Origin: an uncultured Actinomycetes bacterium
GTDB taxonomy: Bacteria > Actinomycetota > Actinomycetes > Mycobacteriales > Jatrophihabitantaceae
Length of the DNA: 64,000 nucleotides
Direction of reading: 5' to 3'
Assembly: GCA_963730855.1 (NCBI GenBank)
Contig: CAVSTK010000010.1
Coordinates: 53,011-117,010 of the forward strand
The notes under the pieces were generated by a model. That model ran no database searches and had not been told where the DNA came from. It was given only the letters and a program-made list of their open reading frames with translations. A program made the translations under genes and the position numbers. Of this stretch, positions 1 to 64,000 are shown in pieces. Positions within the stretch are counted from its first letter, which is position 1. Every line of letters begins with the position of its first letter.

Positions 1-1075
1 AGCGCGAGGGCGACCGCGCCGATCGTCAGGGACAGACGCGGCCCGTACTTGCTGACCAGATAACCCGACAACGGGCCCAGTATCAGCATCGCGCCGGCCA
101 TCGGTAATAGGTACAACCCGGCGCGAAGTGCGGACAGGCCGCGCACGTCCTGCAGGTAGAGCGTGTTCAGGAACAGGAATCCGCCGAGCGCGACGAAAGC
201 ACTGATCGCGACGACGCTGGCGCCGGTGAACGGCGCGCTGCGGAAGAAACGCAGCTCGATCAGCGGCTCGAACCGGTTCAGCTCGTAGTGGATCAGCAGC
301 GCCGAGGCTGATCGCCGCTGACCGCGAAGCAGCCCAGGATCGGCGCCGACGTCCACCCCCGGTCGGGGGCCTCGATGATCGCGAACACCAGCGACGCCAG
401 CAGCGGCGATGATCAGCACCTGGCCGACCGGGTCGATCCGGCGGGCCTTCGTCAGCCTTGGAGTCGGGCACGTATCGGTACGTGAGCGCCAGCGCGAGGA
501 GGCCGACCGGAATGTTGATCCAGAACACCGACCGCCACCCGACCGAATCGACCAGGGCGCCGCCGACGATCGGGCCGGCGGCGATGCCGAGCCCGACGAC
601 GCCGCTCCAGGCGCCGATGGCCCGCGCGCGCTCCTTCGGCTCGGTGAAGGTGTTGGTGATGATCGACAGCGCGACCGGGTTCAGCATCGACCCGCCGACG
701 GCCTGGATCATCCGGAAGGCGATCAACCAGCCCAGCCCCGGGGCGATGCTGCACAGCAGCGAACCGGCGACGAACACGGCCAGCCCGACCTGGAATACCT
801 GCCGCCGCCCGAGCCGGTCGGCGGTCGATCCGGACAGCAACAGCAACGAGGCGAGCACGAGAGCGTAGGCGTCGAGCGTCCATTGCGCGCCCGAGATCGA
901 AGCGTGGAATTCGTGCTGGATCGACGGCAGGGCGACGTTGAGGATGGTGATGTCGAGCCCGACGATCAGCAGGCTCAGGCAACAGATCGCCAACACCAGA
1001 ACCTTGCTGTACGGCGCTGCACCGGCTGCGATCGTCTCACTGGCCGAACGGTACAGAGCGCGATCGCAGCTCGTG
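1..1075 (-). pseudogene. MFS transporter, DHA2/EmrB-QacA-like; open at the left window edge; frame broken at least 3 times between ~300 and ~480; start not resolved
   Basis: Minus-strand translation reads ...LVLAICCLSLLIVGLDITILNVALPSIQHEF...GSTADRLGRRQVF...FRMIQAVGGSMLNPVALSIITNTFTEPKERARAIGAWSGVVGLGIAAGPIVGG. It then continues only in other frames: TKARRIDPVGQVLII / PLLASLVFAIIEAPDRGWTSAPILG / LIHYELNRFEPLIELRFFRSAPFTGASVVAISAFVALGGFLFLNTLYLQDVRG. It is absent from the ORF track because it runs off the edge. Confidence 0.8.
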
Positions 1076-1194
1076 CGGAGCCTCGCAGCGATGCGAAGCG
1101 AGCGAGGAGCGCAGCTGAATGACTTAGCTTGGCGGAGCCTCGCAGCGATGCGAAGCGAGCGAGGAGCGCAGCTAAATGAGTGCGCAGCTGAATG
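1075..1194. repeat. Tandem direct repeat, 57-bp period, 2.3 copies, each copy with an internal CCTCGC...GCGAGG stem
   Basis: gcggagcctcgcagcgatgcgaagcgagcgaggagcgcagctgaatga at 1075-1122 recurs at 1132-1179 with one mismatch (g to a). A partial third copy, gcgcagctgaatg, lies at 1182-1194. Confidence 0.9.
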
Positions 1195-1199
1195 TTTCG

Positions 1200-2913
1200 T
1201 CAGCTCCATCGGAAGGCGAGGATGGCGACGTCGTCCTCGGTCCCGTCGCCCGTCATCCGGGTCAGCACCTCGGTGAGCCCCTGCTCGACGGTGCGATCCG
1301 GTGAGATCGCGGCGCCGGCCGCCGCGAGCCAGCCGCGCCCGTCCGACGTCGAGGTCCTCGTCGCGGCGCTCGATCAATCCGTCGGTGAACGCGATCAGGG
1401 TCGATCCCGGCGGCACCGAGACGGTGGTGGACGGATAGGTGACCGAGGCCAGCACGCCCAGCGGCGGTCCGACCGCGGTCTCGATGTAGCTGGCGGCGCC
1501 GTCGGTGAGCAGCAGGGGGTCGAGATGGCCGGCGTTGGCGAAGGTGATGGTTCGCGCGGCTGAGGTCACCGAGGCCGACCAGGACGGTCGCGAAGTGCAG
1601 GTCGACGTTGATGTCGATCTGGCGGGCGCATAGATCCAGCGCAGCGGACGGCGGATGTCCCTCGAAGAGATATGCCCGCAGCGTGAACCGGATCCGAGCC
1701 ATCAGCGCCGCCGCCTCGACCCCGCGTCCCGAGACGTCGCCGACGACGAAGCCGAAGTGGGTGTCGTTCAGATGGATGATGCTGTACCAGTCGCCGCCGA
1801 TGTCGACCCCGCGAACGCCGGCAAGATAACGAGACCCGATCTCGAGCGCGGGGATGTTCGGATTGACCTGGGGCAGCAGGGCGTGCTGCAGGGTCTCGGA
1901 GATGGTGCGCTGCTCCCCGAACAGCGCGTCGAGCCGGTCGTAGAGCCCGGTGATCGTATGCGCGTCCCGTTCGGCATCGCGCCGGCGGCGGACCAGTTGG
2001 CCCACCACCGCGGTGGTGAAAGCACTGAGCAGCGCGCCCGCCACCAGCAGGATCCACGGCAGCTGGTACCCGAGCGCACCGCCGAGGTGACCGATCGGCG
2101 AGGTGACCAGCGTCAACGTGGTGTCACCGAACGGGATGGCCTCCTGATCGGTATTGCCCCTCAGCGGCAACTGGTTCGGTGGCCGGTCGGTGGTCTGCAG
2201 GTTGGCCATGTCGGTGCCGCGGCCCAAGTAGGTGGCGAAGTGCAGGTCAGCAAAGGCCGAGGTGCTCTCGATCTGTACTCGACGGTTGGCTGGAATCGGG
2301 CGTTCGGCGTACACCGCGAAGCTCGATGAGGTTGACGCCAGCGCGTAACCGATGTGCAGCTGGCCGACCGACGACGACACGGACGCGACGTCGAAGCTGG
2401 TGGAACGGCTCGCGCGGATGATTGCCGCGGCCGCGCTCGGGTCCGGCGTCGCCGCCGTGGCTCCGCTCGACTCGACGATGGCGGGGGTGCCGTTCGTGAT
2501 CTTCCACAGACTGACCGAATCGTACGTTCCGCCCGACCGCGTGTAGGGCGCGATGAACTGCGCGAACCGCGCGGGGTCTCCATCGGTTGCGGTGGCGATG
2601 TCGACGGCGGTCTGCAGCGGGTTCTCGATGCTCACGATCGCTGAGGCGAGGACGTTGGCCGCCTGTCGCGTCTGCGCCTGCAGCAGGCGGTGTTCGGTGT
2701 TGCGGTCGATGCGCCAGGTCGTGATCGAGACGGCCGCGGTGACGAGCGACTCCGAGCAGCGCGATGAGCGCCATGACCACCAACGGGTTGGCCGTCCAGC
2801 CGAGCCCTTGATTACCGACGGCGTCCGACCGGCGCAGCGGCCGATGCCGGACGGGCGAGGACGGGGGACGGTACGGAGCCTCCCGATCCACCAGCGCCTC
2901 CGCCCGATTGCAT
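1200..2913 (-). pseudogene. Membrane-anchored PP2C/SpoIIE-family serine phosphatase with an extracytoplasmic sensor region; at least 2-3 frame breaks (~1560, ~2750, possibly ~2830); start uncertain
   Basis: ORF 1262..2635 contains ...TISETLQHALLPQ...GSRYLAGVRGVDIGGDWYSIIHLNDTHFGFVVGDVSGRGVEAAALMARIRFTLRAY. The conserved C-terminus (ITFANAGHLDPLLLTDG...GSTLIAFTDGLIERRDEDLD...DDVAILAFRWS stop) is in another frame and ends at 1200. The N-terminal TM helix NPLVVMALIALLGV is in a third frame. Confidence 0.75.
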
Positions 2914-2976
2914 CCGATCCACCCCGCCGGGCGCCCTGGAGTGTAGTGATCGGGCGCGCCGGGTAGATCGAGACCC

Positions 2977-4626
2977 ATGACTCGTTTCGGCTACACCCTG
3001 ATGTGTGAACAGTCCGACCCTCGTGACCTCGTTTACGATGCCGCGCGCGCCGAGGCGGCGGGCTTCGACTTCGAAGTGATCAGCGACCACTACTTCCCAT
3101 GGCTCGACACGCAGGGCCACGCGCCCAACGCGTGGGCAACGTTGGGGGCGATCGCCCATGTCACCGAGCGGGTCGAGCTGATGACGTACGTGACGTGCCC
3201 GACCGTCCGCTATCACCCGGCGATCGTCGCCCAGCAGGCAGCGACCGTCGGTCTGCTCAGCGAGGGTCGCTTCACCCTTGGCCTCGGCGCGGGTGAGAAT
3301 CTGAACGAGCACGTCGTCGGCCGCGGCTGGCAACCGGCGAACATCCGCCACGAGATGCTCACCGAGGCGCTCGAGATCATCACCGAGCTGTTCGGCGGCG
3401 AGTACGTCAATTACCGCGGCACGCATTTCACGGTCGATTCGGCGAAGCTGTGGGACATCGGCACACCGCCGCCGCGGATCGGCGTCGCCGTGTCGGGCGC
3501 CCAGTCGTGCGAACTCGCCGGGCGCTACGCGGACGCCATGATCGCCGTCGAGCCCGACGCTTCGCTGGGTGAGAAGTTCGACGCGGCGGGGGGAGCGGGT
3601 AAGCCCCGCGTCGGCCAGGTTCCGATCAGCTGGGACCCCGACCGCGACACTGCCATCAAGCGCGCCCACGAGCAGTTCCGCTGGTTCGGCGGTGGGTGGA
3701 AGGTCAACGCCGAGATCCCGGGCCCGGCCGGGTTCGCCGCGGCCAGTCAGTTCGTTCGCGAGGACGACATCGCCGACTCCATCTCGTGCGGGCCCGATGT
3801 CGCCGAGCACGTCAAGGCGGTCCAGAAGTTCATCGACGCCGGCTTCACCGACGTCGCGGTGATCCAGATCGGCGGCGACACCCAGCCCGCGTACCTGGAC
3901 TGGGCCGAACGCGAACTGCTGCCCGCCCTGCGCAAAGCCGGCGCGACCCGCATGAGGGACGACGGCCCGTCCGGGGTGCTCTTCGACGTCGACGGAACGC
4001 TGGTCGATTCGAACTATCTGCATGTGACGGCGTGGCAGAAGGCCTTCCACGACGTCGGACGGACGGTGCCGGCCGGGCGGATCCACCACTGCATCGGGAT
4101 GGATTCCGCCGCGCTGCTCAGCGAACTCCTGGGCGAGGACGCGCAGTCGCTGGGTGATCAGGCCAAGCAGCGGCACTCGGAGGCGTATGCCGAGACGACC
4201 CCGCTGCTGGCGCCACTGCCCGGAGCTCGGGAGCTGATTCGAGAGTTGGCCGGCGACCACATCCGCGTCGTCCTGGCGACATCGGCGCCGAGCGATGAGC
4301 TCGCGGTGCTGCGGTCGACCCTCGCGGTCGATGAGTTGATCACGGCCAGCACCGACGCCGACGACGTCGATACGGCTAAGCCCGAGCCCGACATAGTCGA
4401 GATCGCGCGGCAGCGGTCAGGTTGTTCACTCGAGCAGGTGGTGTTCGTCGGGGACTCGGTGTGGGACATGGAGGCGGCCCGGCGCGCGGGCATCGACCGG
4501 ATCGGTCTGCTCAGCGGCGGGGTCGCGGCCGCCGATCTGCGCGAGGCGGGCGCTCAAGAGATCTACGACGATCCGGCCGACCTGCTGGCCCGTCTGGACG
4601 CCAGCCGACTCGGCCGGCTGCGATGA
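2977..4626 (+). CDS. Single ORF joining an LLM-class F420-dependent oxidoreductase (G6PDH-related family) to a HAD-superfamily phosphatase
   Basis: N-terminal part: FGYTLMCEQSDPRDLV...SDHYFPWLDTQGHAPNAWATLGAIA...VTCPTVRYHPAIVAQQAATVGLLSEGRFTLGLGAGENLNEH. C-terminal part: LFDVDGTLVDSN...DVDTAKPEPD...FVGDSVWDMEAARRAGI (HAD motifs I-IV). An internal ATGA lies at the junction. Confidence 0.85.
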   Translation: MTRFGYTLMCEQSDPRDLVYDAARAEAAGFDFEVISDHYFPWLDTQGHAPNAWATLGAIAHVTERVELMTYVTCPTVRYHPAIVAQQAATVGLLSEGRFTLGLGAGENLNEHVVGRGWQPANIRHEMLTEALEIITELFGGEYVNYRGTHFTVDSAKLWDIGTPPPRIGVAVSGAQSCELAGRYADAMIAVEPDASLGEKFDAAGGAGKPRVGQVPISWDPDRDTAIKRAHEQFRWFGGGWKVNAEIPGPAGFAAASQFVREDDIADSISCGPDVAEHVKAVQKFIDAGFTDVAVIQIGGDTQPAYLDWAERELLPALRKAGATRMRDDGPSGVLFDVDGTLVDSNYLHVTAWQKAFHDVGRTVPAGRIHHCIGMDSAALLSELLGEDAQSLGDQAKQRHSEAYAETTPLLAPLPGARELIRELAGDHIRVVLATSAPSDELAVLRSTLAVDELITASTDADDVDTAKPEPDIVEIARQRSGCSLEQVVFVGDSVWDMEAARRAGIDRIGLLSGGVAAADLREAGAQEIYDDPADLLARLDASRLGRLR

Positions 4627-5369
4627 CGGCTCAGGCGGCGGTGAGCTTCGCGTAGCCGAAGCGCATTGCGCACCGCGTGGCCGGATCCGTCGTTGTTGAA
4701 GTAGGCATAGATCGACCGCCCGGCGGCCGACCACTCGCCGACGCGGTCGGCCCACCAGCGCAGATCGGCATCGCTGTACGAACCGCCGTACAGGGCGCTG
4801 GCGTCGGGTCCGTGCAGGCGCAGGTAGACGAAGTCCGCGGTCGCGCGCAGGATGCACGGCAGGCCGGCGCCACTCATGACGCAGTAGGCGGCGTTGTGGC
4901 GCTCCAGCAATCTGAAGACGTCTTCGACCGGCCAGCTCGGGTGTCGGAATTCGACGGCGACCCGAATCCACGGAGCCCGCGCCCGTAGGGCGCCCAGGAA
5001 ATAGTCCAACCGGCCGTCGTCACGAACCTGGTTGGGGCCGAGCTGAACGAGAAAGATCCCACGCCGATCACCCAGCTCGTGCATACCGGCCGCGACCCGT
5101 TCGATCCACGGCTGCGGGTCATACAATTTCTTGGCGTGCGTCAGTCCGCGGGGCGCCTTCACCGTCAGCTCGAAGCCGTTCGGTAGTCGCCTGCGCCAAC
5201 TGGCGAACGTGGCGTCGCGCGGCCACCGATAGAAGCTCGCGTTCAGCTCGACCGTCGCGAAGTGCTGGGTGTAGATACCAAGCCGCTGCGCCGGTGGGGT
5301 GCCGGGCGGGTAGAGGACGCCGTCCCAGTGGTCGTAGCTCCAGCCCGAGGTGCCGATCTCGATGCTCAC
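4563..5369 (-). CDS. DUF72 (YecE-like) family protein
   Basis: MSIEIGTSGWSYDHWDGVLYP...FATVELNASFYRWP...VEFRHPSW...YAYFNND pattern. The 3' end overlaps the convergent upstream ORF by 64 nt, so the stop may be over-extended. Confidence 0.8.
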   Translation of the reverse strand: MSIEIGTSGWSYDHWDGVLYPPGTPPAQRLGIYTQHFATVELNASFYRWPRDATFASWRRRLPNGFELTVKAPRGLTHAKKLYDPQPWIERVAAGMHELGDRRGIFLVQLGPNQVRDDGRLDYFLGALRARAPWIRVAVEFRHPSWPVEDVFRLLERHNAAYCVMSGAGLPCILRATADFVYLRLHGPDASALYGGSYSDADLRWWADRVGEWSAAGRSIYAYFNNDGSGHAVRNALRLREAHRRLSRHRSRPSRLASRRASRSAGSS

Positions 5370-5475
5370 ATTGGCGCGATTCCCTTCCGCCGGCCGGCCT
5401 TAACCGCCTCGGGTTCGGCGCCGGTACAACTGGGTAGTAGAAGCTCCGACCGTCCACACCAATCGAAGGGCCCAC

Positions 5476-7515
5476 GTGAGCAACGCCGACCGATCCTTTC
5501 CCTACCCACTCGGCGTCAGCCTGCGCGACGGTCTCGTTAACGTCGCGATATACAGCGGAACCGCCCAGAAGATCGAATTCTGCATCTTCGCCGACGGCGC
5601 CGACGAGCGCCGGGTCGAGCTGACCGAACGCACCGGCCATGTGTTTCACGGCCTGGTCCCCGACGCCGGCCCCGGCACCCGCTACGCGCTGCGCGTGCAC
5701 GGCCCGTGGGATCCGGCCGCGGGCATGCGGCACAACCCGAACAAGCTTCTGCTCGACCCCCATGCCCGAGCCGTTTCAGGCGAGTACACCTGGGGACAGG
5801 CGGTCTTCGGGCACGATATGAACGACCCGTCGCAGATGGATGAGACCGACGGCGCGGGCTCGACGCCGTTGTGTGTGGTCACCGGCGCCGACTTCGACTG
5901 GGGCAATGACGAGCACCCATTCACTCCGCTGGCCGAGACGATCGTCTATGAGACCCACGTCAAGGGATTCACCAAGCTGCACCCGGACGTGCCCGACAAC
6001 ATTCGCGGAACCTATGCCGGTCTCGCGCACCCGGCCGCGATCAAGCATCTGGTCGATCTGGGAGTGACTGCCGTCGAGCTGATGCCGGTCCAGCAGTTCG
6101 TACAGGACAGCCACCTGCTCGAGAAGGGGCTGCGAAACTACTGGGGCTACAACTCGATCGGTTTCCTCGCCCCGCACGGCGAATACAGCTCGGCCGGTGA
6201 CGGCGGCGCCCAGGTTAACGAGTTCAAGGCGATGGTCAAGGCGCTGCACGAGGCCGGCCTCGAGGTGATCCTCGACGTCGTTTACAACCACACCGCCGAA
6301 GGGAACGACCGCGGCCCCACCCTGTCGTTCAAGGGAATAGACAACGAGGCGTACTACCGCCTGGTCGAGGGCGACGAGGAGCATTACTTCGACACGACCG
6401 GCACCGGCAACAGCCTCAACGTCGCGCACCCGGCCGCACTCGGCGTGATCATGGACTCGCTTCGGTACTGGGTGACCGAGATGCATGTCGATGGCTTCCG
6501 ATTCGATCTGGCTACAACGCTTACCCGGCAAGACGGTGATGCGACCCGGCACAGCGCCTTCACCGACATGATCGCCCAGGATCCGATTCTGGCGCCGGTG
6601 AAGATGATCGCCGAACCGTGGGACACCGCGGGCTATCAAGTGGGCGGCTTCCCGGCCGACTGGTCCGAGTGGAACGGCAAGTTCCGCGACGACGTGCGGG
6701 CGTACTGGGCCGGCGAGGACAGCGTCCTAGGCACTTTGTCGCAGCGGATTCTCGGTAGTCCGGACGTCTATGAAGGCTCGCGCCGCTCACCGACCGCGGG
6801 CGTCGGCTTCGTCACCGCCCACGACGGCTTCACGCTGCACGACCTGACCTCCTACAACGAGAAGCACAACAGTGCCAACGGTGAGGACAACAACGACGGC
6901 GAGAGCGACAATAAATCGGCCAACTTCGGCGCCGAAGGACCGACCGACGACGAGTCGGTGAACGAGCGACGCGCACGGGCTCGTCGCAACTTCCTGGCGA
7001 CCGTGCTGCTGTCGGCCGGCGTGCCGATGATTCTCGGCGGCGACGAGATGGGTCGCACCCAGGGCGGCAACAATAATGCCTACTGCCAGGACAACGAGAT
7101 CTCGTGGTTCCACTGGGACTCGGTCGACCTCGAACTGCTCGAGTTCACCCAGAAACTGATTGCGCTTCGCCGCGACAACCCGGCCCTGCGCCCGATCTGG
7201 TTCCGGCAGGCGCCCGGTGAGGGAGTCGTCGACTGGGTCGACGTGCTGCGCTCGGACGGCCAGGGGTTCAGCGACGAGGACTGGGACAACCCCGAGGCGC
7301 GAAGCGTCATCTTCGTCGTCGGCCACGAGGGCGGCGACACCTTCGCGCTGCTGCTGAACTCGGCCTCGAACGGCGTTGAGTTCACCGTCCCCAAGGCGCC
7401 CAATGTGGAGTGGGTGCTGGCAGCGTCCAGTGATCCCGAGCAGCAGGTCGAGTCGCCGGTCACCACCCTGATCGTTCGCGACGAGTCGTTCACATTGCTG
7501 CGTTCGGCGCGGTAG
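5476..7515 (+). CDS. glgX: Glycogen debranching enzyme GlgX (GH13)
   Basis: 679 aa, GTG start. GH13 motifs VILDVVYNHT, GFRFDLA, EPWD, FVTAHDGFTL, plus the typical N-terminal PLGVSL...VNVAIYS...IEFCIF. Confidence 0.95.
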   Translation: MSNADRSFPYPLGVSLRDGLVNVAIYSGTAQKIEFCIFADGADERRVELTERTGHVFHGLVPDAGPGTRYALRVHGPWDPAAGMRHNPNKLLLDPHARAVSGEYTWGQAVFGHDMNDPSQMDETDGAGSTPLCVVTGADFDWGNDEHPFTPLAETIVYETHVKGFTKLHPDVPDNIRGTYAGLAHPAAIKHLVDLGVTAVELMPVQQFVQDSHLLEKGLRNYWGYNSIGFLAPHGEYSSAGDGGAQVNEFKAMVKALHEAGLEVILDVVYNHTAEGNDRGPTLSFKGIDNEAYYRLVEGDEEHYFDTTGTGNSLNVAHPAALGVIMDSLRYWVTEMHVDGFRFDLATTLTRQDGDATRHSAFTDMIAQDPILAPVKMIAEPWDTAGYQVGGFPADWSEWNGKFRDDVRAYWAGEDSVLGTLSQRILGSPDVYEGSRRSPTAGVGFVTAHDGFTLHDLTSYNEKHNSANGEDNNDGESDNKSANFGAEGPTDDESVNERRARARRNFLATVLLSAGVPMILGGDEMGRTQGGNNNAYCQDNEISWFHWDSVDLELLEFTQKLIALRRDNPALRPIWFRQAPGEGVVDWVDVLRSDGQGFSDEDWDNPEARSVIFVVGHEGGDTFALLLNSASNGVEFTVPKAPNVEWVLAASSDPEQQVESPVTTLIVRDESFTLLRSAR

Positions 7516-7530
7516 GTCCATCCTGGTCCG

Positions 7531-8910
7531 ATGCAACCGGTCGAGCCCGAGTCGATGATCGATGGCCGGGGGCTGGGGCGTGATCTGCGTATTGCTGAAG
7601 GACGAGGCGCGCGGCAGCGCGTCTCTCGTTCGCAGCTCGGACCGTGGGACCAAGCGTTGAGGCGTCAAGACGCGCTCGAGGTCATCGCCGCGCAGAACGT
7701 CATGCGGGCGCCGGATCTGATTCCGATCCGGTACGCCCGAATGGCGGCCTCGCCTTGGACCTATTTCCGCGGCGCGGCGGCAGTGATGGCCGCTGACCTG
7801 GCGACCATGCCGCACACGGCCATCTGGACCCAGCTGTGCGGCGATGCGCACGTCCTGAACTTCGGCCTGTGGGCGACTCCGGAACGGCATCTCGCGTTCG
7901 ATCTGCGCGACTTCGACGAGACGTTGCCCGGTCCATTCGAGTGGGACGTCAAGCGGTTGGCGACCAGCCTGGTCGTGGCCGCACGCGAGAACGAGCTGCC
8001 GCCCGCGACCGCGGTCGACGCCATCCGGTCGGCCGTCGAGGCCTATCGGGTGCGTATGTCGAGGTACGCCGGGGCGTTCGAGCTCGATATTTGGTATGAC
8101 CGGGTCGACGTCGACGACCTGATCGATTACTTCGTCGAGGAGGACCGCGGCCGGCTCGAGCGATACATCACCCGCCAGGCCAATCGGCAGACGAGTCGGG
8201 GGGCATTCACCAAGCTCACCGAGGTCGTCGACGGGCGCGTGCGAATCCGCGAAGAACCGCCGTTCCGGGTCCGGTTCGACGACCTGTCGCAACGCGATGT
8301 GGTGCGTGAGGTCATCGAGAGCTACCGCGCATCGCTTCAGCCGCACGTCTGGCATCTATTCAGCCGGTTCACGTTCGTCGACGTCGTCCGTCAGGTCGTC
8401 GGGGTCGGCAGCGTCGGCATGCGGGTCTACCTCGTTCTGATGCAGGGCCGCCTGGGCGATGACCCGCTGTTCCTGCAGGTCAAGCAGGCCGGTCCGTCGG
8501 TGTACGAGCCGTACCTGGCCCCGAGCGCCTCGGCCAACCACGGCGCCCGGGTCGTCAACGGCAAACGGCTACTGCAGTCAGCCACCGACATCTTCGCCGG
8601 CTGGACCTCGGCCAACGGAATGGACTTCTACGTTCGGCAATTCCGCGACATGAAGGTGATCCCCGACAGTCAGCGGGTCGGTCAGGGGCTGGTCGAATTC
8701 GCGGTCGCGTGCGGTGAGGCGCTGGCCCGGGCGCACGCCCGCAGCGGCGATGCGGCCACCATGTCGGCCTACATCGGCAAGGGTGATCGATTCAGCGACT
8801 CGATGGTCGCCTTCGGCTTGTCCTACGCCGACCAGAACGAGCGCGACCACGCTCAGCTAGTGGCGGCGATCGCCGACGGAACGGTGGCCGCGGACGCTGC
8901 GGCGGGGTAA
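7531..8910 (+). CDS. DUF2252 domain protein
   Basis: RYARMAASPWTYFRGAAAVMAADLA...CGDAHVLNFGLWATPERHLAFDLRDFDETLPGPFEWDVKRLATS is the family signature. Confidence 0.85.
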   Translation: MQPVEPESMIDGRGLGRDLRIAEGRGARQRVSRSQLGPWDQALRRQDALEVIAAQNVMRAPDLIPIRYARMAASPWTYFRGAAAVMAADLATMPHTAIWTQLCGDAHVLNFGLWATPERHLAFDLRDFDETLPGPFEWDVKRLATSLVVAARENELPPATAVDAIRSAVEAYRVRMSRYAGAFELDIWYDRVDVDDLIDYFVEEDRGRLERYITRQANRQTSRGAFTKLTEVVDGRVRIREEPPFRVRFDDLSQRDVVREVIESYRASLQPHVWHLFSRFTFVDVVRQVVGVGSVGMRVYLVLMQGRLGDDPLFLQVKQAGPSVYEPYLAPSASANHGARVVNGKRLLQSATDIFAGWTSANGMDFYVRQFRDMKVIPDSQRVGQGLVEFAVACGEALARAHARSGDAATMSAYIGKGDRFSDSMVAFGLSYADQNERDHAQLVAAIADGTVAADAAAG

Positions 8911-8949
8911 CTCTTCGTCGGGCGAAGACTCAGCTGACGGTGACTTCGC

Positions 8950-10644
8950 TTAATTGACCAGGATCGGCCGGGTGGGTTCGAGGTCGGCGGTTGCGATCTC
9001 GATCCGGTCGCGCCCGCTCCGCTTGGCGACGTAGAGGGCCGAATCGGCCAGCCGCTCCAATCGCTCGGTCGTGGTGGCGTGATCGGGGTAGGAGGCGATG
9101 CCGACGCTGGCGGTGATCGTCAGATCGAGGCCGGTCAGGCGTATCTCGGCGATCGCTGCTCGGATTCGCTCAGCGGTCTGGACGGCACCGGTCGAGTCGG
9201 TGTCGGGTAGCAACACCGCGAACTCCTCGCCACCCGTCCGTCCGGCGAAGTCGCTGTCGCGCAGCGCCGAGCGGATTGCGGCCCCGACGTTGGCCAGCGC
9301 CTGGTCACCGGCCGGGTGCCCGTAGCAGTCGTTGATCTCTTTGAAGTGGTCAAGGTCGAGCACCAGCATGCTCAGCGGTGAAAGCGCGCGTGACGAGTGC
9401 GCCAGCATCCGCTTCAGCGTGTCGCCGATGGCCCGCTTGTTGGGCAGGCCGGTGAGGGAATCGGTCGCGGCCCGCAGTTCGGCGATGGCCAGGTTACGAA
9501 GGTTCGCCAGGACCGGCGCGGCCTGACCGACCGAGTCGCGGATGTGCTGCTGTTCGGACGCGTTGTACTGAGCCGCTCGATTGACCAGAACGGACCCGAT
9601 CACCTCGCCGCCCACGGTCAGCGGGGTGCAGGTCGAATTGCCCGGACAACCGGAGCAGACCGGGCAGCCCATGAGCGCCGGCCGATGGACGTCCTCATGG
9701 TGGGTGCGTCCGGATCGCACGGCCAGGCAGGAGCGGGGTTCGGCATGGGCGAGGCGTGGGATCAGCGGTGACTCGGCGGCCAACGCGGTGACCGCCTCGA
9801 GCCGGTCGGCGCTGTTGTTGCGGTTGAGGACGGTCACGGTGCTGTGGGCGACGATGCGTTGCAGATGGCGTTGCAGCAGCTGGTGCGCCTCATCCTCGTC
9901 CTCGGCCATCTGCAGGGTGTCGGCAAACTCGATCTGGTCTTCGCCGGGCTCGACCGCGCGCCGCAATCGGCGTGTTGCCAGCCACCCGAGGCCGATGGTG
10001 GCCAGAACCGCGACCGCGACGGCGCCGGCGATGACCCACCGGGCCCGCTCGCTGTCGGCCGAGGCGCCGGCCTGGTCAGCGCGACCGTCACTGTTCTCGC
10101 GGTCGATCAACGCGACGATCTCGTTGGTCAAGGGGTGGTACGCGGCGCTGAGCCGGTTGGCCAGATCGGGATCGGCCCCAGCCGCAGGCGTGGCGATTGA
10201 GGCGGGGCTGAGTAGGTTGCGTAAGGTCGACCACTGGTCGGACACCGTCGTGATAGCGGCCAGTTCGGCCGGCGCGTCATCGGCGTGGATCCGCTGCAAG
10301 GCGCCGAGGGCCGCCTCGGCGTCCGGGATCTGCTGGTTGTATAGCGTCGTGGCCAGTTCGGTCCGCGCATCGGTCGACGCCGTCAGGGCCAGTGCCTGGC
10401 CGGCCGAATAAACCACACCGAGTTTTTCACCGAACTGCGCCGTGACGGTCGCGGTCGCCAATTCGTCCCGCGTGATCGAATTGCCGGTACTGGTGGCCGA
10501 GCCGACCGCGAGGACGCCGAGGGTGCCGATGGCAGCGGCGACGACGGCGAAGAAGACGCATGCCCAGATGACGCCGATTCCGAGGCGGGCGGAAAGGCTG
10601 CGCACTGTCGTCCTCCGTCCCGGTGGGCCTGATCGACGCGGCAA
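8950..10644 (-). CDS. Membrane sensor diguanylate cyclase (TM, periplasmic region, Cys-rich GAF-like domain, GGDEF)
   Basis: C-terminus: DSLTGLPNKRA...LVLDLDHFKEINDCYGHPAGDQAL...RTGGEEFAVLL...SVGIASYP...ADSALYVAKRSGRDR. An N-terminal hydrophobic helix is present. Confidence 0.9.
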   Translation of the reverse strand: MPRRSGPPGRRTTVRSLSARLGIGVIWACVFFAVVAAAIGTLGVLAVGSATSTGNSITRDELATATVTAQFGEKLGVVYSAGQALALTASTDARTELATTLYNQQIPDAEAALGALQRIHADDAPAELAAITTVSDQWSTLRNLLSPASIATPAAGADPDLANRLSAAYHPLTNEIVALIDRENSDGRADQAGASADSERARWVIAGAVAVAVLATIGLGWLATRRLRRAVEPGEDQIEFADTLQMAEDEDEAHQLLQRHLQRIVAHSTVTVLNRNNSADRLEAVTALAAESPLIPRLAHAEPRSCLAVRSGRTHHEDVHRPALMGCPVCSGCPGNSTCTPLTVGGEVIGSVLVNRAAQYNASEQQHIRDSVGQAAPVLANLRNLAIAELRAATDSLTGLPNKRAIGDTLKRMLAHSSRALSPLSMLVLDLDHFKEINDCYGHPAGDQALANVGAAIRSALRDSDFAGRTGGEEFAVLLPDTDSTGAVQTAERIRAAIAEIRLTGLDLTITASVGIASYPDHATTTERLERLADSALYVAKRSGRDRIEIATADLEPTRPILVN

Positions 10645-10793
10645 CCAGTCACACCGTCAATTTCTCCATCGGCGGCGATCAGGGGAACTTGATGGCACGG
10701 ACGGGCCAATTCACTGATTTGGCTCTCAATTCGGACAATATTGCCTCAGATAACGTTGGTGAACCGTTACGCCGAGTTCGAGGGGATCGTTTC

Positions 10794-11855
10794 ATGACCG
10801 ACGCGGTCGATCAGCACGCGCAGCCGGACTTCGGTCGCCGAATGGTTGATTTCTATACCGGTGCGGTGGTCACCCAATTGGTTGACGTCGGCACCCGCAC
10901 CGGCCTGTTCGACGCCGCGGCGATCGGCGCGGCCACCAGCGCAGAGCTGGCCGAGCGCGCCGGACTGGCCGAGCGGTATGTGCGCGAATGGCTCGGCGTC
11001 ATGGTCGCGGCCGGCATCGTCGACTACGACCCGTCCGCCGGCACCTTCGAGCTGCCTCCGGAACACGCCGAGCTGCTGACCGGGACGGGCTCGCGCAACG
11101 TAGCGCCCATGAGCCAGATGCTGGGCGGCTTCAGCAAGCATCTGAACGCGTTGACCGAGGCATTCCGTCACGGCGGCGGGGTGCCCTATTCCGAGTTCCG
11201 TCCCGAGTTCACCCAGCGGATGGATGACGTCTGGCGGCGGATCTATGACGAACGGCTCCTCGACGGATTTCTGAGCGAGGTGCCGGGGCTGACCGAGCGA
11301 CTGGCGGCCGGCGTGTCGGTGGCCGACATCGGCTGCGGCACCGGTCACGCGGCCAACTTGATGGCGCAGGCTTATCCCGCCTCGTCGTTCGTGGGCTATG
11401 ACCTCGGCGCCGACGCGATCGCCACCGCGCAGGCCCAGGCGGCGGCTATGGGGCTGAACAACGTCCGGTTCGAGACGTTGGATCTGTGCACGCTGCACGT
11501 CGAGCGTCCTTTCGATGTGATCACCGGCTTCGACGTGATTCACGACCAGGCCGATCCCGTCACCGTGCTCGACCGGGTGCGGGCGGCCCTGGCGGACGAT
11601 GGCACCTTCGTGCTCATCGATTTCAAGTTCTCGAGCAAGCTCGAGGCCAACATCGGCAATCCGTTCGCGGCCCTCTACTACGGGATCAGCACGATGCACT
11701 GCATGACGGTCTCGCTAGCCGAGGGCGGCGCCGGTCTGGGCACGGTATGGGGCGTCGAACTCGCCGAGTCGATGTTGCACGACGCCGGGTTCCGTGAGGT
11801 CGAGGTCCTCGACTCGCCCCGTCCGCAGAACTGCATCTACATCTGCCGACCGTGA
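10794..11855 (+). CDS. Class I SAM-dependent methyltransferase with an N-terminal winged-helix-like domain
   Basis: ATG at 10794 preceded by aggggatcgtttc. Motif I is VADIGCGTGHAANLMA and post-I is VGYDLG. The track ORF 10623.. is probably over-extended at its 5' end. Confidence 0.85.
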   Translation: MTDAVDQHAQPDFGRRMVDFYTGAVVTQLVDVGTRTGLFDAAAIGAATSAELAERAGLAERYVREWLGVMVAAGIVDYDPSAGTFELPPEHAELLTGTGSRNVAPMSQMLGGFSKHLNALTEAFRHGGGVPYSEFRPEFTQRMDDVWRRIYDERLLDGFLSEVPGLTERLAAGVSVADIGCGTGHAANLMAQAYPASSFVGYDLGADAIATAQAQAAAMGLNNVRFETLDLCTLHVERPFDVITGFDVIHDQADPVTVLDRVRAALADDGTFVLIDFKFSSKLEANIGNPFAALYYGISTMHCMTVSLAEGGAGLGTVWGVELAESMLHDAGFREVEVLDSPRPQNCIYICRP

Positions 11856-11858
11856 GCG

Positions 11859-14468
11859 TCACCGGGCGTCACTCAAGGCGTCCGGCAGATCGTGACGACC
11901 GGTAACGGCCAGCTTGCGGTAGGCCCTGGTCAGGTGGTTCTGCACGGTGCGGACCGAAATCTGCAGCCGGGACGCGATGGCGGCGTCCGGTTCGCCGGCC
12001 GCTGCCATCAGCGCGACCTCCTGCTCTCTGGGGGTGAGCATCTCGGCGCTACGGAATCCGCTCGCCCACGGGATGGACGCGTTCTCGCAGCGCGCATGCA
12101 GCCCGGTCGCGAGGACGGCGGCCGCGGCGGCCGCCCGCCCAGCCCCGATCTTGCGATGAGCGCGAGCAGCGGCGTACGCGGCCTCGGCGGAGTACAGCAG
12201 CGCGCCGAGGTGTTCGAACTGACCACTGACCGCCAGCAGCGCAGCCGGGTCGCCGTCCACCCGGGCTCGGGCGTGATCTGCCAGGCATCGAAACAAAGGT
12301 CCGTCGGTGCGGTCCGCGACCGCCGCGAGCAACGCTGCCCCCTCGGTCGATTCGGTGTAGCGGACCGCGTCATGCGCGGCGATCGCCAGCGTGGCCAGTT
12401 GGCCGAGCGAGCCGGCGTGGCGGGCGGCCGACAATGCCCGGTCGGTGGCGGCGGCGAAGTCGCGGTCCGCGGCCAGGAGCGCGGCTTCGGCGATCAGCCA
12501 GTCCGCCTCGAAGAGGGGGAAGCGCGGTCCGTCGATGCTCGGATGAAGCGCCTGCCGCGCCTCTTCGACATATCCAGCTGCCGCGGCCCCGCGAGCTAGC
12601 CAGGACAGGTTGTAGCGCAGGAACTGCTCGTCCAACCGATTTAGGGATCCGACGGTGATCCGGAAGTACCGAGTAGCCGTGCGAGCCTGGCCGCGGATCA
12701 GTGCCGCCACGCCGAGACCGGACGCCCCCCGGGGTCGCAGCCACTCGTCGTCCTCGGCCAGGGCACGGTCATACAGCTCCTGCCCGATGGCTTCGGCCGC
12801 CTCGAGGCGACCGCTCTCGGCCAGGCCGATGCTCGCCGCGACCATGAGGTTGCCCAGACCCCAAGGTATTGCCGTTCGGGCGCCTTCCGCGATCGGCTTG
12901 ACCTCCTGCAGCACCCGCGCCGCGGTGCCGGGGTCGCCCGTGAATACGGTCCCGGCGATGAGGGTGTTGGCGGCCATCGTGCGGGTCACCGGATCAGCGC
13001 CGCGGTCGGCGGACAGCGCGCTCACGACCTCGTTGGCCTCATCGATGCGACCGTCCAGCATGAGGGCCTGTCCGTAGATCGCTTGCAGTTGGCCGGAGTC
13101 GGCCGCAGTCACCTCGGCGCCGATGATCATCGCGATCACGTTGCTGAGCTCGCCCAATCGGGTTCGTCCGAGCGCCTTGCCATAGGTGACGGCCTGGCGC
13201 TCGGCAACTGACAAGGAACCGCGTTCGAGATCGTCGAACAGGGTGTCGGCCTCGGCCACCCGACCCTGGATAACGAGGAGTTCGGCCAGCAGCAACGTGG
13301 CGTCGACCGGTCGGTCCGCGGCGAGCGCCATCTGGGCCAACCGCTCAGCGGTGGACGGACTCATCGCGCGCGCCGACCGGGCGGCCGCGAGCAGCTCGAC
13401 GCTGTCGACCGCATCCCCGATCTCGATGCGCCAAACGACAGAACGAAGCAGGTCGTGCGAGTTCGGTGATTCGGACCGGTTGAAGGCCGTGACCAGCGCT
13501 CGCCGCAGCCGGCGAAGACGCAATGGTGCGATGTCGCCTCGCAGGACGTCGCCGTAGAGGGGATGACGCAGCGTGAGGACCGCCACGGCCGGCGAATCGA
13601 CCAGGGTGACGACTCGCTTGGCCTCCAGTGCCTCGAGCACGGCTGGATCGATGATCGTTTCGGCGATCTCAAGCCGAAGCGGCTCGGCGATCGCGATCAG
13701 CTCGGCGCCCTGGAGCTCAACCGGATCGAGCGCGGCCAGACTGCCGCGGATCATGTCGGCCGCGCCGGAGCCGAGCGGCAGCTCGCCGGTCAGTCGCCAC
13801 ACCCGTTGTCCACGCCCGATTGCCCCGGAGTCGAGGCCGGCGCGGACCAACTCGCGCAAGAGTAGGGCGTTGCCCGCGGACCGGTTGATCAGCAGTCGAG
13901 TGAGCCGATCGTCGACATCGCCGCCGAGAACGACTTCGAGCAGCCGGCGGACATCCGGTTCGGCCAGCGGCGCAAGGTCGAGCCGATCGCACGATCCGCC
14001 CGTCCAGAGTCGGGTCACCCGATCGGGCACCGGTTCGCCGGCGCGAACAGACGCCACGACCTGGTTACGCGGCTGCCGCGCCAACCCCCAGAGCAGGTCG
14101 GCCGAGTCGTCGTCGAGTAGATGCGCGTCGTCGACGACCAGCGTCTGGCCCTGAGCCCGCGCCGTCAGCTGGCGCAGCGGAAAGTCCAACCGACCACTAC
14201 AGAAAATCAACTGAGAACGCTCACCTCGGTCCAGCAGCCGTCGGTGCACTTCGCCGACCAATGCACTCTTGCCGAGCCCCGCCTCGCCGACGACGACGGT
14301 TCCGACCCCGCGCCTCAGCGCGCCCAGGACGGAGGTTAATTCGGATTCGCGTCCGATAACCGGCCACGCCGCCGAACCAGCTGCTGGCGCGGGCTTCGTC
14401 ATTTCCGCCAGCGTAGACGCGATAGCTGAGTAGTCCAGGGCGCGCAACTGAGTAGTCGCAGCACTCAT
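11859..14468 (-). CDS. Large ATP-binding LuxR-family regulator (LAL/MalT-like)
   Basis: Walker A VVGEAGLGKSALVGE, a long TPR-like middle region, and a C-terminal LuxR HTH: LTPREQEVALMAAAGEPDAAIASRLQISVRTVQNHLTRAYRKL. Confidence 0.9.
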   Translation of the reverse strand: MSAATTQLRALDYSAIASTLAEMTKPAPAAGSAAWPVIGRESELTSVLGALRRGVGTVVVGEAGLGKSALVGEVHRRLLDRGERSQLIFCSGRLDFPLRQLTARAQGQTLVVDDAHLLDDDSADLLWGLARQPRNQVVASVRAGEPVPDRVTRLWTGGSCDRLDLAPLAEPDVRRLLEVVLGGDVDDRLTRLLINRSAGNALLLRELVRAGLDSGAIGRGQRVWRLTGELPLGSGAADMIRGSLAALDPVELQGAELIAIAEPLRLEIAETIIDPAVLEALEAKRVVTLVDSPAVAVLTLRHPLYGDVLRGDIAPLRLRRLRRALVTAFNRSESPNSHDLLRSVVWRIEIGDAVDSVELLAAARSARAMSPSTAERLAQMALAADRPVDATLLLAELLVIQGRVAEADTLFDDLERGSLSVAERQAVTYGKALGRTRLGELSNVIAMIIGAEVTAADSGQLQAIYGQALMLDGRIDEANEVVSALSADRGADPVTRTMAANTLIAGTVFTGDPGTAARVLQEVKPIAEGARTAIPWGLGNLMVAASIGLAESGRLEAAEAIGQELYDRALAEDDEWLRPRGASGLGVAALIRGQARTATRYFRITVGSLNRLDEQFLRYNLSWLARGAAAAGYVEEARQALHPSIDGPRFPLFEADWLIAEAALLAADRDFAAATDRALSAARHAGSLGQLATLAIAAHDAVRYTESTEGAALLAAVADRTDGPLFRCLADHARARVDGDPAALLAVSGQFEHLGALLYSAEAAYAAARAHRKIGAGRAAAAAAVLATGLHARCENASIPWASGFRSAEMLTPREQEVALMAAAGEPDAAIASRLQISVRTVQNHLTRAYRKLAVTGRHDLPDALSDAR

Positions 14469-14498
14469 GCATCGGACGGGCGATCAAGAAATGATCAT

Positions 14499-14530
14499 GG
14501 TGCGTCACTCGCGGGGGTGGGTGACGCACC
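14499..14530. promoter_or_regulatory. Perfect 10-bp inverted repeat (ggtgcgtcac N12 gtgacgcacc) in the divergent LuxR/lipoprotein intergenic region
   Basis: Read directly from the sequence. An ATGATCAT palindrome lies immediately upstream (14491-14498). Confidence 0.4.
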
Positions 14531-14589
14531 ATTCCGGATCGAACTGGTCATTTACGTCCAGCTTCAGAAGAGCGCTTCAGGAGAGCTAC

Positions 14590-15579
14590 GTGAACAACCT
14601 GCGCCGGATCGCCGTCGCCATCTGCGCGCTGACACTGCCGTTGATCGTCCTGACTGGGTGCTCCGGCAGCAGCACGAAGTTCTCGCCGCCGACCGGCTCG
14701 AACGGGGTCGGCGCAGGTGCTGCGGGCAGTGCTGCCGCTGCGCTTTCCAGCGCCCTGAACGAGCTCACCGGAGCGCCGACCAGTGCGTCCACCGGTGCTC
14801 TCAGCCAGATCAAGCTGCGAATCGTCAACCTCTTCGCTCCCAACAAGACGCCGGGACCGGCGATCGACATCTACGACGTGCAGCTCACCGGCGAGAAGGC
14901 GACCCCGATCGCCACCGACGTTGCCTACGGTGGCGTGTCGTCGTACTTCAGTCCGCATGTCGAGGGCAGCTCGTCGGTCTTCGCACTTGTAGCGCTGCCG
15001 GCCGGTGAGGATCCGGTCGCCGACAAGGGCGACGCGCAAGGTCTAGGTGGGGCTCAGGACGACGGGTCGCATCCGCAGCTGACCTGGTTGTTGACCGCTG
15101 ATACCGGCGCGACCTTGTCGGGTGGGCCGCTCGGCGGGTTGAGCTTCAGCGTGAAGGTCGAGAAGGGCACCAACAATGGGGACAAGGCCCCGCTGGCCCC
15201 CGCGCCGCCCTCGGGCCAGGGCGAGATCATGGTCGACACGCAGGCGGTGGCCGACGCCACGATCGGCATCTACCTGATGATCGACGATTCGTGCACGCCA
15301 CCGCTCAACGGCGATCCGTTGAGCCCGGGTCTGCCGTACGCGTTTGCCGCCGATGGTCAGGCCCCGGTCTCGAGCTACGCGCTCTTCGCAACAACGCCCG
15401 GCAGTCATCAGGTGTCGGTGGTCGGGTGGACGGACTCAACCGCGCCGACGTGCGCCCAGCTGACCGCCCGCCAGGCCTTAACGACCGTGCAGGTGAGCGA
15501 TGGCCAACAGATCGAGGCCTATGTGTATGGAGCGTCGAGCACCGACCTGCATCTCGCGCTCGCCCCGATCACGTCCTGA
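14590..15579 (+). CDS. Secreted lipoprotein, DUF4397-like
   Basis: GTG at 14590 after caggagag. Signal peptide with lipobox LIVLTGC. The segment IKLRIVNLFAPNKTPGPAIDIYDV...VAYGGVSSYF resembles DUF4397 repeats. Confidence 0.6.
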   Translation: MNNLRRIAVAICALTLPLIVLTGCSGSSTKFSPPTGSNGVGAGAAGSAAAALSSALNELTGAPTSASTGALSQIKLRIVNLFAPNKTPGPAIDIYDVQLTGEKATPIATDVAYGGVSSYFSPHVEGSSSVFALVALPAGEDPVADKGDAQGLGGAQDDGSHPQLTWLLTADTGATLSGGPLGGLSFSVKVEKGTNNGDKAPLAPAPPSGQGEIMVDTQAVADATIGIYLMIDDSCTPPLNGDPLSPGLPYAFAADGQAPVSSYALFATTPGSHQVSVVGWTDSTAPTCAQLTARQALTTVQVSDGQQIEAYVYGASSTDLHLALAPITS

Positions 15580-15582
15580 TCC

Positions 15583-16362
15583 TCAGCGCCGGTCGATGAG
15601 CGCCTGAACTCCGTCGAGGATCCGGTCGACGCCGAAGAGGAACTCCTCGTGCTCATCAAAGCCGGACGGGCCGTCGCCGATCCCGTCCGCCCAGGCAATC
15701 CCGTGCAGCAGCGGATAGGTGTCTTCGTCGACAAGTAGCCGAAGCAACGCCTCGAAACTGGGCGGAGCGGCGTCGGCCGAGGTCGTCGGAGCGTTCCCGT
15801 GGGCGGCGCGGGCCGCCCGAGCCGCGCGGGCGGCATCATGCGCCATTCGAGCTTCGCTCAGGGTGTACGAGCTGAGCAGGCCGATCACCCGGAGCTTGTC
15901 GATGTCGGCCAGCCCGGTTCCGGTCAGGGCGGCGAGACCGTGTTCGACGAACGTCAGCGAGTTCGGGGCGAGCGGGGGAGCGGCCATCGGCATCTGGGTG
16001 ATCCACGGATGACGATCGATCATCTCGCGCTGCACGATCGACCACATCCGCAGTCGGGCCCGCCAGTCGTCGCCGACCAGGACCAGGTCCTCGGCGCCGC
16101 GCGCGCTCGCGTTCCACATCAGCTGCAGCAGCTCGTCCTTGCTCGCGATGTGCCGGTACAGCGACATCGGTGTGAAGCCGAGGTCCTTGGCGACGCGCGC
16201 CATCGAGACCGCGTCCAGTCCCTCGTCGTCGGCGATCGCAACCGCGGCGTCGATGATCGCGTCCACGGACAGGCCCGGCTTCGGTCCGCGCTGGCCGCGT
16301 CCGCGGCGTCCCCAGAGCAGGTCGAGGCCGGGCGGTAGCGGCACCGTCTCGTCGCTATCCAT
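15583..16362 (-). CDS. TetR-family transcriptional regulator
   Basis: HTH segment: LSVDAIIDAAVAIADDEGLDAVSMARVAKDLGFTPMSLYRHIASKDELL. Confidence 0.9.
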   Translation of the reverse strand: MDSDETVPLPPGLDLLWGRRGRGQRGPKPGLSVDAIIDAAVAIADDEGLDAVSMARVAKDLGFTPMSLYRHIASKDELLQLMWNASARGAEDLVLVGDDWRARLRMWSIVQREMIDRHPWITQMPMAAPPLAPNSLTFVEHGLAALTGTGLADIDKLRVIGLLSSYTLSEARMAHDAARAARAARAAHGNAPTTSADAAPPSFEALLRLLVDEDTYPLLHGIAWADGIGDGPSGFDEHEEFLFGVDRILDGVQALIDRR

Positions 16363-16390
16363 GCCCGCCCTCCCTCGTCGAACCTGGTGA

Positions 16391-16419
16391 TTGACTGCTT
16401 CTGTTTAGCATGTATACAG
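16391..16419 (+). promoter_or_regulatory. Sigma-70-like promoter (TTGACT N17 TATACA) placed to give a leaderless transcript at ATG 16427; overlapped by the TGTATACA palindrome, a candidate TetR operator
   Basis: ttgact at 16391-16396, 17-nt spacer, tataca at 16414-16419. No SD precedes the ATG. Similar 11-mers catgtatacag and gacgtacacag flank the start. Confidence 0.5.
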
Positions 16420-16426
16420 TAAGTAT

Positions 16427-17386
16427 ATGACGTACACAGTTATTGCCTCGGGCATCTGCAAATCGTTCGGCGACGTCGTCGTACTCGATCACGTCGACCT
16501 CGCCATCCCGACCGGTTCGGTATTCGCGCTGCTGGGACCGAACGGCGCCGGCAAGACCACGATGGTCCGCATCCTGGCCACGCTGGTGGCGCCGGATGCG
16601 GGCACGGCCACGATCGCCGGCCATGATCTGCGGACGGACGCCCGCGGGGTCAAGCGATCGATCAGCCTGACCGGTCAGTACGCCGCCGTCGACACCGTGC
16701 TGACCGGGCGCGAGAACCTGCAGATGATGGGGGAGTTGCGACACCTGTCGCGCCGCCAGGCCGCCGCGCGTGCGGTCGAGCTGCTGGCCGAGTTCGATCT
16801 GCTCGATGCGGCCGATCGCCGCGTCAGTACCTACTCGGGCGGCATGCAGCGCCGACTCGACCTCGCGATCAGCACGATCGAACGTCCTGCGCTGCTGTTC
16901 CTCGACGAGCCCACGACCGGACTCGATCCGCGCGGTCGCGAGCAGCTCTGGAACACGGTGCGGGCCATCGTCGCCGACGGCGTGACCGTGCTGCTCACGA
17001 CCCAGTACCTCGACGAGGCCGACCAGCTGGCCAACACCGTCGCGGTGCTCGGCCGCGGACGGGTCATCGCGCAAGGAACCCCGGATGAACTCAAGGCCAG
17101 CGTCGGCGTCGAGGTGGTTCGGCTGAGGTTCGGTGACGCGAGGAGTTACGAGCGGGCCAGCCGCTGCGTCGAGGTCGCCGGGCGGGACGAGCAGCTGCGC
17201 ACGATCGATGTGGCCACCGACGGCTCGGCCGACGACGTGCTGGGTCTGCTGCGGCGGCTCGACGAGGCCGCCGCTCCGGCCCTGACCGTCTCGACGCACC
17301 GACCCAGTCTCGACGACGTCTTCATGGCCCTTACCGGCGACACGAGCAATTTCGCCCCCAACCATTCCAAGGAGGTGGCCCGATGA
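16427..17386 (+). CDS. ABC transporter ATP-binding protein (DrrA-like, ABC-2 exporter)
   Basis: Walker A GPNGAGKTT, signature YSGGMQRRL, Walker B LLFLDEPTTGLD. Confidence 0.95.
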   Translation: MTYTVIASGICKSFGDVVVLDHVDLAIPTGSVFALLGPNGAGKTTMVRILATLVAPDAGTATIAGHDLRTDARGVKRSISLTGQYAAVDTVLTGRENLQMMGELRHLSRRQAAARAVELLAEFDLLDAADRRVSTYSGGMQRRLDLAISTIERPALLFLDEPTTGLDPRGREQLWNTVRAIVADGVTVLLTTQYLDEADQLANTVAVLGRGRVIAQGTPDELKASVGVEVVRLRFGDARSYERASRCVEVAGRDEQLRTIDVATDGSADDVLGLLRRLDEAAAPALTVSTHRPSLDDVFMALTGDTSNFAPNHSKEVAR

Positions 17387-18162
17387 GCCCCAGCTATGCA
17401 TTGATCGAGTCGCGCGTGATGGCGCAGCGCGGTGTGCGGCGGTCCTTTCGAGACCCCGAGGCGTTCTTCACCGCGCTGATGCTGCCGGTCGTCCTCATGC
17501 TGCTCTTTGTCTATGTCTTCGGCGGCGCGCTGAACACCGGCGGTTCCTACGTCGACTACGTCGTGCCCGGCCTGATCGTGCTCTGTGCCGGCTTCGGCGC
17601 CGGGACGACCGCGGTGGCGGTGGCCACCGATATGAGCACCGGCATCGTCGACCGGTTCCGCTCGATGCCGATCTTCGGCCCGTCTGTCCTGATCGGGCAG
17701 GTGGTCGCCAGCCTCGCCCGCAACCTGATCGCCACCACGCTGGTGATCGGGGTCGGGCTCACGATCGGCTGGCGACCGGACGCCTCGCCCCTTGATTGGA
17801 TCGCCGCGGCGGCGATGATCGTGCTGTTCATCCTGGCGCTGTCGGGACTGGCCGCCGCCGTCGGCCTGCTCGCCCGCAGCGCCGAGGCGGCCAACTCGTT
17901 CACCATCGTGCTGATGTTCATCCCCTATGTCAGCACCGCCTTCGTCCCGGCCAGGACGATGCCGGTCGTGCTACGCGGATTCGCCGAGCACCAGCCGTTC
18001 ACGCCCGTCGTCGAGACGATGCGCGGGCTCTGGATGGGACGCACCTCGACCGGTGCATCGATCGCGCATGAAGGAACGCTCGCCATCATCTACTGCACGG
18101 TAATCCTCGTGATCTCGCTGGTTGGTTCCTCGTGGCTATACCGCAATCGGACGGCCAACTGA
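17383..18162 (+). CDS. ABC-2 type transporter permease (DrrB-like)
   Basis: ATGA overlap with the ATPase gene. Six predicted hydrophobic helices; typical ABC-2 permease length. Confidence 0.9.
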   Translation: MSPSYALIESRVMAQRGVRRSFRDPEAFFTALMLPVVLMLLFVYVFGGALNTGGSYVDYVVPGLIVLCAGFGAGTTAVAVATDMSTGIVDRFRSMPIFGPSVLIGQVVASLARNLIATTLVIGVGLTIGWRPDASPLDWIAAAAMIVLFILALSGLAAAVGLLARSAEAANSFTIVLMFIPYVSTAFVPARTMPVVLRGFAEHQPFTPVVETMRGLWMGRTSTGASIAHEGTLAIIYCTVILVISLVGSSWLYRNRTAN

Positions 18163-18177
18163 GCCTCACGCACAGGT

Positions 18178-19103
18178 TCAGACAGTGTCCAGGCCGATGT
18201 CGAGCGACGGGGCCGAATGGGTCAGCGCGCCGACGGCCAGGAAGTCGACGCCGGTGGCCGCGTAGGCCGCGCGCGACGTCGAGCGTGAGCCCGCCGCTGG
18301 CCTCGATGACGCACCTCGGGCGCTCGCGATCGGATCCGGGCGACCGCCTCGCGGCACTGCTCGACGTCGAAGTTGTCGAGCAGGATCTGCGGGCGCTCCG
18401 TGCGCGAGCGCCTCGTCGAGCTGGTCGAGGTCGTCGACCTCGACCTGGACGACGATCGACCCGCGCGGGTGGGCCGCCCACACCGCGTCGAGCGCGGCGC
18501 CGACACCGCCGGCGGCGGCGACGTGGTTGTCCTTGATCAGCACGGCGTCGTCGAGGCCGCGGCGGTGGTTGACCCCGCCGCCGCAGCGCACCGCGTACTT
18601 GTCCAGCTCGCGCAGCAGCGGCGTGGTCTTGCGGGTGTCGCGGACCTGCGCGCCGGTGCCCGCGACCGCGTCGACCCAGCGCGCGGTGACCGTCGCGATC
18701 GCCGCACAGGTGGCCGAGCAGGTTCAGCGAGGTGCGCTCGAGCGCGAGCACGGCCCGCGCCGGTCCGCTGATCTCGGCCAGCGCCGTGCCCGGGTGCGAG
18801 CGGATCGCCGTCGGCCACGAGCAGCTGCGAACGTCCAGCCGCCGTCGCCGGCCGAGCCCGATGTCGGCCACCGCGGCCAGCACCGGAAGCCCGGCGGCGG
18901 TGCCGTTCGCCCGGCTGACGTAGCGCGCGCGCGTGATCGGCGTCGGCCGGGACGGTCGCGGCCGAGGTGATGTCGCCGGCGGTGCCGAGGTCCTCGGCCA
19001 GCGCGGCGCGGACGATCAGCCGGCGACCGCGTCGGGGTCGAGGCCGGCCGCGTCGCAGGGCGGCGATCGGTCGTCGCGGCGAGAGCGCGCTCATGCGCGT
19101 CAC
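18178..19103 (-). pseudogene. nadC: Nicotinate-nucleotide pyrophosphorylase NadC, with many frame breaks
   Basis: Fragments lie in alternating frames: IVRAALAEDLGTAGDITSAATVP / DNHVAAAGGVGAALDAVWAAHP..VQVEVDDLDQLDEALAHGA / PQILLDNFDVEQCREAVARI / IEASGGLTLDVA / AAYAATGVDFLAVGALTHSAPSLDIGLD. Confidence 0.85.
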
Positions 19104-20657
19104 CGCGCCGCGGTCTGCGGCCGCGCGACCGGCCGTCCGCCGTCATCGAGGCGCACGACGACGCGGCGCTGCCCACTGCTCGCTGGTGTGCGGGTAGTCG
19201 GCGCGCCAGTGGCAGCCGCGGCTCTCGTGCCGGGCCTCGGCCGCGGCGACGACGGCGCGGGCGACCGTGGCCAGCGGGCCGTCGCCGAGCCCGTCGAGCT
19301 CGCTGCGCTCGCCTGGGCCAGACCGGCACCGTCGCGGCGGACGCCGGCGTGGCGGCTCAGCACCGCGCGAACCTGCGCCGCCGCGTCCGGTCGATCGGGC
19401 GCGGTCAGGTCGGCATCGGCGTCGGTGCGGCGGCGCCGGCAGGTCGAGCACCAGCCGCGCGGCGACCCGGCGGCCGAACACCAGCCCCTCGAGCAGGCTG
19501 TTGGACGCGAGCCGGTTGGCGCCGTGCACGCCGGTCGCGGCGACCTCGCCGACCGCGTACAGCCCGGGCACGTCGGTCGCGCCCCACCGGTCGGTGCGCA
19601 CGCCGCCGCACAGGAAGTGCTCGGCCGGCGCGACCGGGATCGGCTCGCTGGTCGCGTCGATGCCGATCCGCGCGCAGGCGGCGAGGACGGTCGGGAAGCG
19701 CGTCGCGCAGAGTGGTCGGCGCCGATCGCGGTGGCGTCGAGCCAGACGTGAGTCGACCGTGCGTCGCGGCGCATCGACCGCGTCGATCTCGCGGGCGACG
19801 ATGTCGCGCGGGGCGAGGTCGGCCAGCGGGTGCCGGCCGGCCATGATCGGCCGGCCGGCGTGCGTCGAGCAGCACGGCGCCCTCGCCGCGCACGGCCTCC
19901 GATCACCAGCGGCAGCTGGCCCGCTGCGGTCGCGCCGGTGATACAGCGCGGTCGGGTGGAACTGGACGAACTCCATGTCGACCAGCTCGGCGCCGGCGCG
20001 CAGCGCGAGCGCGATGCCGTCGCCGGTGACGGCGGCCGGGTTGGTGCTGGCCTCGTAGGCGTTGCCGATGCCGCCGGTGGCCAGCACGACCGCGCGGGCC
20101 GACACCGTCGACGGCGCCCGCCGGCGATGTCGACGAGCGCGCCGGTGACCTGGCCGCGCGGCGCTGCGGGTCAGCCGCGAGCGCGGTCGCCGCCGTCGAC
20201 GATCTCGACGCCGGCCGCGGCGCCGGCGGCTCGCAGGGTGCGCGCCACCTCGGCGCCGGTGGCGTCGCCGCCGGCGTGCACGACCCGGCGGCGGCGGTGG
20301 CCGCCCTCGAGGGTCAGTCGACAGCCGGCCGTCGGCGCTCGCGGTCGAAGCGCGCGCCGGCGGCGATCAGCTCGGCGACCCGCAGCGGCCCTTCCTCGAC
20401 CAGGCAGCGCAGCTCGGTCGTCGCTGCACAGGCCGGCGCCGGCGACCGCGGTGTCGTGCGCGTGGTCGGCCGGGTCGTCGGCCGGCTCGACCGCGGCGGC
20501 GATGCCGCCCTGGGCCCACGGCGTGCTGCCGTCGCCCTTGCTCAGCACCAGCACCCGGCGGGCGCCGGCCAGGCCGAGCGCCACCGAGAGGCCGGCGACG
20601 CCGGCGCCGATCGACGAGCACGTCGACCTCGTCGAGTCGCAGCTCATTCGCCGCCAC
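19100..20657 (-). pseudogene. nadB: L-aspartate oxidase NadB, with many frame breaks
   Basis: Fragments: DVLV/IGAGVAGLSVALGLAG..VLVLSKG...TPWAQGGIAA; AVVLATGGIGNAYEASTNPAAVTGDGIALALRAGAELVDMEFVQFHPTAL; VPGLYAVGEVAATGVHGANRLASNSLLEGLVFG; ESRGCHWRADYP. GTGA overlap with nadC. Confidence 0.85.
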
Positions 20658-21641
20658 CGGGGTTGCCGATCGCGATCATCCGCTGGACGGCGCGGCGGGC
20701 CCGGACCGCGACGTCGTCGGGCACCGTCGATCTCGTCGCGTCCCTCGCGCAGGCAGCGCAGCAGCAGCTCGGGCGTGGTCATCTTCATGTACCGGCACGA
20801 CGCCTTGGCGTTCATCGGCAGGAAGTTCGTGTGCTGGTTGACCTTGCGCAGCTGGTGCAGCATGCCGATCTCGGTGGCGATCAGCGCGGTGCGGCGCCGT
20901 CATCGTGCGGGCCGCGTCGACCATCCCGCCGGTCGACATGATCCGGGTGCGGTCGGCCGGCAGGTCGCCCTCGCCGGCCAGCCAGATCGCCGAGGACGCG
21001 CAGCCGCACTCGGGGTGCACCAGCAGCTCGGCGTCGGGGTGCGCGGCCACCTGGTCGCGCACGTCGGCCGGGCTGATGCCGGCGTGCACGTGGCACTCGC
21101 CCAGCCAGACCTCGATGTTGTCGCGGCCGGTCATCCGGCGCACGTGCGCGCCGAGGAACTGGTCGGGCAGGAACAGCACCGGGCGTCGCCGGGTCGATCG
21201 ACTCGACGACCTCGACCGCGTTCGAGGACGTGCAGCAGATGTCGGCCTCGGCCTTCACCGCCGCGCTGGTGTTGACGTAGGCGACGACGACCGCGCCCGG
21301 GTGCTCGGCCTTCCAGGCCCGCAGCTGGTCGGCGTCGATCGTGTCGGCCAGCGAGCAGCCGGCCGCGGCGGTCGGCACCAGCACGGTCTTGTCGGGGCTC
21401 AGCAGCTTCGCCGTCTCGGCCATGAAGTGCACGCCGCAGAAGACGATCGTGCTCGGCGTCGGTGCTCGGCCGCGATCCGCGACAGGGCGAGCGAGTCGCC
21501 GACGTGGTCGGCGACGTCCTGGATCTCGGGCGACTGGTAGTTGTGGGCGAGCACGACGGCGTCGCGCTCGCGCGGCCAGCCGGCGGACCTCGTCCTGCCA
21601 GCGTCGAGTGCCGACTCGGCCGGTCGATCGTCGATGGTCAT
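20644..21641 (-). pseudogene. nadA: Quinolinate synthase NadA, with many frame breaks
   Basis: Fragments: [28 protein letters not shown]; [32 protein letters not shown]; [28 protein letters not shown]; [11 protein letters not shown]...GECHVHAGI...LLVHPECGC; [13 protein letters not shown]. Confidence 0.85.
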
Positions 21642-21661
21642 CGGACACCTTCCCGAGGTTT

Positions 21662-21676
21662 TCGCCTGATAGGCGA
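21662..21676. promoter_or_regulatory. Palindrome TCGCCT-GAT-AGGCGA between nadA and nrtR; candidate NrtR operator
   Basis: It is the only perfect inverted repeat I noticed in the 85-bp divergent intergenic region. Confidence 0.35.
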
Positions 21677-21726
21677 TTACTCCTCGTCGACCGTAGCATC
21701 AGCACTGTGGCCGACCGCGACCGAAG

Positions 21727-22442
21727 GTGACCGAGCGCGACCTCGGCTGGCCGAGCTACCCGCACGAGGTGCTGGCCGTCGTGCTGTCGGTGCGCGCGGG
21801 CCGGCTGTGCGTGCTGCTGTGGCAGCGGCAGCCAGCCGCCGCACCGCGGCCGGTGGGCGCTGCCCGGCGGCGGCGTCGCGGCCCGACGAGCGGCTGCGCG
21901 ACGCGATCACCCGCCACCTGGCCGACCAAGGTCGACGTGCGCGAGGTGGCCCACCTCGAGCAGCTGGCCACCCACAGCGCGGTCGCAGCGCGACCCGCGC
22001 GGCCGGGTGCTGGCGACCGCCTACCTCGGGCTGGTGCCCGTCCGACGTCGAGCCCGACGCTGCCCGCCGACACCGCCTGGCAGCCGGTCGACGAGCTGCC
22101 GCCGACCGCGTTCGACCACCACTTCTTCATCGACGCGGCGGTCGACCGGCTGCGGGCGAAGCTGTCCTACACGAACATCGGCTTCGCGCTGGCGCCGCCG
22201 CAGTTCACGATCGCCGAGCTGCGCGACATCGTCAGCGCGGCGCTCGGCTACCAGGTCTCGTCGACCAACCTGACCCGGGTGCTGACCCGGCGGCGCGATG
22301 ATCGAGCCGACCGACGACCACGCGCGCCCGGGCCGAATGGCGGGCGGCCGGCCGGCGACCGTCTACCGGTTCGTCGACACGCGAACTGACCGTCACCGAC
22401 CCGTTCGCGGTGCTCAAACCGCCAAGCCTGCGCAGCAGTTAG
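21727..22442 (+). pseudogene. nrtR: Nudix-related transcriptional regulator NrtR/NdnR-like (Nudix domain plus C-terminal winged helix), frame-broken
   Basis: Fragments: [21 protein letters not shown]; [23 protein letters not shown]; KVDVREVAHLEQLATHS; LPADTAWQPVDELPPTAFDHHFFIDAAVDRLRAKLSYTNIGFALAPPQFTIAELRDIVSAALGYQVSSTNLTRVL; GGRPATVYRF. Divergent from nadABC. Confidence 0.7.
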
Positions 22443-22714
22443 CGCCAGCTGTGGCGGCGACTGGTCCGACCCATGATCAGCAGCACGATTACCGCGCCGA
22501 TGACCGAGCCGATGATTCCGGACGGCTGGATCGCGCCATTCTGCGCGTCGTGATGGAAGAGCACGTAGCCGAGGAATCCGCCGACGAAGGATCCGATGAT
22601 GCCCACGAGGATCGTCATCGGGATCGAGATGTTCTGCCGGCCCGGGATGAGCAGCCGGGCCAGGGCGCCGGCGATGAGTCCGACAATGATGAGGCTGACG
22701 ATGAGGCCGAGCAT
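22439..22714 (-). CDS. GlsB/YeaQ/YmgE-family stress-response membrane protein
   Basis: 91 aa: MLGLIVSLIIVGLIAGALARLLIPGRQ...ILVGIIGSFVGGFLG. Confidence 0.9.
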   Translation of the reverse strand: MLGLIVSLIIVGLIAGALARLLIPGRQNISIPMTILVGIIGSFVGGFLGYVLFHHDAQNGAIQPSGIIGSVIGAVIVLLIMGRTSRRHSWR

Positions 22715-22761
22715 GCTGCACTCCTAAGTTGGTTGGTTGCCATCCGAGGAGTTGATACCCA

Positions 22762-22953
22762 CTATTCGGCGTGTTTGAACGGATGAAGCAGTCGATAAAA
22801 GTTGACCCCGTAGCCCCACCCGTACGTCTTCGGCGTGAACAGACGCCGATCGTCCGGGTTCCACGACCGCCGCTTCCAGCGTTCGGTGGTGGGTTTGTCG
22901 AAGTCGTACGGAAGGCCGGCGTACTTCTTCTCGTCCGGCGATTGATTCGTCAT
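22762..22953 (-). CDS. Small DUF5808-like protein
   Basis: 63 aa: GLPYDFDKPT..RWKRRSWNPDDRRLFTPKTYGWGYGVNFYRLLHP matches the DUF5808 pattern as I recall it. Confidence 0.65.
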   Translation of the reverse strand: MTNQSPDEKKYAGLPYDFDKPTTERWKRRSWNPDDRRLFTPKTYGWGYGVNFYRLLHPFKHAE

Positions 22954-23020
22954 GAGACCACTCGATTCATGAGCTCGACGCGGAACTGTCTGCCGTTCTC
23001 CGTCGACCGTACCTCGCGTC

Positions 23021-23386
23021 TCAGATAGGTGAACCGAACCGGATCACATTGCCATCGGGATCGGTGTGGACCCCCTCGTGGCGCCGCCACGGCATGTCGG
23101 CCGGCGGCAACGTCTCGCCGCCGATCCCGGCCGCGGTCCAGGCGGCATAGACCGCGTCGGCGTCATCCACGTGGATGTAGATGCAGGCGATCGCGCCCGC
23201 GTGGAAGTAGCTCGTCGGCTGATAGGTCAAGTGCAGCTCCACGTCATCGCGGGCGACGAATCCGTAATCGCCACCGTGGTCGTAAGCGCGGACCTCGAAA
23301 CCGAGCCGACGGTAGTGCTCGAGCCCACGCCGCAGGTCACTCACCGGCAGGATCGGATTGACCGCGGTCAGTCGGAAGTCAGTCAC
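23021..23386 (-). CDS. VOC-family (glyoxalase/bleomycin-resistance-like) protein
   Basis: 121 aa: ILPVSDLRRGLEHYRRLGFEV...VELHL...YIHVDDADAVYAAW...PWRRHEGVHTDPDGNVIRF. Confidence 0.85.
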   Translation of the reverse strand: MTDFRLTAVNPILPVSDLRRGLEHYRRLGFEVRAYDHGGDYGFVARDDVELHLTYQPTSYFHAGAIACIYIHVDDADAVYAAWTAAGIGGETLPPADMPWRRHEGVHTDPDGNVIRFGSPI

Positions 23387-23510
23387 CGGTCCAGGTTAGG
23401 GCCACTGTGGCGGAGGTCTCGAAAAAAACGGAGTCATGACCTCCGGATCTGCGCTACGGTGGACAAGAAGCGGAGGCGTGACCTCCGGAAAGATAGTCGA
23501 AGGGACCACC

Positions 23511-25063
23511 GTGACCACCAGCCTGTCCGACGAGGTGGCCGGTCAATCGACCACCGCCACCCGCACCAGCCACCCGGTGGCCGAGCGAGCACCCGAACCC
23601 CCACCACGCCAAGCGCTGGTGGATTCTCGCCGTTCTGGCGATCGCCCAGCTGATGGTGGTCCTCGACGCGACCATCGTGAACATCGCGCTGCCGACCGCG
23701 CAGCACGCCCTCAACTTCTCCAACGGTGACCGGCAGTGGATCGTCACCGGCTACTCGCTCGCGTTCGGCAGCCTGCTGCTCATCGGCGGTCGGCTGGCCG
23801 ACCTGCTCGGCCGCAAGCGGGTCTTCCTCGTCGGCCTGGCCGGCTTCGCGGTCGCCTCGGCCGATCGGTGGCGCCGCCAACGGCTTCGAGATGCTCGTCA
23901 CCGCCCGCGCCGTGCAGGGTGGGTTCGCCGCGCTGCTCGCGCCGGCCGCACTGGCCCTGCTGACGACGACGTTCACCGAGGCCAAGGAGCGCGCCACCGC
24001 GTTCGGCATCTACGGCGCCATCGCCGGCGCCGGCGCCGCGGTCGGGCTGCTGCTCGGCGGCTTCCTCACCGAGTACGCCTCGTGGCGCTGGACGCTGTAC
24101 GTCAACCTGATCTTCGCCGTCGCGGCCCTGGTCGGTGGCGCGATCCTGCTGCGCCACGTGCCGTCCGAGACCCGGCCGAAGCTCGACTGGCCCGGCACGA
24201 TCACCGTCTCGGCCGGCCTGTTCGGCATCGTCTACGGCTTCTCGCACGCCGAGACCGACGGTTGGGCGCAACGGCGTCACCATCGGCTCGCTGATCGCCG
24301 GCGTCGTGCTGGTCGCGGTCTTCGCCTTCATCCAGACCCGCGTCCGCGCAGCCGCTGCTGCCGCTGCGGGTGATCCTCGACCGCAACCGGGGTGGCGCAT
24401 TCTTGCGATGTTCGCCGCCGCGGCCGGCATGTTCGGCGTGTTCCTGTTCCTCACCTACTACCTGCAGGCCACCAAGCACTACAGCGCGGTGCAGACCGGC
24501 GTGGCGTTCCTGCCGATGGTCGGTGCGCTGGTGGTCGTCAGTGCAGTCGTCACGACGCGGCTGGCGACCATCGGTCAGCCCGAAGATCCTGGTCCCGGTC
24601 GGCATGCTGTTCGCCGCGGCCGGCATGTTGGTGCTGACCGGTCTGCACCGTCAGGCAGCAGCTACGTCGGCATCGTGCTGCCGGCCACCTTGCTGGTCGG
24701 CGTCGGTCTGGGCAGCGTGTTCGCCACCGGCTTCAGCCTGTCGCGACGCTCGGGGTCGACGCCGATGACGCCGGTGTCGCCTCGGCCACGGTCAACACCA
24801 TGCAGCAGGTCGGTGGTTCGGTCGGCACCGCGCTGCTGAACACGCTGGCCGCGACTGCGGCGGCGAGCTACGCGGTCGCCCACGTCGGCAATCCCGCAGG
24901 TGGCCCAGCTGGCCGCGGTGCACAGTTACGTCGTCGCGTTCTGGTGGGCGGCCGGCATCTTCGTCGCCGGTGCCGTCGATCGTCGGCGCTGCTGCTGCGG
25001 CCGGGCGTGCCCGACTTACAGCTCGGCGGCCGAGGGACATGTCGTAGTCTGACCAGCAATTGA
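23511..25063 (+). pseudogene. MFS transporter, DHA2/EmrB-QacA family, at least 5 frame breaks
   Basis: Fragments in alternating frames: WWILAVLAIAQLMVVLDATIVNIALPTAQHALNFSNGDRQWIVTGYSLAFGSLLLIGGRLADLLGRKRVFLVGLAGFAVAS / LVTARAVQGGFAALLAPAALALLTTTFTEAKERATAFGIYGAIAGAGAAVGLLLGGFLTEYASWRWTLYVNL / VFLFLTYYLQATKHYSAVQTGVAFLPMVGALVV / MQQVGGSVGTALLNT. Confidence 0.85.
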
Positions 25064-25110
25064 TCAACGATTATGCGGATGGACGGGAGGTGGCGCGATG
25101 ACGGTGCAAG

Positions 25111-25762
25111 ATGTCGCGCGCCTCCCGTCCACTGCGCAAGGACGCCGCGCGTAACCGCGAGCTGCTGATCGAGTCGGCGCGGGTGGTCTTCGCCCGCCGC
25201 GGGCTCGAGGCCAGCCTCGACGACATCGCCCACCAGGCCGGGCTCGGCGTCGGCACGGCCTACCGGCACTTCGCGAACAAGTACGAACTGGCCACCGCGC
25301 TGATGCAGCAGACCATCGACCTGATGGTCGACAGCGCCGAGCAGGCATTGACGGCCGACGATCCATGGGACGGGCTGGTCAGTTTCCTCGAGGCGGCCCT
25401 GACCGCGCAGACGGTCGACCGGGGTCTGCGCGAGGTCCTGATGGGCGTGCACGATCCCGAGAAGATGGAGCAGGTGCACGACCGGCTGATCGGCCCGATC
25501 AGCGAGCTGCTGCTGCGAGCTCAGCGGGCCGGCCGGATCCGGGCCGACGCCGACACCACCGATCTCGGCTTCATCATCGGCATGCTCTGCACGGTCGCCG
25601 ACATGGCCGCCGCGATCGCCGGAGCTGTGGCGGCGCTACCTGACCATCTGCTTGGACGGGCTGCGGCCGGGCGGCACGCCGTTCACGACCCCGCCGCTGA
25701 CCGAGCCCGAGTTCCGCCAGGCGATGGCCACCCACAAGCAGCTGATGACCCGTCGCACCTGA
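25111..25762 (+). pseudogene. TetR-family regulator, one frame break near 25620
   Basis: ARNRELLIESARVVFARRGLEASLDDIAHQAGLGVGTAYRHFANKYEL. The C-terminus resumes in another frame: ELWRRYLTICLDGLRPGGTPFTTPPLTEPEFRQAMATHKQLMTRRT stop. Confidence 0.85.
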
Positions 25763-25797
25763 CGGGCATCCGACTGCAACTTATTCGGCGGCGGCGT

Positions 25798-26821
25798 TCA
25801 GCGATCGGTCGACGGCGTAGAGATCGCGTCCTTGAGCCCGGGCGTCAGATAGGTGGCCTGGTCAGGTGCGCCGACGTCGGTGCCGGGGGGCACGATCTGC
25901 GTCGATCTGATCCAGGACGTCGTCGGACAGGACCACGTCTATGCCCGCGAGCAGGTCGTCGAGGTGCTCCATCGTGCGCGGTCCGATGATCGCGCTGGTC
26001 ACTCCGGGGTGCGTGATCGCGAAGGCCACGGCGAGGTGGGTCATCGGCAGGCCGGCCGCTTGAGCCAGCGGAATTATCTGCTCGATGGCGTCCAGTCGGG
26101 CCTCGTCGGTGAAGCTCGAGAACCGCTCGGCCCGCCGCAGATCGGTCGGCTGCCCCTTGCGGATGCGGCCGGTGAGCATGCCCTTGGCCAGCGGACTCCA
26201 GACCAGCGTGCCCATGCCGTACCGCTCGGCCACCGGCAGCACTTCGGACTCGATGGCGCGATCGAGGATCGAGTACGTCGGCTGCTCGGTGCGGAACCGC
26301 TCGAATCCCCGGCGCTGCGACACCCATTGGGCCTCGACCATCTCGGACGCCGGCATGGACGACGATCCGATCGCGCGCACCTTGCCGCTGCGGATCAGAT
26401 CGGTGAGCGCCGACAACGTCTCTTCCATGTCGGTGTCGGGATCAGGTCGGTGGATCTGATAAAGGTCGACGTGGTCGGTCTGCAGTCGGCGTAGCGAGTT
26501 CTCGATCGCTGTCATGATCCAGCGGCGCGAGAGCCCCTGCTGATTGGGGTCGCTGGGGTTGTCGCCCATCACGTTGCGCATCTTGGTGGCCAGCACGACC
26601 TCGTCCCGGCGCCCCTTCAGGGCCTTGCCGACGATCTCTTCGGACTCACCGCGCGAGTACACGTCGGCGGTGTCGATGAAGTTGATCCCGGCATCGAGCG
26701 CCTTGTGGATGATGCGGATCGAGTCGTCGTGATCGGGGTTGCCGATGCTGCCGAACATCATTGCGCCGAGCGCGTACGGGCTGACATTGATGCCGGTCCG
26801 GCCGAGGGGGCGATACTGCAT
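25798..26821 (-). pseudogene. Aldo/keto reductase, one frame break near 25905
   Basis: MQYRPLGRTGINVSPYALGAMMFG...IDTADVYSRGESEEIVGKAL...HVDLYQIHRPD. The last ~35 aa (IVPPGTDVGAPDQATYLTPGLKDAISTPSTDR stop) are in another frame. AGGAG lies upstream of ATG 26821. Confidence 0.88.
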
Positions 26822-26935
26822 GGGGCTCCTACCGATCGAGTACTTATCTGGCAGTGATTTGGCGTGGTGCGCGTGGTAGCGGATGGCCGAGCTGCCCGCC
26901 AATATAGTTCGGTCCGATTTGGGTAAGGCCACGAC

Positions 26936-27826
26936 ATGTTGGTATTGGTTACCGGTGCGTCCGGGTTCGTCGGTGCGCGCCTGATCCCTGCTCTGATCGA
27001 TGCCGGCCACACGGTGCGGGCGATGACCCGCACCCCTTCGACCTATCAAGGTGCCGGCGAGGTGGTCGAGGGCGACGTGATGGATCCGCGCAGCCTGCAC
27101 GACGCACTGCAGGGTGTCGACGCCGCCTATTACCTCGTCCACTCACTCGAACGGTCGGATTTTGTCGAGCGCGACGAGACCGGCGCCCGTAATTTCGCCG
27201 CCGCGGCGTCGGCGGCGGCGCTGGAGCGGATCATCTATCTCGGCGGGCTCGGCGTTGACGACGGCGCGCTGTCGGCTCATCTGCGATCACGCCGGCGGGT
27301 GGAGAAGGTGCTTCAGTCGGGGACCGTCTCGGTGACCGTGCTGCGGGCCGCCGTTATCGTCGGCCACGGTGGGATCTCGTGGGAGATCACCCGTCAGTTG
27401 GTCGAGCACCTGCCCGCCCTGCTCACCCCGAGATGGGTAAGCACCCGAACCCAGCCGATCGGCGTCGATGACGTGATTCGCTACCTGGTCGGCGTGCTCG
27501 AACCCGAGGAGGCCCGGGGCCAGACCTACGAGATCGGCGGCCCCGATGTGCTGCGCTACATAGACATGCTGACGCGCGCTGCTGCCGTTCAGGGCAAGTC
27601 GCTGCCCAGCCTGACCGTCCCGCTGCTGACGCCGCGACTGTCGTCGGCGTGGCTGGCGCTTGTCACCGACGTCGACCTCGCCACCGCTCGCAACCTGGTC
27701 GATTCGATGACCAACGAGGTAATCGTGCACGACGAGTCGATCCGCGACGTCGTCCCGGGCGACACGATTCGTTATGAGGATGCGGTTCGGCGAGCGCTCG
27801 ACGAGCGGGCCGCCGCCGGTGCCTGA
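26936..27826 (+). CDS. NAD(P)H-binding SDR/NmrA-like oxidoreductase
   Basis: MLVLVTGASGFVGARLIPALIDAGHTVRAMTR Rossmann motif; 296 aa. Confidence 0.85.
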   Translation: MLVLVTGASGFVGARLIPALIDAGHTVRAMTRTPSTYQGAGEVVEGDVMDPRSLHDALQGVDAAYYLVHSLERSDFVERDETGARNFAAAASAAALERIIYLGGLGVDDGALSAHLRSRRRVEKVLQSGTVSVTVLRAAVIVGHGGISWEITRQLVEHLPALLTPRWVSTRTQPIGVDDVIRYLVGVLEPEEARGQTYEIGGPDVLRYIDMLTRAAAVQGKSLPSLTVPLLTPRLSSAWLALVTDVDLATARNLVDSMTNEVIVHDESIRDVVPGDTIRYEDAVRRALDERAAAGA

Positions 27827-27837
27827 ACCGGAACCGG

Positions 27838-28461
27838 ATGCCCGCCGGCCGCTCGTCGTCGGCCTCACCGGTCATCGCGGCGGCCGTGCTCCTGGGCCTT
27901 TCGTTCGCGCAGCCGGCCGGCTCGACCGCGTTCTACCTGTACACGCTGATCCTGGCCGGGGTCAGCGTCCTCGGCGCCCGGCTGTCCGGGCCGCTCCCGG
28001 TCGGCCGCTTCCCGGTGTCGGGGCGCCTGCGGTCCCCGGCCGCCGCGATCGGCGTCGGCGTCCTCGCGGGCGCTGTGTTCGTCGCCGGCGCCGCCGTCGT
28101 TCGCGAGATCAGCCCACTGCGCGGTCTTGTCGACGATGTCGTCACCCATACCCATGGCACGTCGTTCGCGCTCATCCTGCTGGTGACCGTCCTCAACGCG
28201 ATCGGCGAGGAGTTGCTCTTCCGCGGCGCCGTTTATGGCATCGCCCGCCGATGGAGCTGGGCGCCGCTGACGACGACCGTCGTGTACACCGCTGTTGTCG
28301 CCGTGTCGGGCGACCTGGCCCTGATCTTTGCCGCGCTGGTCCTCGGCGGACTGCTGGCGTTCGTCCGCAAGATCAGCGGGGGAGTGATGGCTCCGATGCT
28401 GGTCCACGTCACCTGGTCGGTCATCCTGCTGCTCGCCCTACCGCCGCTGTTCGGTCACTGA
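27838..28461 (+). CDS. CPBP-family intramembrane glutamic endopeptidase (CAAX protease-like)
   Basis: Multi-TM protein with the motif NAIGEELLFRGAVYG and a later H-containing helix (MLVHVTWS). Confidence 0.85.
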   Translation: MPAGRSSSASPVIAAAVLLGLSFAQPAGSTAFYLYTLILAGVSVLGARLSGPLPVGRFPVSGRLRSPAAAIGVGVLAGAVFVAGAAVVREISPLRGLVDDVVTHTHGTSFALILLVTVLNAIGEELLFRGAVYGIARRWSWAPLTTTVVYTAVVAVSGDLALIFAALVLGGLLAFVRKISGGVMAPMLVHVTWSVILLLALPPLFGH

Positions 28462-28526
28462 TCCGGTCGTCGGCAACCATCCGGCCGGCCTCGAAGAGCA
28501 CTTGCGGTCGTTCAGATCCACCACTA

Positions 28527-28550
28527 ACGTACAACCACATGGTTGTACGT
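28527..28550. promoter_or_regulatory. Perfect 10-4-10 inverted repeat ACGTACAACC-acat-GGTTGTACGT spanning the ArsR start codon; candidate autoregulatory operator
   Basis: Read directly from the sequence. ATG 28539-28541 straddles the spacer and right arm. Confidence 0.6.
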
Positions 28551-28904
28551 ATCGCGTCGGACGACATCACGGACCGCATCTTCGGGGCCCTGTCCGACGC
28601 GACCCGGCGCGACATCCTGACTCGCTCGATGGGGAGCGGCCAGTCGGTGTCGACGCTGGCCCGGGGCTATGAAATGAGCTTCGCGGCAGTGCAGAAACAC
28701 GTGGCCGTCCTCGAGCGGGCCGACCTCGTCACCAAACAGAGGTCCGGCCGGGAACAGATCGTGCGCGCCAATGCGACGACCCTGCGACAGGCCGCCGAGT
28801 TGCTCCAGGCCTACGAACAGCTGTGGATCCAACGCGTCGACCAGATCGCCGAGATTCTGGCCACGGAGAACGCAGACGCCGAACGCCAAGAAGGGGAGTC
28901 CAGC
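28539..28904 (+). CDS. ArsR/SmtB-family transcriptional regulator; no stop codon before the next gene, which is in the same frame
   Basis: ITDRIFGALSDATRRDILTRSMGSGQSVSTLARGYEMSFAAVQKHVAVLERADLVTKQRSGREQIV. Confidence 0.85.
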
Positions 28905-29411
28905 ATGACCGTCATCAGTTCCACCAAGGACGAGAGCGCAATGACGCTCACCGTGGTGGCCGAGTTCAAGGCATCGCCCGGAGCAGGTCTGGGACGTGTT
29001 GGCCGATCCGCGCAAGCTCGAGCGCTGGTGGGGTCCGCCTACCTATCCGGCCACGTTCACCCGGCACGAGTTCGCGGCCGGCGGTGAATCCCGCTACTTC
29101 ATGACCGGTCCGAGCGGGCGACACACCGCACGGCTGGTGGCGCATCAAAGCGGTCGAGCAACCCGTCCGGCTCGAGTTCCTCAACGGCCTGGCGGGCGAG
29201 GACGGTGAGCCGATGCCCGGGATCGAGCCCAGCCGGCGGCATTGTCACCTTCGAGGCCATCGAGGCCGGGACAAGGATGACCGCGCTGACCCAATTCGTG
29301 AGCGTCGAGCAGATGAAAATGATGCTGGGGATGGGGATGCAGGAGGGACTTGCGGCCGCGGTCGGCCAGATCGACGGCGTTCTGCAGGCGACGCCCAGTC
29401 CGACGCGCTAG
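28905..29411 (+). pseudogene. SRPBCC/AHSA1 (Aha1-like) domain protein, about 2-3 frame breaks
   Basis: RBS aaggggag, then MTVISSTKDESAMTLTVVAEFKASP / VLADPRKLERWWGPPTYPATFTRHEFAAGGESRYFMTGPSG / GIVTFEAIEAGTRMTALTQFVSVEQMKMMLGMGMQEGLAAAVGQID in successive frames. Confidence 0.8.
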
Positions 29412-29587
29412 TTTGGGGCGGCCGACGAGATGGGTATGACGCAGGGCGCGTAGCTGCGTTTGATCCGGCGCCGGCGCACCTACTCACGGGATGGCGCATG
29501 GCAACGGACGACGAGCACGGCAATGATGCTCGGCCGGTCCGGATCGCCGCGGGCCGACGGCCGCGTAAGCGGTATCAACTGCGCTGA

Positions 29588-30786
29588 ATGCGCCGAACCC
29601 GCCGGACCGGCCGTGTCGCCGACGTGCATACCGACATCCACATCGAGCTGCCGGTTGACGCCAACCCGGCTCACCCGGCCTATGACGGGTCACTGTTCGA
29701 CGTCATCGACGACGCCGACGGGATCGGCCAAGTTCGGCGAGCCCGGACCGCCGTTCGTCCGGTCGGCCGCCTTCTATCGCGGCTTCTGGGGCGGCGTCGG
29801 CCTGCTGCTGGCGTTGGGGGCCGCGCTGGCGGTCACGCGAGCTCGCGTCCGTCCTGCTGCTGGTGGTGGTCTCGGCGCTTCCTCGCGGTCGGGCTCAACC
29901 CGATCGTCGAGCTGCTGATCCGGACCGGCCTCAAGCGCGGACTGGCCGTCCTCGTCGTCGCGCTCGGGGCTCTCGCGATCGCGTCGCTGATCGTCTTCGT
30001 GCTGGTCAGCGTGATCAGCAACGAGGTCACGTCGTTCTTCAAGGACGGGCCGCACCTGTTGGACGGGCTGTTGAAGCACGCCTGGATCCGCAACCTCAAC
30101 GACAAATATCACTTCATCACCAAGCTGCAGGACCGGCTCAAGAACCCGGACCTCTCCTCGCAGGTGCTGCACAACGTCTTCAGCGAGGGCATCACCGCGG
30201 TCGAGGGACTGCTGAGCACGGTCGTCGTCATCGTCTTGACGCTGTACTTCCTGGCCGCGCTGCCGCAGCTCAAGCGCGGGCTCTACACGCTTGGCGCCGG
30301 CCTCGCGCCGGGTCCGCGTCGGCCAGCTGGGCGATGAGATCCTGCGCCGGACCGGCCGATTCGTCGTCGGCTCGTTCATCGTGGCGCTGCTGGCCGGCAC
30401 GGTGACCCTGATCCTGCTGCTCAGCGTGGGCCTGGGCCAATACGCGCTGCCGCTGGCGCTGTTCGTCGCGTTGCTCGACCTGGTGCCGCTGGTCGGCTCG
30501 GTCACCGGAGCATGCGGTGGTGACGCTGATCTGCTTCGCGTCATCGCTCGACGCGGGCCTGGCCGCGGCCGCCTTCTACCTGGTCTACGAACCGCTCGAG
30601 GGCTACGTGATCTATCCGCGGGTCATGCGGTCCTCGGTCGACGTGCCCGAGTACGTCACCGTGATCGCCGTCCTCGCCGGCGGGGCGCTCGGCGGCGTCG
30701 TCGGCGCCCTGCTGGCGCTGCCGATCGCCGCGGCGGTGCTGCTGCTCATCCGCGAGGTCTGGGTCCGACGCCAAGACGTCACGTGA
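29588..30786 (+). pseudogene. AI-2E family (PerM/UPF0118) transporter, at least 3 frame breaks; start uncertain
   Basis: Fragments: FYRGFWGGVGLLLALGAALAV / LLLVVVSAFLAVGLNPIVELLIRTGLKRGLAVLVV...VVVIVLTLYFLAALPQLKRGLYTL / FIVALLAGTVTLILLLSVGLGQYALPLALFVALLDLVPLVGS / FYLVYEPLEGYVIYPRVM...LLALPIAAAV. Confidence 0.8.
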
Positions 30787-31720
30787 TCGGCTCGACCGTG
30801 GGCGCCCGGCTGCCCCGGCTCTCGCATCACCACATCACCACTCACGTCGCGTTGGCCGCCGGGCTCGCACTTGCCTCGGCGCTCGCCTTCGCCGTCGCGA
30901 CGGTCGTGCAACAGCGCGCGGCGGCCCAGGTGTCGGACACGCACGCTCGCAGTAGCCGACTGATCGTCCAGTTGGCGCACGATCCGCGCTGGTGGGCCTC
31001 GACGCTGGGCAACGGATTCGGGTACGGACTGCAGGCCCTGGCCCTGGCCTTCGGATCGCTGCTGGTCGTCCAGCCGCTCTTGGTCACCTCGCTGCTCTTC
31101 GCGCTGCCCCTCGGCGCCCGATTGGCCCATCGGCGGCTGCCGAGATCGGCCTGGATCTGGGGTGCCGTGCTGGCGGCGTCGCTGGCGGTGTTCGTCGCCG
31201 CCGGCAATCCGAACAATGGCGCCAGCCATGCATCCGGGCGCCATTGGCTGCTGGTGGCCGCGGTCGGGGTGCCGGTCCTCGCTCGGGTGTCTGGTCGCCG
31301 CCAGCCGGACGTCCGGCTCGATCCGGGCGAGCCTGCTGGCGATCGTCGTTGGCATTCTGGGGGGCGTTCTGGCGGTGCTGACGAAGGAGTTCGTCGGTGC
31401 CCTCCGCCATGGCGGCATCGAACTGGCGCTCAGTACCTGGCCGCTGTACGCCTTGGTGGTGGTCGGCGCGGCGGGCATCTACGTGCAACAGCTCGCCTTC
31501 CAGGCCGGCGCGCTGCAGGCCTCGCTGCCGGTGATCACGGTGCTCGAGCCGTTGGTCGCCGCTGCCCTCGGGCTGACCCTGCTGCACGAGCAGTTGCGGG
31601 CGAGCGGTGGGCGGTTGGCGCTGCTGATTCGTCGCCGTGGTCGTGATGACGATCGCGACGATCACGCTGGCCCGCGGCCGGGCTCACGTCGAAGAGGCCG
31701 CTCTGACGACAGCAATTTGA
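30783..31720 (+). pseudogene. DMT-superfamily-like polytopic membrane protein, 2 frame breaks
   Basis: GTGA overlap with the upstream gene. ALAFAVATVVQQRAA...GYGLQALALAFGSLLVVQPLLVTSLLFALPL... / LLAIVVGILGGVLAVLTKEF...LYALVVVGAAGIYVQQLAFQAGALQASLPVITVLEPLVAAALGLTLLHE. Confidence 0.6.
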
Positions 31721-31737
31721 CATCAAATGACGTTGCA

Positions 31738-31758
31738 ATGACATCATAATGATGTCAT
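31738..31758. promoter_or_regulatory. Perfect 21-bp palindrome ATGACATCAT-A-ATGATGTCAT, with additional TGACATCA/TGACGTTG half-sites at 31718-31735; candidate RHH operator
   Basis: Read directly from the sequence. It lies 10 bp upstream of ATG 31768, in an AT-rich 48-bp gap. Confidence 0.6.
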
Positions 31759-31767
31759 GATGGAGTC

Positions 31768-32283
31768 ATGGAGCTTGATGGTTACGTCCGTGATGTCGCC
31801 CAGCAGCTGACGGCCGCGGCCGCCCTGGGTGACGACCGGGTGCGTGAGATCGCAGCCGCGCTGGCGACGGCCGCGGCCCCCGCCGTCCGGTTGGCCATTC
31901 TGGGCGCGCTCGCGGCTGCGGCCGACGAGATCACCGCGGCGCTGCTCGACAGTCCGGGCTCACCCGCGGTCGCGGTCCACCTGGATGCCGACGACATTCG
32001 TATCGCGGTCAGTGTGCCGGTCCCCGACTCGACCGAGCCGGTGCCGCCTCGCGCCGATGACGGCGACGCGTCGGCCCGCATTTCGTTGCGTCTGTCCGAG
32101 TCGCTCAAAACCGATATCGATGCTGCGGCGACCCGGGACGGTATCTCGGTCAACACCTGGTTGGTGCGGGTCGCCACGGCCGCGCTGAACGGCCCCGGAC
32201 CGGGAGCGCCGTTCGGTCGCCGCGGGTCCGGCTGGGACCGCGGCGCCAACGCACACCACGTCACCGGCTGGATCAACGGTTAA
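31768..32283 (+). CDS. Ribbon-helix-helix (HicB/Arc-like C-terminal domain) protein
   Basis: C-terminal ARISLRLSESLKTDIDAAATRDGISVNTWLVRVATAAL is RHH-like. The N-terminal half is Ala-rich. Confidence 0.7.
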   Translation: MELDGYVRDVAQQLTAAAALGDDRVREIAAALATAAAPAVRLAILGALAAAADEITAALLDSPGSPAVAVHLDADDIRIAVSVPVPDSTEPVPPRADDGDASARISLRLSESLKTDIDAAATRDGISVNTWLVRVATAALNGPGPGAPFGRRGSGWDRGANAHHVTGWING

Positions 32284-32297
32284 CAGGAGTTGATGAG

Positions 32298-33098
32298 ATG
32301 ACTACCCAAACCTTCGCGGTCGACCGGCAGCTGAAGCTCGTCGTACGCATCGGGCACGGATCGTTGCGGGTTACGGCGGTGGACGGGCTGAGCGAGGCGA
32401 CCGTCACGCTGAGCGTGCGCTCCGGCCCGTCCACCGTGATCGAACAGACCACGGTCGAACTGCGCGGTTCGACGTTGCAGATCGCGACGCCACGAACCGG
32501 CGGCATCTTCGACCTGATCGGTGGGCGCACTCAGGACGCGGTCGACATCGAAGTGACCGTGCCGAGCGGCACGCCGATCAGGATCGGGTCGTTCACCGCC
32601 GACATCTCGCTGCTCGGTCGTTGTGGCGGCGTGGATCTCGGGGCGGGAGTCACCGAGTTCACCGCCGAGCAGATCGACGGCGATCTGCGGCTGCGTTACG
32701 GCAGTGGCAACTCCTCCATCCAGCGGGTCACCGGCTCGGCCACCGTGAAGTCGGGTTCCGGGGTGGCGCATTTCGGCGAGGTCGGCGGCTCGCTCACCTC
32801 AGCCTGCGGCTCGGGCCGGCTCGTGGTCGACACCGCCCGCGGTCCGGTGCGCTTTCGGACCGGTTCGGGCGAGGCCGAGCTGGGCGCGATCTTTGGCAAC
32901 GTCGATCTGGCCAGTGGCTCGGGAGCTCTGAGCATCGGCGTCCCCGCCGGGGTGGTGGCCCGGCTCGACCTGACCAGCGGCTCCGGTCACATCGATCCAC
33001 AGCTGCCGGTGTCGGCCAAACCGGACCGTGAGCGCGGATCGATCACCATCAGGGCCAAGACCGGCAGCGGCGACGTGCGGCTCTTTCGCGCGGCCTGA
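32298..33098 (+). CDS. DUF4097 beta-strand-repeat protein
   Basis: Repeated G-SG-(x)-h-x-h units (GSGNSSIQRV, SGSGVAHFGEV, GSGRLVVDTA, GSGEAELGAI, GSGALSIGVP, GSGHIDPQLP, GSGDVRLF). Confidence 0.85.
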   Translation: MTTQTFAVDRQLKLVVRIGHGSLRVTAVDGLSEATVTLSVRSGPSTVIEQTTVELRGSTLQIATPRTGGIFDLIGGRTQDAVDIEVTVPSGTPIRIGSFTADISLLGRCGGVDLGAGVTEFTAEQIDGDLRLRYGSGNSSIQRVTGSATVKSGSGVAHFGEVGGSLTSACGSGRLVVDTARGPVRFRTGSGEAELGAIFGNVDLASGSGALSIGVPAGVVARLDLTSGSGHIDPQLPVSAKPDRERGSITIRAKTGSGDVRLFRAA

Positions 33099-33207
33099 GC
33101 ACTCTGCCAAGGAGGAGGATCGATGTTCCGCGATCTGATCCGAATCGGTCTGTGGCACGGCGTCGCCCCGTCCGGGCCGCCCGCGACGAGGACGACCGAT
33201 GCCGAAC

Positions 33208-34164
33208 TCAGTCCGCCGTTGGCGCCGACCGCCGAGCTCGACGCTTACCTTCGTGCATGGCCTGCACCCGAGCGATCGGAATCGTCCGGCCGTGTTCGAC
33301 CAGTCCGTCATTGAGTGACTGCGCGGCGGGTAACGCCTCGGCCCACGGGTCGCGTCCGTTGGTCAAATCAACGACATTGTGCAGCGTGAAGTCGCTTGGC
33401 CCGATGTCGTCGAGATCGTCCCAGCCGACCGGGAACGACACCGGCAGACCGGGACGCAGCCGCGGCCCGTACACCGCGGCCACCGTGGCGCCACCCGCGC
33501 GGGTCGAGTCGATGTAAACCTTGCCGGCCCGCTCGTCGCGTACGAACGCCGTGGTCGCCAGGGTGGGATCGAGTTGCTCGGCCCGAGCCGCCAGGGCGCG
33601 GGTCGCAGCGGCGGCCTGTTCGGCGGTCGACCCGGTGATCGGCACGACGATATGCAGTCCCTTCGCACCGCTCGTCTTCACCGCACCGGTCAGTCCGGTC
33701 GCGGCGAGCGCCTGACGGACCAGCCGGGCGGCGGCCACCGCGAGCGAGAACGGCGCGCCCTCGGGAGGGTCTATGTCGAGCACCAACTCGGTCGGATTCT
33801 GCGGCGCATCGATGCGGAAGAGGGCCGGGTGATACTCGACGGCCCGCTGGTTGGCCAACCACAGCAGGGTGCGCCGATCGTTGCCGAGTGGGTAGGAGAT
33901 CTCACGCTTGGAGGCCTCGGCCCACATCGTCGCGCGCGGCACCCAGTCCGGTGTGTATTTCGGCAGGTTCTTCTGCATGAAGGGCGGCTGGCCCGGTCGC
34001 ACCCGGATCACGGAGAGCGGTCGATCGTGCAGATGCGCGACCATGCGATCACTCATGGCGTCGAGATAATCGACCAGGTCGCGTTTGGTGGCTGGGTCCT
34101 GGTCGAACAGCGCCTGGTCGAGGTTGGTCAGCCGAACACCGTCGCGTTCGTCGTCGTTGGTCAT
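33208..34164 (-). CDS. Stand-alone NHEJ LigD polymerase/primase domain protein
   Basis: LTNLDQALF...TKRDLVDYLDAMSDRMVAHLHDRPLSVIRVRPG...FMQKNLPKYTPDWV...ELVLDIDPPEG...VKTSGAKGLHIVVPI...GKVYIDSTRAGGATVAAVYGPR. Confidence 0.9.
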   Translation of the reverse strand: MTNDDERDGVRLTNLDQALFDQDPATKRDLVDYLDAMSDRMVAHLHDRPLSVIRVRPGQPPFMQKNLPKYTPDWVPRATMWAEASKREISYPLGNDRRTLLWLANQRAVEYHPALFRIDAPQNPTELVLDIDPPEGAPFSLAVAAARLVRQALAATGLTGAVKTSGAKGLHIVVPITGSTAEQAAAATRALAARAEQLDPTLATTAFVRDERAGKVYIDSTRAGGATVAAVYGPRLRPGLPVSFPVGWDDLDDIGPSDFTLHNVVDLTNGRDPWAEALPAAQSLNDGLVEHGRTIPIARVQAMHEGKRRARRSAPTAD

Positions 34165-34178
34165 CTATCGGCCACCGA

Positions 34179-35198
34179 TCAGACCGAAGGTTTCCAGCCG
34201 AGCGCCGGACCGAGCCGGGTCGCCAGGTCGGTGAGGATCTGAACGTAGTCGTCATGCTCGAAGCTGAAGGGCAGCGCGACGGCCACCTCGTCGATCTCGC
34301 GGAAGGCTGCGTGGGCGTATAACTGCTGCGCCAGCTCACCGGAGGAACCGACGAAGTCCGGTGAGAAGACCATCCGGGCCGGTCCCTGCGGAGTGCGGGT
34401 ACGAGGTAGTCGAGCCTGCGCGTACTGCTGGTACTTCTCGCGCTGCCCGGGCGACGCCGTATCGGTTGGGATGATCACGAGCCCCTGTGACACCCGGGCC
34501 CTCGCGCCATCGGGGTGGTGCGCTCGGAACGCCCGGATGTGCGAAAGCTGCGTCTCGGCGAAGTCCTCGGAGGCCTCGGCCTTGACCACGCTGCTGGTCA
34601 GAAAGTTCATCGAGTGCTCGCCGGCCCACTGAGCCGACCGGACGCTGGCCCCGCCGTACCACATCCGGCTGCCGAGCCCGGGGGAGTGCGGCTCGACCCG
34701 CTCGGAGTAGGCCTCGATCCCTTCGGTGCCGCTGAACGAGCTGGCCGGCTCGCCGCGGATCAGGCTCAGCAGTCGGGCGACTCGCTCGTAGCTGAAGTCC
34801 TCGAGGTCGGCGGTGTCCGGGTAGAGCGACTGTTTGAGCTCGTCGAAGTGACGCGGCGGCCCGACGCTCAGCCCGGGATTGAGCCGGCCGCCGGACAGGA
34901 TGTCGACGGTGGCGAGATCCTCGGCCAGCCGCAGTGGGTTCTCCCAACCGAGGGGGATGACGGCGGTGCCGAGTTCGATCCGGCGGGTTCGTTGCGAAGC
35001 CGCGGCCAGCACGGCGACGGGTGATGAGATGCCATATTGCAGATGCCGGTGACGCACCCAGGCGCTGTCGAAGCCGAGCCGCTCGCCGAGTGAGATGACC
35101 TCGAGCGTCGACTCGTGGCCGGCCCGCGGGTCGGCCCGGTCGAACTGGCCGATCGTCAGGAAGCCGAGCTTGCGCAGCGGCGCCGAGGGCACAGGCAC
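34179..35198 (-). CDS. LLM-class flavin-dependent oxidoreductase
   Basis: 339 aa: GFLTIGQFD...LGERLGFDSAWVRHRHLQYGISSP...LGTAVIPLGWENPLRLAEDLATVDILSGGRLNPGL. Confidence 0.88.
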   Translation of the reverse strand: MPVPSAPLRKLGFLTIGQFDRADPRAGHESTLEVISLGERLGFDSAWVRHRHLQYGISSPVAVLAAASQRTRRIELGTAVIPLGWENPLRLAEDLATVDILSGGRLNPGLSVGPPRHFDELKQSLYPDTADLEDFSYERVARLLSLIRGEPASSFSGTEGIEAYSERVEPHSPGLGSRMWYGGASVRSAQWAGEHSMNFLTSSVVKAEASEDFAETQLSHIRAFRAHHPDGARARVSQGLVIIPTDTASPGQREKYQQYAQARLPRTRTPQGPARMVFSPDFVGSSGELAQQLYAHAAFREIDEVAVALPFSFEHDDYVQILTDLATRLGPALGWKPSV

Positions 35199-35250
35199 TG
35201 AGTTCTCCTTCGTCCGTACGCATTCTGCCGCTGGAAGCGCTGGCCCGTGC

Positions 35251-36246
35251 TCAGCTCGAGAGTGACCGCAGCACGGACCACAGATCGTCGGGCACCTCGA
35301 AGCCCGACTGCATCGTGGCGCGCCGGCGTTCGCGGGCCCGGTCGCCCGGAACCAGGATGGGCTGATCGCTGTCGGCCCGGGCGCTGTCGCGCACCAGACC
35401 TAGGTAGGCCCCGATGGTCGACGCCACATCGGTGCCCGGTTGGAAGACGATGAACACGTCGCCCTTCGTGGCCGGCCGCTCGGAGTCGAGCGTGCCGTGA
35501 ACGCCGGTGCCGAGCGCGCTGGCCGTCAGCCCGGCGACCAGCACTTCGAACGCCAGCCCGAGGCCATAACCCTTCGGGCCGCCGAACGGGCTGATCGATC
35601 CGGTGCGGGCGGCGACCGGGTCGGTCGTGGGTCGCCCCTCGGCGTCCGCAGCCCAGCCGGGTTCGAGCGGCCGGTGCCGGTTGGCGTGGTCGATCACCTT
35701 GCCCATCGAGACGGCCGAGGTGGCCATGTCGAGGACGAATGGCTCCGGGTCGGCCGGGACGCCGATCGCGATCGGGTTCGAACCGACCATCGCGGTGCGT
35801 CCGTTCCAGGGATGCACCAGCGCCTCGCTGGTGGTGAGCGCCAGTACGAGCTGACCGCCTTCGGCCACCCGCTCGGCGTAATAGGACAGCATCCCGAGGT
35901 GGTTGCTCGCGGTGATGGCGGCCACTGCGACCCCGGTCGTCCGCGCCCGCTCGGTGACGACATTGAGGGCCCGCATCGCGACTACCGGTCCGAGCCCCTG
36001 CTGGCCCTCGACGCTGAGCAATGCATCGCCGGTCCATCGGTGCGAGCCGGTCGCGAGTGGATCGCAGACGCCGTTGCGGATGCGCTCGATCAGCCGCGGC
36101 AACCGGAGCAGTCCGTGGGAGGGGTGTCCCCGCAGCTCGGCCTCGACCCAGACGTCGGCCTGCAGAGCAGCGGCGTCGGAGGGAACGGTGGCCGATCGCA
36201 GCGCGGCGGTCGCCACCGCGGTGGCCTCATCGGCGGTTACCAGCAT
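35251..36246 (-). CDS. Ldh_2-family (type-2 malate/L-lactate/ureidoglycolate dehydrogenase-like) oxidoreductase
   Basis: EAELRGHPSHGLLRLPRLIERIRNG...SNHLGMLSYYAE...GSNPIAIGVP...DMATSAVSMGKV...SPFGGPKGYGLGLAFEVL. Confidence 0.88.
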   Translation of the reverse strand: MLVTADEATAVATAALRSATVPSDAAALQADVWVEAELRGHPSHGLLRLPRLIERIRNGVCDPLATGSHRWTGDALLSVEGQQGLGPVVAMRALNVVTERARTTGVAVAAITASNHLGMLSYYAERVAEGGQLVLALTTSEALVHPWNGRTAMVGSNPIAIGVPADPEPFVLDMATSAVSMGKVIDHANRHRPLEPGWAADAEGRPTTDPVAARTGSISPFGGPKGYGLGLAFEVLVAGLTASALGTGVHGTLDSERPATKGDVFIVFQPGTDVASTIGAYLGLVRDSARADSDQPILVPGDRARERRRATMQSGFEVPDDLWSVLRSLSS

Positions 36247-36279
36247 CGTCGCGTCTATCTCCTGGTCAGAGCTGCGGGC

Positions 36280-37299
36280 TCAATGACCCAACGCCCGCAG
36301 GCGAGCGTCAAGTTTCGGGTAGACCCGGCGGACGTTGTCGGCGTAGATCGCTTCCCGGCCCTCGGGCGTCAGATCGAGGTGGTCGACGTAACGGCGGGTG
36401 TCATCGAAGTGGTGGCCGGTTTCGGGATCGATGCCCCGCACGGCGCCGACCATCTCGGACCCGAAAAGAATGTTCCGGTGGTCGATTACATCGAAGAGCA
36501 GGTTGATGCCCGGCTGGTGGTAGACGCACGTGTCGAACCAGACGTTGCCCATGACGTTCTCGGCCACGGACGGCTGGTTGAGCATGTCGGCCAGCCCCCG
36601 GAAGCGGCCCCAGTGGTAGGGCACCGCGCCGCCGCCGTGCGGGATGACGAAACGCAGGTCCGGGAAGTCCGTGAAGAGCGAACCCTGGACGAATTGCATG
36701 AACGCGGTCGTGTCGGCGTTGAGATAATGCGCACCGGTAGCGTGGAAGTTCGCGTTGTCGCTGGCCGATACGTGGACCATTGCCGGCACATCGAGTTCGA
36801 CCATCACCTCGTACAACGGGTACCAGGACCGGTCGGTCAGCGGTGCTCCGTTCCAATGCCCACCGCTCGGGTCCGGATTCACCAGGCAGCCGACGAATCC
36901 GAGTTCCTCGACGCAGCGCCGCAGTTCCGGGATCGACTGTTCGATCGGGACGCCCGGCGACTGCGGCAACGAGCCGACTCCGGCGAAAGTGTCCGGGTAG
37001 AGGTCGACCACCCGCTCGATGAGGTCATTGTTGATCCGCGTCCACTCGGCGCTGACTGCGTGATCGCCCTGGTGGTGCCCCATCGCTGACGCGCGCGGCG
37101 AGAAGAGCGTTAGGTCGATGCCGCGCTCGCGAGCCAGCCTGAGCTGGTTGCTTTCGAGTGACTCGCGCAGCGTGTCGTCGTCGAACTGCGGGGGCGGGGG
37201 CGGGTGGCTTCCGTCGGCCCAGGCGGCGAGCTGGAGTTGCCGCCAATCGGCCAGGGCCGCCGGCACCGTCGTGTAGTGGCCGTGGCAATCAATGATCAC
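36280..37299 (-). CDS. Amidohydrolase_2 family protein, LigJ (4-oxalomesaconate hydratase)-like
   Basis: MIIDCHGHYT..., LVNPDP, SWYPLYEVMVELDVPAMVH, FPDLRFVIPHGGGAVPYHWGRF, WFDTCVYH, LFGSEMVG...DPETG. This pattern matches LigJ as I recall it. Confidence 0.8.
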   Translation of the reverse strand: MIIDCHGHYTTVPAALADWRQLQLAAWADGSHPPPPPQFDDDTLRESLESNQLRLARERGIDLTLFSPRASAMGHHQGDHAVSAEWTRINNDLIERVVDLYPDTFAGVGSLPQSPGVPIEQSIPELRRCVEELGFVGCLVNPDPSGGHWNGAPLTDRSWYPLYEVMVELDVPAMVHVSASDNANFHATGAHYLNADTTAFMQFVQGSLFTDFPDLRFVIPHGGGAVPYHWGRFRGLADMLNQPSVAENVMGNVWFDTCVYHQPGINLLFDVIDHRNILFGSEMVGAVRGIDPETGHHFDDTRRYVDHLDLTPEGREAIYADNVRRVYPKLDARLRALGH

Positions 37300-37303
37300 G
37301 TCG

Positions 37304-38191
37304 TCATCGCCCCTTCCGGACGGCGAAGCGCAGCGACTCGGGCAGCACCGCGTTCAGGCTGCCGGACGCGAACGCCGCCACCGTCAGGTTCGCGTCGGCG
37401 AAGCCGGCATCGGCGATCACGGCGCCGAGCGGGGCCAGCGCGGTAACCGCGTCGACCCGCCCGGCATCGACCTCGAGGCGAACGTCGTCGCCGAGGTCGC
37501 GCACCCGCAGGTTGAACACGTCCACCCGATTGGCGGCGAGCAGGGCCCGGACCGCCCGTTCGGCCTCATCCACCCGGCTCAGCCGGGCGGCCGTGATCGG
37601 GATTCCGTACGCGATGCGGCTCGACAGGCAGGGACTGGCCGGCTGGTTCCAGGTCGGCAGGTTCCAGGCCCGGCTGATCGCGCGAACCTCGTCCTTCGTC
37701 AGCCCGAGGTCGGCCAGCGGGGTTCGCGCCCCCCGCTCGGCCGCCGCGCTGATGCCCGGTCGCCAGCCCGCGCGCACGTCGTCGGCGTTCGTACCGGTCA
37801 CGATCACTCCGGTCGTGACCGATGCGGTGATGGCGGTGACCGCGTCGAGCAGGGTCGATTTGCAGAAGTAGCAACGGTCCGACCCGTTGGCCGCATAGCC
37901 GTCGGTCTCGAGCTCGTTGGTCCATACCGAGCTGTGGGTGACGCCCAACCCGGCGGCCACGTCGACTGCGACCGACCAGGCGTCCAACGGCAGCGCGGGG
38001 GAGCGAGCGGTCACCGCATGGACGGCCGCAGCACCGAGCGCGCGCACCGCGGCGGCCAGGACGAGGGCTGAGTCGACGCCGCCCGAGTAGGCCACCGTCA
38101 CCCGCCCGAACGGGCGGAACCAATCGAGCAGACCCTCGGCCGAATCGGTGATCGCGCCCGCGCTGGCCTCAACCGCGGGCAGGTGGCTCAT
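37304..38191 (-). CDS. larE: LarE, ATP-dependent sacrificial sulfur transferase of nickel-pincer nucleotide (NPN) cofactor synthesis
   Basis: PP-loop VAYSGGVDSALV; DRCYFCK; TGTNADD; conserved QPASPCLSSRIAYG. ATG at 38191; the track ORF is over-extended at its 5' end. Confidence 0.88.
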   Translation of the reverse strand: MSHLPAVEASAGAITDSAEGLLDWFRPFGRVTVAYSGGVDSALVLAAAVRALGAAAVHAVTARSPALPLDAWSVAVDVAAGLGVTHSSVWTNELETDGYAANGSDRCYFCKSTLLDAVTAITASVTTGVIVTGTNADDVRAGWRPGISAAAERGARTPLADLGLTKDEVRAISRAWNLPTWNQPASPCLSSRIAYGIPITAARLSRVDEAERAVRALLAANRVDVFNLRVRDLGDDVRLEVDAGRVDAVTALAPLGAVIADAGFADANLTVAAFASGSLNAVLPESLRFAVRKGR

Positions 38192-38217
38192 TCCAGCAGC
38201 ATGACACAATCCGTTCT

Positions 38218-38904
38218 GTGCCCCAGGATCGCGGTTTCCTCGACCTGGGCTTCGCCAACATCGACACCGACCGACTGGCCCGCACGGGCGACGCCGAGGT
38301 GGTGCTGGCGTCGCACAAGACACCGGCCGAGACGGTCGCCGCGCTGGCCGCGTTGGCCCAGGCGCATCCCGAGCGTGCTGTGCTCGCGACCCGCTGCAGC
38401 GAGGCAACCCGGGCGCTGTGTGCGAGCGAACTGCCGGAATCCGTCCTCGACGACGTCGGACGGACGGTGCGGCTCGGCCCGCTACCGGCGCCGCGCGGCC
38501 GGGTCGTCGTGGTGACGGCCGGGTCGTCGGACGCACCGGTGGCCCGCGAGGCCGCGGTTACCGTGCAGGTGTTCGGCGCGGCCGTCGAGCAGGTGGTCGA
38601 CGTCGGTGTCGCCGGCCTGCACCGGCTGCTGGCCCACCTCGACCAAATCAGGGCGGCCGACGCGGTGGTCGCCGTGGCCGGGGTCGACGGTGCGCTGCCC
38701 GGTGTGCTGGCCGGCCTGATCGGTCTCCCGCTCATCGCGGTGCCGACCAGTGTCGGGTACGGCGCCTCGTTCGGTGGCCTGGCCGCGCTGCTGACCATGC
38801 TCAACGCCTGCGCGCCCGGGGTCACCGTGGTCAACATCGACAACGGCTTCGGCGCCGGAGTGGCCGCCGCCCGGATCGCCCGGCAGACCGCGCCGCGAGC
38901 ATGA
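38218..38904 (+). CDS. larB: LarB, pyridinium-3,5-biscarboxylic acid mononucleotide synthase (PurE-like)
   Basis: LGFANIDTDRLARTGDAEVV...VVVVTAGSSDAPVA...VDVGVAGLHRLL...VAVAGVDGALPGVLAGLIGLPLIAVPTSVGYG...LLTMLNACAPGVTVVNIDNGFGAG. Confidence 0.88.
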   Translation: MPQDRGFLDLGFANIDTDRLARTGDAEVVLASHKTPAETVAALAALAQAHPERAVLATRCSEATRALCASELPESVLDDVGRTVRLGPLPAPRGRVVVVTAGSSDAPVAREAAVTVQVFGAAVEQVVDVGVAGLHRLLAHLDQIRAADAVVAVAGVDGALPGVLAGLIGLPLIAVPTSVGYGASFGGLAALLTMLNACAPGVTVVNIDNGFGAGVAAARIARQTAPRA

Positions 38905-40127
38905 CCGGTACCCAGTCGGTTCTGTGGATCGACGCCAGCCGCGGCCTTGCCGGCGACATGTTGCTGGCCGCACTGCTCGACGCGGGGGCCGACCTGGCTG
39001 CCGTGCGCGCCGCGGTCGCCGCGACGGCAAGCGCGGCCGGCGAGGCAATCGAGATCGACGTGGAGTCGGTGCGACGGCACGGTCTGCGGGCCAATCGGCT
39101 GATCGTGACCACCGCACCGAGCAGCATCCGTCGCCACCTCGACGACGTTCTGACGCTTATTGCGGCCGCCGGCCTGTCCGAGGCCGCGGCCGGTTTCGCC
39201 GAACGCACCTTTCGACGGCTGGCTGAAGCTGAGGGTCAGGTGCATGGCACCGCGGCGGCGGCCGTCCATTTCCACGAGGTCGGCGCGCTCGATTCGATCG
39301 CCGACATCATCGGCTGTGCCGTGGCCCTGGACTCCCTAGGCCTGCTGGCCCCGGACGCGGTCCGCGTGGTCAGCCAGATCGCGCTCGGCGGCCGCAGCGT
39401 GCGGACCGAGCACGGCCTGCTGCCGGTACCGGTGCCGGCCGTCCTCGAACTGCTGCGCGGCTACCCGGTCTCGGCCGGGGCCGGTGATCGCGAGCTGTGC
39501 ACTCCGACCGGCGCAGCCCTGGTCGCAACTCTGGCCACCGGGACGGGCCCGCTGCCGGCGCTGTCGATCCGCTCGACCGGCAGCGGCGCCGGGGGCTATG
39601 ACCCCGACGACCGCCCGAACGTCACCCGGGTCGTGGTCGGTGACCGCGCAGTGGCTGCCGCCGATTGGCAGCAGGTCGATCTGATGGTGCTTGAGGCGAC
39701 CGTCGATGACCTCGACCCCCGACTATGGCCGCCGGTGCTCGACGCGCTGCACCAGGCGGGTGCGGCCGACGCCTGGCTGACGCCGATCCTGATGCGCCAC
39801 GGCCGTCCGGGCCACGTCGTCACCGCACTGCTGCCGGCCGACTCGCTCGATGCCGGGTTCGCCGTGCTGGCCGGGCTCGGCATCACGCTGGGCGCGCGAA
39901 CCTACGGTGTCGAGCGCCGATCGCTGCCACGGGACTCGGTGATCGTCGAGGTCGGCGGTCAGCCCGTCGCGGTCAAACGGGGCTTTCTGGGCGGCCGCGC
40001 GGTGAGCGTGCAGGCCGAGTTCGTCGACGCCGTTGCCGCGGCCGCGGCGAGCGGAATCCCGTTGTCGGAAGTGCTGGAGCGGGCGCGACAACTGGCCCGC
40101 GATTGGCCGCTGCACAAACCGGGCTAA
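38901..40127 (+). CDS. larC: LarC, nickel insertion (cyclometallase) protein, DUF111 family
   Basis: ATGA overlap with larB. GLAGDMLLAALLDAGAD...HFHEVGALDSIADIIG...PVPVPAVLELL...TPTGAALV. Confidence 0.88.
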   Translation: MTGTQSVLWIDASRGLAGDMLLAALLDAGADLAAVRAAVAATASAAGEAIEIDVESVRRHGLRANRLIVTTAPSSIRRHLDDVLTLIAAAGLSEAAAGFAERTFRRLAEAEGQVHGTAAAAVHFHEVGALDSIADIIGCAVALDSLGLLAPDAVRVVSQIALGGRSVRTEHGLLPVPVPAVLELLRGYPVSAGAGDRELCTPTGAALVATLATGTGPLPALSIRSTGSGAGGYDPDDRPNVTRVVVGDRAVAAADWQQVDLMVLEATVDDLDPRLWPPVLDALHQAGAADAWLTPILMRHGRPGHVVTALLPADSLDAGFAVLAGLGITLGARTYGVERRSLPRDSVIVEVGGQPVAVKRGFLGGRAVSVQAEFVDAVAAAAASGIPLSEVLERARQLARDWPLHKPG

Positions 40128-40184
40128 CTTCCTGCAACCGCGCAAAACCGCCGGGCTCAGCGGCGCCGATGCTAACCTTTTGGC

Positions 40185-41537
40185 GTGGACGCCACCGATG
40201 GGCGGGCCGAACTGGCGGCGAGTTCGGGCCGCACCGATCCCGCTCGTGAGCTGGTCGTCCTGCGCCGGTTGGTCACCGTCTATCGGCAGCTGTCGAGCAT
40301 GGCTGTGCAGAACGCGACCCTCGACGAGGTCGCCGAGCTGATCGCTGCGCGCACCGACTCGACCGTCGCCATCGTCGACCAGCAGCTCAACGTCCTGACG
40401 AGCGCCTCGGCGGCCCATTTCGCCTCGACCGGTGGCGTCCAGAAGTACCTGGCCCAGCCGCGGCTGACCCAGGTACTGGCGACGGTCGGCCGCACCCGCT
40501 GCGCCCTCTGCCTGCCCGACGTCGAGTCGGCCGCGTCGGTGATCATCGCGCCGATCCTGGTGGGTGACGAGGTGCCGGCCTATCTGATGACGCTCGACAG
40601 CGGCGATCAGGGTCTGGGCGATGACTTGCGACTGCTGCTGACCGAACATGCGGCGACCGTCTGCGGCGTGATCCTGGGCCGCGACCAGATCGTTGCCGTC
40701 GCGGCGAGCAGTGCCCGCGATGACATCGTCGAGGGATTGCTGTACTCCCGGGGCGCCGAGGTATCCGAGATCGAACGGTGGGCGAAGCTGCTCGGGTACG
40801 ACTCCGAGCGCAGTCACCACGTCGTGTCGATCCTGGCCGAGCCCGCGCAGCTGCATCCCGACCCATCGGTACCCCGCGTCGAGCGGGCGCTGGACGCCCT
40901 CGAACGGATGCTGACGATGTACGCGCCCGAAGCGATCGTCTCGTTGCGCGGTGAAGAGCTGGTGATCGTCGTGCCTGACGGTCGGGCCGAGGCCGGCGAG
41001 GTGGGCGACCGCGGCTCCATCGCCGAAGCGCGTCACCTGGGCGAACTGTGCCTGCAGCGCACCCGCAAGTCGTTCCCCGACGTCATCCTGTCGATCGGAG
41101 TCGGCGGACCGTGCCGCGCGGCCACCCAGATCGCGTCGGCGTACGCGGACGCGCGGCGCACGATCGTCACCGCCCAGCGGATGGGCCGACGCGACCAGGT
41201 CGTCGCCTTCGAAGACCTCGGCATCCACCGGCTGCTGCTCGAACGCGCCGACATCTCCCAGTTGCGCACGTTCGCGGACGAGGTGCTCGGGGAGTTGGTT
41301 CGCCGCCGTCCCGAATACGTCCACACGCTGGCGTGTTTCTTCCGCGAGAACAACAGCCCGCAGCGGGCCGCGCGCACCCTGCACGTACACGCGAACACGG
41401 TGGCCTACCGGATCCGCCGGGTCGAGGAACTGACCGGCCTCGACCTCGACAACTACCGCGACCGGCTGCTCGCGCAGGTGGCGGTCGAGATCATCGAGGC
41501 GGTCGGGGGACTGGACGGAAAGGGGCCGGCCACATGA
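40185..41537 (+). CDS. PucR/CdaR-family transcriptional regulator
   Basis: C-terminal HTH: TLACFFRENNSPQRAARTLHVHANTVAYRIRRVEELTGLDL. Confidence 0.88.
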   Translation: MDATDGRAELAASSGRTDPARELVVLRRLVTVYRQLSSMAVQNATLDEVAELIAARTDSTVAIVDQQLNVLTSASAAHFASTGGVQKYLAQPRLTQVLATVGRTRCALCLPDVESAASVIIAPILVGDEVPAYLMTLDSGDQGLGDDLRLLLTEHAATVCGVILGRDQIVAVAASSARDDIVEGLLYSRGAEVSEIERWAKLLGYDSERSHHVVSILAEPAQLHPDPSVPRVERALDALERMLTMYAPEAIVSLRGEELVIVVPDGRAEAGEVGDRGSIAEARHLGELCLQRTRKSFPDVILSIGVGGPCRAATQIASAYADARRTIVTAQRMGRRDQVVAFEDLGIHRLLLERADISQLRTFADEVLGELVRRRPEYVHTLACFFRENNSPQRAARTLHVHANTVAYRIRRVEELTGLDLDNYRDRLLAQVAVEIIEAVGGLDGKGPAT

Positions 41538-43360
41538 GCGAGTTCTCCGAACTGCTCGAACGCCGGGTATTGATCTGTGACGGCGCGATGGGCACCATGC
41601 TGCACGCCGCCGGCAACTCGCTACACCGTTCGCTGCCCGAGTTGAACCTGTCGAACCCGGACCTCGTCAGCACCGTGCACGAGAGCTACGTCGACGCCGG
41701 CGCCGACATCCTGCTCACCAACACCTTCGGCGCCAGCCGGATCCGGTTGGACAGCTCTGGTCTCGCCGACCGGGTCGCCGAGCTCAATGTCGCCGCGGTC
41801 GACCTGGCCCGCACGGCGGCCGACCGGAGCGACCGCCGGGTCTTCGTCGCCGGCTCCGTCTCGCCCGCGGTCGGAGCCAGCCAGCGCTCGCAGGTCCACC
41901 CGCAGCACCGGATGGACGCACTGGCCGAGCAGATCAAGGCGCTGCACGACGGTGGTGTCGATCTGCTGGTCTTCGAGACCTTCGGCTTCCTCGACGAGCT
42001 GATCGAGGCGATCACCATCGCTGCAGACTTCAGCGACCTGCCGATCATCGCCCAGGCCACGTTCTCACCCGATGGACTCACCTTCGGGGGCGAGACGCCG
42101 ATGGTGGTGGCCAGCCGGCTCAGCGAACAGCCGATCGTCGCGCTGGGCGTCAACTGCACCGTCGGCCCCCAGCAGGTTCAGTCGATCCTCGAGCAGTTGG
42201 TGCGGCACAGCCGGCTGCCGGTGACCGCGCAGCCCAACGCCGGTCTGCCCCGGCGAGTGGCCGGTGGTCGATTCGAATACATCATCGACGACGCTTATTT
42301 CGCCCGGTACGCCCGCCGCTACGCGGCCACGGGCGCAGCGATCGTCGGCGGTTGCTGTGGAACGACGCCCAATCACATCCGGGCCGCGGTCGAGGCGGTC
42401 GCCGATCTTCGCACCCGAGCCCGACGCCGCCCGGCGTCGGTGCCGCCGGCACTGCTCGAGCCGCGCGTGCCGGCCGACCAGCCCGGTTCGCGCGCCGGTC
42501 TAGCCGCCCGATTGGCCCAGGGGCAGTTCAGTGTGGTCGCGCAGATCCGGGCCGACAACATCGCCGAGCTCGACCGGACGGCCGACTTCATCGACTCGGC
42601 CCGCGGCAGCGGGGTGGATCTGTTCTACGTCGCCGACCAGCCCAGTGCCCGAGCCCGGGCCGACGCGGTGAGTGTTGCGCTGAACCTGCAGTATCGCTGC
42701 GGCATCGACCCGATCGCGACCGCGACCACCTGGGACAAGACGATCATGACGCTGCAGGCCGCGCTGCTCGGCGTGCATGCGCTGGGCCTGCGCACGATCG
42801 TCTGCGAGACGGGCAATCCACCGATCCGCGGCGAATACCCCAACTCCGACGGCGTCTGGGAGGTCGACTCGATCGGCATGATCGGGCTACTGGCCGCGCT
42901 GAACAAGGGCCAGGACTTCTCGGGTCTTTCGTTGGGTACCGAGACCGCCTTCCATATCGGCGCCCGCTTCAATCCGGGTGCCGTCGATCTCGAGGAAGAG
43001 ATCGCCCGCACCCGCGCCAAGATCCGGGCCGGTGCGCAGTTCCTGATCAGCCGGCCCGTCCATGAATTGGGTCGAGTCCGTCGGGTACTCGATGCGATTT
43101 CCGACGATTACGTTCCCGCGCTGATAACGGTGGTGGCACTGGAGTCCTTCGAGCAGGCCGAATTCCTGGCTCACGAGGTTCCCGATGTCTACATCCCGAC
43201 CGAGACGCTGGCCGCTATGAAGCAGGGCGGCTCCGACCCGTCGGCCACGGGTATTGCGCTGGCCAAGCAACTCCTCGCCGGGGTTAGCGAAATAGCGCAA
43301 GGGGTCGTCCTGGGAACCGCCGAGCCCAGCAGCCTGGCCGGCCTGATCGGCGCGCTCTAA
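41534..43360 (+). CDS. Bifunctional homocysteine S-methyltransferase / methylenetetrahydrofolate reductase (YitJ-like)
   Basis: ATGA overlap with the PucR gene. N-terminal part: VLICDGAMGTML...ILLTNTFGAS...GVNCTVGP...GGCCGTTPNHI (Zn-Cys motifs). C-terminal part is MTHFR-like: IATATTWDKT...ALLGVHALGLRTIVCETGNPP...GAQFLISRPV. Confidence 0.88.
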   Translation: MSEFSELLERRVLICDGAMGTMLHAAGNSLHRSLPELNLSNPDLVSTVHESYVDAGADILLTNTFGASRIRLDSSGLADRVAELNVAAVDLARTAADRSDRRVFVAGSVSPAVGASQRSQVHPQHRMDALAEQIKALHDGGVDLLVFETFGFLDELIEAITIAADFSDLPIIAQATFSPDGLTFGGETPMVVASRLSEQPIVALGVNCTVGPQQVQSILEQLVRHSRLPVTAQPNAGLPRRVAGGRFEYIIDDAYFARYARRYAATGAAIVGGCCGTTPNHIRAAVEAVADLRTRARRRPASVPPALLEPRVPADQPGSRAGLAARLAQGQFSVVAQIRADNIAELDRTADFIDSARGSGVDLFYVADQPSARARADAVSVALNLQYRCGIDPIATATTWDKTIMTLQAALLGVHALGLRTIVCETGNPPIRGEYPNSDGVWEVDSIGMIGLLAALNKGQDFSGLSLGTETAFHIGARFNPGAVDLEEEIARTRAKIRAGAQFLISRPVHELGRVRRVLDAISDDYVPALITVVALESFEQAEFLAHEVPDVYIPTETLAAMKQGGSDPSATGIALAKQLLAGVSEIAQGVVLGTAEPSSLAGLIGAL

Positions 43361-43586
43361 CCGGCACTGCGACCAGCAATAGCACCCTCGCGTCGACATT
43401 GACACCCCAGTCGGCACTTTGCCGGCGTGTCACGGCCGCTCCGGGGGGCAAGGTCGACGGTAGGCGGCTTCGGATCGGCGTTACGGTGCGGTGAGCGGAG
43501 ACCGAATCAGTGGCATGGTCACAATATCGGTACCCATACTTTGTGATGATGGCTCAGATACTGTGGTCACATCACTATCGAGGCGT

Positions 43587-43641
43587 CAAAGTCTGGTGGT
43601 CTGACCAACTAGGTGATCCACCTCTCAAGGGCCAGACTTTG
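43587..43641 (+). promoter_or_regulatory. Structured element in the low-GC purU leader: 10-bp stem CAAAGTCTGG/CCAGACTTTG enclosing GGTG-ATC-CACC, followed by a TTGTTCT tract
   Basis: Read directly from the sequence. It sits inside a 377-bp intergenic gap whose 43500-43660 part is visibly AT-richer than the surroundings. Confidence 0.35.
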
Positions 43642-43737
43642 TTCTGACCCCGATTGAGATCGTCCGACGATCGGCGCAAACACCCGAACGGATCGCCGCC
43701 GATTCCACCCGGCGCGACACTTGGAAAGGCCAGTGTG

Positions 43738-44643
43738 ATGACCGAATCTGCCGTCTTGCCCGGCCGCGCGCAATTGCGTCAAGCCGAGCTGCGCGACGTC
43801 GGGCGAGTGCTGGCGTCCTGCCCCGACCGTCCCGGCGTCTCGGCCGCCGTCACGACGATGCTGTTCAACCTGGGCGCGAACATCACCGACTTCCAGCAGT
43901 ACTCGACCGACCCGATCTCGGGACGGCTGTTCCTACGGGTCGAGTTCTTGCTGCCCGAGCTCGAGGCTCGGGTGGGCGACGTCGAGTCCGGCTTCGCGAC
44001 ACTGGCCGACGAGTTCGAGCTGCAGTGGCGTTTCGCGCGGGCGGCCCAGCCCAAACGGCTGGCCATCATGGTCTCGAAGGCCGACCACGCGCTGCACGAA
44101 CTGCTCTGGCGCCAACAGTCGGGTGACCTCAATGCCGAGATCACCATGGTTATCTCGAACCACCTCGATCTGGCCCCGCCGGTGCTGGCGGCCGGGATCC
44201 CGTTCCACCACATCCCGGTGACCAAGGACAACAAGGACGAGGCCGAGGCGGCGCAGCTCGAACTGATGGTCGGCCACGTCGACACCGTCGTGCTGGCCCG
44301 CTACATGCAGATCATCTCGGCGAACTTCATCTCGAAGTTCGAGCACCAGGCGATCAACATCCACCACAGCTTCCTGCCCGCATTCGTCGGCGCCGACCCT
44401 TACGGTCGGGCCGCCGAGCGGGGCGTGAAGCTGATCGGGGCGACGGCTCACTACGTCACCGCCGAACTCGACGCCGGCCCGATCATCGAACAAGATGTCG
44501 CCCGCGTCGATCACCGTCAACCGGTCGCGGAACTTCGCCGGGCCGGTCGCTTTGTCGAGCGCGAGGTTCTTGCTCGCGCAGTTGGCTGGCACGTCGAGGA
44601 TCGGGTGATCGTGCACGGCAACAAGACGATCGTCTTCACCTGA
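43738..44643 (+). CDS. purU: Formyltetrahydrofolate deformylase PurU
   Basis: ACT-like N-terminus (CPDRPGVSAAVTTMLFNLGANITDFQQY) plus formyltransferase core (VISNH..., VLARYMQIIS..F, INIHHSFLPAFVGADPY, GATAHYVTAELDAGPIIEQDV). Confidence 0.93.
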   Translation: MTESAVLPGRAQLRQAELRDVGRVLASCPDRPGVSAAVTTMLFNLGANITDFQQYSTDPISGRLFLRVEFLLPELEARVGDVESGFATLADEFELQWRFARAAQPKRLAIMVSKADHALHELLWRQQSGDLNAEITMVISNHLDLAPPVLAAGIPFHHIPVTKDNKDEAEAAQLELMVGHVDTVVLARYMQIISANFISKFEHQAINIHHSFLPAFVGADPYGRAAERGVKLIGATAHYVTAELDAGPIIEQDVARVDHRQPVAELRRAGRFVEREVLARAVGWHVEDRVIVHGNKTIVFT

Positions 44644-44738
44644 TCGGTTGTGAAGCTAGTTAGTGGCGTTGCCACCAACGCCGAATGTGCCGGGCGATCG
44701 CCCGGCGCGTCCACCGGAGCAGAAGGAACGCGAACTAG

Positions 44739-45941
<1,203 letters not shown>

Positions 45942-45944
45942 CTG

Positions 45945-46469
45945 ATGCCTGGTACCCGGTCCGTCCGACTGCCGACACCCACGGTGCCGGCAGTTCGGGC
46001 CGGGACCATGTACCGGCTCAACAAACTGCTGGCTCCCAACCCCGTCTATCGTCGGCTGGCTCAGTATCTGGAGCGGCATCCGGTTGCGTACCGGTTGTTC
46101 ACCCGGACCGAAGAGAAGGTCAAGAACTCGATCTTCGGTTGCCAGATGTGCGGCGAGTGCGCGCTGCCGGGCACCGGCTACGCGTGTCCAATGAGCTGCC
46201 CCAAGCAGCTTCGGAACGGACCGTGCGGCGGGGTGGGGACGGGCGGTGAATGCGAGGTCTACCCAGCCATGAAGTGTGTCTGGGTCACCGCGTTCGAACG
46301 GGCCGACGCCGAAGGGCATCGGGCCGATCTGCGGCTGCTACAACGCCCGGTCGATCACCGTGAGAGCGGTAAGAGCTCCTGGGTGAACTACTGGCAGGGG
46401 CGCGACGACGGCCTGTGGACCAGCACTAACGGCCTCGGCACGCCGGTGGAGATTGCGCGTCCGAATTGA
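45945..46469 (+). CDS. MTHFR C-terminal-domain (MetV-like) Cys-rich protein
   Basis: FGCQMCGECALPGTGYACPMSCPKQLRNGPCGGVGTGGECEVYPAMKCVW. Starts 4 nt after the metK stop. The true start may be the internal M at residue 22. Confidence 0.78.
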   Translation: MPGTRSVRLPTPTVPAVRAGTMYRLNKLLAPNPVYRRLAQYLERHPVAYRLFTRTEEKVKNSIFGCQMCGECALPGTGYACPMSCPKQLRNGPCGGVGTGGECEVYPAMKCVWVTAFERADAEGHRADLRLLQRPVDHRESGKSSWVNYWQGRDDGLWTSTNGLGTPVEIARPN

Positions 46470-47494
46470 CCACCGCCACCATTTCCGCGGCCGGCGGTCC
46501 AGCGGCTCCGGTCAGCGGACTGCAACGCGTGCTCGAATCCGGTCGCTTCGCGGTGACGGCCGAACTCGGCCCACCGCGTAGCGCCGGGGTCGATGCACTG
46601 CACGGCAAGGTCGATCTGCTCAAGGGTTGGGTCGATGCGGTAAACCTGACCGACAACCAAGGCGCGTTCGTCCGGATGAGTTCGCTCGCCGGCAGCGCGA
46701 TCGTGATGGCGGCCGGGATAGAGCCGGTTATGCAGATAACCGCTCGTGATCGCAATCGGATCGCTCTGCAGGCTGATCTTTTAGGGGCTTCGGCGCTCGG
46801 CATTCGTAACGTCTTGCTGCTCAGTGGTGATCACCCCCGCTTCGGTGACCACCCCCAGGCCAAGCCGGTCTTCGACATCGACAGCGTCCAGATGGTCTGG
46901 CTGGCGCGAACGATGCGCGACGAGGGCCGGCTGCTTTCGGGCCGCCGCCTCGAGCCGGCGCCGACGCTGTTCCTGGGTTCGGTCGAGAATCCGTTCGCTC
47001 CGCCCGTCCAATACCGGGCCGAGCGGCTGGGTAAGAAGGTCGCCGCCGGCGCACAGTTCGTGCAGACCCAGTACGTGTTCGACGTCGAGGCGTTCGCCCG
47101 CTGGATGTCGGACGTGCGCAATCTCGGTCTGCATGAGCGGTGCAAGGTCATCGCCGGCGTCGGACCGGTTCGCTCACCGCGCGCGCTAGAGCACATGAGC
47201 ACGAGCGTGCCCGGCCTGGTGATCCCGAAAGAAGTGGGCGCGCGGCTGCTGGCGGTCGATCCGGCCGAGTTCGCAAATGAGGGCGTGCGACTGTGCGCCG
47301 AGACGATCGAGCGGGTAAGAGAGATCAAGGGGGTGGCCGGCGTGCACGTCATGGCCTTCGGCAACGAAACCGCCGTACCCGAGATCCTCCGACAGGCTGG
47401 CATCGACCGGCGGCCCGAGCCCGACGCCGACCCACTGCCCGGTCCGAGCCATTTCGACGAGTCTGATAGGGGAGTGACCGAACATGCTGGTTGA
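46466..47494 (+). CDS. metF: Methylenetetrahydrofolate reductase (MetF, MetVF-type)
   Basis: TTG start overlapping the upstream TGA. FAVTAELGPPR...VDAVNLTDNQGAFVRMSS...MQITARDRNRIALQADLLGASALGIRNVLLLSGDH...GAQFVQTQYVFD. Confidence 0.88.
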   Translation: MTTATISAAGGPAAPVSGLQRVLESGRFAVTAELGPPRSAGVDALHGKVDLLKGWVDAVNLTDNQGAFVRMSSLAGSAIVMAAGIEPVMQITARDRNRIALQADLLGASALGIRNVLLLSGDHPRFGDHPQAKPVFDIDSVQMVWLARTMRDEGRLLSGRRLEPAPTLFLGSVENPFAPPVQYRAERLGKKVAAGAQFVQTQYVFDVEAFARWMSDVRNLGLHERCKVIAGVGPVRSPRALEHMSTSVPGLVIPKEVGARLLAVDPAEFANEGVRLCAETIERVREIKGVAGVHVMAFGNETAVPEILRQAGIDRRPEPDADPLPGPSHFDESDRGVTEHAG

Positions 47495-55826: not shown

Positions 55827-56339
55827 ATAACATCCTTCGGCCGTCGGCTCGTCGCGTGGTCAGGCTGGCGTCGTGCGGAATTTCGGTCAGGCAGTTCGGG
55901 TCGGGCAGCTCGGGTCAGGCATCAACACAGTCGACATCGAGGTGACACGACGATGTGTCGAGGCCTCGGCAGCAGATCGCTGCGGGTAGCTCGAGGCTCG
56001 CGGGAGAGCCCGTATCGACGGTGATGTCGAAGCACAGCACCGAGTGTTCAAACGTTCGCCGCTGGGTCTGCGCAAGAGTCGAATTATGCGCGGGCATTCA
56101 GCGCCTGGCTGGTGTAGTTATTGTCCGACAGACGGACGGTCTGGCTGTTGCCATGATGGCCCGGCCCGTGGAGTACGTCAAGAACTTCCGAGAAGTTGAG
56201 TCCGGAAGGAAATGTGTTATGACGTAGTCCGCGAAACTGGACATAGGGTGTCCGATGAGGCCGACAAATCCGTCCCGAAATGCGCGTTCGGCGCCCGCAC
56301 ATAGCGGACGCCGAACGGCGGAACTGGCCGAGCTTGCTG

Positions 56340-57341
56340 CTAGGACTTCTCGAACTTGACGACCTGACGCCCGGCGACTTCCTCGCCGACCAGGCCATTT
56401 CCGATGCCATACGTGAACGTGACCTGGCCGACATAGAGGTTGCCGGTCGAGTCGGTGATGACCGAGTGCGGCGCGATCAGGCTGCCGGGGACCGTCTTGT
56501 CGTCGTCGTCGCCGAAGCGGCCAATGACGCTGCCGGAATTGTCGATGATGGTCATCCGGCTTGGCTGGTTGATACCGCTGCTGTCGTCGTTGAAGCTGCG
56601 CTTACCGAGTTCGCGCCACAGCTCGCCGATGTAGAGCGTTCCGTCGGGAGCCACGTTGATGCCGCAAGGACGGTGCATGTCGGTCAGCTCGCTGAGGTAT
56701 TCGCCCTCGGGGCTGAAGATCTGAACCCGGTCGTTCTCGCGGTCGGCCACGTACACCCGGCCGTCAGGTGCGAGGCTGATCGAGTGCGGCAGCCGGAACT
56801 CGCCCGGACCCGAACCGACCTCGCCCCAGGACTGAAGTAGATCGCCCTTGGCATTGAAGCGGTGGACCCGGCAGTTCTGGTACCCGTCGCTGACGTAGAT
56901 GTCGCCGTTCGGGGCAACCACCGTGTCGGTGCACCCGTTGAACGGCGGACCCGGGTACTTCACTCCCTCGACCGGGTGGATCGTGGCCTTCACGCCGGGG
57001 ACGTAGCCGGTGTCAGAGGGGTGGTTCGGGATGCCCAGGGTCAGCAGCAGTTCGCCGTCAAGGCTGAACTTGCGGACGGTGTGATCGCCGTTGTCGGTGG
57101 TGTAGATCAGGTTGTCGGGCCCGATGTTGATCGTGTGCGCGTTGGTGAACGCACCCTTGCCCCAGGCCTTGATGAACTCACCCTCGGGTGTGTAGACAAG
57201 CACCTGGTGGTCGTAGCGGGTGAACAGGTAAACGCGGTCCTCCTGATCGACCGCGACGCCCGGGACGTCCTTGTGTACCTGATCGGTGGGCAGCTGCTCC
57301 CAGTCGATCAACGGCTTGTATCCGAGCTCTTGTGATCCCAT
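56340..57341 (-). CDS. NHL-repeat beta-propeller protein (peptidyl-alpha-hydroxyglycine lyase-like)
   Basis: ATG 57341 after ggaagg. Repeats: DRVYLFTR, NLIYTTDNGDHTVRKF, GDIYVSDGYQNCRVHRF, GRVYVADRENDRVQIF, GTLYIGE, GNLYVGQV. Confidence 0.82.
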   Translation of the reverse strand: MGSQELGYKPLIDWEQLPTDQVHKDVPGVAVDQEDRVYLFTRYDHQVLVYTPEGEFIKAWGKGAFTNAHTINIGPDNLIYTTDNGDHTVRKFSLDGELLLTLGIPNHPSDTGYVPGVKATIHPVEGVKYPGPPFNGCTDTVVAPNGDIYVSDGYQNCRVHRFNAKGDLLQSWGEVGSGPGEFRLPHSISLAPDGRVYVADRENDRVQIFSPEGEYLSELTDMHRPCGINVAPDGTLYIGELWRELGKRSFNDDSSGINQPSRMTIIDNSGSVIGRFGDDDDKTVPGSLIAPHSVITDSTGNLYVGQVTFTYGIGNGLVGEEVAGRQVVKFEKS

Positions 57342-57373
57342 GATGCGTGTGCCTTCCGGTTGGTAAGGGCTGG

Positions 57374-58600
57374 CTAGTTGTCGTCGAGCGTGCGGGGCAA
57401 CCAGCCCCACGGGTGGGTGCCCCATCGGGGGGCGTAGACGGCGCCGGCTTTCACCGTTTGGACGGGGGCCAGGCCCCAGCCGCCGGTGAACGTCTCCTTT
57501 GTGGTGTCGGTGAACACGAACTCGCCCTCGGCCACATCGAACACGGTGATGTCGGCCTCGCGGCCGACCACGAGCGCGCCCAGGGTGTCCGCGTGACCGA
57601 TGGCCGAGGCCGCGTTCACGGTCGTCATCTTCACGACGTCGGCCAGCGAGTAACCGACCGCCATGAACTTGGCCATGCATTCCATCAGGCTGTGGAACGA
57701 CTGCCCGCCCAGCGTCAGGTCACTCGAGATCGTGTCGGGGTAGAGGCCGCGGTCGAACTGCGCCTGCGCTACGCGGTAGCCGAAGTTGCCCATGCCCAAA
57801 GCGGAGTCGAGGATTACGCCGCGTTCGCGGGCCCGCCGCAGGATCGGGTCCAGCCGCTCGGCCGCCCGGTCGACGCCGCCGGCGCTTGGTGTGCAGAGGT
57901 GGGTCAGGATGTCGCCCGGGTCGAGGCTGTCCAGCAGGTAGGCCGTGGTGTCGACCAGGGACGCCTCGACGTCGGCCCCGTCGGCGCCGAGATCGCCGAT
58001 ATGCACCATCAGCGGCACGTCGACTCGTCGAGCGGCGGCCGTCGCGGCGTCGATCACCTCGCGGCCGCTCGAGCGGACGAGCGGCCCGACCATTCGGATC
58101 TTGAGGCCGCTGATCAAGCCCGGATTGCTCGCGGCCGCCGCGGCGATTCCGTCGGGCTCGATCTCATCAAGGCTGCGGATGCTCATGCTCCGAGCGGTGG
58201 TGTGGGCGAAAGTGCCAACGTTGGCGAAGACGATCACCCTCGTGCGCGTCTTCGGCAGGATGTATGCCGGGAAGACGCCGAGGTTCGCGATGCCGACCGA
58301 ACCGGCGTCGAGCACCGTCGTGACACCGGCCTCTACGCCGATCTCGTCGGGCGGGCAACTGCCCATGCCGACGCCGATCGTCGTGGCGCCATGGGCGACG
58401 TGCGTGTGGATGTCGATCAGGCCTGGACAGACGTAACGGTTGGGACCGCTGACGTCTAGGACACGTGCGGCCTGGTCATCAGCAATATCGGCCTCGATCG
58501 CTGCGATACGGCCCTCGCTGATGGCGATGTCAAAGGCGCCGTCGATGCCCTGACCCGGGTCGAGGACGTGGCCGTTCTTCAGCAAGAGGTCGTAGGACAT
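57374..58600 (-). CDS. Amidohydrolase/deacetylase-family metallohydrolase
   Basis: MSYDLLLKNGHVLDPGQGIDGAFDIAISEGRIAAI...VCPGLIDIHTHV...; 408 aa from ATG 58600. Confidence 0.85.
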   Translation of the reverse strand: MSYDLLLKNGHVLDPGQGIDGAFDIAISEGRIAAIEADIADDQAARVLDVSGPNRYVCPGLIDIHTHVAHGATTIGVGMGSCPPDEIGVEAGVTTVLDAGSVGIANLGVFPAYILPKTRTRVIVFANVGTFAHTTARSMSIRSLDEIEPDGIAAAAASNPGLISGLKIRMVGPLVRSSGREVIDAATAAARRVDVPLMVHIGDLGADGADVEASLVDTTAYLLDSLDPGDILTHLCTPSAGGVDRAAERLDPILRRARERGVILDSALGMGNFGYRVAQAQFDRGLYPDTISSDLTLGGQSFHSLMECMAKFMAVGYSLADVVKMTTVNAASAIGHADTLGALVVGREADITVFDVAEGEFVFTDTTKETFTGGWGLAPVQTVKAGAVYAPRWGTHPWGWLPRTLDDN

Positions 58601-58709
58601 AGGAGCCTTTCGCCGAAATGTCATAGGCGGCCCGCTTGGCTTGTCAGACAATCGGACAAGCGCAAGGCCACCCTAGTGCGCCGATTTGAGTCGCGTCAAC
58701 GGCCAACCC

Positions 58710-58782
58710 GATCCGACGTTACGGCCCGGACCGCCCACATTTAACGACCCGATAGTGGGCAGCTGGGCCGTAACGTCGGATC
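58710..58782. repeat. 73-bp element with perfect 18-bp terminal inverted repeats (GATCCGACGTTACGGCCC / GGGCCGTAACGTCGGATC) and a nested 6-bp stem
   Basis: Read directly from the sequence. The right arm overlaps the stop codon of the MetE-like gene. The element lies between two co-directional genes. Confidence 0.75.
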
Positions 58783-59990
58783 AAGAGCGGCCCCAGAGGT
58801 GGTCGCTGGCGATCCTGGCGCCCTCGGCCAGGGAACGCAGCTTGGCCCAGGCGATCTCGGCGTGGCCGACGCGGGACCCGATTCCGCAGTCCGTCCCACC
58901 CTGCAGATTCTCTTTGCCGACCACGGACGCGAAGTTGATCAGGCGGGCGGCGACCAGGTCGGGGTGCTCGACCAGATCGGTCGCGTGACCGACGACCCCG
59001 GGCACCAGAGTTCGTCCCTCGCCGAGCTCGACGTCGGCCCACACCTTCCATTCCTGCTCGTGGCGCACGTTGCTCGACTCGACTGAGAATGCCTCGGCGT
59101 TGATCTTCATCATCAGATCGACGATCGAGCGCAGCGGGATGTCGGTGGAGTGCGGCCGGTGGCCGCTGCCCCAGCAGGTGTGGAAGCGGATCAGCTCACG
59201 GGGCAGGCCCTCGATGCTGTGGTTGATGACCTCGACCGCTTGGCTGAGGTATCGGCGCAGGTCGGCCTCGGACTCATCCGGGAAGAACTCCCACGTCGTG
59301 CAGAACTCGGGCTCGTCGATCTGCACGACCAGCCCGGCGTCGGTGATGACCTTGTATTCCTCGCGCATGACCTCGGCGGTGGCCATCATGTATTCCTCCT
59401 CGCTCGCGTAGTACGCGTTGCGAGCGCGGGCGCCCTGGCTCAGCGGGCCGAGCGCGGCGATGAAGCCTTGGACCTCGTCGTGACCTTTCAGTGCGGTCTG
59501 CAAAGCGGCCACATCGCCGGCGATGGCGTCGTATCCGGTGTACTTGACCGGCCCGGTCGCAACCTTCTCGGTGGTCGGTTCCGGAGGCGCTCCAGGTGTG
59601 CTGAAGCCGGGCCGGATCGGCCGGCCCGAACCCGAGAACCACAATCCCGACTCATAGACGCCGGGGAAGTTGCGCCGATCGCGCGCCGCGGTACCGGCTC
59701 GTTTCGGGGGGACGCTCGGATCGCAGGGGCAGATCCTCCCAGCCCGACGTTCGCATCGTCGTATAGCCGCCGTAGCTGGTGCCATTGGCCGCCTTGACGT
59801 ACTCGCCGTCGTTGAGGATGTCGATGCCGCAGTCGATCTGCATCTCGACCACCTCTGCGACCGCACCGGGCAGGCGCTGGGCGACGGCGTCTTGAGTGGC
59901 TGGACGGCCGGCGATGAGGGCGTCGAAGTCGGGCGGCCGCGGCAGGTTGCCGCCGTGCGAGGTCAGGATCCGGTCGGTGCTTCGCTTCAT
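58781..59990 (-). pseudogene. MetE-like (Meth_synt_2 / methionine synthase II family) protein, one frame break near 59700
   Basis: N-terminus MKRSTDRILTSHGGNLPRPPDF...DILNDGEY in one frame. The rest (VVQIDEPEF...IRFHTCWGSG...GGTDCGIGS) is in the frame of ORF 58781..59866. Confidence 0.8.
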
Positions 59991-60113
59991 CGCGATGTCC
60001 TTACTGGGCGCGGGCCTTTGTCACTGGCTCATATATAACCGCGCCGCGGACGCACCGCGCTAGCGTTTGCCGCCGAATATTTACCTGGACTAACTAACTG
60101 GATCCAGAACGAC

Positions 60114-61173
60114 CTATAGCGTGGCCGGCGCGGCCGCGGGTGATGGCATCGCCGCCCGGACCTGGGGCAGCACCTCGGTGCCGAGCAATTCGATGGCGGT
60201 CATGATCCGGTCATGGGGCACACCGGCCCAATCCATTTGCAGGGCGTAACGATCGGCGCCGGTCAGCTGGCCGACGCTGATGAGGCGCTCGGCGATCTCG
60301 GCCGGGCTGCCGGTCAGCAGCGCCTGCGATCCGCGGGTCATCTGGTCATAGTCCCGGCGACTGGGAATCGACCACCCGCGCGCTTTGGCGCCGTACTTCA
60401 TGGTCTCGAGCCAGTACGGGTAGAAGGCGTCCTTGGCGTCCTGGGAGTTGCGGGCGATCAGGCCGATGCCACTCATCGTGACGTGCTGCGCCGACGGATC
60501 GTGCCCGGACGCGTCGACGGCCCGGCGATAGAGGTCGACGAGCGGGGCGAACCGTTCGGGCGCACCGCCGATGACCGCGTAGACCACCGGCAGCCCCAGG
60601 ACGCCGGCGCGGACCGACGACTCGGGGTTGCCGCCCGTCCCCACCGAGATCCGAAGGTGGTCACCGTAGGGGCGCGGCAGGATCTGCGCGGCGTTGCAGC
60701 GGTGGACGGAATTTGCCGGACCAGGTCAACGACTCGGACCGGTCGATCGCCAGCAGCAGTTCGAGCTTCTCCTCGAACAGCTCGTCGTAGTCGTCGAGGT
60801 CGGCGCCGTACAACGGAAAGGACTCGGTGAACGAACCGCGGCCGGCCAGCAGCTCGGCCCGTCCCCGACTGAGTTGATCGAGGGTGGTGAATTGTTGGTA
60901 GAGCCGCACCGGATCCTCGGTGCTCAGCACGGTTACCGCCGAACTCAGGGTGATCTGCTTGGTCCGGGCGGCCGCGGCGGCAAGCACCGTCGCCGGGTTC
61001 GAGATCGCGTAGTTCTCGAGGTGATGCTCACCCAGGCCGTAGAACGACAGGCCGAGCTCGTCGGCGAGCTGGATCCGCTCGAGGGTGTTGGCGTAAGTGT
61101 CGGCGACCGAAAGTTGCGCGCCGGTCGTCGGGTCGGGGTGGCGATCGCCGAAGCTGTAGATGCCGAGTTCCAT
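60114..61173 (-). pseudogene. LLM-class flavin-dependent oxidoreductase, one frame break near 60660
   Basis: MELGIYSFGD...ADELGLSFYGLGEHHLENYAISNP...LSSAVTVLSTEDPVRLYQQFTTLDQLSRGRAELLAGRGSF / VGTGGNPESSVRAGVLGLPVVYAVIGG... Confidence 0.85.
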
Positions 61174-61262
61174 GTTGGTTGAATGCGCAACTACCACTTG
61201 CTATTCCCAGCGGGCTAGCGTGGTCGGTACGCCAGCACGCCGCCGAAACCGGAGGACTTCTG

Positions 61263-62186
61263 ATGCCAAAGCAGTTCGATTCGACCAGTACGGACCGGTA
61301 GACGTCCTGTATCTGGCCGAGGTTCCCCGTCCGATTCCGGGGGACGGGCAGGTGCTGGTCGAGGTCCGCGCCGCCGGCATAAACCCGGGCGAGGCGAAGA
61401 TTCGCAGCGGCGAGTTGCATGAGCGGTGGCCGGCGACCTTCCCGTCCGGGCAGGGCAGCGATCTGGCCGGGATTGTGGCCGAGCTGGGTGCCGGGGTGTC
61501 CGGCTGGCAGGTCGGCGACGAGGTCATCGGGTTCGTCAACAATCGTTCGAGTCAGGCCGAATACGCGCTCGTCGATGCGGCTGACCTGACTCGTCGCCCG
61601 AGCGAGCTGTCATGGGCCGAGGCCGGTGGCTGTTCGTCGCCGGAACCACCGCCTATGCCGCGGTGCGGGCCGTCGCGCTGAACCCGGGCGACACGGTGGT
61701 CGTTTCCGGGGCGGCCGGCGGGGTCGGCACGCTGGCGGTACAACTGGCCAAGCTGGCCGGGGCCACGGTGATCGGGTTGGCCAGCGAGACGAACCACGAA
61801 TGGCTGGCCGACCATGGCGTCATCGGGGTCAGCTACGGCGACGGCGTCGCCGACCGGATCACCGCCGCCGCCGGCGGACCGATCGATGCGTTCATCGACA
61901 CCCACGGTGACGGCTACGTCGAGCTGGCGATCGAGCTCGGCGTCGCGCCGGCGCGGATCGACACGGTGGCCGACTTCGCCGCGGTCGCGAAGTACGGCGT
62001 CAAGGCCGAGGGGAACGCCGCCGGAGGCCACGGCTGACGTGATGGCCGAGCTCGCCGGTCTGATCGACACCGACCAGCTCGAACTGCCGATCGCCGCGAC
62101 CTATCCGCTGGCCGAGGTTCGGGCCGCTTACACCGAGCTGGCGGGCGGTCACACCCGGGGCAAGATCGTGCTTGTTGACCGGATGA
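61263..62186 (+). pseudogene. MDR-superfamily NADPH:quinone oxidoreductase, at least 4 frame breaks
   Basis: GGAGGA lies 7 nt before the ATG. MPK then a frame break; AVRFDQYGPVDVLYLAEVPRPIPGDGQVLVEVRAAGINPGE... / LFVAGTTAYAAVRAVALNPGDTVVVSGAAGGVGTLAVQLAK / ADVMAELAGLIDTDQLELPIAATYPLAEVRAAY. The stop position is inferred. Confidence 0.8.
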
Positions 62187-62227
62187 CGCCGGGATTCGAA
62201 GCTGAACCGGGGTGGGCTGACCCAGGC

Positions 62228-63059
62228 TCAATCGGTCGACTGGTGGCGGGCCCGCGCGCGTCGCACCGCATCGTCGACCATGCGTTGCGCGACGTCGATG
62301 AGTTTGGTGTTCCCGCTCTGGCTCATCGTCCGCAATCGTTCGAACGCCTCATCGGCCGTGACCCCGGTCCGGCCGCGGATCAATCCGATGGCCTGGTCGA
62401 TCACCGGGCGGCTCGCGATCGCATTCTGCAATTGCAGCGTCAGGGCCACGGTCTGGGCCAGAACCTGGGCGTTGTGCACGGCCACCGCGGCGGGCGGTGC
62501 GAACAATTCGCCGAGTTCGGCGGCGTGATCGTCGAACACGTCCTTGGTTCGCGCGTAGACGTTGATCGCACCGACGACCTGATCCGGCAGCAGCAGCGGC
62601 AACGACAGCACACTGTGCACGCCGAGCCGTCCGACCCGCGGACCGAACCGGGGCCAGAGCTTCTCGCCGCCGAGCGAGCCGGATCGAACCGTGCGGCGCT
62701 CACGAGCGGCGGTAATGCACGGGCCTTCGCCGACGGTGACGTACTGGATCTCATCGATTTCGCGGACGAACGGGTCGCTCGCGGCCAGCGCCTCGACCGT
62801 GTGCTTGTCTACGGTCGACGCGTAGCAACGTCACGCCCGCGCCGTCGGCGCCGGGGACCGCGCGAGCCGCAGCCACCGCCACGCGGCCGAGCAGTTCCTC
62901 GAGCGCGAGTGAGCTGGTCACCAGCGTGGCCAGGTCGGCCAGACCGGCCTGCAGGTCCAGCGCATCGGCGCGCAGCTGCTCGAAACTGGGCGACCGGTCG
63001 AGTGGGCCGTCGTCGGCAGCCGGGTTGTCCGGATCGGTCATGTCGGCACCGAACGTCAT
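62228..63059 (-). pseudogene. GAF plus ANTAR domain RNA-binding regulator, frame break near 62810
   Basis: ANTAR: LQNAIASRPVIDQAIGLIRGRTGVTADEAFERLRTMSQSGNTKLIDVAQRMV. GAF: SVLSLPLLLPDQVVGAINVYA. The N-terminus (MTFGADM...LEELLGRVAVAAARAVPGADGAGVTLL) is in another frame. Confidence 0.8.
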
Positions 63060-63163
63060 CTACTGCTCCCAAGAGTTCGGACCAGCATGACACCGCCGCG
63101 CCGATTGTGTTTTCGTTCCGGTCGCGGTGGGTAGGTTCCTGACTACACCAGACGGCCGTAAAG

Positions 63164-63610
63164 GTGATGATGCCCGTGTGTTACCGGGCCGAACGCAGTC
63201 TTGTCGCGTCGAGTCAGGCTGCTCGAGCGGCGCGGAACTTCTGTTCCGAGCAGCTGCGCGCGACGTTGACTGACATTTCGCCCGCACGGGACGTTATCGC
63301 CGATGCTTCGGTCGTGGTGAGCGAGCTGGTGTCGAACTCGGTCGGTGCCGGTGCCCGTCGAATCGAGGCCGCCTTGGTGGTGCATCGCACCCACCTGTTG
63401 CTGTCGGTCTACGACGACGCCGACGGCGAACTCGTTGCCCTGCACCCGGCTCCAAACGATGAACACGGGCGAGGGCTGCAGATCGTCGATGCGTATTCGC
63501 TCAAATGGGGTTTCGACGAACTGGCGACCGGTAAGCAGGTCTGGGCGATGCTGGCCGTTCCGGACGAGGCCACGGCGACGATGATCTGCAACGTGTATGC
63601 GCTTGTGTGA
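63164..63610 (+). CDS. HATPase_c-like ATP-binding protein (anti-sigma/RsbW-like)
   Basis: ARAARNFCSEQL...VVVSELVSNSVGAG...DEHGRGLQIVDAYSLKWG. Confidence 0.7.
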   Translation: MMMPVCYRAERSLVASSQAARAARNFCSEQLRATLTDISPARDVIADASVVVSELVSNSVGAGARRIEAALVVHRTHLLLSVYDDADGELVALHPAPNDEHGRGLQIVDAYSLKWGFDELATGKQVWAMLAVPDEATATMICNVYALV

Positions 63611-63693
63611 GCGTCTGTCAGCTTGTGTGGCTTTGGCGACCCGTCGACGTCGGCCAATGATTAGGTCGGGGCGATGACGAGCAAGATGAACAA

Positions 63694-64000
63694 ATGATCA
63701 ACGAACCCTCGAGCGAGCCCCTGTTGATCCTCGCGATGGACCATCGTGACTCCTTCGCCCGGCAGTTCGGGGTGCGCAACGGCCCACCGCGTGACGAGCA
63801 ACTCGTTCAAATGCGGGCGGCCAAGGACCTCATCTATCGAGGGCTCCGGGGCGCGCACGAGCAGTTGGCCGGTAGCGGTGGCCAGGTCGGGGTTCTGGTC
63901 GATGAGGAACTTGGCGCGAATGTGTTGCGATCGGCCGCCACGGACGGGCTGGCGGTCGCAATGCCGGTCGAGAAGAGTGGACAGAAGTTATTCGAGTTGC
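63694..64000 (+). CDS. Partial (5' part) DUF2090 / IolC-C-terminal aldolase-like domain protein; runs off the right edge
   Basis: MINEPSSEPLLILAMDHRDSFARQFG...AAKDLIYRGL...VGVLVDEELGANVL...AMPVEKSGQKLFEL. Confidence 0.6.
   Translation, partial: MINEPSSEPLLILAMDHRDSFARQFGVRNGPPRDEQLVQMRAAKDLIYRGLRGAHEQLAGSGGQVGVLVDEELGANVLRSAATDGLAVAMPVEKSGQKLFEL

Follow-up and report, generated by a model that had tools for sequence, protein, structure and literature searches.

The lar system of Lactiplantibacillus plantarum (larA, larB, larC, and larE), which serves lactate racemase, is one of the closest described counterparts of the locus studied here. Other users of pincer cofactors have since been described, namely, the aldo-keto reductase family member NphT (Semersky et al. 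2026; PMC13524815; PDB 9YEB) and ornithine cyclodeaminases. The latter (Desguin et al. 2025, as cited in PMC13524815) reportedly use an adenine-dinucleotide pincer cofactor and were discovered via LarE neighborhoods, the same logic that underlay the original prediction for our locus. The premise of that prediction, that LarA-type enzymes are the only characterized users, is thus outdated. In a survey of 11,067 LarC loci, 2,108 had larB and larE without larA within 20 ORFs (PMC13524815), and this layout is therefore common.

The lar genes and their intergenic region

We analyzed a locus of this type lying in a 64-kb stretch of DNA, referred to as the window. The source is an uncultured actinomycete of high G+C content close to the Geodermatophilaceae and Frankiaceae. 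The window harbors the same three biosynthetic enzymes as L. plantarum at NCBI equivalog level: larE (37304 to 38191, minus strand), encoding the ATP-dependent sulfur insertase of nickel-pincer cofactor synthesis, scored 258 bits with TIGR00268 (cutoff, 150), larB (38218 to 38904, plus strand) scored 246 bits with NF033503 (cutoff, 175), and larC (38901 to 40127, plus strand), encoding the CTP-dependent nickel insertase, scored 180 bits with the LarC1 model TIGR00299 (cutoff, 90), 92 bits with the LarC2 model NF052512 (cutoff, 50), and 360 bits with Pfam Ni_insertion (PF01969). All three are full length and passed their equivalog cutoffs. In contrast to the L. plantarum system, LarC1 and LarC2 form a single fused ORF, and larE is oriented against larB-larC. 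LarE harbors the PP-loop SGGVDS at residue 36 and, rather than a single sacrificial cysteine, the cysteines of a CXXC-C motif (CYFC at 107 and PC at 187). Since this motif characterizes the catalytic [4Fe-4S] type (PMC9283937), the LarE of the window probably belongs to that type. A complete and functional module of these three genes would make the nickel-pincer nucleotide cofactor, LarB carboxylating and hydrolyzing NaAD, the [4Fe-4S]-type LarE adding two sulfur atoms, and LarC adding nickel.

Reading of the sequence bore out the predicted geometry, with the ATG of larE at 38191 and the GTG of the divergent larB at 38218, 26 nt apart, and the larB stop overlapping the larC start as ATGA (38901 to 38904). 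We compared the locus to those of four relatives (L091, L092, L093, and L094), which together with the window form a clade of 77 to 87% nucleotide identity. Within the larE/larB intergenic region, the 18-nt motif CGGATTGTGTCATGCTGC (38196 to 38213, read on the minus strand) was identical in all five clade members in the alignment and occurred only once in the window in a motif search. It may constitute overlapping divergent promoters or an operator for leaderless larE and larB transcripts. In a scan of positions 32900 to 41700, a method of limited power at 69% G+C, we found no promoter-like site; the only terminator-like site, near 41360 on the minus strand, lies outside the operon. A gene encoding a PucR/CdaR-family transcription regulator (40185 to 41537, plus strand; PF13556 and PF17853) starts 57 nt downstream of larC and also adjoins larC in L091, where it is 87% identical with a dN/dS of 0.11.

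Absence of LarA and selection on the lar genes

The predicted absence of LarA from the 64-kb window was confirmed by three approaches. tblastn with L. plantarum LarA (identical to PDB 5HUQ) gave only chance matches (E > 4), a five-sequence LarA HMM scored at most 2.9 bits over all six-frame ORFs of at least 50 amino acids, and PF09861 was not found in Pfam scans of about 60 predicted window proteins. Nor did any scanned window ORF match the ornithine cyclodeaminase/mu-crystallin family.

With no LarA and an aldo-keto reductase within 20 ORFs, the window falls in the same locus class as the larA-less larBCE clusters with NphT. We rejected this reductase (25862 to 26821, minus strand; PF00248, 253 bits; best PDB match 9WK1, 308 bits), the only one in the window, as an NphT-type user, since it is of the canonical NADPH type and has no NphT-like His/Lys motif: when aligned with NphT (9YEB), it shows Met in place of His144 and Ser in place of Lys200, while the AMP-binding C-terminal segments (WSPLA and IIGPRT) are kept. 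Whereas true NphT orthologs directly follow larE in the Solirubrobacteraceae loci L043 and L044 and the metagenome loci L107, L122, and L130, the reductase gene of the window belongs to a divergent gene pair of its own, some 12 kb away from larC.

The two nearest outgroups (L095 and L175-178; LarE, 62%) share the divergent larC-larB/larE core and still have an adjacent LarA, which carries PF09861 and PF21113 on record in L175-178 and was called by tblastn and the LarA HMM in L095; neither has lost any of the catalytic and cofactor-binding residues His108, His174, Lys184, and His200. The presence of LarA beside the core in the outgroups and not in the clade would fit lar genes that are mere leftovers of an ancestral larA cluster and serve no enzyme now, as would a 1-nt frameshift in the larE of L091 and dN/dS values for LarE and LarC somewhat above that of LarB. 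We nevertheless regard this explanation as very improbable. Pairwise dN/dS was 0.07 to 0.12 for LarB, 0.17 to 0.31 for LarC, and 0.16 to 0.31 for LarE (the latter against the four relatives), comparable to the 0.06 to 0.19 of flanking genes. Since these values extend over synonymous distances of 0.34 to 0.87 per site, they indicate a long-maintained constraint, in line with the intact length and above-cutoff scores of the three genes. The L091 frameshift, a lone indel, comes from a MAG and may stem from misassembly. Several split genes occur elsewhere in the window, none of them among the lar genes.

Genes behind larE

As predicted, larE heads a tight co-directional row of non-LarA enzymes on the minus strand, with gaps of 4 nt (larE-LigJ), 33 nt (LigJ-Ldh_2), 52 nt (Ldh_2-LLM), and 14 nt (LLM-LigD polymerase). 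Profile scores upheld the identities proposed for these four genes, as they did for larB, larC, and larE, and the four are probably cotranscribed with larE.

The first (36280 to 37299; Amidohydro_2, 184 bits) encodes an ortholog of LigJ, the zinc-dependent 4-oxalomesaconate hydratase of the amidohydrolase superfamily, which in Sphingobium SYK-6 belongs to the protocatechuate 4,5-cleavage and gallate pathways. It matched the Sphingobium LigJ structures 6DXQ and 6DWV over its full length with 532 bits and has all of the catalytic motifs HGH, MVHVS, PHGGG, and FGSEMVG. The gene begins 4 nt past the larE stop, and a Shine-Dalgarno-like GGAAGGGG lies within the larE 3' end, a spacing and placement suggesting that expression of larE and LigJ is coupled. 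Actinobacterial orthologs are 72 to 77% identical and, in the three genomes examined, belong to clusters of the protocatechuate/gallate type that also encode an RraA-like aldolase, an NAD_binding_2 dehydrogenase, and, in two of the three, PrpF; none of these clusters contains lar genes. In contrast, the LigJ gene of the window is detached from these partners, none of which was found in the window, and is wedged between larE and the Ldh_2 gene. LigJ is under strong purifying selection within the clade (dN/dS, 0.057). It carries three clade-specific changes, common to L092, at positions otherwise invariant in the family (Q110S, N139L, and L140V), and its function may therefore have shifted.

The second gene (35251 to 36246; PF02615, 326 bits) encodes an Ldh_2-family NAD(P)H oxidoreductase of the malate/L-lactate/sulfolactate type, which aligned end to end with PDB 3UOE (325 bits) without any change in length. 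Its orthologs are 57 to 64% identical. In the three loci examined (61% identity), they form Ldh_2-FeADH-Aldedh clusters accompanied by a GntR regulator and free of lar genes. Of the 82 alignment columns with at least 95% conservation among the orthologs, the protein of the window retains 81. The third gene (34179 to 35198; PF00296, 109 bits) encodes a luciferase-like (LLM) flavin/F420-type oxidoreductase of an uncharacterized subfamily, with a best PDB match of just 76 bits. It is syntenic in relatives with the last gene of the row (33208 to 34164; PF21686, 255 bits), a stand-alone LigD primase-polymerase domain gene (nonhomologous end joining), which likewise comes after LLM in L091 and L093. 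The LLM copies of these two relatives are 82% identical, and a 73% identical copy in Amycolatopsis sits in a 21-kb locus without any lar gene.

Gene order among relatives and the user of the cofactor

Past larE, the order varied within the clade: larE is followed by LigJ in L092, by a LigJ scar and Ldh_2 in L094, by LLM-LigD polymerase in L093, and by 6.2 kb of other genes and then LLM-LigD polymerase in L091. In L094, LigJ has been deleted, leaving a scar of seven 5' codons, while LigJ and Ldh_2 are both absent from the larE site in L093 and L091. Comparison with L091 set the limits of the LigJ and Ldh_2 cassette at 35231 and 37320, and the breakpoints correspond to window positions 37321/2, 36252, and 35222 to 35230. 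We also inspected 160 LarE-anchored loci from other organisms, 106 of them of at least 10 kb; homologs of Ldh_2 and LigJ were absent from all of them, as were credible homologs of LLM. The anticipated linkage of larE, amidohydrolase, Ldh_2, and LLM is thus not conserved.

These data bear on the proposal that a co-operonic enzyme, Ldh_2 first and the LLM TIM barrel second, is itself a new pincer-cofactor-dependent enzyme whose site for NAD(P)H or flavin was adapted to a new role, as in NphT. The short gaps and shared direction of the row agree with it, as does selection on the lar genes with no local LarA; two NAD(P)-type folds (NphT and ornithine cyclodeaminase) provide a precedent for a switch to pincer cofactors (PMC13524815). 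Moreover, larE adjoins Ldh_2 in two lineages (the window and L094) and lies near LLM in three (the window, L093, and, farther away, L091), a proximity that may be due to function and not to common descent. However, these adjacencies are known from one narrow clade, in which synteny can be simply inherited, and neither protein is a credible neighbor in any of the 160 outside loci. Both have close orthologs in lar-less surroundings, and the near-complete retention of conserved Ldh_2 columns likewise leaves the proposal without support. It is further weakened by relatives that lost LigJ, or LigJ and Ldh_2, while their lar genes stayed under purifying selection: between L093 and L091, LarE has a dN/dS of 0.21. 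We therefore consider a co-operonic user improbable.

The substrates of Ldh_2 enzymes are 2-hydroxy and 2-oxo acids, the class on which LarA also acts. LigJ and Ldh_2 might bind no pincer cofactor and instead share the catabolism of hydroxy- or oxo-polycarboxylic acids with an unlinked LarA-type epimerase, their coexpression with larE matching cofactor supply to demand. The apparently tight coupling of larE-LigJ-Ldh_2 expression, the constraint on LigJ together with its fixed clade-specific substitutions, and the CdaR/PucR-type regulator beside larC speak for this idea. Against it, the usual partners of LigJ are missing and no LarA was found in the 64-kb window, LigJ and Ldh_2 were paired in none of six ortholog contexts, and the cassette was partly or wholly lost in three of the four sister lineages. 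This makes such a shared pathway unlikely, though slightly less so than a user within the row.

We favor, with some confidence, the reading that the locus is a complete nickel-pincer module whose user is unlinked and that the genes behind larE are passengers with normal cofactors. These genes would represent two unrelated blocks, the LigJ and Ldh_2 cassette and the LLM and LigD polymerase pair, at a site of fast turnover in the clade, and would use zinc, NAD(P)H, flavin, or F420 rather than being clients of the cofactor pathway. Regarding the client and where it is encoded, we infer from the window that the user enzyme is most likely unlinked and encoded outside it; we assume that a LarA homolog is the most likely candidate, an unlinked NphT-type aldo-keto reductase or ornithine cyclodeaminase-type enzyme being less likely. 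Since the neighbors of larE look like ordinary passengers, the locus would be a further instance of the systematically surveyed arrangement in which larB, larC, and larE occur without larA.

The lar genes of the window and their surroundings

All three lar genes of the window (G+C about 68%) scored well over the NCBI equivalog cutoffs, namely, larE (37304-38191, minus strand; TIGR00268, 258.1 bits against a cutoff of 150), larB (38218-38904, plus strand; NF033503, 245.6 bits against 175, with 208 of 209 profile positions covered), and larC (38901-40127, plus strand; LarC1, TIGR00299, 180.4 bits against 90; LarC2, NF052512, 91.7 bits against 50). The N-terminal LarC1 and the C-terminal LarC2 parts are both present in the LarC protein, which matched PF01969 with 360 bits over residues 8-391. 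LarE harbors the PP-loop motif SGGVDS at residue 36 as well as CYFC at residue 107 and PC at residue 187, giving a CXXC-C pattern. In Thermotoga LarE, this pattern binds a [4Fe-4S] cluster, making the enzyme catalytic and not sacrificial (PMC9283937).

Reading of the DNA agreed exactly with the gene geometry described in the original prediction: the larE ATG and the larB GTG are 26 nt apart, larB and larC overlap by ATGA, and the genes behind larE follow closely on the minus strand. Going down from larE, gaps of 4, 33, 52, and 14 nt precede, in turn, an Amidohydro_2 protein (LigJ; 36280-37299; Amidohydro_2, 184 bits), an Ldh_2-family oxidoreductase (35251-36246; PF02615, 326 bits), a luciferase-like (LLM) oxidoreductase (34179-35198; PF00296, 109 bits), and a stand-alone LigD primase-polymerase (LigDpol; 33208-34164; PF21686, 255 bits). 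Shine-Dalgarno-like sequences were found ahead of LigJ, Ldh_2, and LLM, that of LigJ (GGAAGGGG) lying within the 3' end of larE, and the genes behind larE are probably cotranscribed with it. Near the lar genes, there was no Rfam match to a regulatory RNA and no tRNA.

A PucR/CdaR-type regulator (40185-41537, plus strand) follows larC, and a methyl-cycle cluster (41048-51144) downstream of the two encodes a homocysteine S-methyltransferase/MTHFR fusion, PurU, MetK, DUF5981, MTHFR, a 489-aa protein with a weak Methyltransf_28 match, a MetE-like protein, and a PfkB kinase. The same order of PucR, methyltransferase/MTHFR, PurU, MetK, and DUF5981 was seen beside larC in a related metagenome-assembled genome (L091), with nucleotide similarity extending up to window position 48048. 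The de novo NAD genes nadC, nadB, and nadA (18100-22200), whose route supplies the precursor of NaAD, the substrate of LarB, are located about 16 kb away from larB, where G+C reaches 75%, and are apparently fragmented by frameshifts. Besides this nad region, an AI-2E transporter gene (29588-31646), an LLM gene (60114-61197), and a zinc alcohol dehydrogenase gene (61160-62037) are split between frames, reflecting either many pseudogenes or assembly indel errors; unlike these, the lar genes and their four neighbors are unbroken. Elsewhere in the window, an operon for a branched-chain amino-acid ABC transporter on the minus strand (52100-55900) shows opposite extremes of GC skew: its two ATPase genes have values of +0.3 to +0.43 and its two permease genes values of -0.25 to -0.36, with a mirrored AT skew. 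In a 549-aa protein (2977-4626), a luciferase-like oxidoreductase domain is fused with a hydrolase domain of the HAD family.

LarA and other cofactor users

The original prediction had reported no LarA-like ORF in the window, and three approaches bore this out. tblastn with Lactiplantibacillus plantarum LarA (identical to PDB 5HUQ) gave chance matches only, with E values above 4; an HMM made from five LarA sequences reached no more than 2.9 bits on the six-frame ORFs of the 64-kb window; and a Pfam scan of the roughly 60 proteins predicted in the same 64 kb detected none with Lar_N (PF09861) or LarA_C (PF21113). A LarA concealed in an unannotated or antisense frame was ruled out by the tblastn and six-frame HMM searches, neither of which produced a match.

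The premise that LarA-type enzymes are the only characterized users of the cofactor has since been overtaken. NphT, an aldo-keto reductase (AKR) that binds the cofactor via His144 and Lys200 (PDB 9YEB), was discovered from larA-less loci (PMC13524815), and ornithine cyclodeaminases (OCDs) using an adenine-dinucleotide form of the cofactor were described in a 2025 report, as cited in that study. The same 2026 study mined LarC neighborhoods and found larB and larE, with no larA within 20 ORFs, at 2,108 of 11,067 LarC matches (PMC13524815). Orphan larBCE clusters are thus a known and systematically surveyed class, and the locus in the window, where larBCE stands without a larA nearby, belongs to this class already counted at 2,108 LarC loci.

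As marks of the NphT class, we used the nickel-binding histidine (His144, in a GxTGHG motif) and the tethering lysine (Lys200, in an IK motif); as a positive control, a protein from an NphT-bearing locus (L044) scored 249 bits to 9YEB and had both motifs. The only AKR in the window (25862-26821), about 12 kb from larC, has methionine in place of His144 and serine in place of Lys200, reading IGSSSMP where NphT has IGITGHG and VWSPLA where NphT has TIKAIA; the segments WSPLA and IIGPRT are both kept. The structures most closely related to it are those of NADPH-dependent enzymes. Lacking the His/Lys motif and matching NADPH-dependent AKRs best, it was rejected as an NphT-type client, i.e., an enzyme that uses the cofactor. 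No OCD was matched by Pfam in any scanned ORF (about 60 predicted proteins, 64 kb).

In five Solirubrobacteraceae-type loci (L043, L044, L107, L122, and L130), larB-larC-larE is directly followed by an NphT ortholog, which in the Solirubrobacteraceae loci L043 and L044 scored 249 bits to 9YEB and displayed the motifs GVTGHG, TIKS, and TWYEP. L044 also carries two more AKR paralogs and glycoside-hydrolase-like genes nearby, surroundings that fit the sugar context reported for NphT.

Gene turnover behind larE and maintenance of the lar genes

Conservation of the larE-amidohydrolase-Ldh_2-LLM linkage in other genomes, to which the original prediction had pointed as a check, did not hold up. Among 160 LarE-anchored loci from a one-genome-per-species scan and metagenomes (106 with a length of 10 kb or more), none carried an Ldh_2 or LigJ homolog and none a credible LLM homolog, the single weak match being 39% over 109 residues. 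LarA was adjacent in three of these 160 loci and an NphT-like reductase in five or six. The best LarE of the one-genome-per-species scan was 56% identical to that of the window.

Four closer contigs were found via protein search. At 87% nucleotide identity, L092 has larB divergent from larE-LigJ, and its spacings of 26 nt and 4 nt equal those of the window. L094 (78%) has larC-larB divergent from larE-Ldh_2, without LigJ, and L093 (77 to 79%) has larB divergent from larE-LLM-LigDpol, without LigJ and Ldh_2. In L091 (about 80%), which runs from MetK through PucR to larC-larB, divergent larE is followed by 6.2 kb of unrelated small genes and then by LLM-LigDpol. Linkage of larE with LigJ, Ldh_2, and LLM was thus present only in a clade of 77 to 87% nucleotide identity and was variable there.

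Similarity to the window broke off at the same places in these comparisons, at 37321/2 (17 to 18 nt ahead of the larE stop), at 36252, and at 35222-35230. In L094 (positions 1980-2013), directly behind the larE stop comes ATGATCATCGACTGCCGAGGCTGA, a seven-codon remnant of the LigJ start (MIIDC...; ATG ATC ATC GAC TGC CGA GGC TGA), and then the start of Ldh_2, indicating that LigJ was once there and was deleted. Together, the shared breakpoints and this scar indicate that the string behind larE is a mosaic in which a LigJ and Ldh_2 cassette (35231-37320) sits between larE and the LLM and LigDpol pair; genes are gained and lost at this site.

An 18-nt stretch of the larE/larB spacer (38196-38213), CGGATTGTGTCATGCTGC, was identical in five of five clade members, although identity in the coding DNA on either side is no more than 77 to 87%; it occurs once in the window. 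It may comprise overlapping -10 elements (CATGCT for larE and CACAAT for larB) of leaderless transcripts, or an operator.

Pairwise dN/dS values within the clade were 0.07 to 0.12 for LarB, 0.17 to 0.31 for LarC, and 0.16 to 0.31 for LarE, against 0.06 to 0.19 for flanking genes, and LarE gave 0.21 between L093 and L091, two lineages without LigJ or Ldh_2 at this site. Such purifying selection on larB, larC, and larE indirectly supports production of the cofactor, a nickel-containing pyridinium bisthiocarboxylate mononucleotide, by the lar genes of the window, and that these genes are mere relics appears very improbable. Since selection acts on the lar genes with or without LigJ and Ldh_2 beside them, the cofactor pathway is maintained regardless, which counts against obligate pairing of the lar genes with Ldh_2 or LigJ. 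We regard it as unlikely that these neighbors work in the same pathway as an unlinked LarA-type epimerase. In L091, a single-base insertion in larE (9858-9923) shifts the frame just past the PP-loop, and the gene caller reports only a 249-aa product; this frameshift may stem from true gene decay or from misassembly of the metagenome-assembled genome.

The nearest outgroups (L095 and L175 to L178; LarE 62% identical) have kept the divergent larC-larB/larE core with LarA directly beside it. In L095, the LarA gene adjoins larC, and in L175, it is convergent with larE; His108, His174, Lys184, and His200 of LarA are conserved in both. An Amidohydro_2 gene lying 9 kb from larE in L175 was rejected as a counterpart of LigJ, being not LigJ-like. 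Because these outgroups have LarA, a LarA elsewhere in the genome would be the likeliest client. The best reading, which we hold with somewhat better than even confidence, is that the locus would be a functional cofactor-biosynthesis module of the ordinary kind, serving a client encoded elsewhere, and that the genes downstream of larE would be passengers. It is also conceivable, at a low probability, that the ancestral adjacent LarA was replaced in this clade by a client of another fold right behind larE, for which Ldh_2 would be the most plausible choice and the uncharacterized TIM-barrel LLM the alternative.

LigJ, Ldh_2, and LLM as candidate clients

LigJ scored 532 bits over residues 1-338 to the structure of Sphingobium 4-oxalomesaconate hydratase (6DXQ), marking it as a true LigJ, and the motifs CHGH, MVHVS, PHGGG, and FGSEMVG are all present, among them the metal-binding HxH and His and the catalytic Glu. 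Homologs number in the thousands at 72 to 77% identity. In three of three loci examined (L001, L003, and L084), which come from Geodermatophilus siccatus, Geodermatophilus sp. SYSU D00742, and, for L003, Amycolatopsis, the LigJ ortholog is accompanied by an RraA-like aldolase and an NAD_binding_2 dehydrogenase, with PrpF alongside in two (L001 and L003) and no lar genes. No RraA-like, PrpF, or NAD_binding_2/DUF1932 gene was found in the 64-kb window. LigJ of the window has Ser110, Leu139, and Val140 where Gln, Asn, and Leu occur in 118 to 119 of 119 homologs; of these residues, Asn139 and Leu140 are also found in Sphingobium LigJ. All three changes are common to L092, and LigJ dN/dS between the window and L092 is only 0.057, which points to a fixed, selected variant, possibly of altered specificity.

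Ldh_2 matched PF02615 over positions 1-332 of 333 and aligned with 318 residues to 320 residues of PDB 3UOE. Of 82 columns conserved in at least 95% of 119 homologs, it kept 81. By full-length match and conserved residues, it is assigned to the NAD(P)H-dependent Ldh_2 family, and neither the conserved columns nor the 3UOE alignment gave a sign of a remodeled cofactor pocket. Its homologs occur at 57 to 64% identity in Proteobacteria and Actinobacteria; in each of the three ortholog contexts examined, the gene belonged to an Ldh_2-FeADH-Aldedh cluster that has a GntR regulator beside it but lacks lar genes.

An LLM ortholog, 73% identical, was observed in Amycolatopsis sp. CA-161197 (L003, 18725-19756) about 8 kb from the LigJ ortholog, in a 21-kb locus without lar genes; this recurring proximity of LigJ and LLM may be coincidence.

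The original prediction thus stands in part: the orphan larBCE cluster is confirmed, but every comparative test run here came out against Ldh_2 or another neighbor as the client. Adjacency to larE recurs in the clade, expression seems to be coupled, and a switch to the nickel-pincer cofactor is on record for two NAD(P)-type folds, so that Ldh_2 or LLM as a new client has some appeal; in view of those tests, we give it only a slim chance. If true, it would add a third non-LarA scaffold for the cofactor.

Known users of the nickel-pincer cofactor amount to a handful of enzyme families, each new scaffold (LarA, OCD in 2025, and NphT in 2026) has widened nickel biochemistry, and larBCE clusters without larA are a hunting ground for further client families. 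The locus is a clean example of an orphan larBCE cluster in which comparative evidence argues that the neighbors are not clients, and it cautions that operon-like tight packing behind larE can come from cassette turnover. As the clade keeps its lar genes under selection while the adjoining genes come and go, the true client is to be sought genome-wide.
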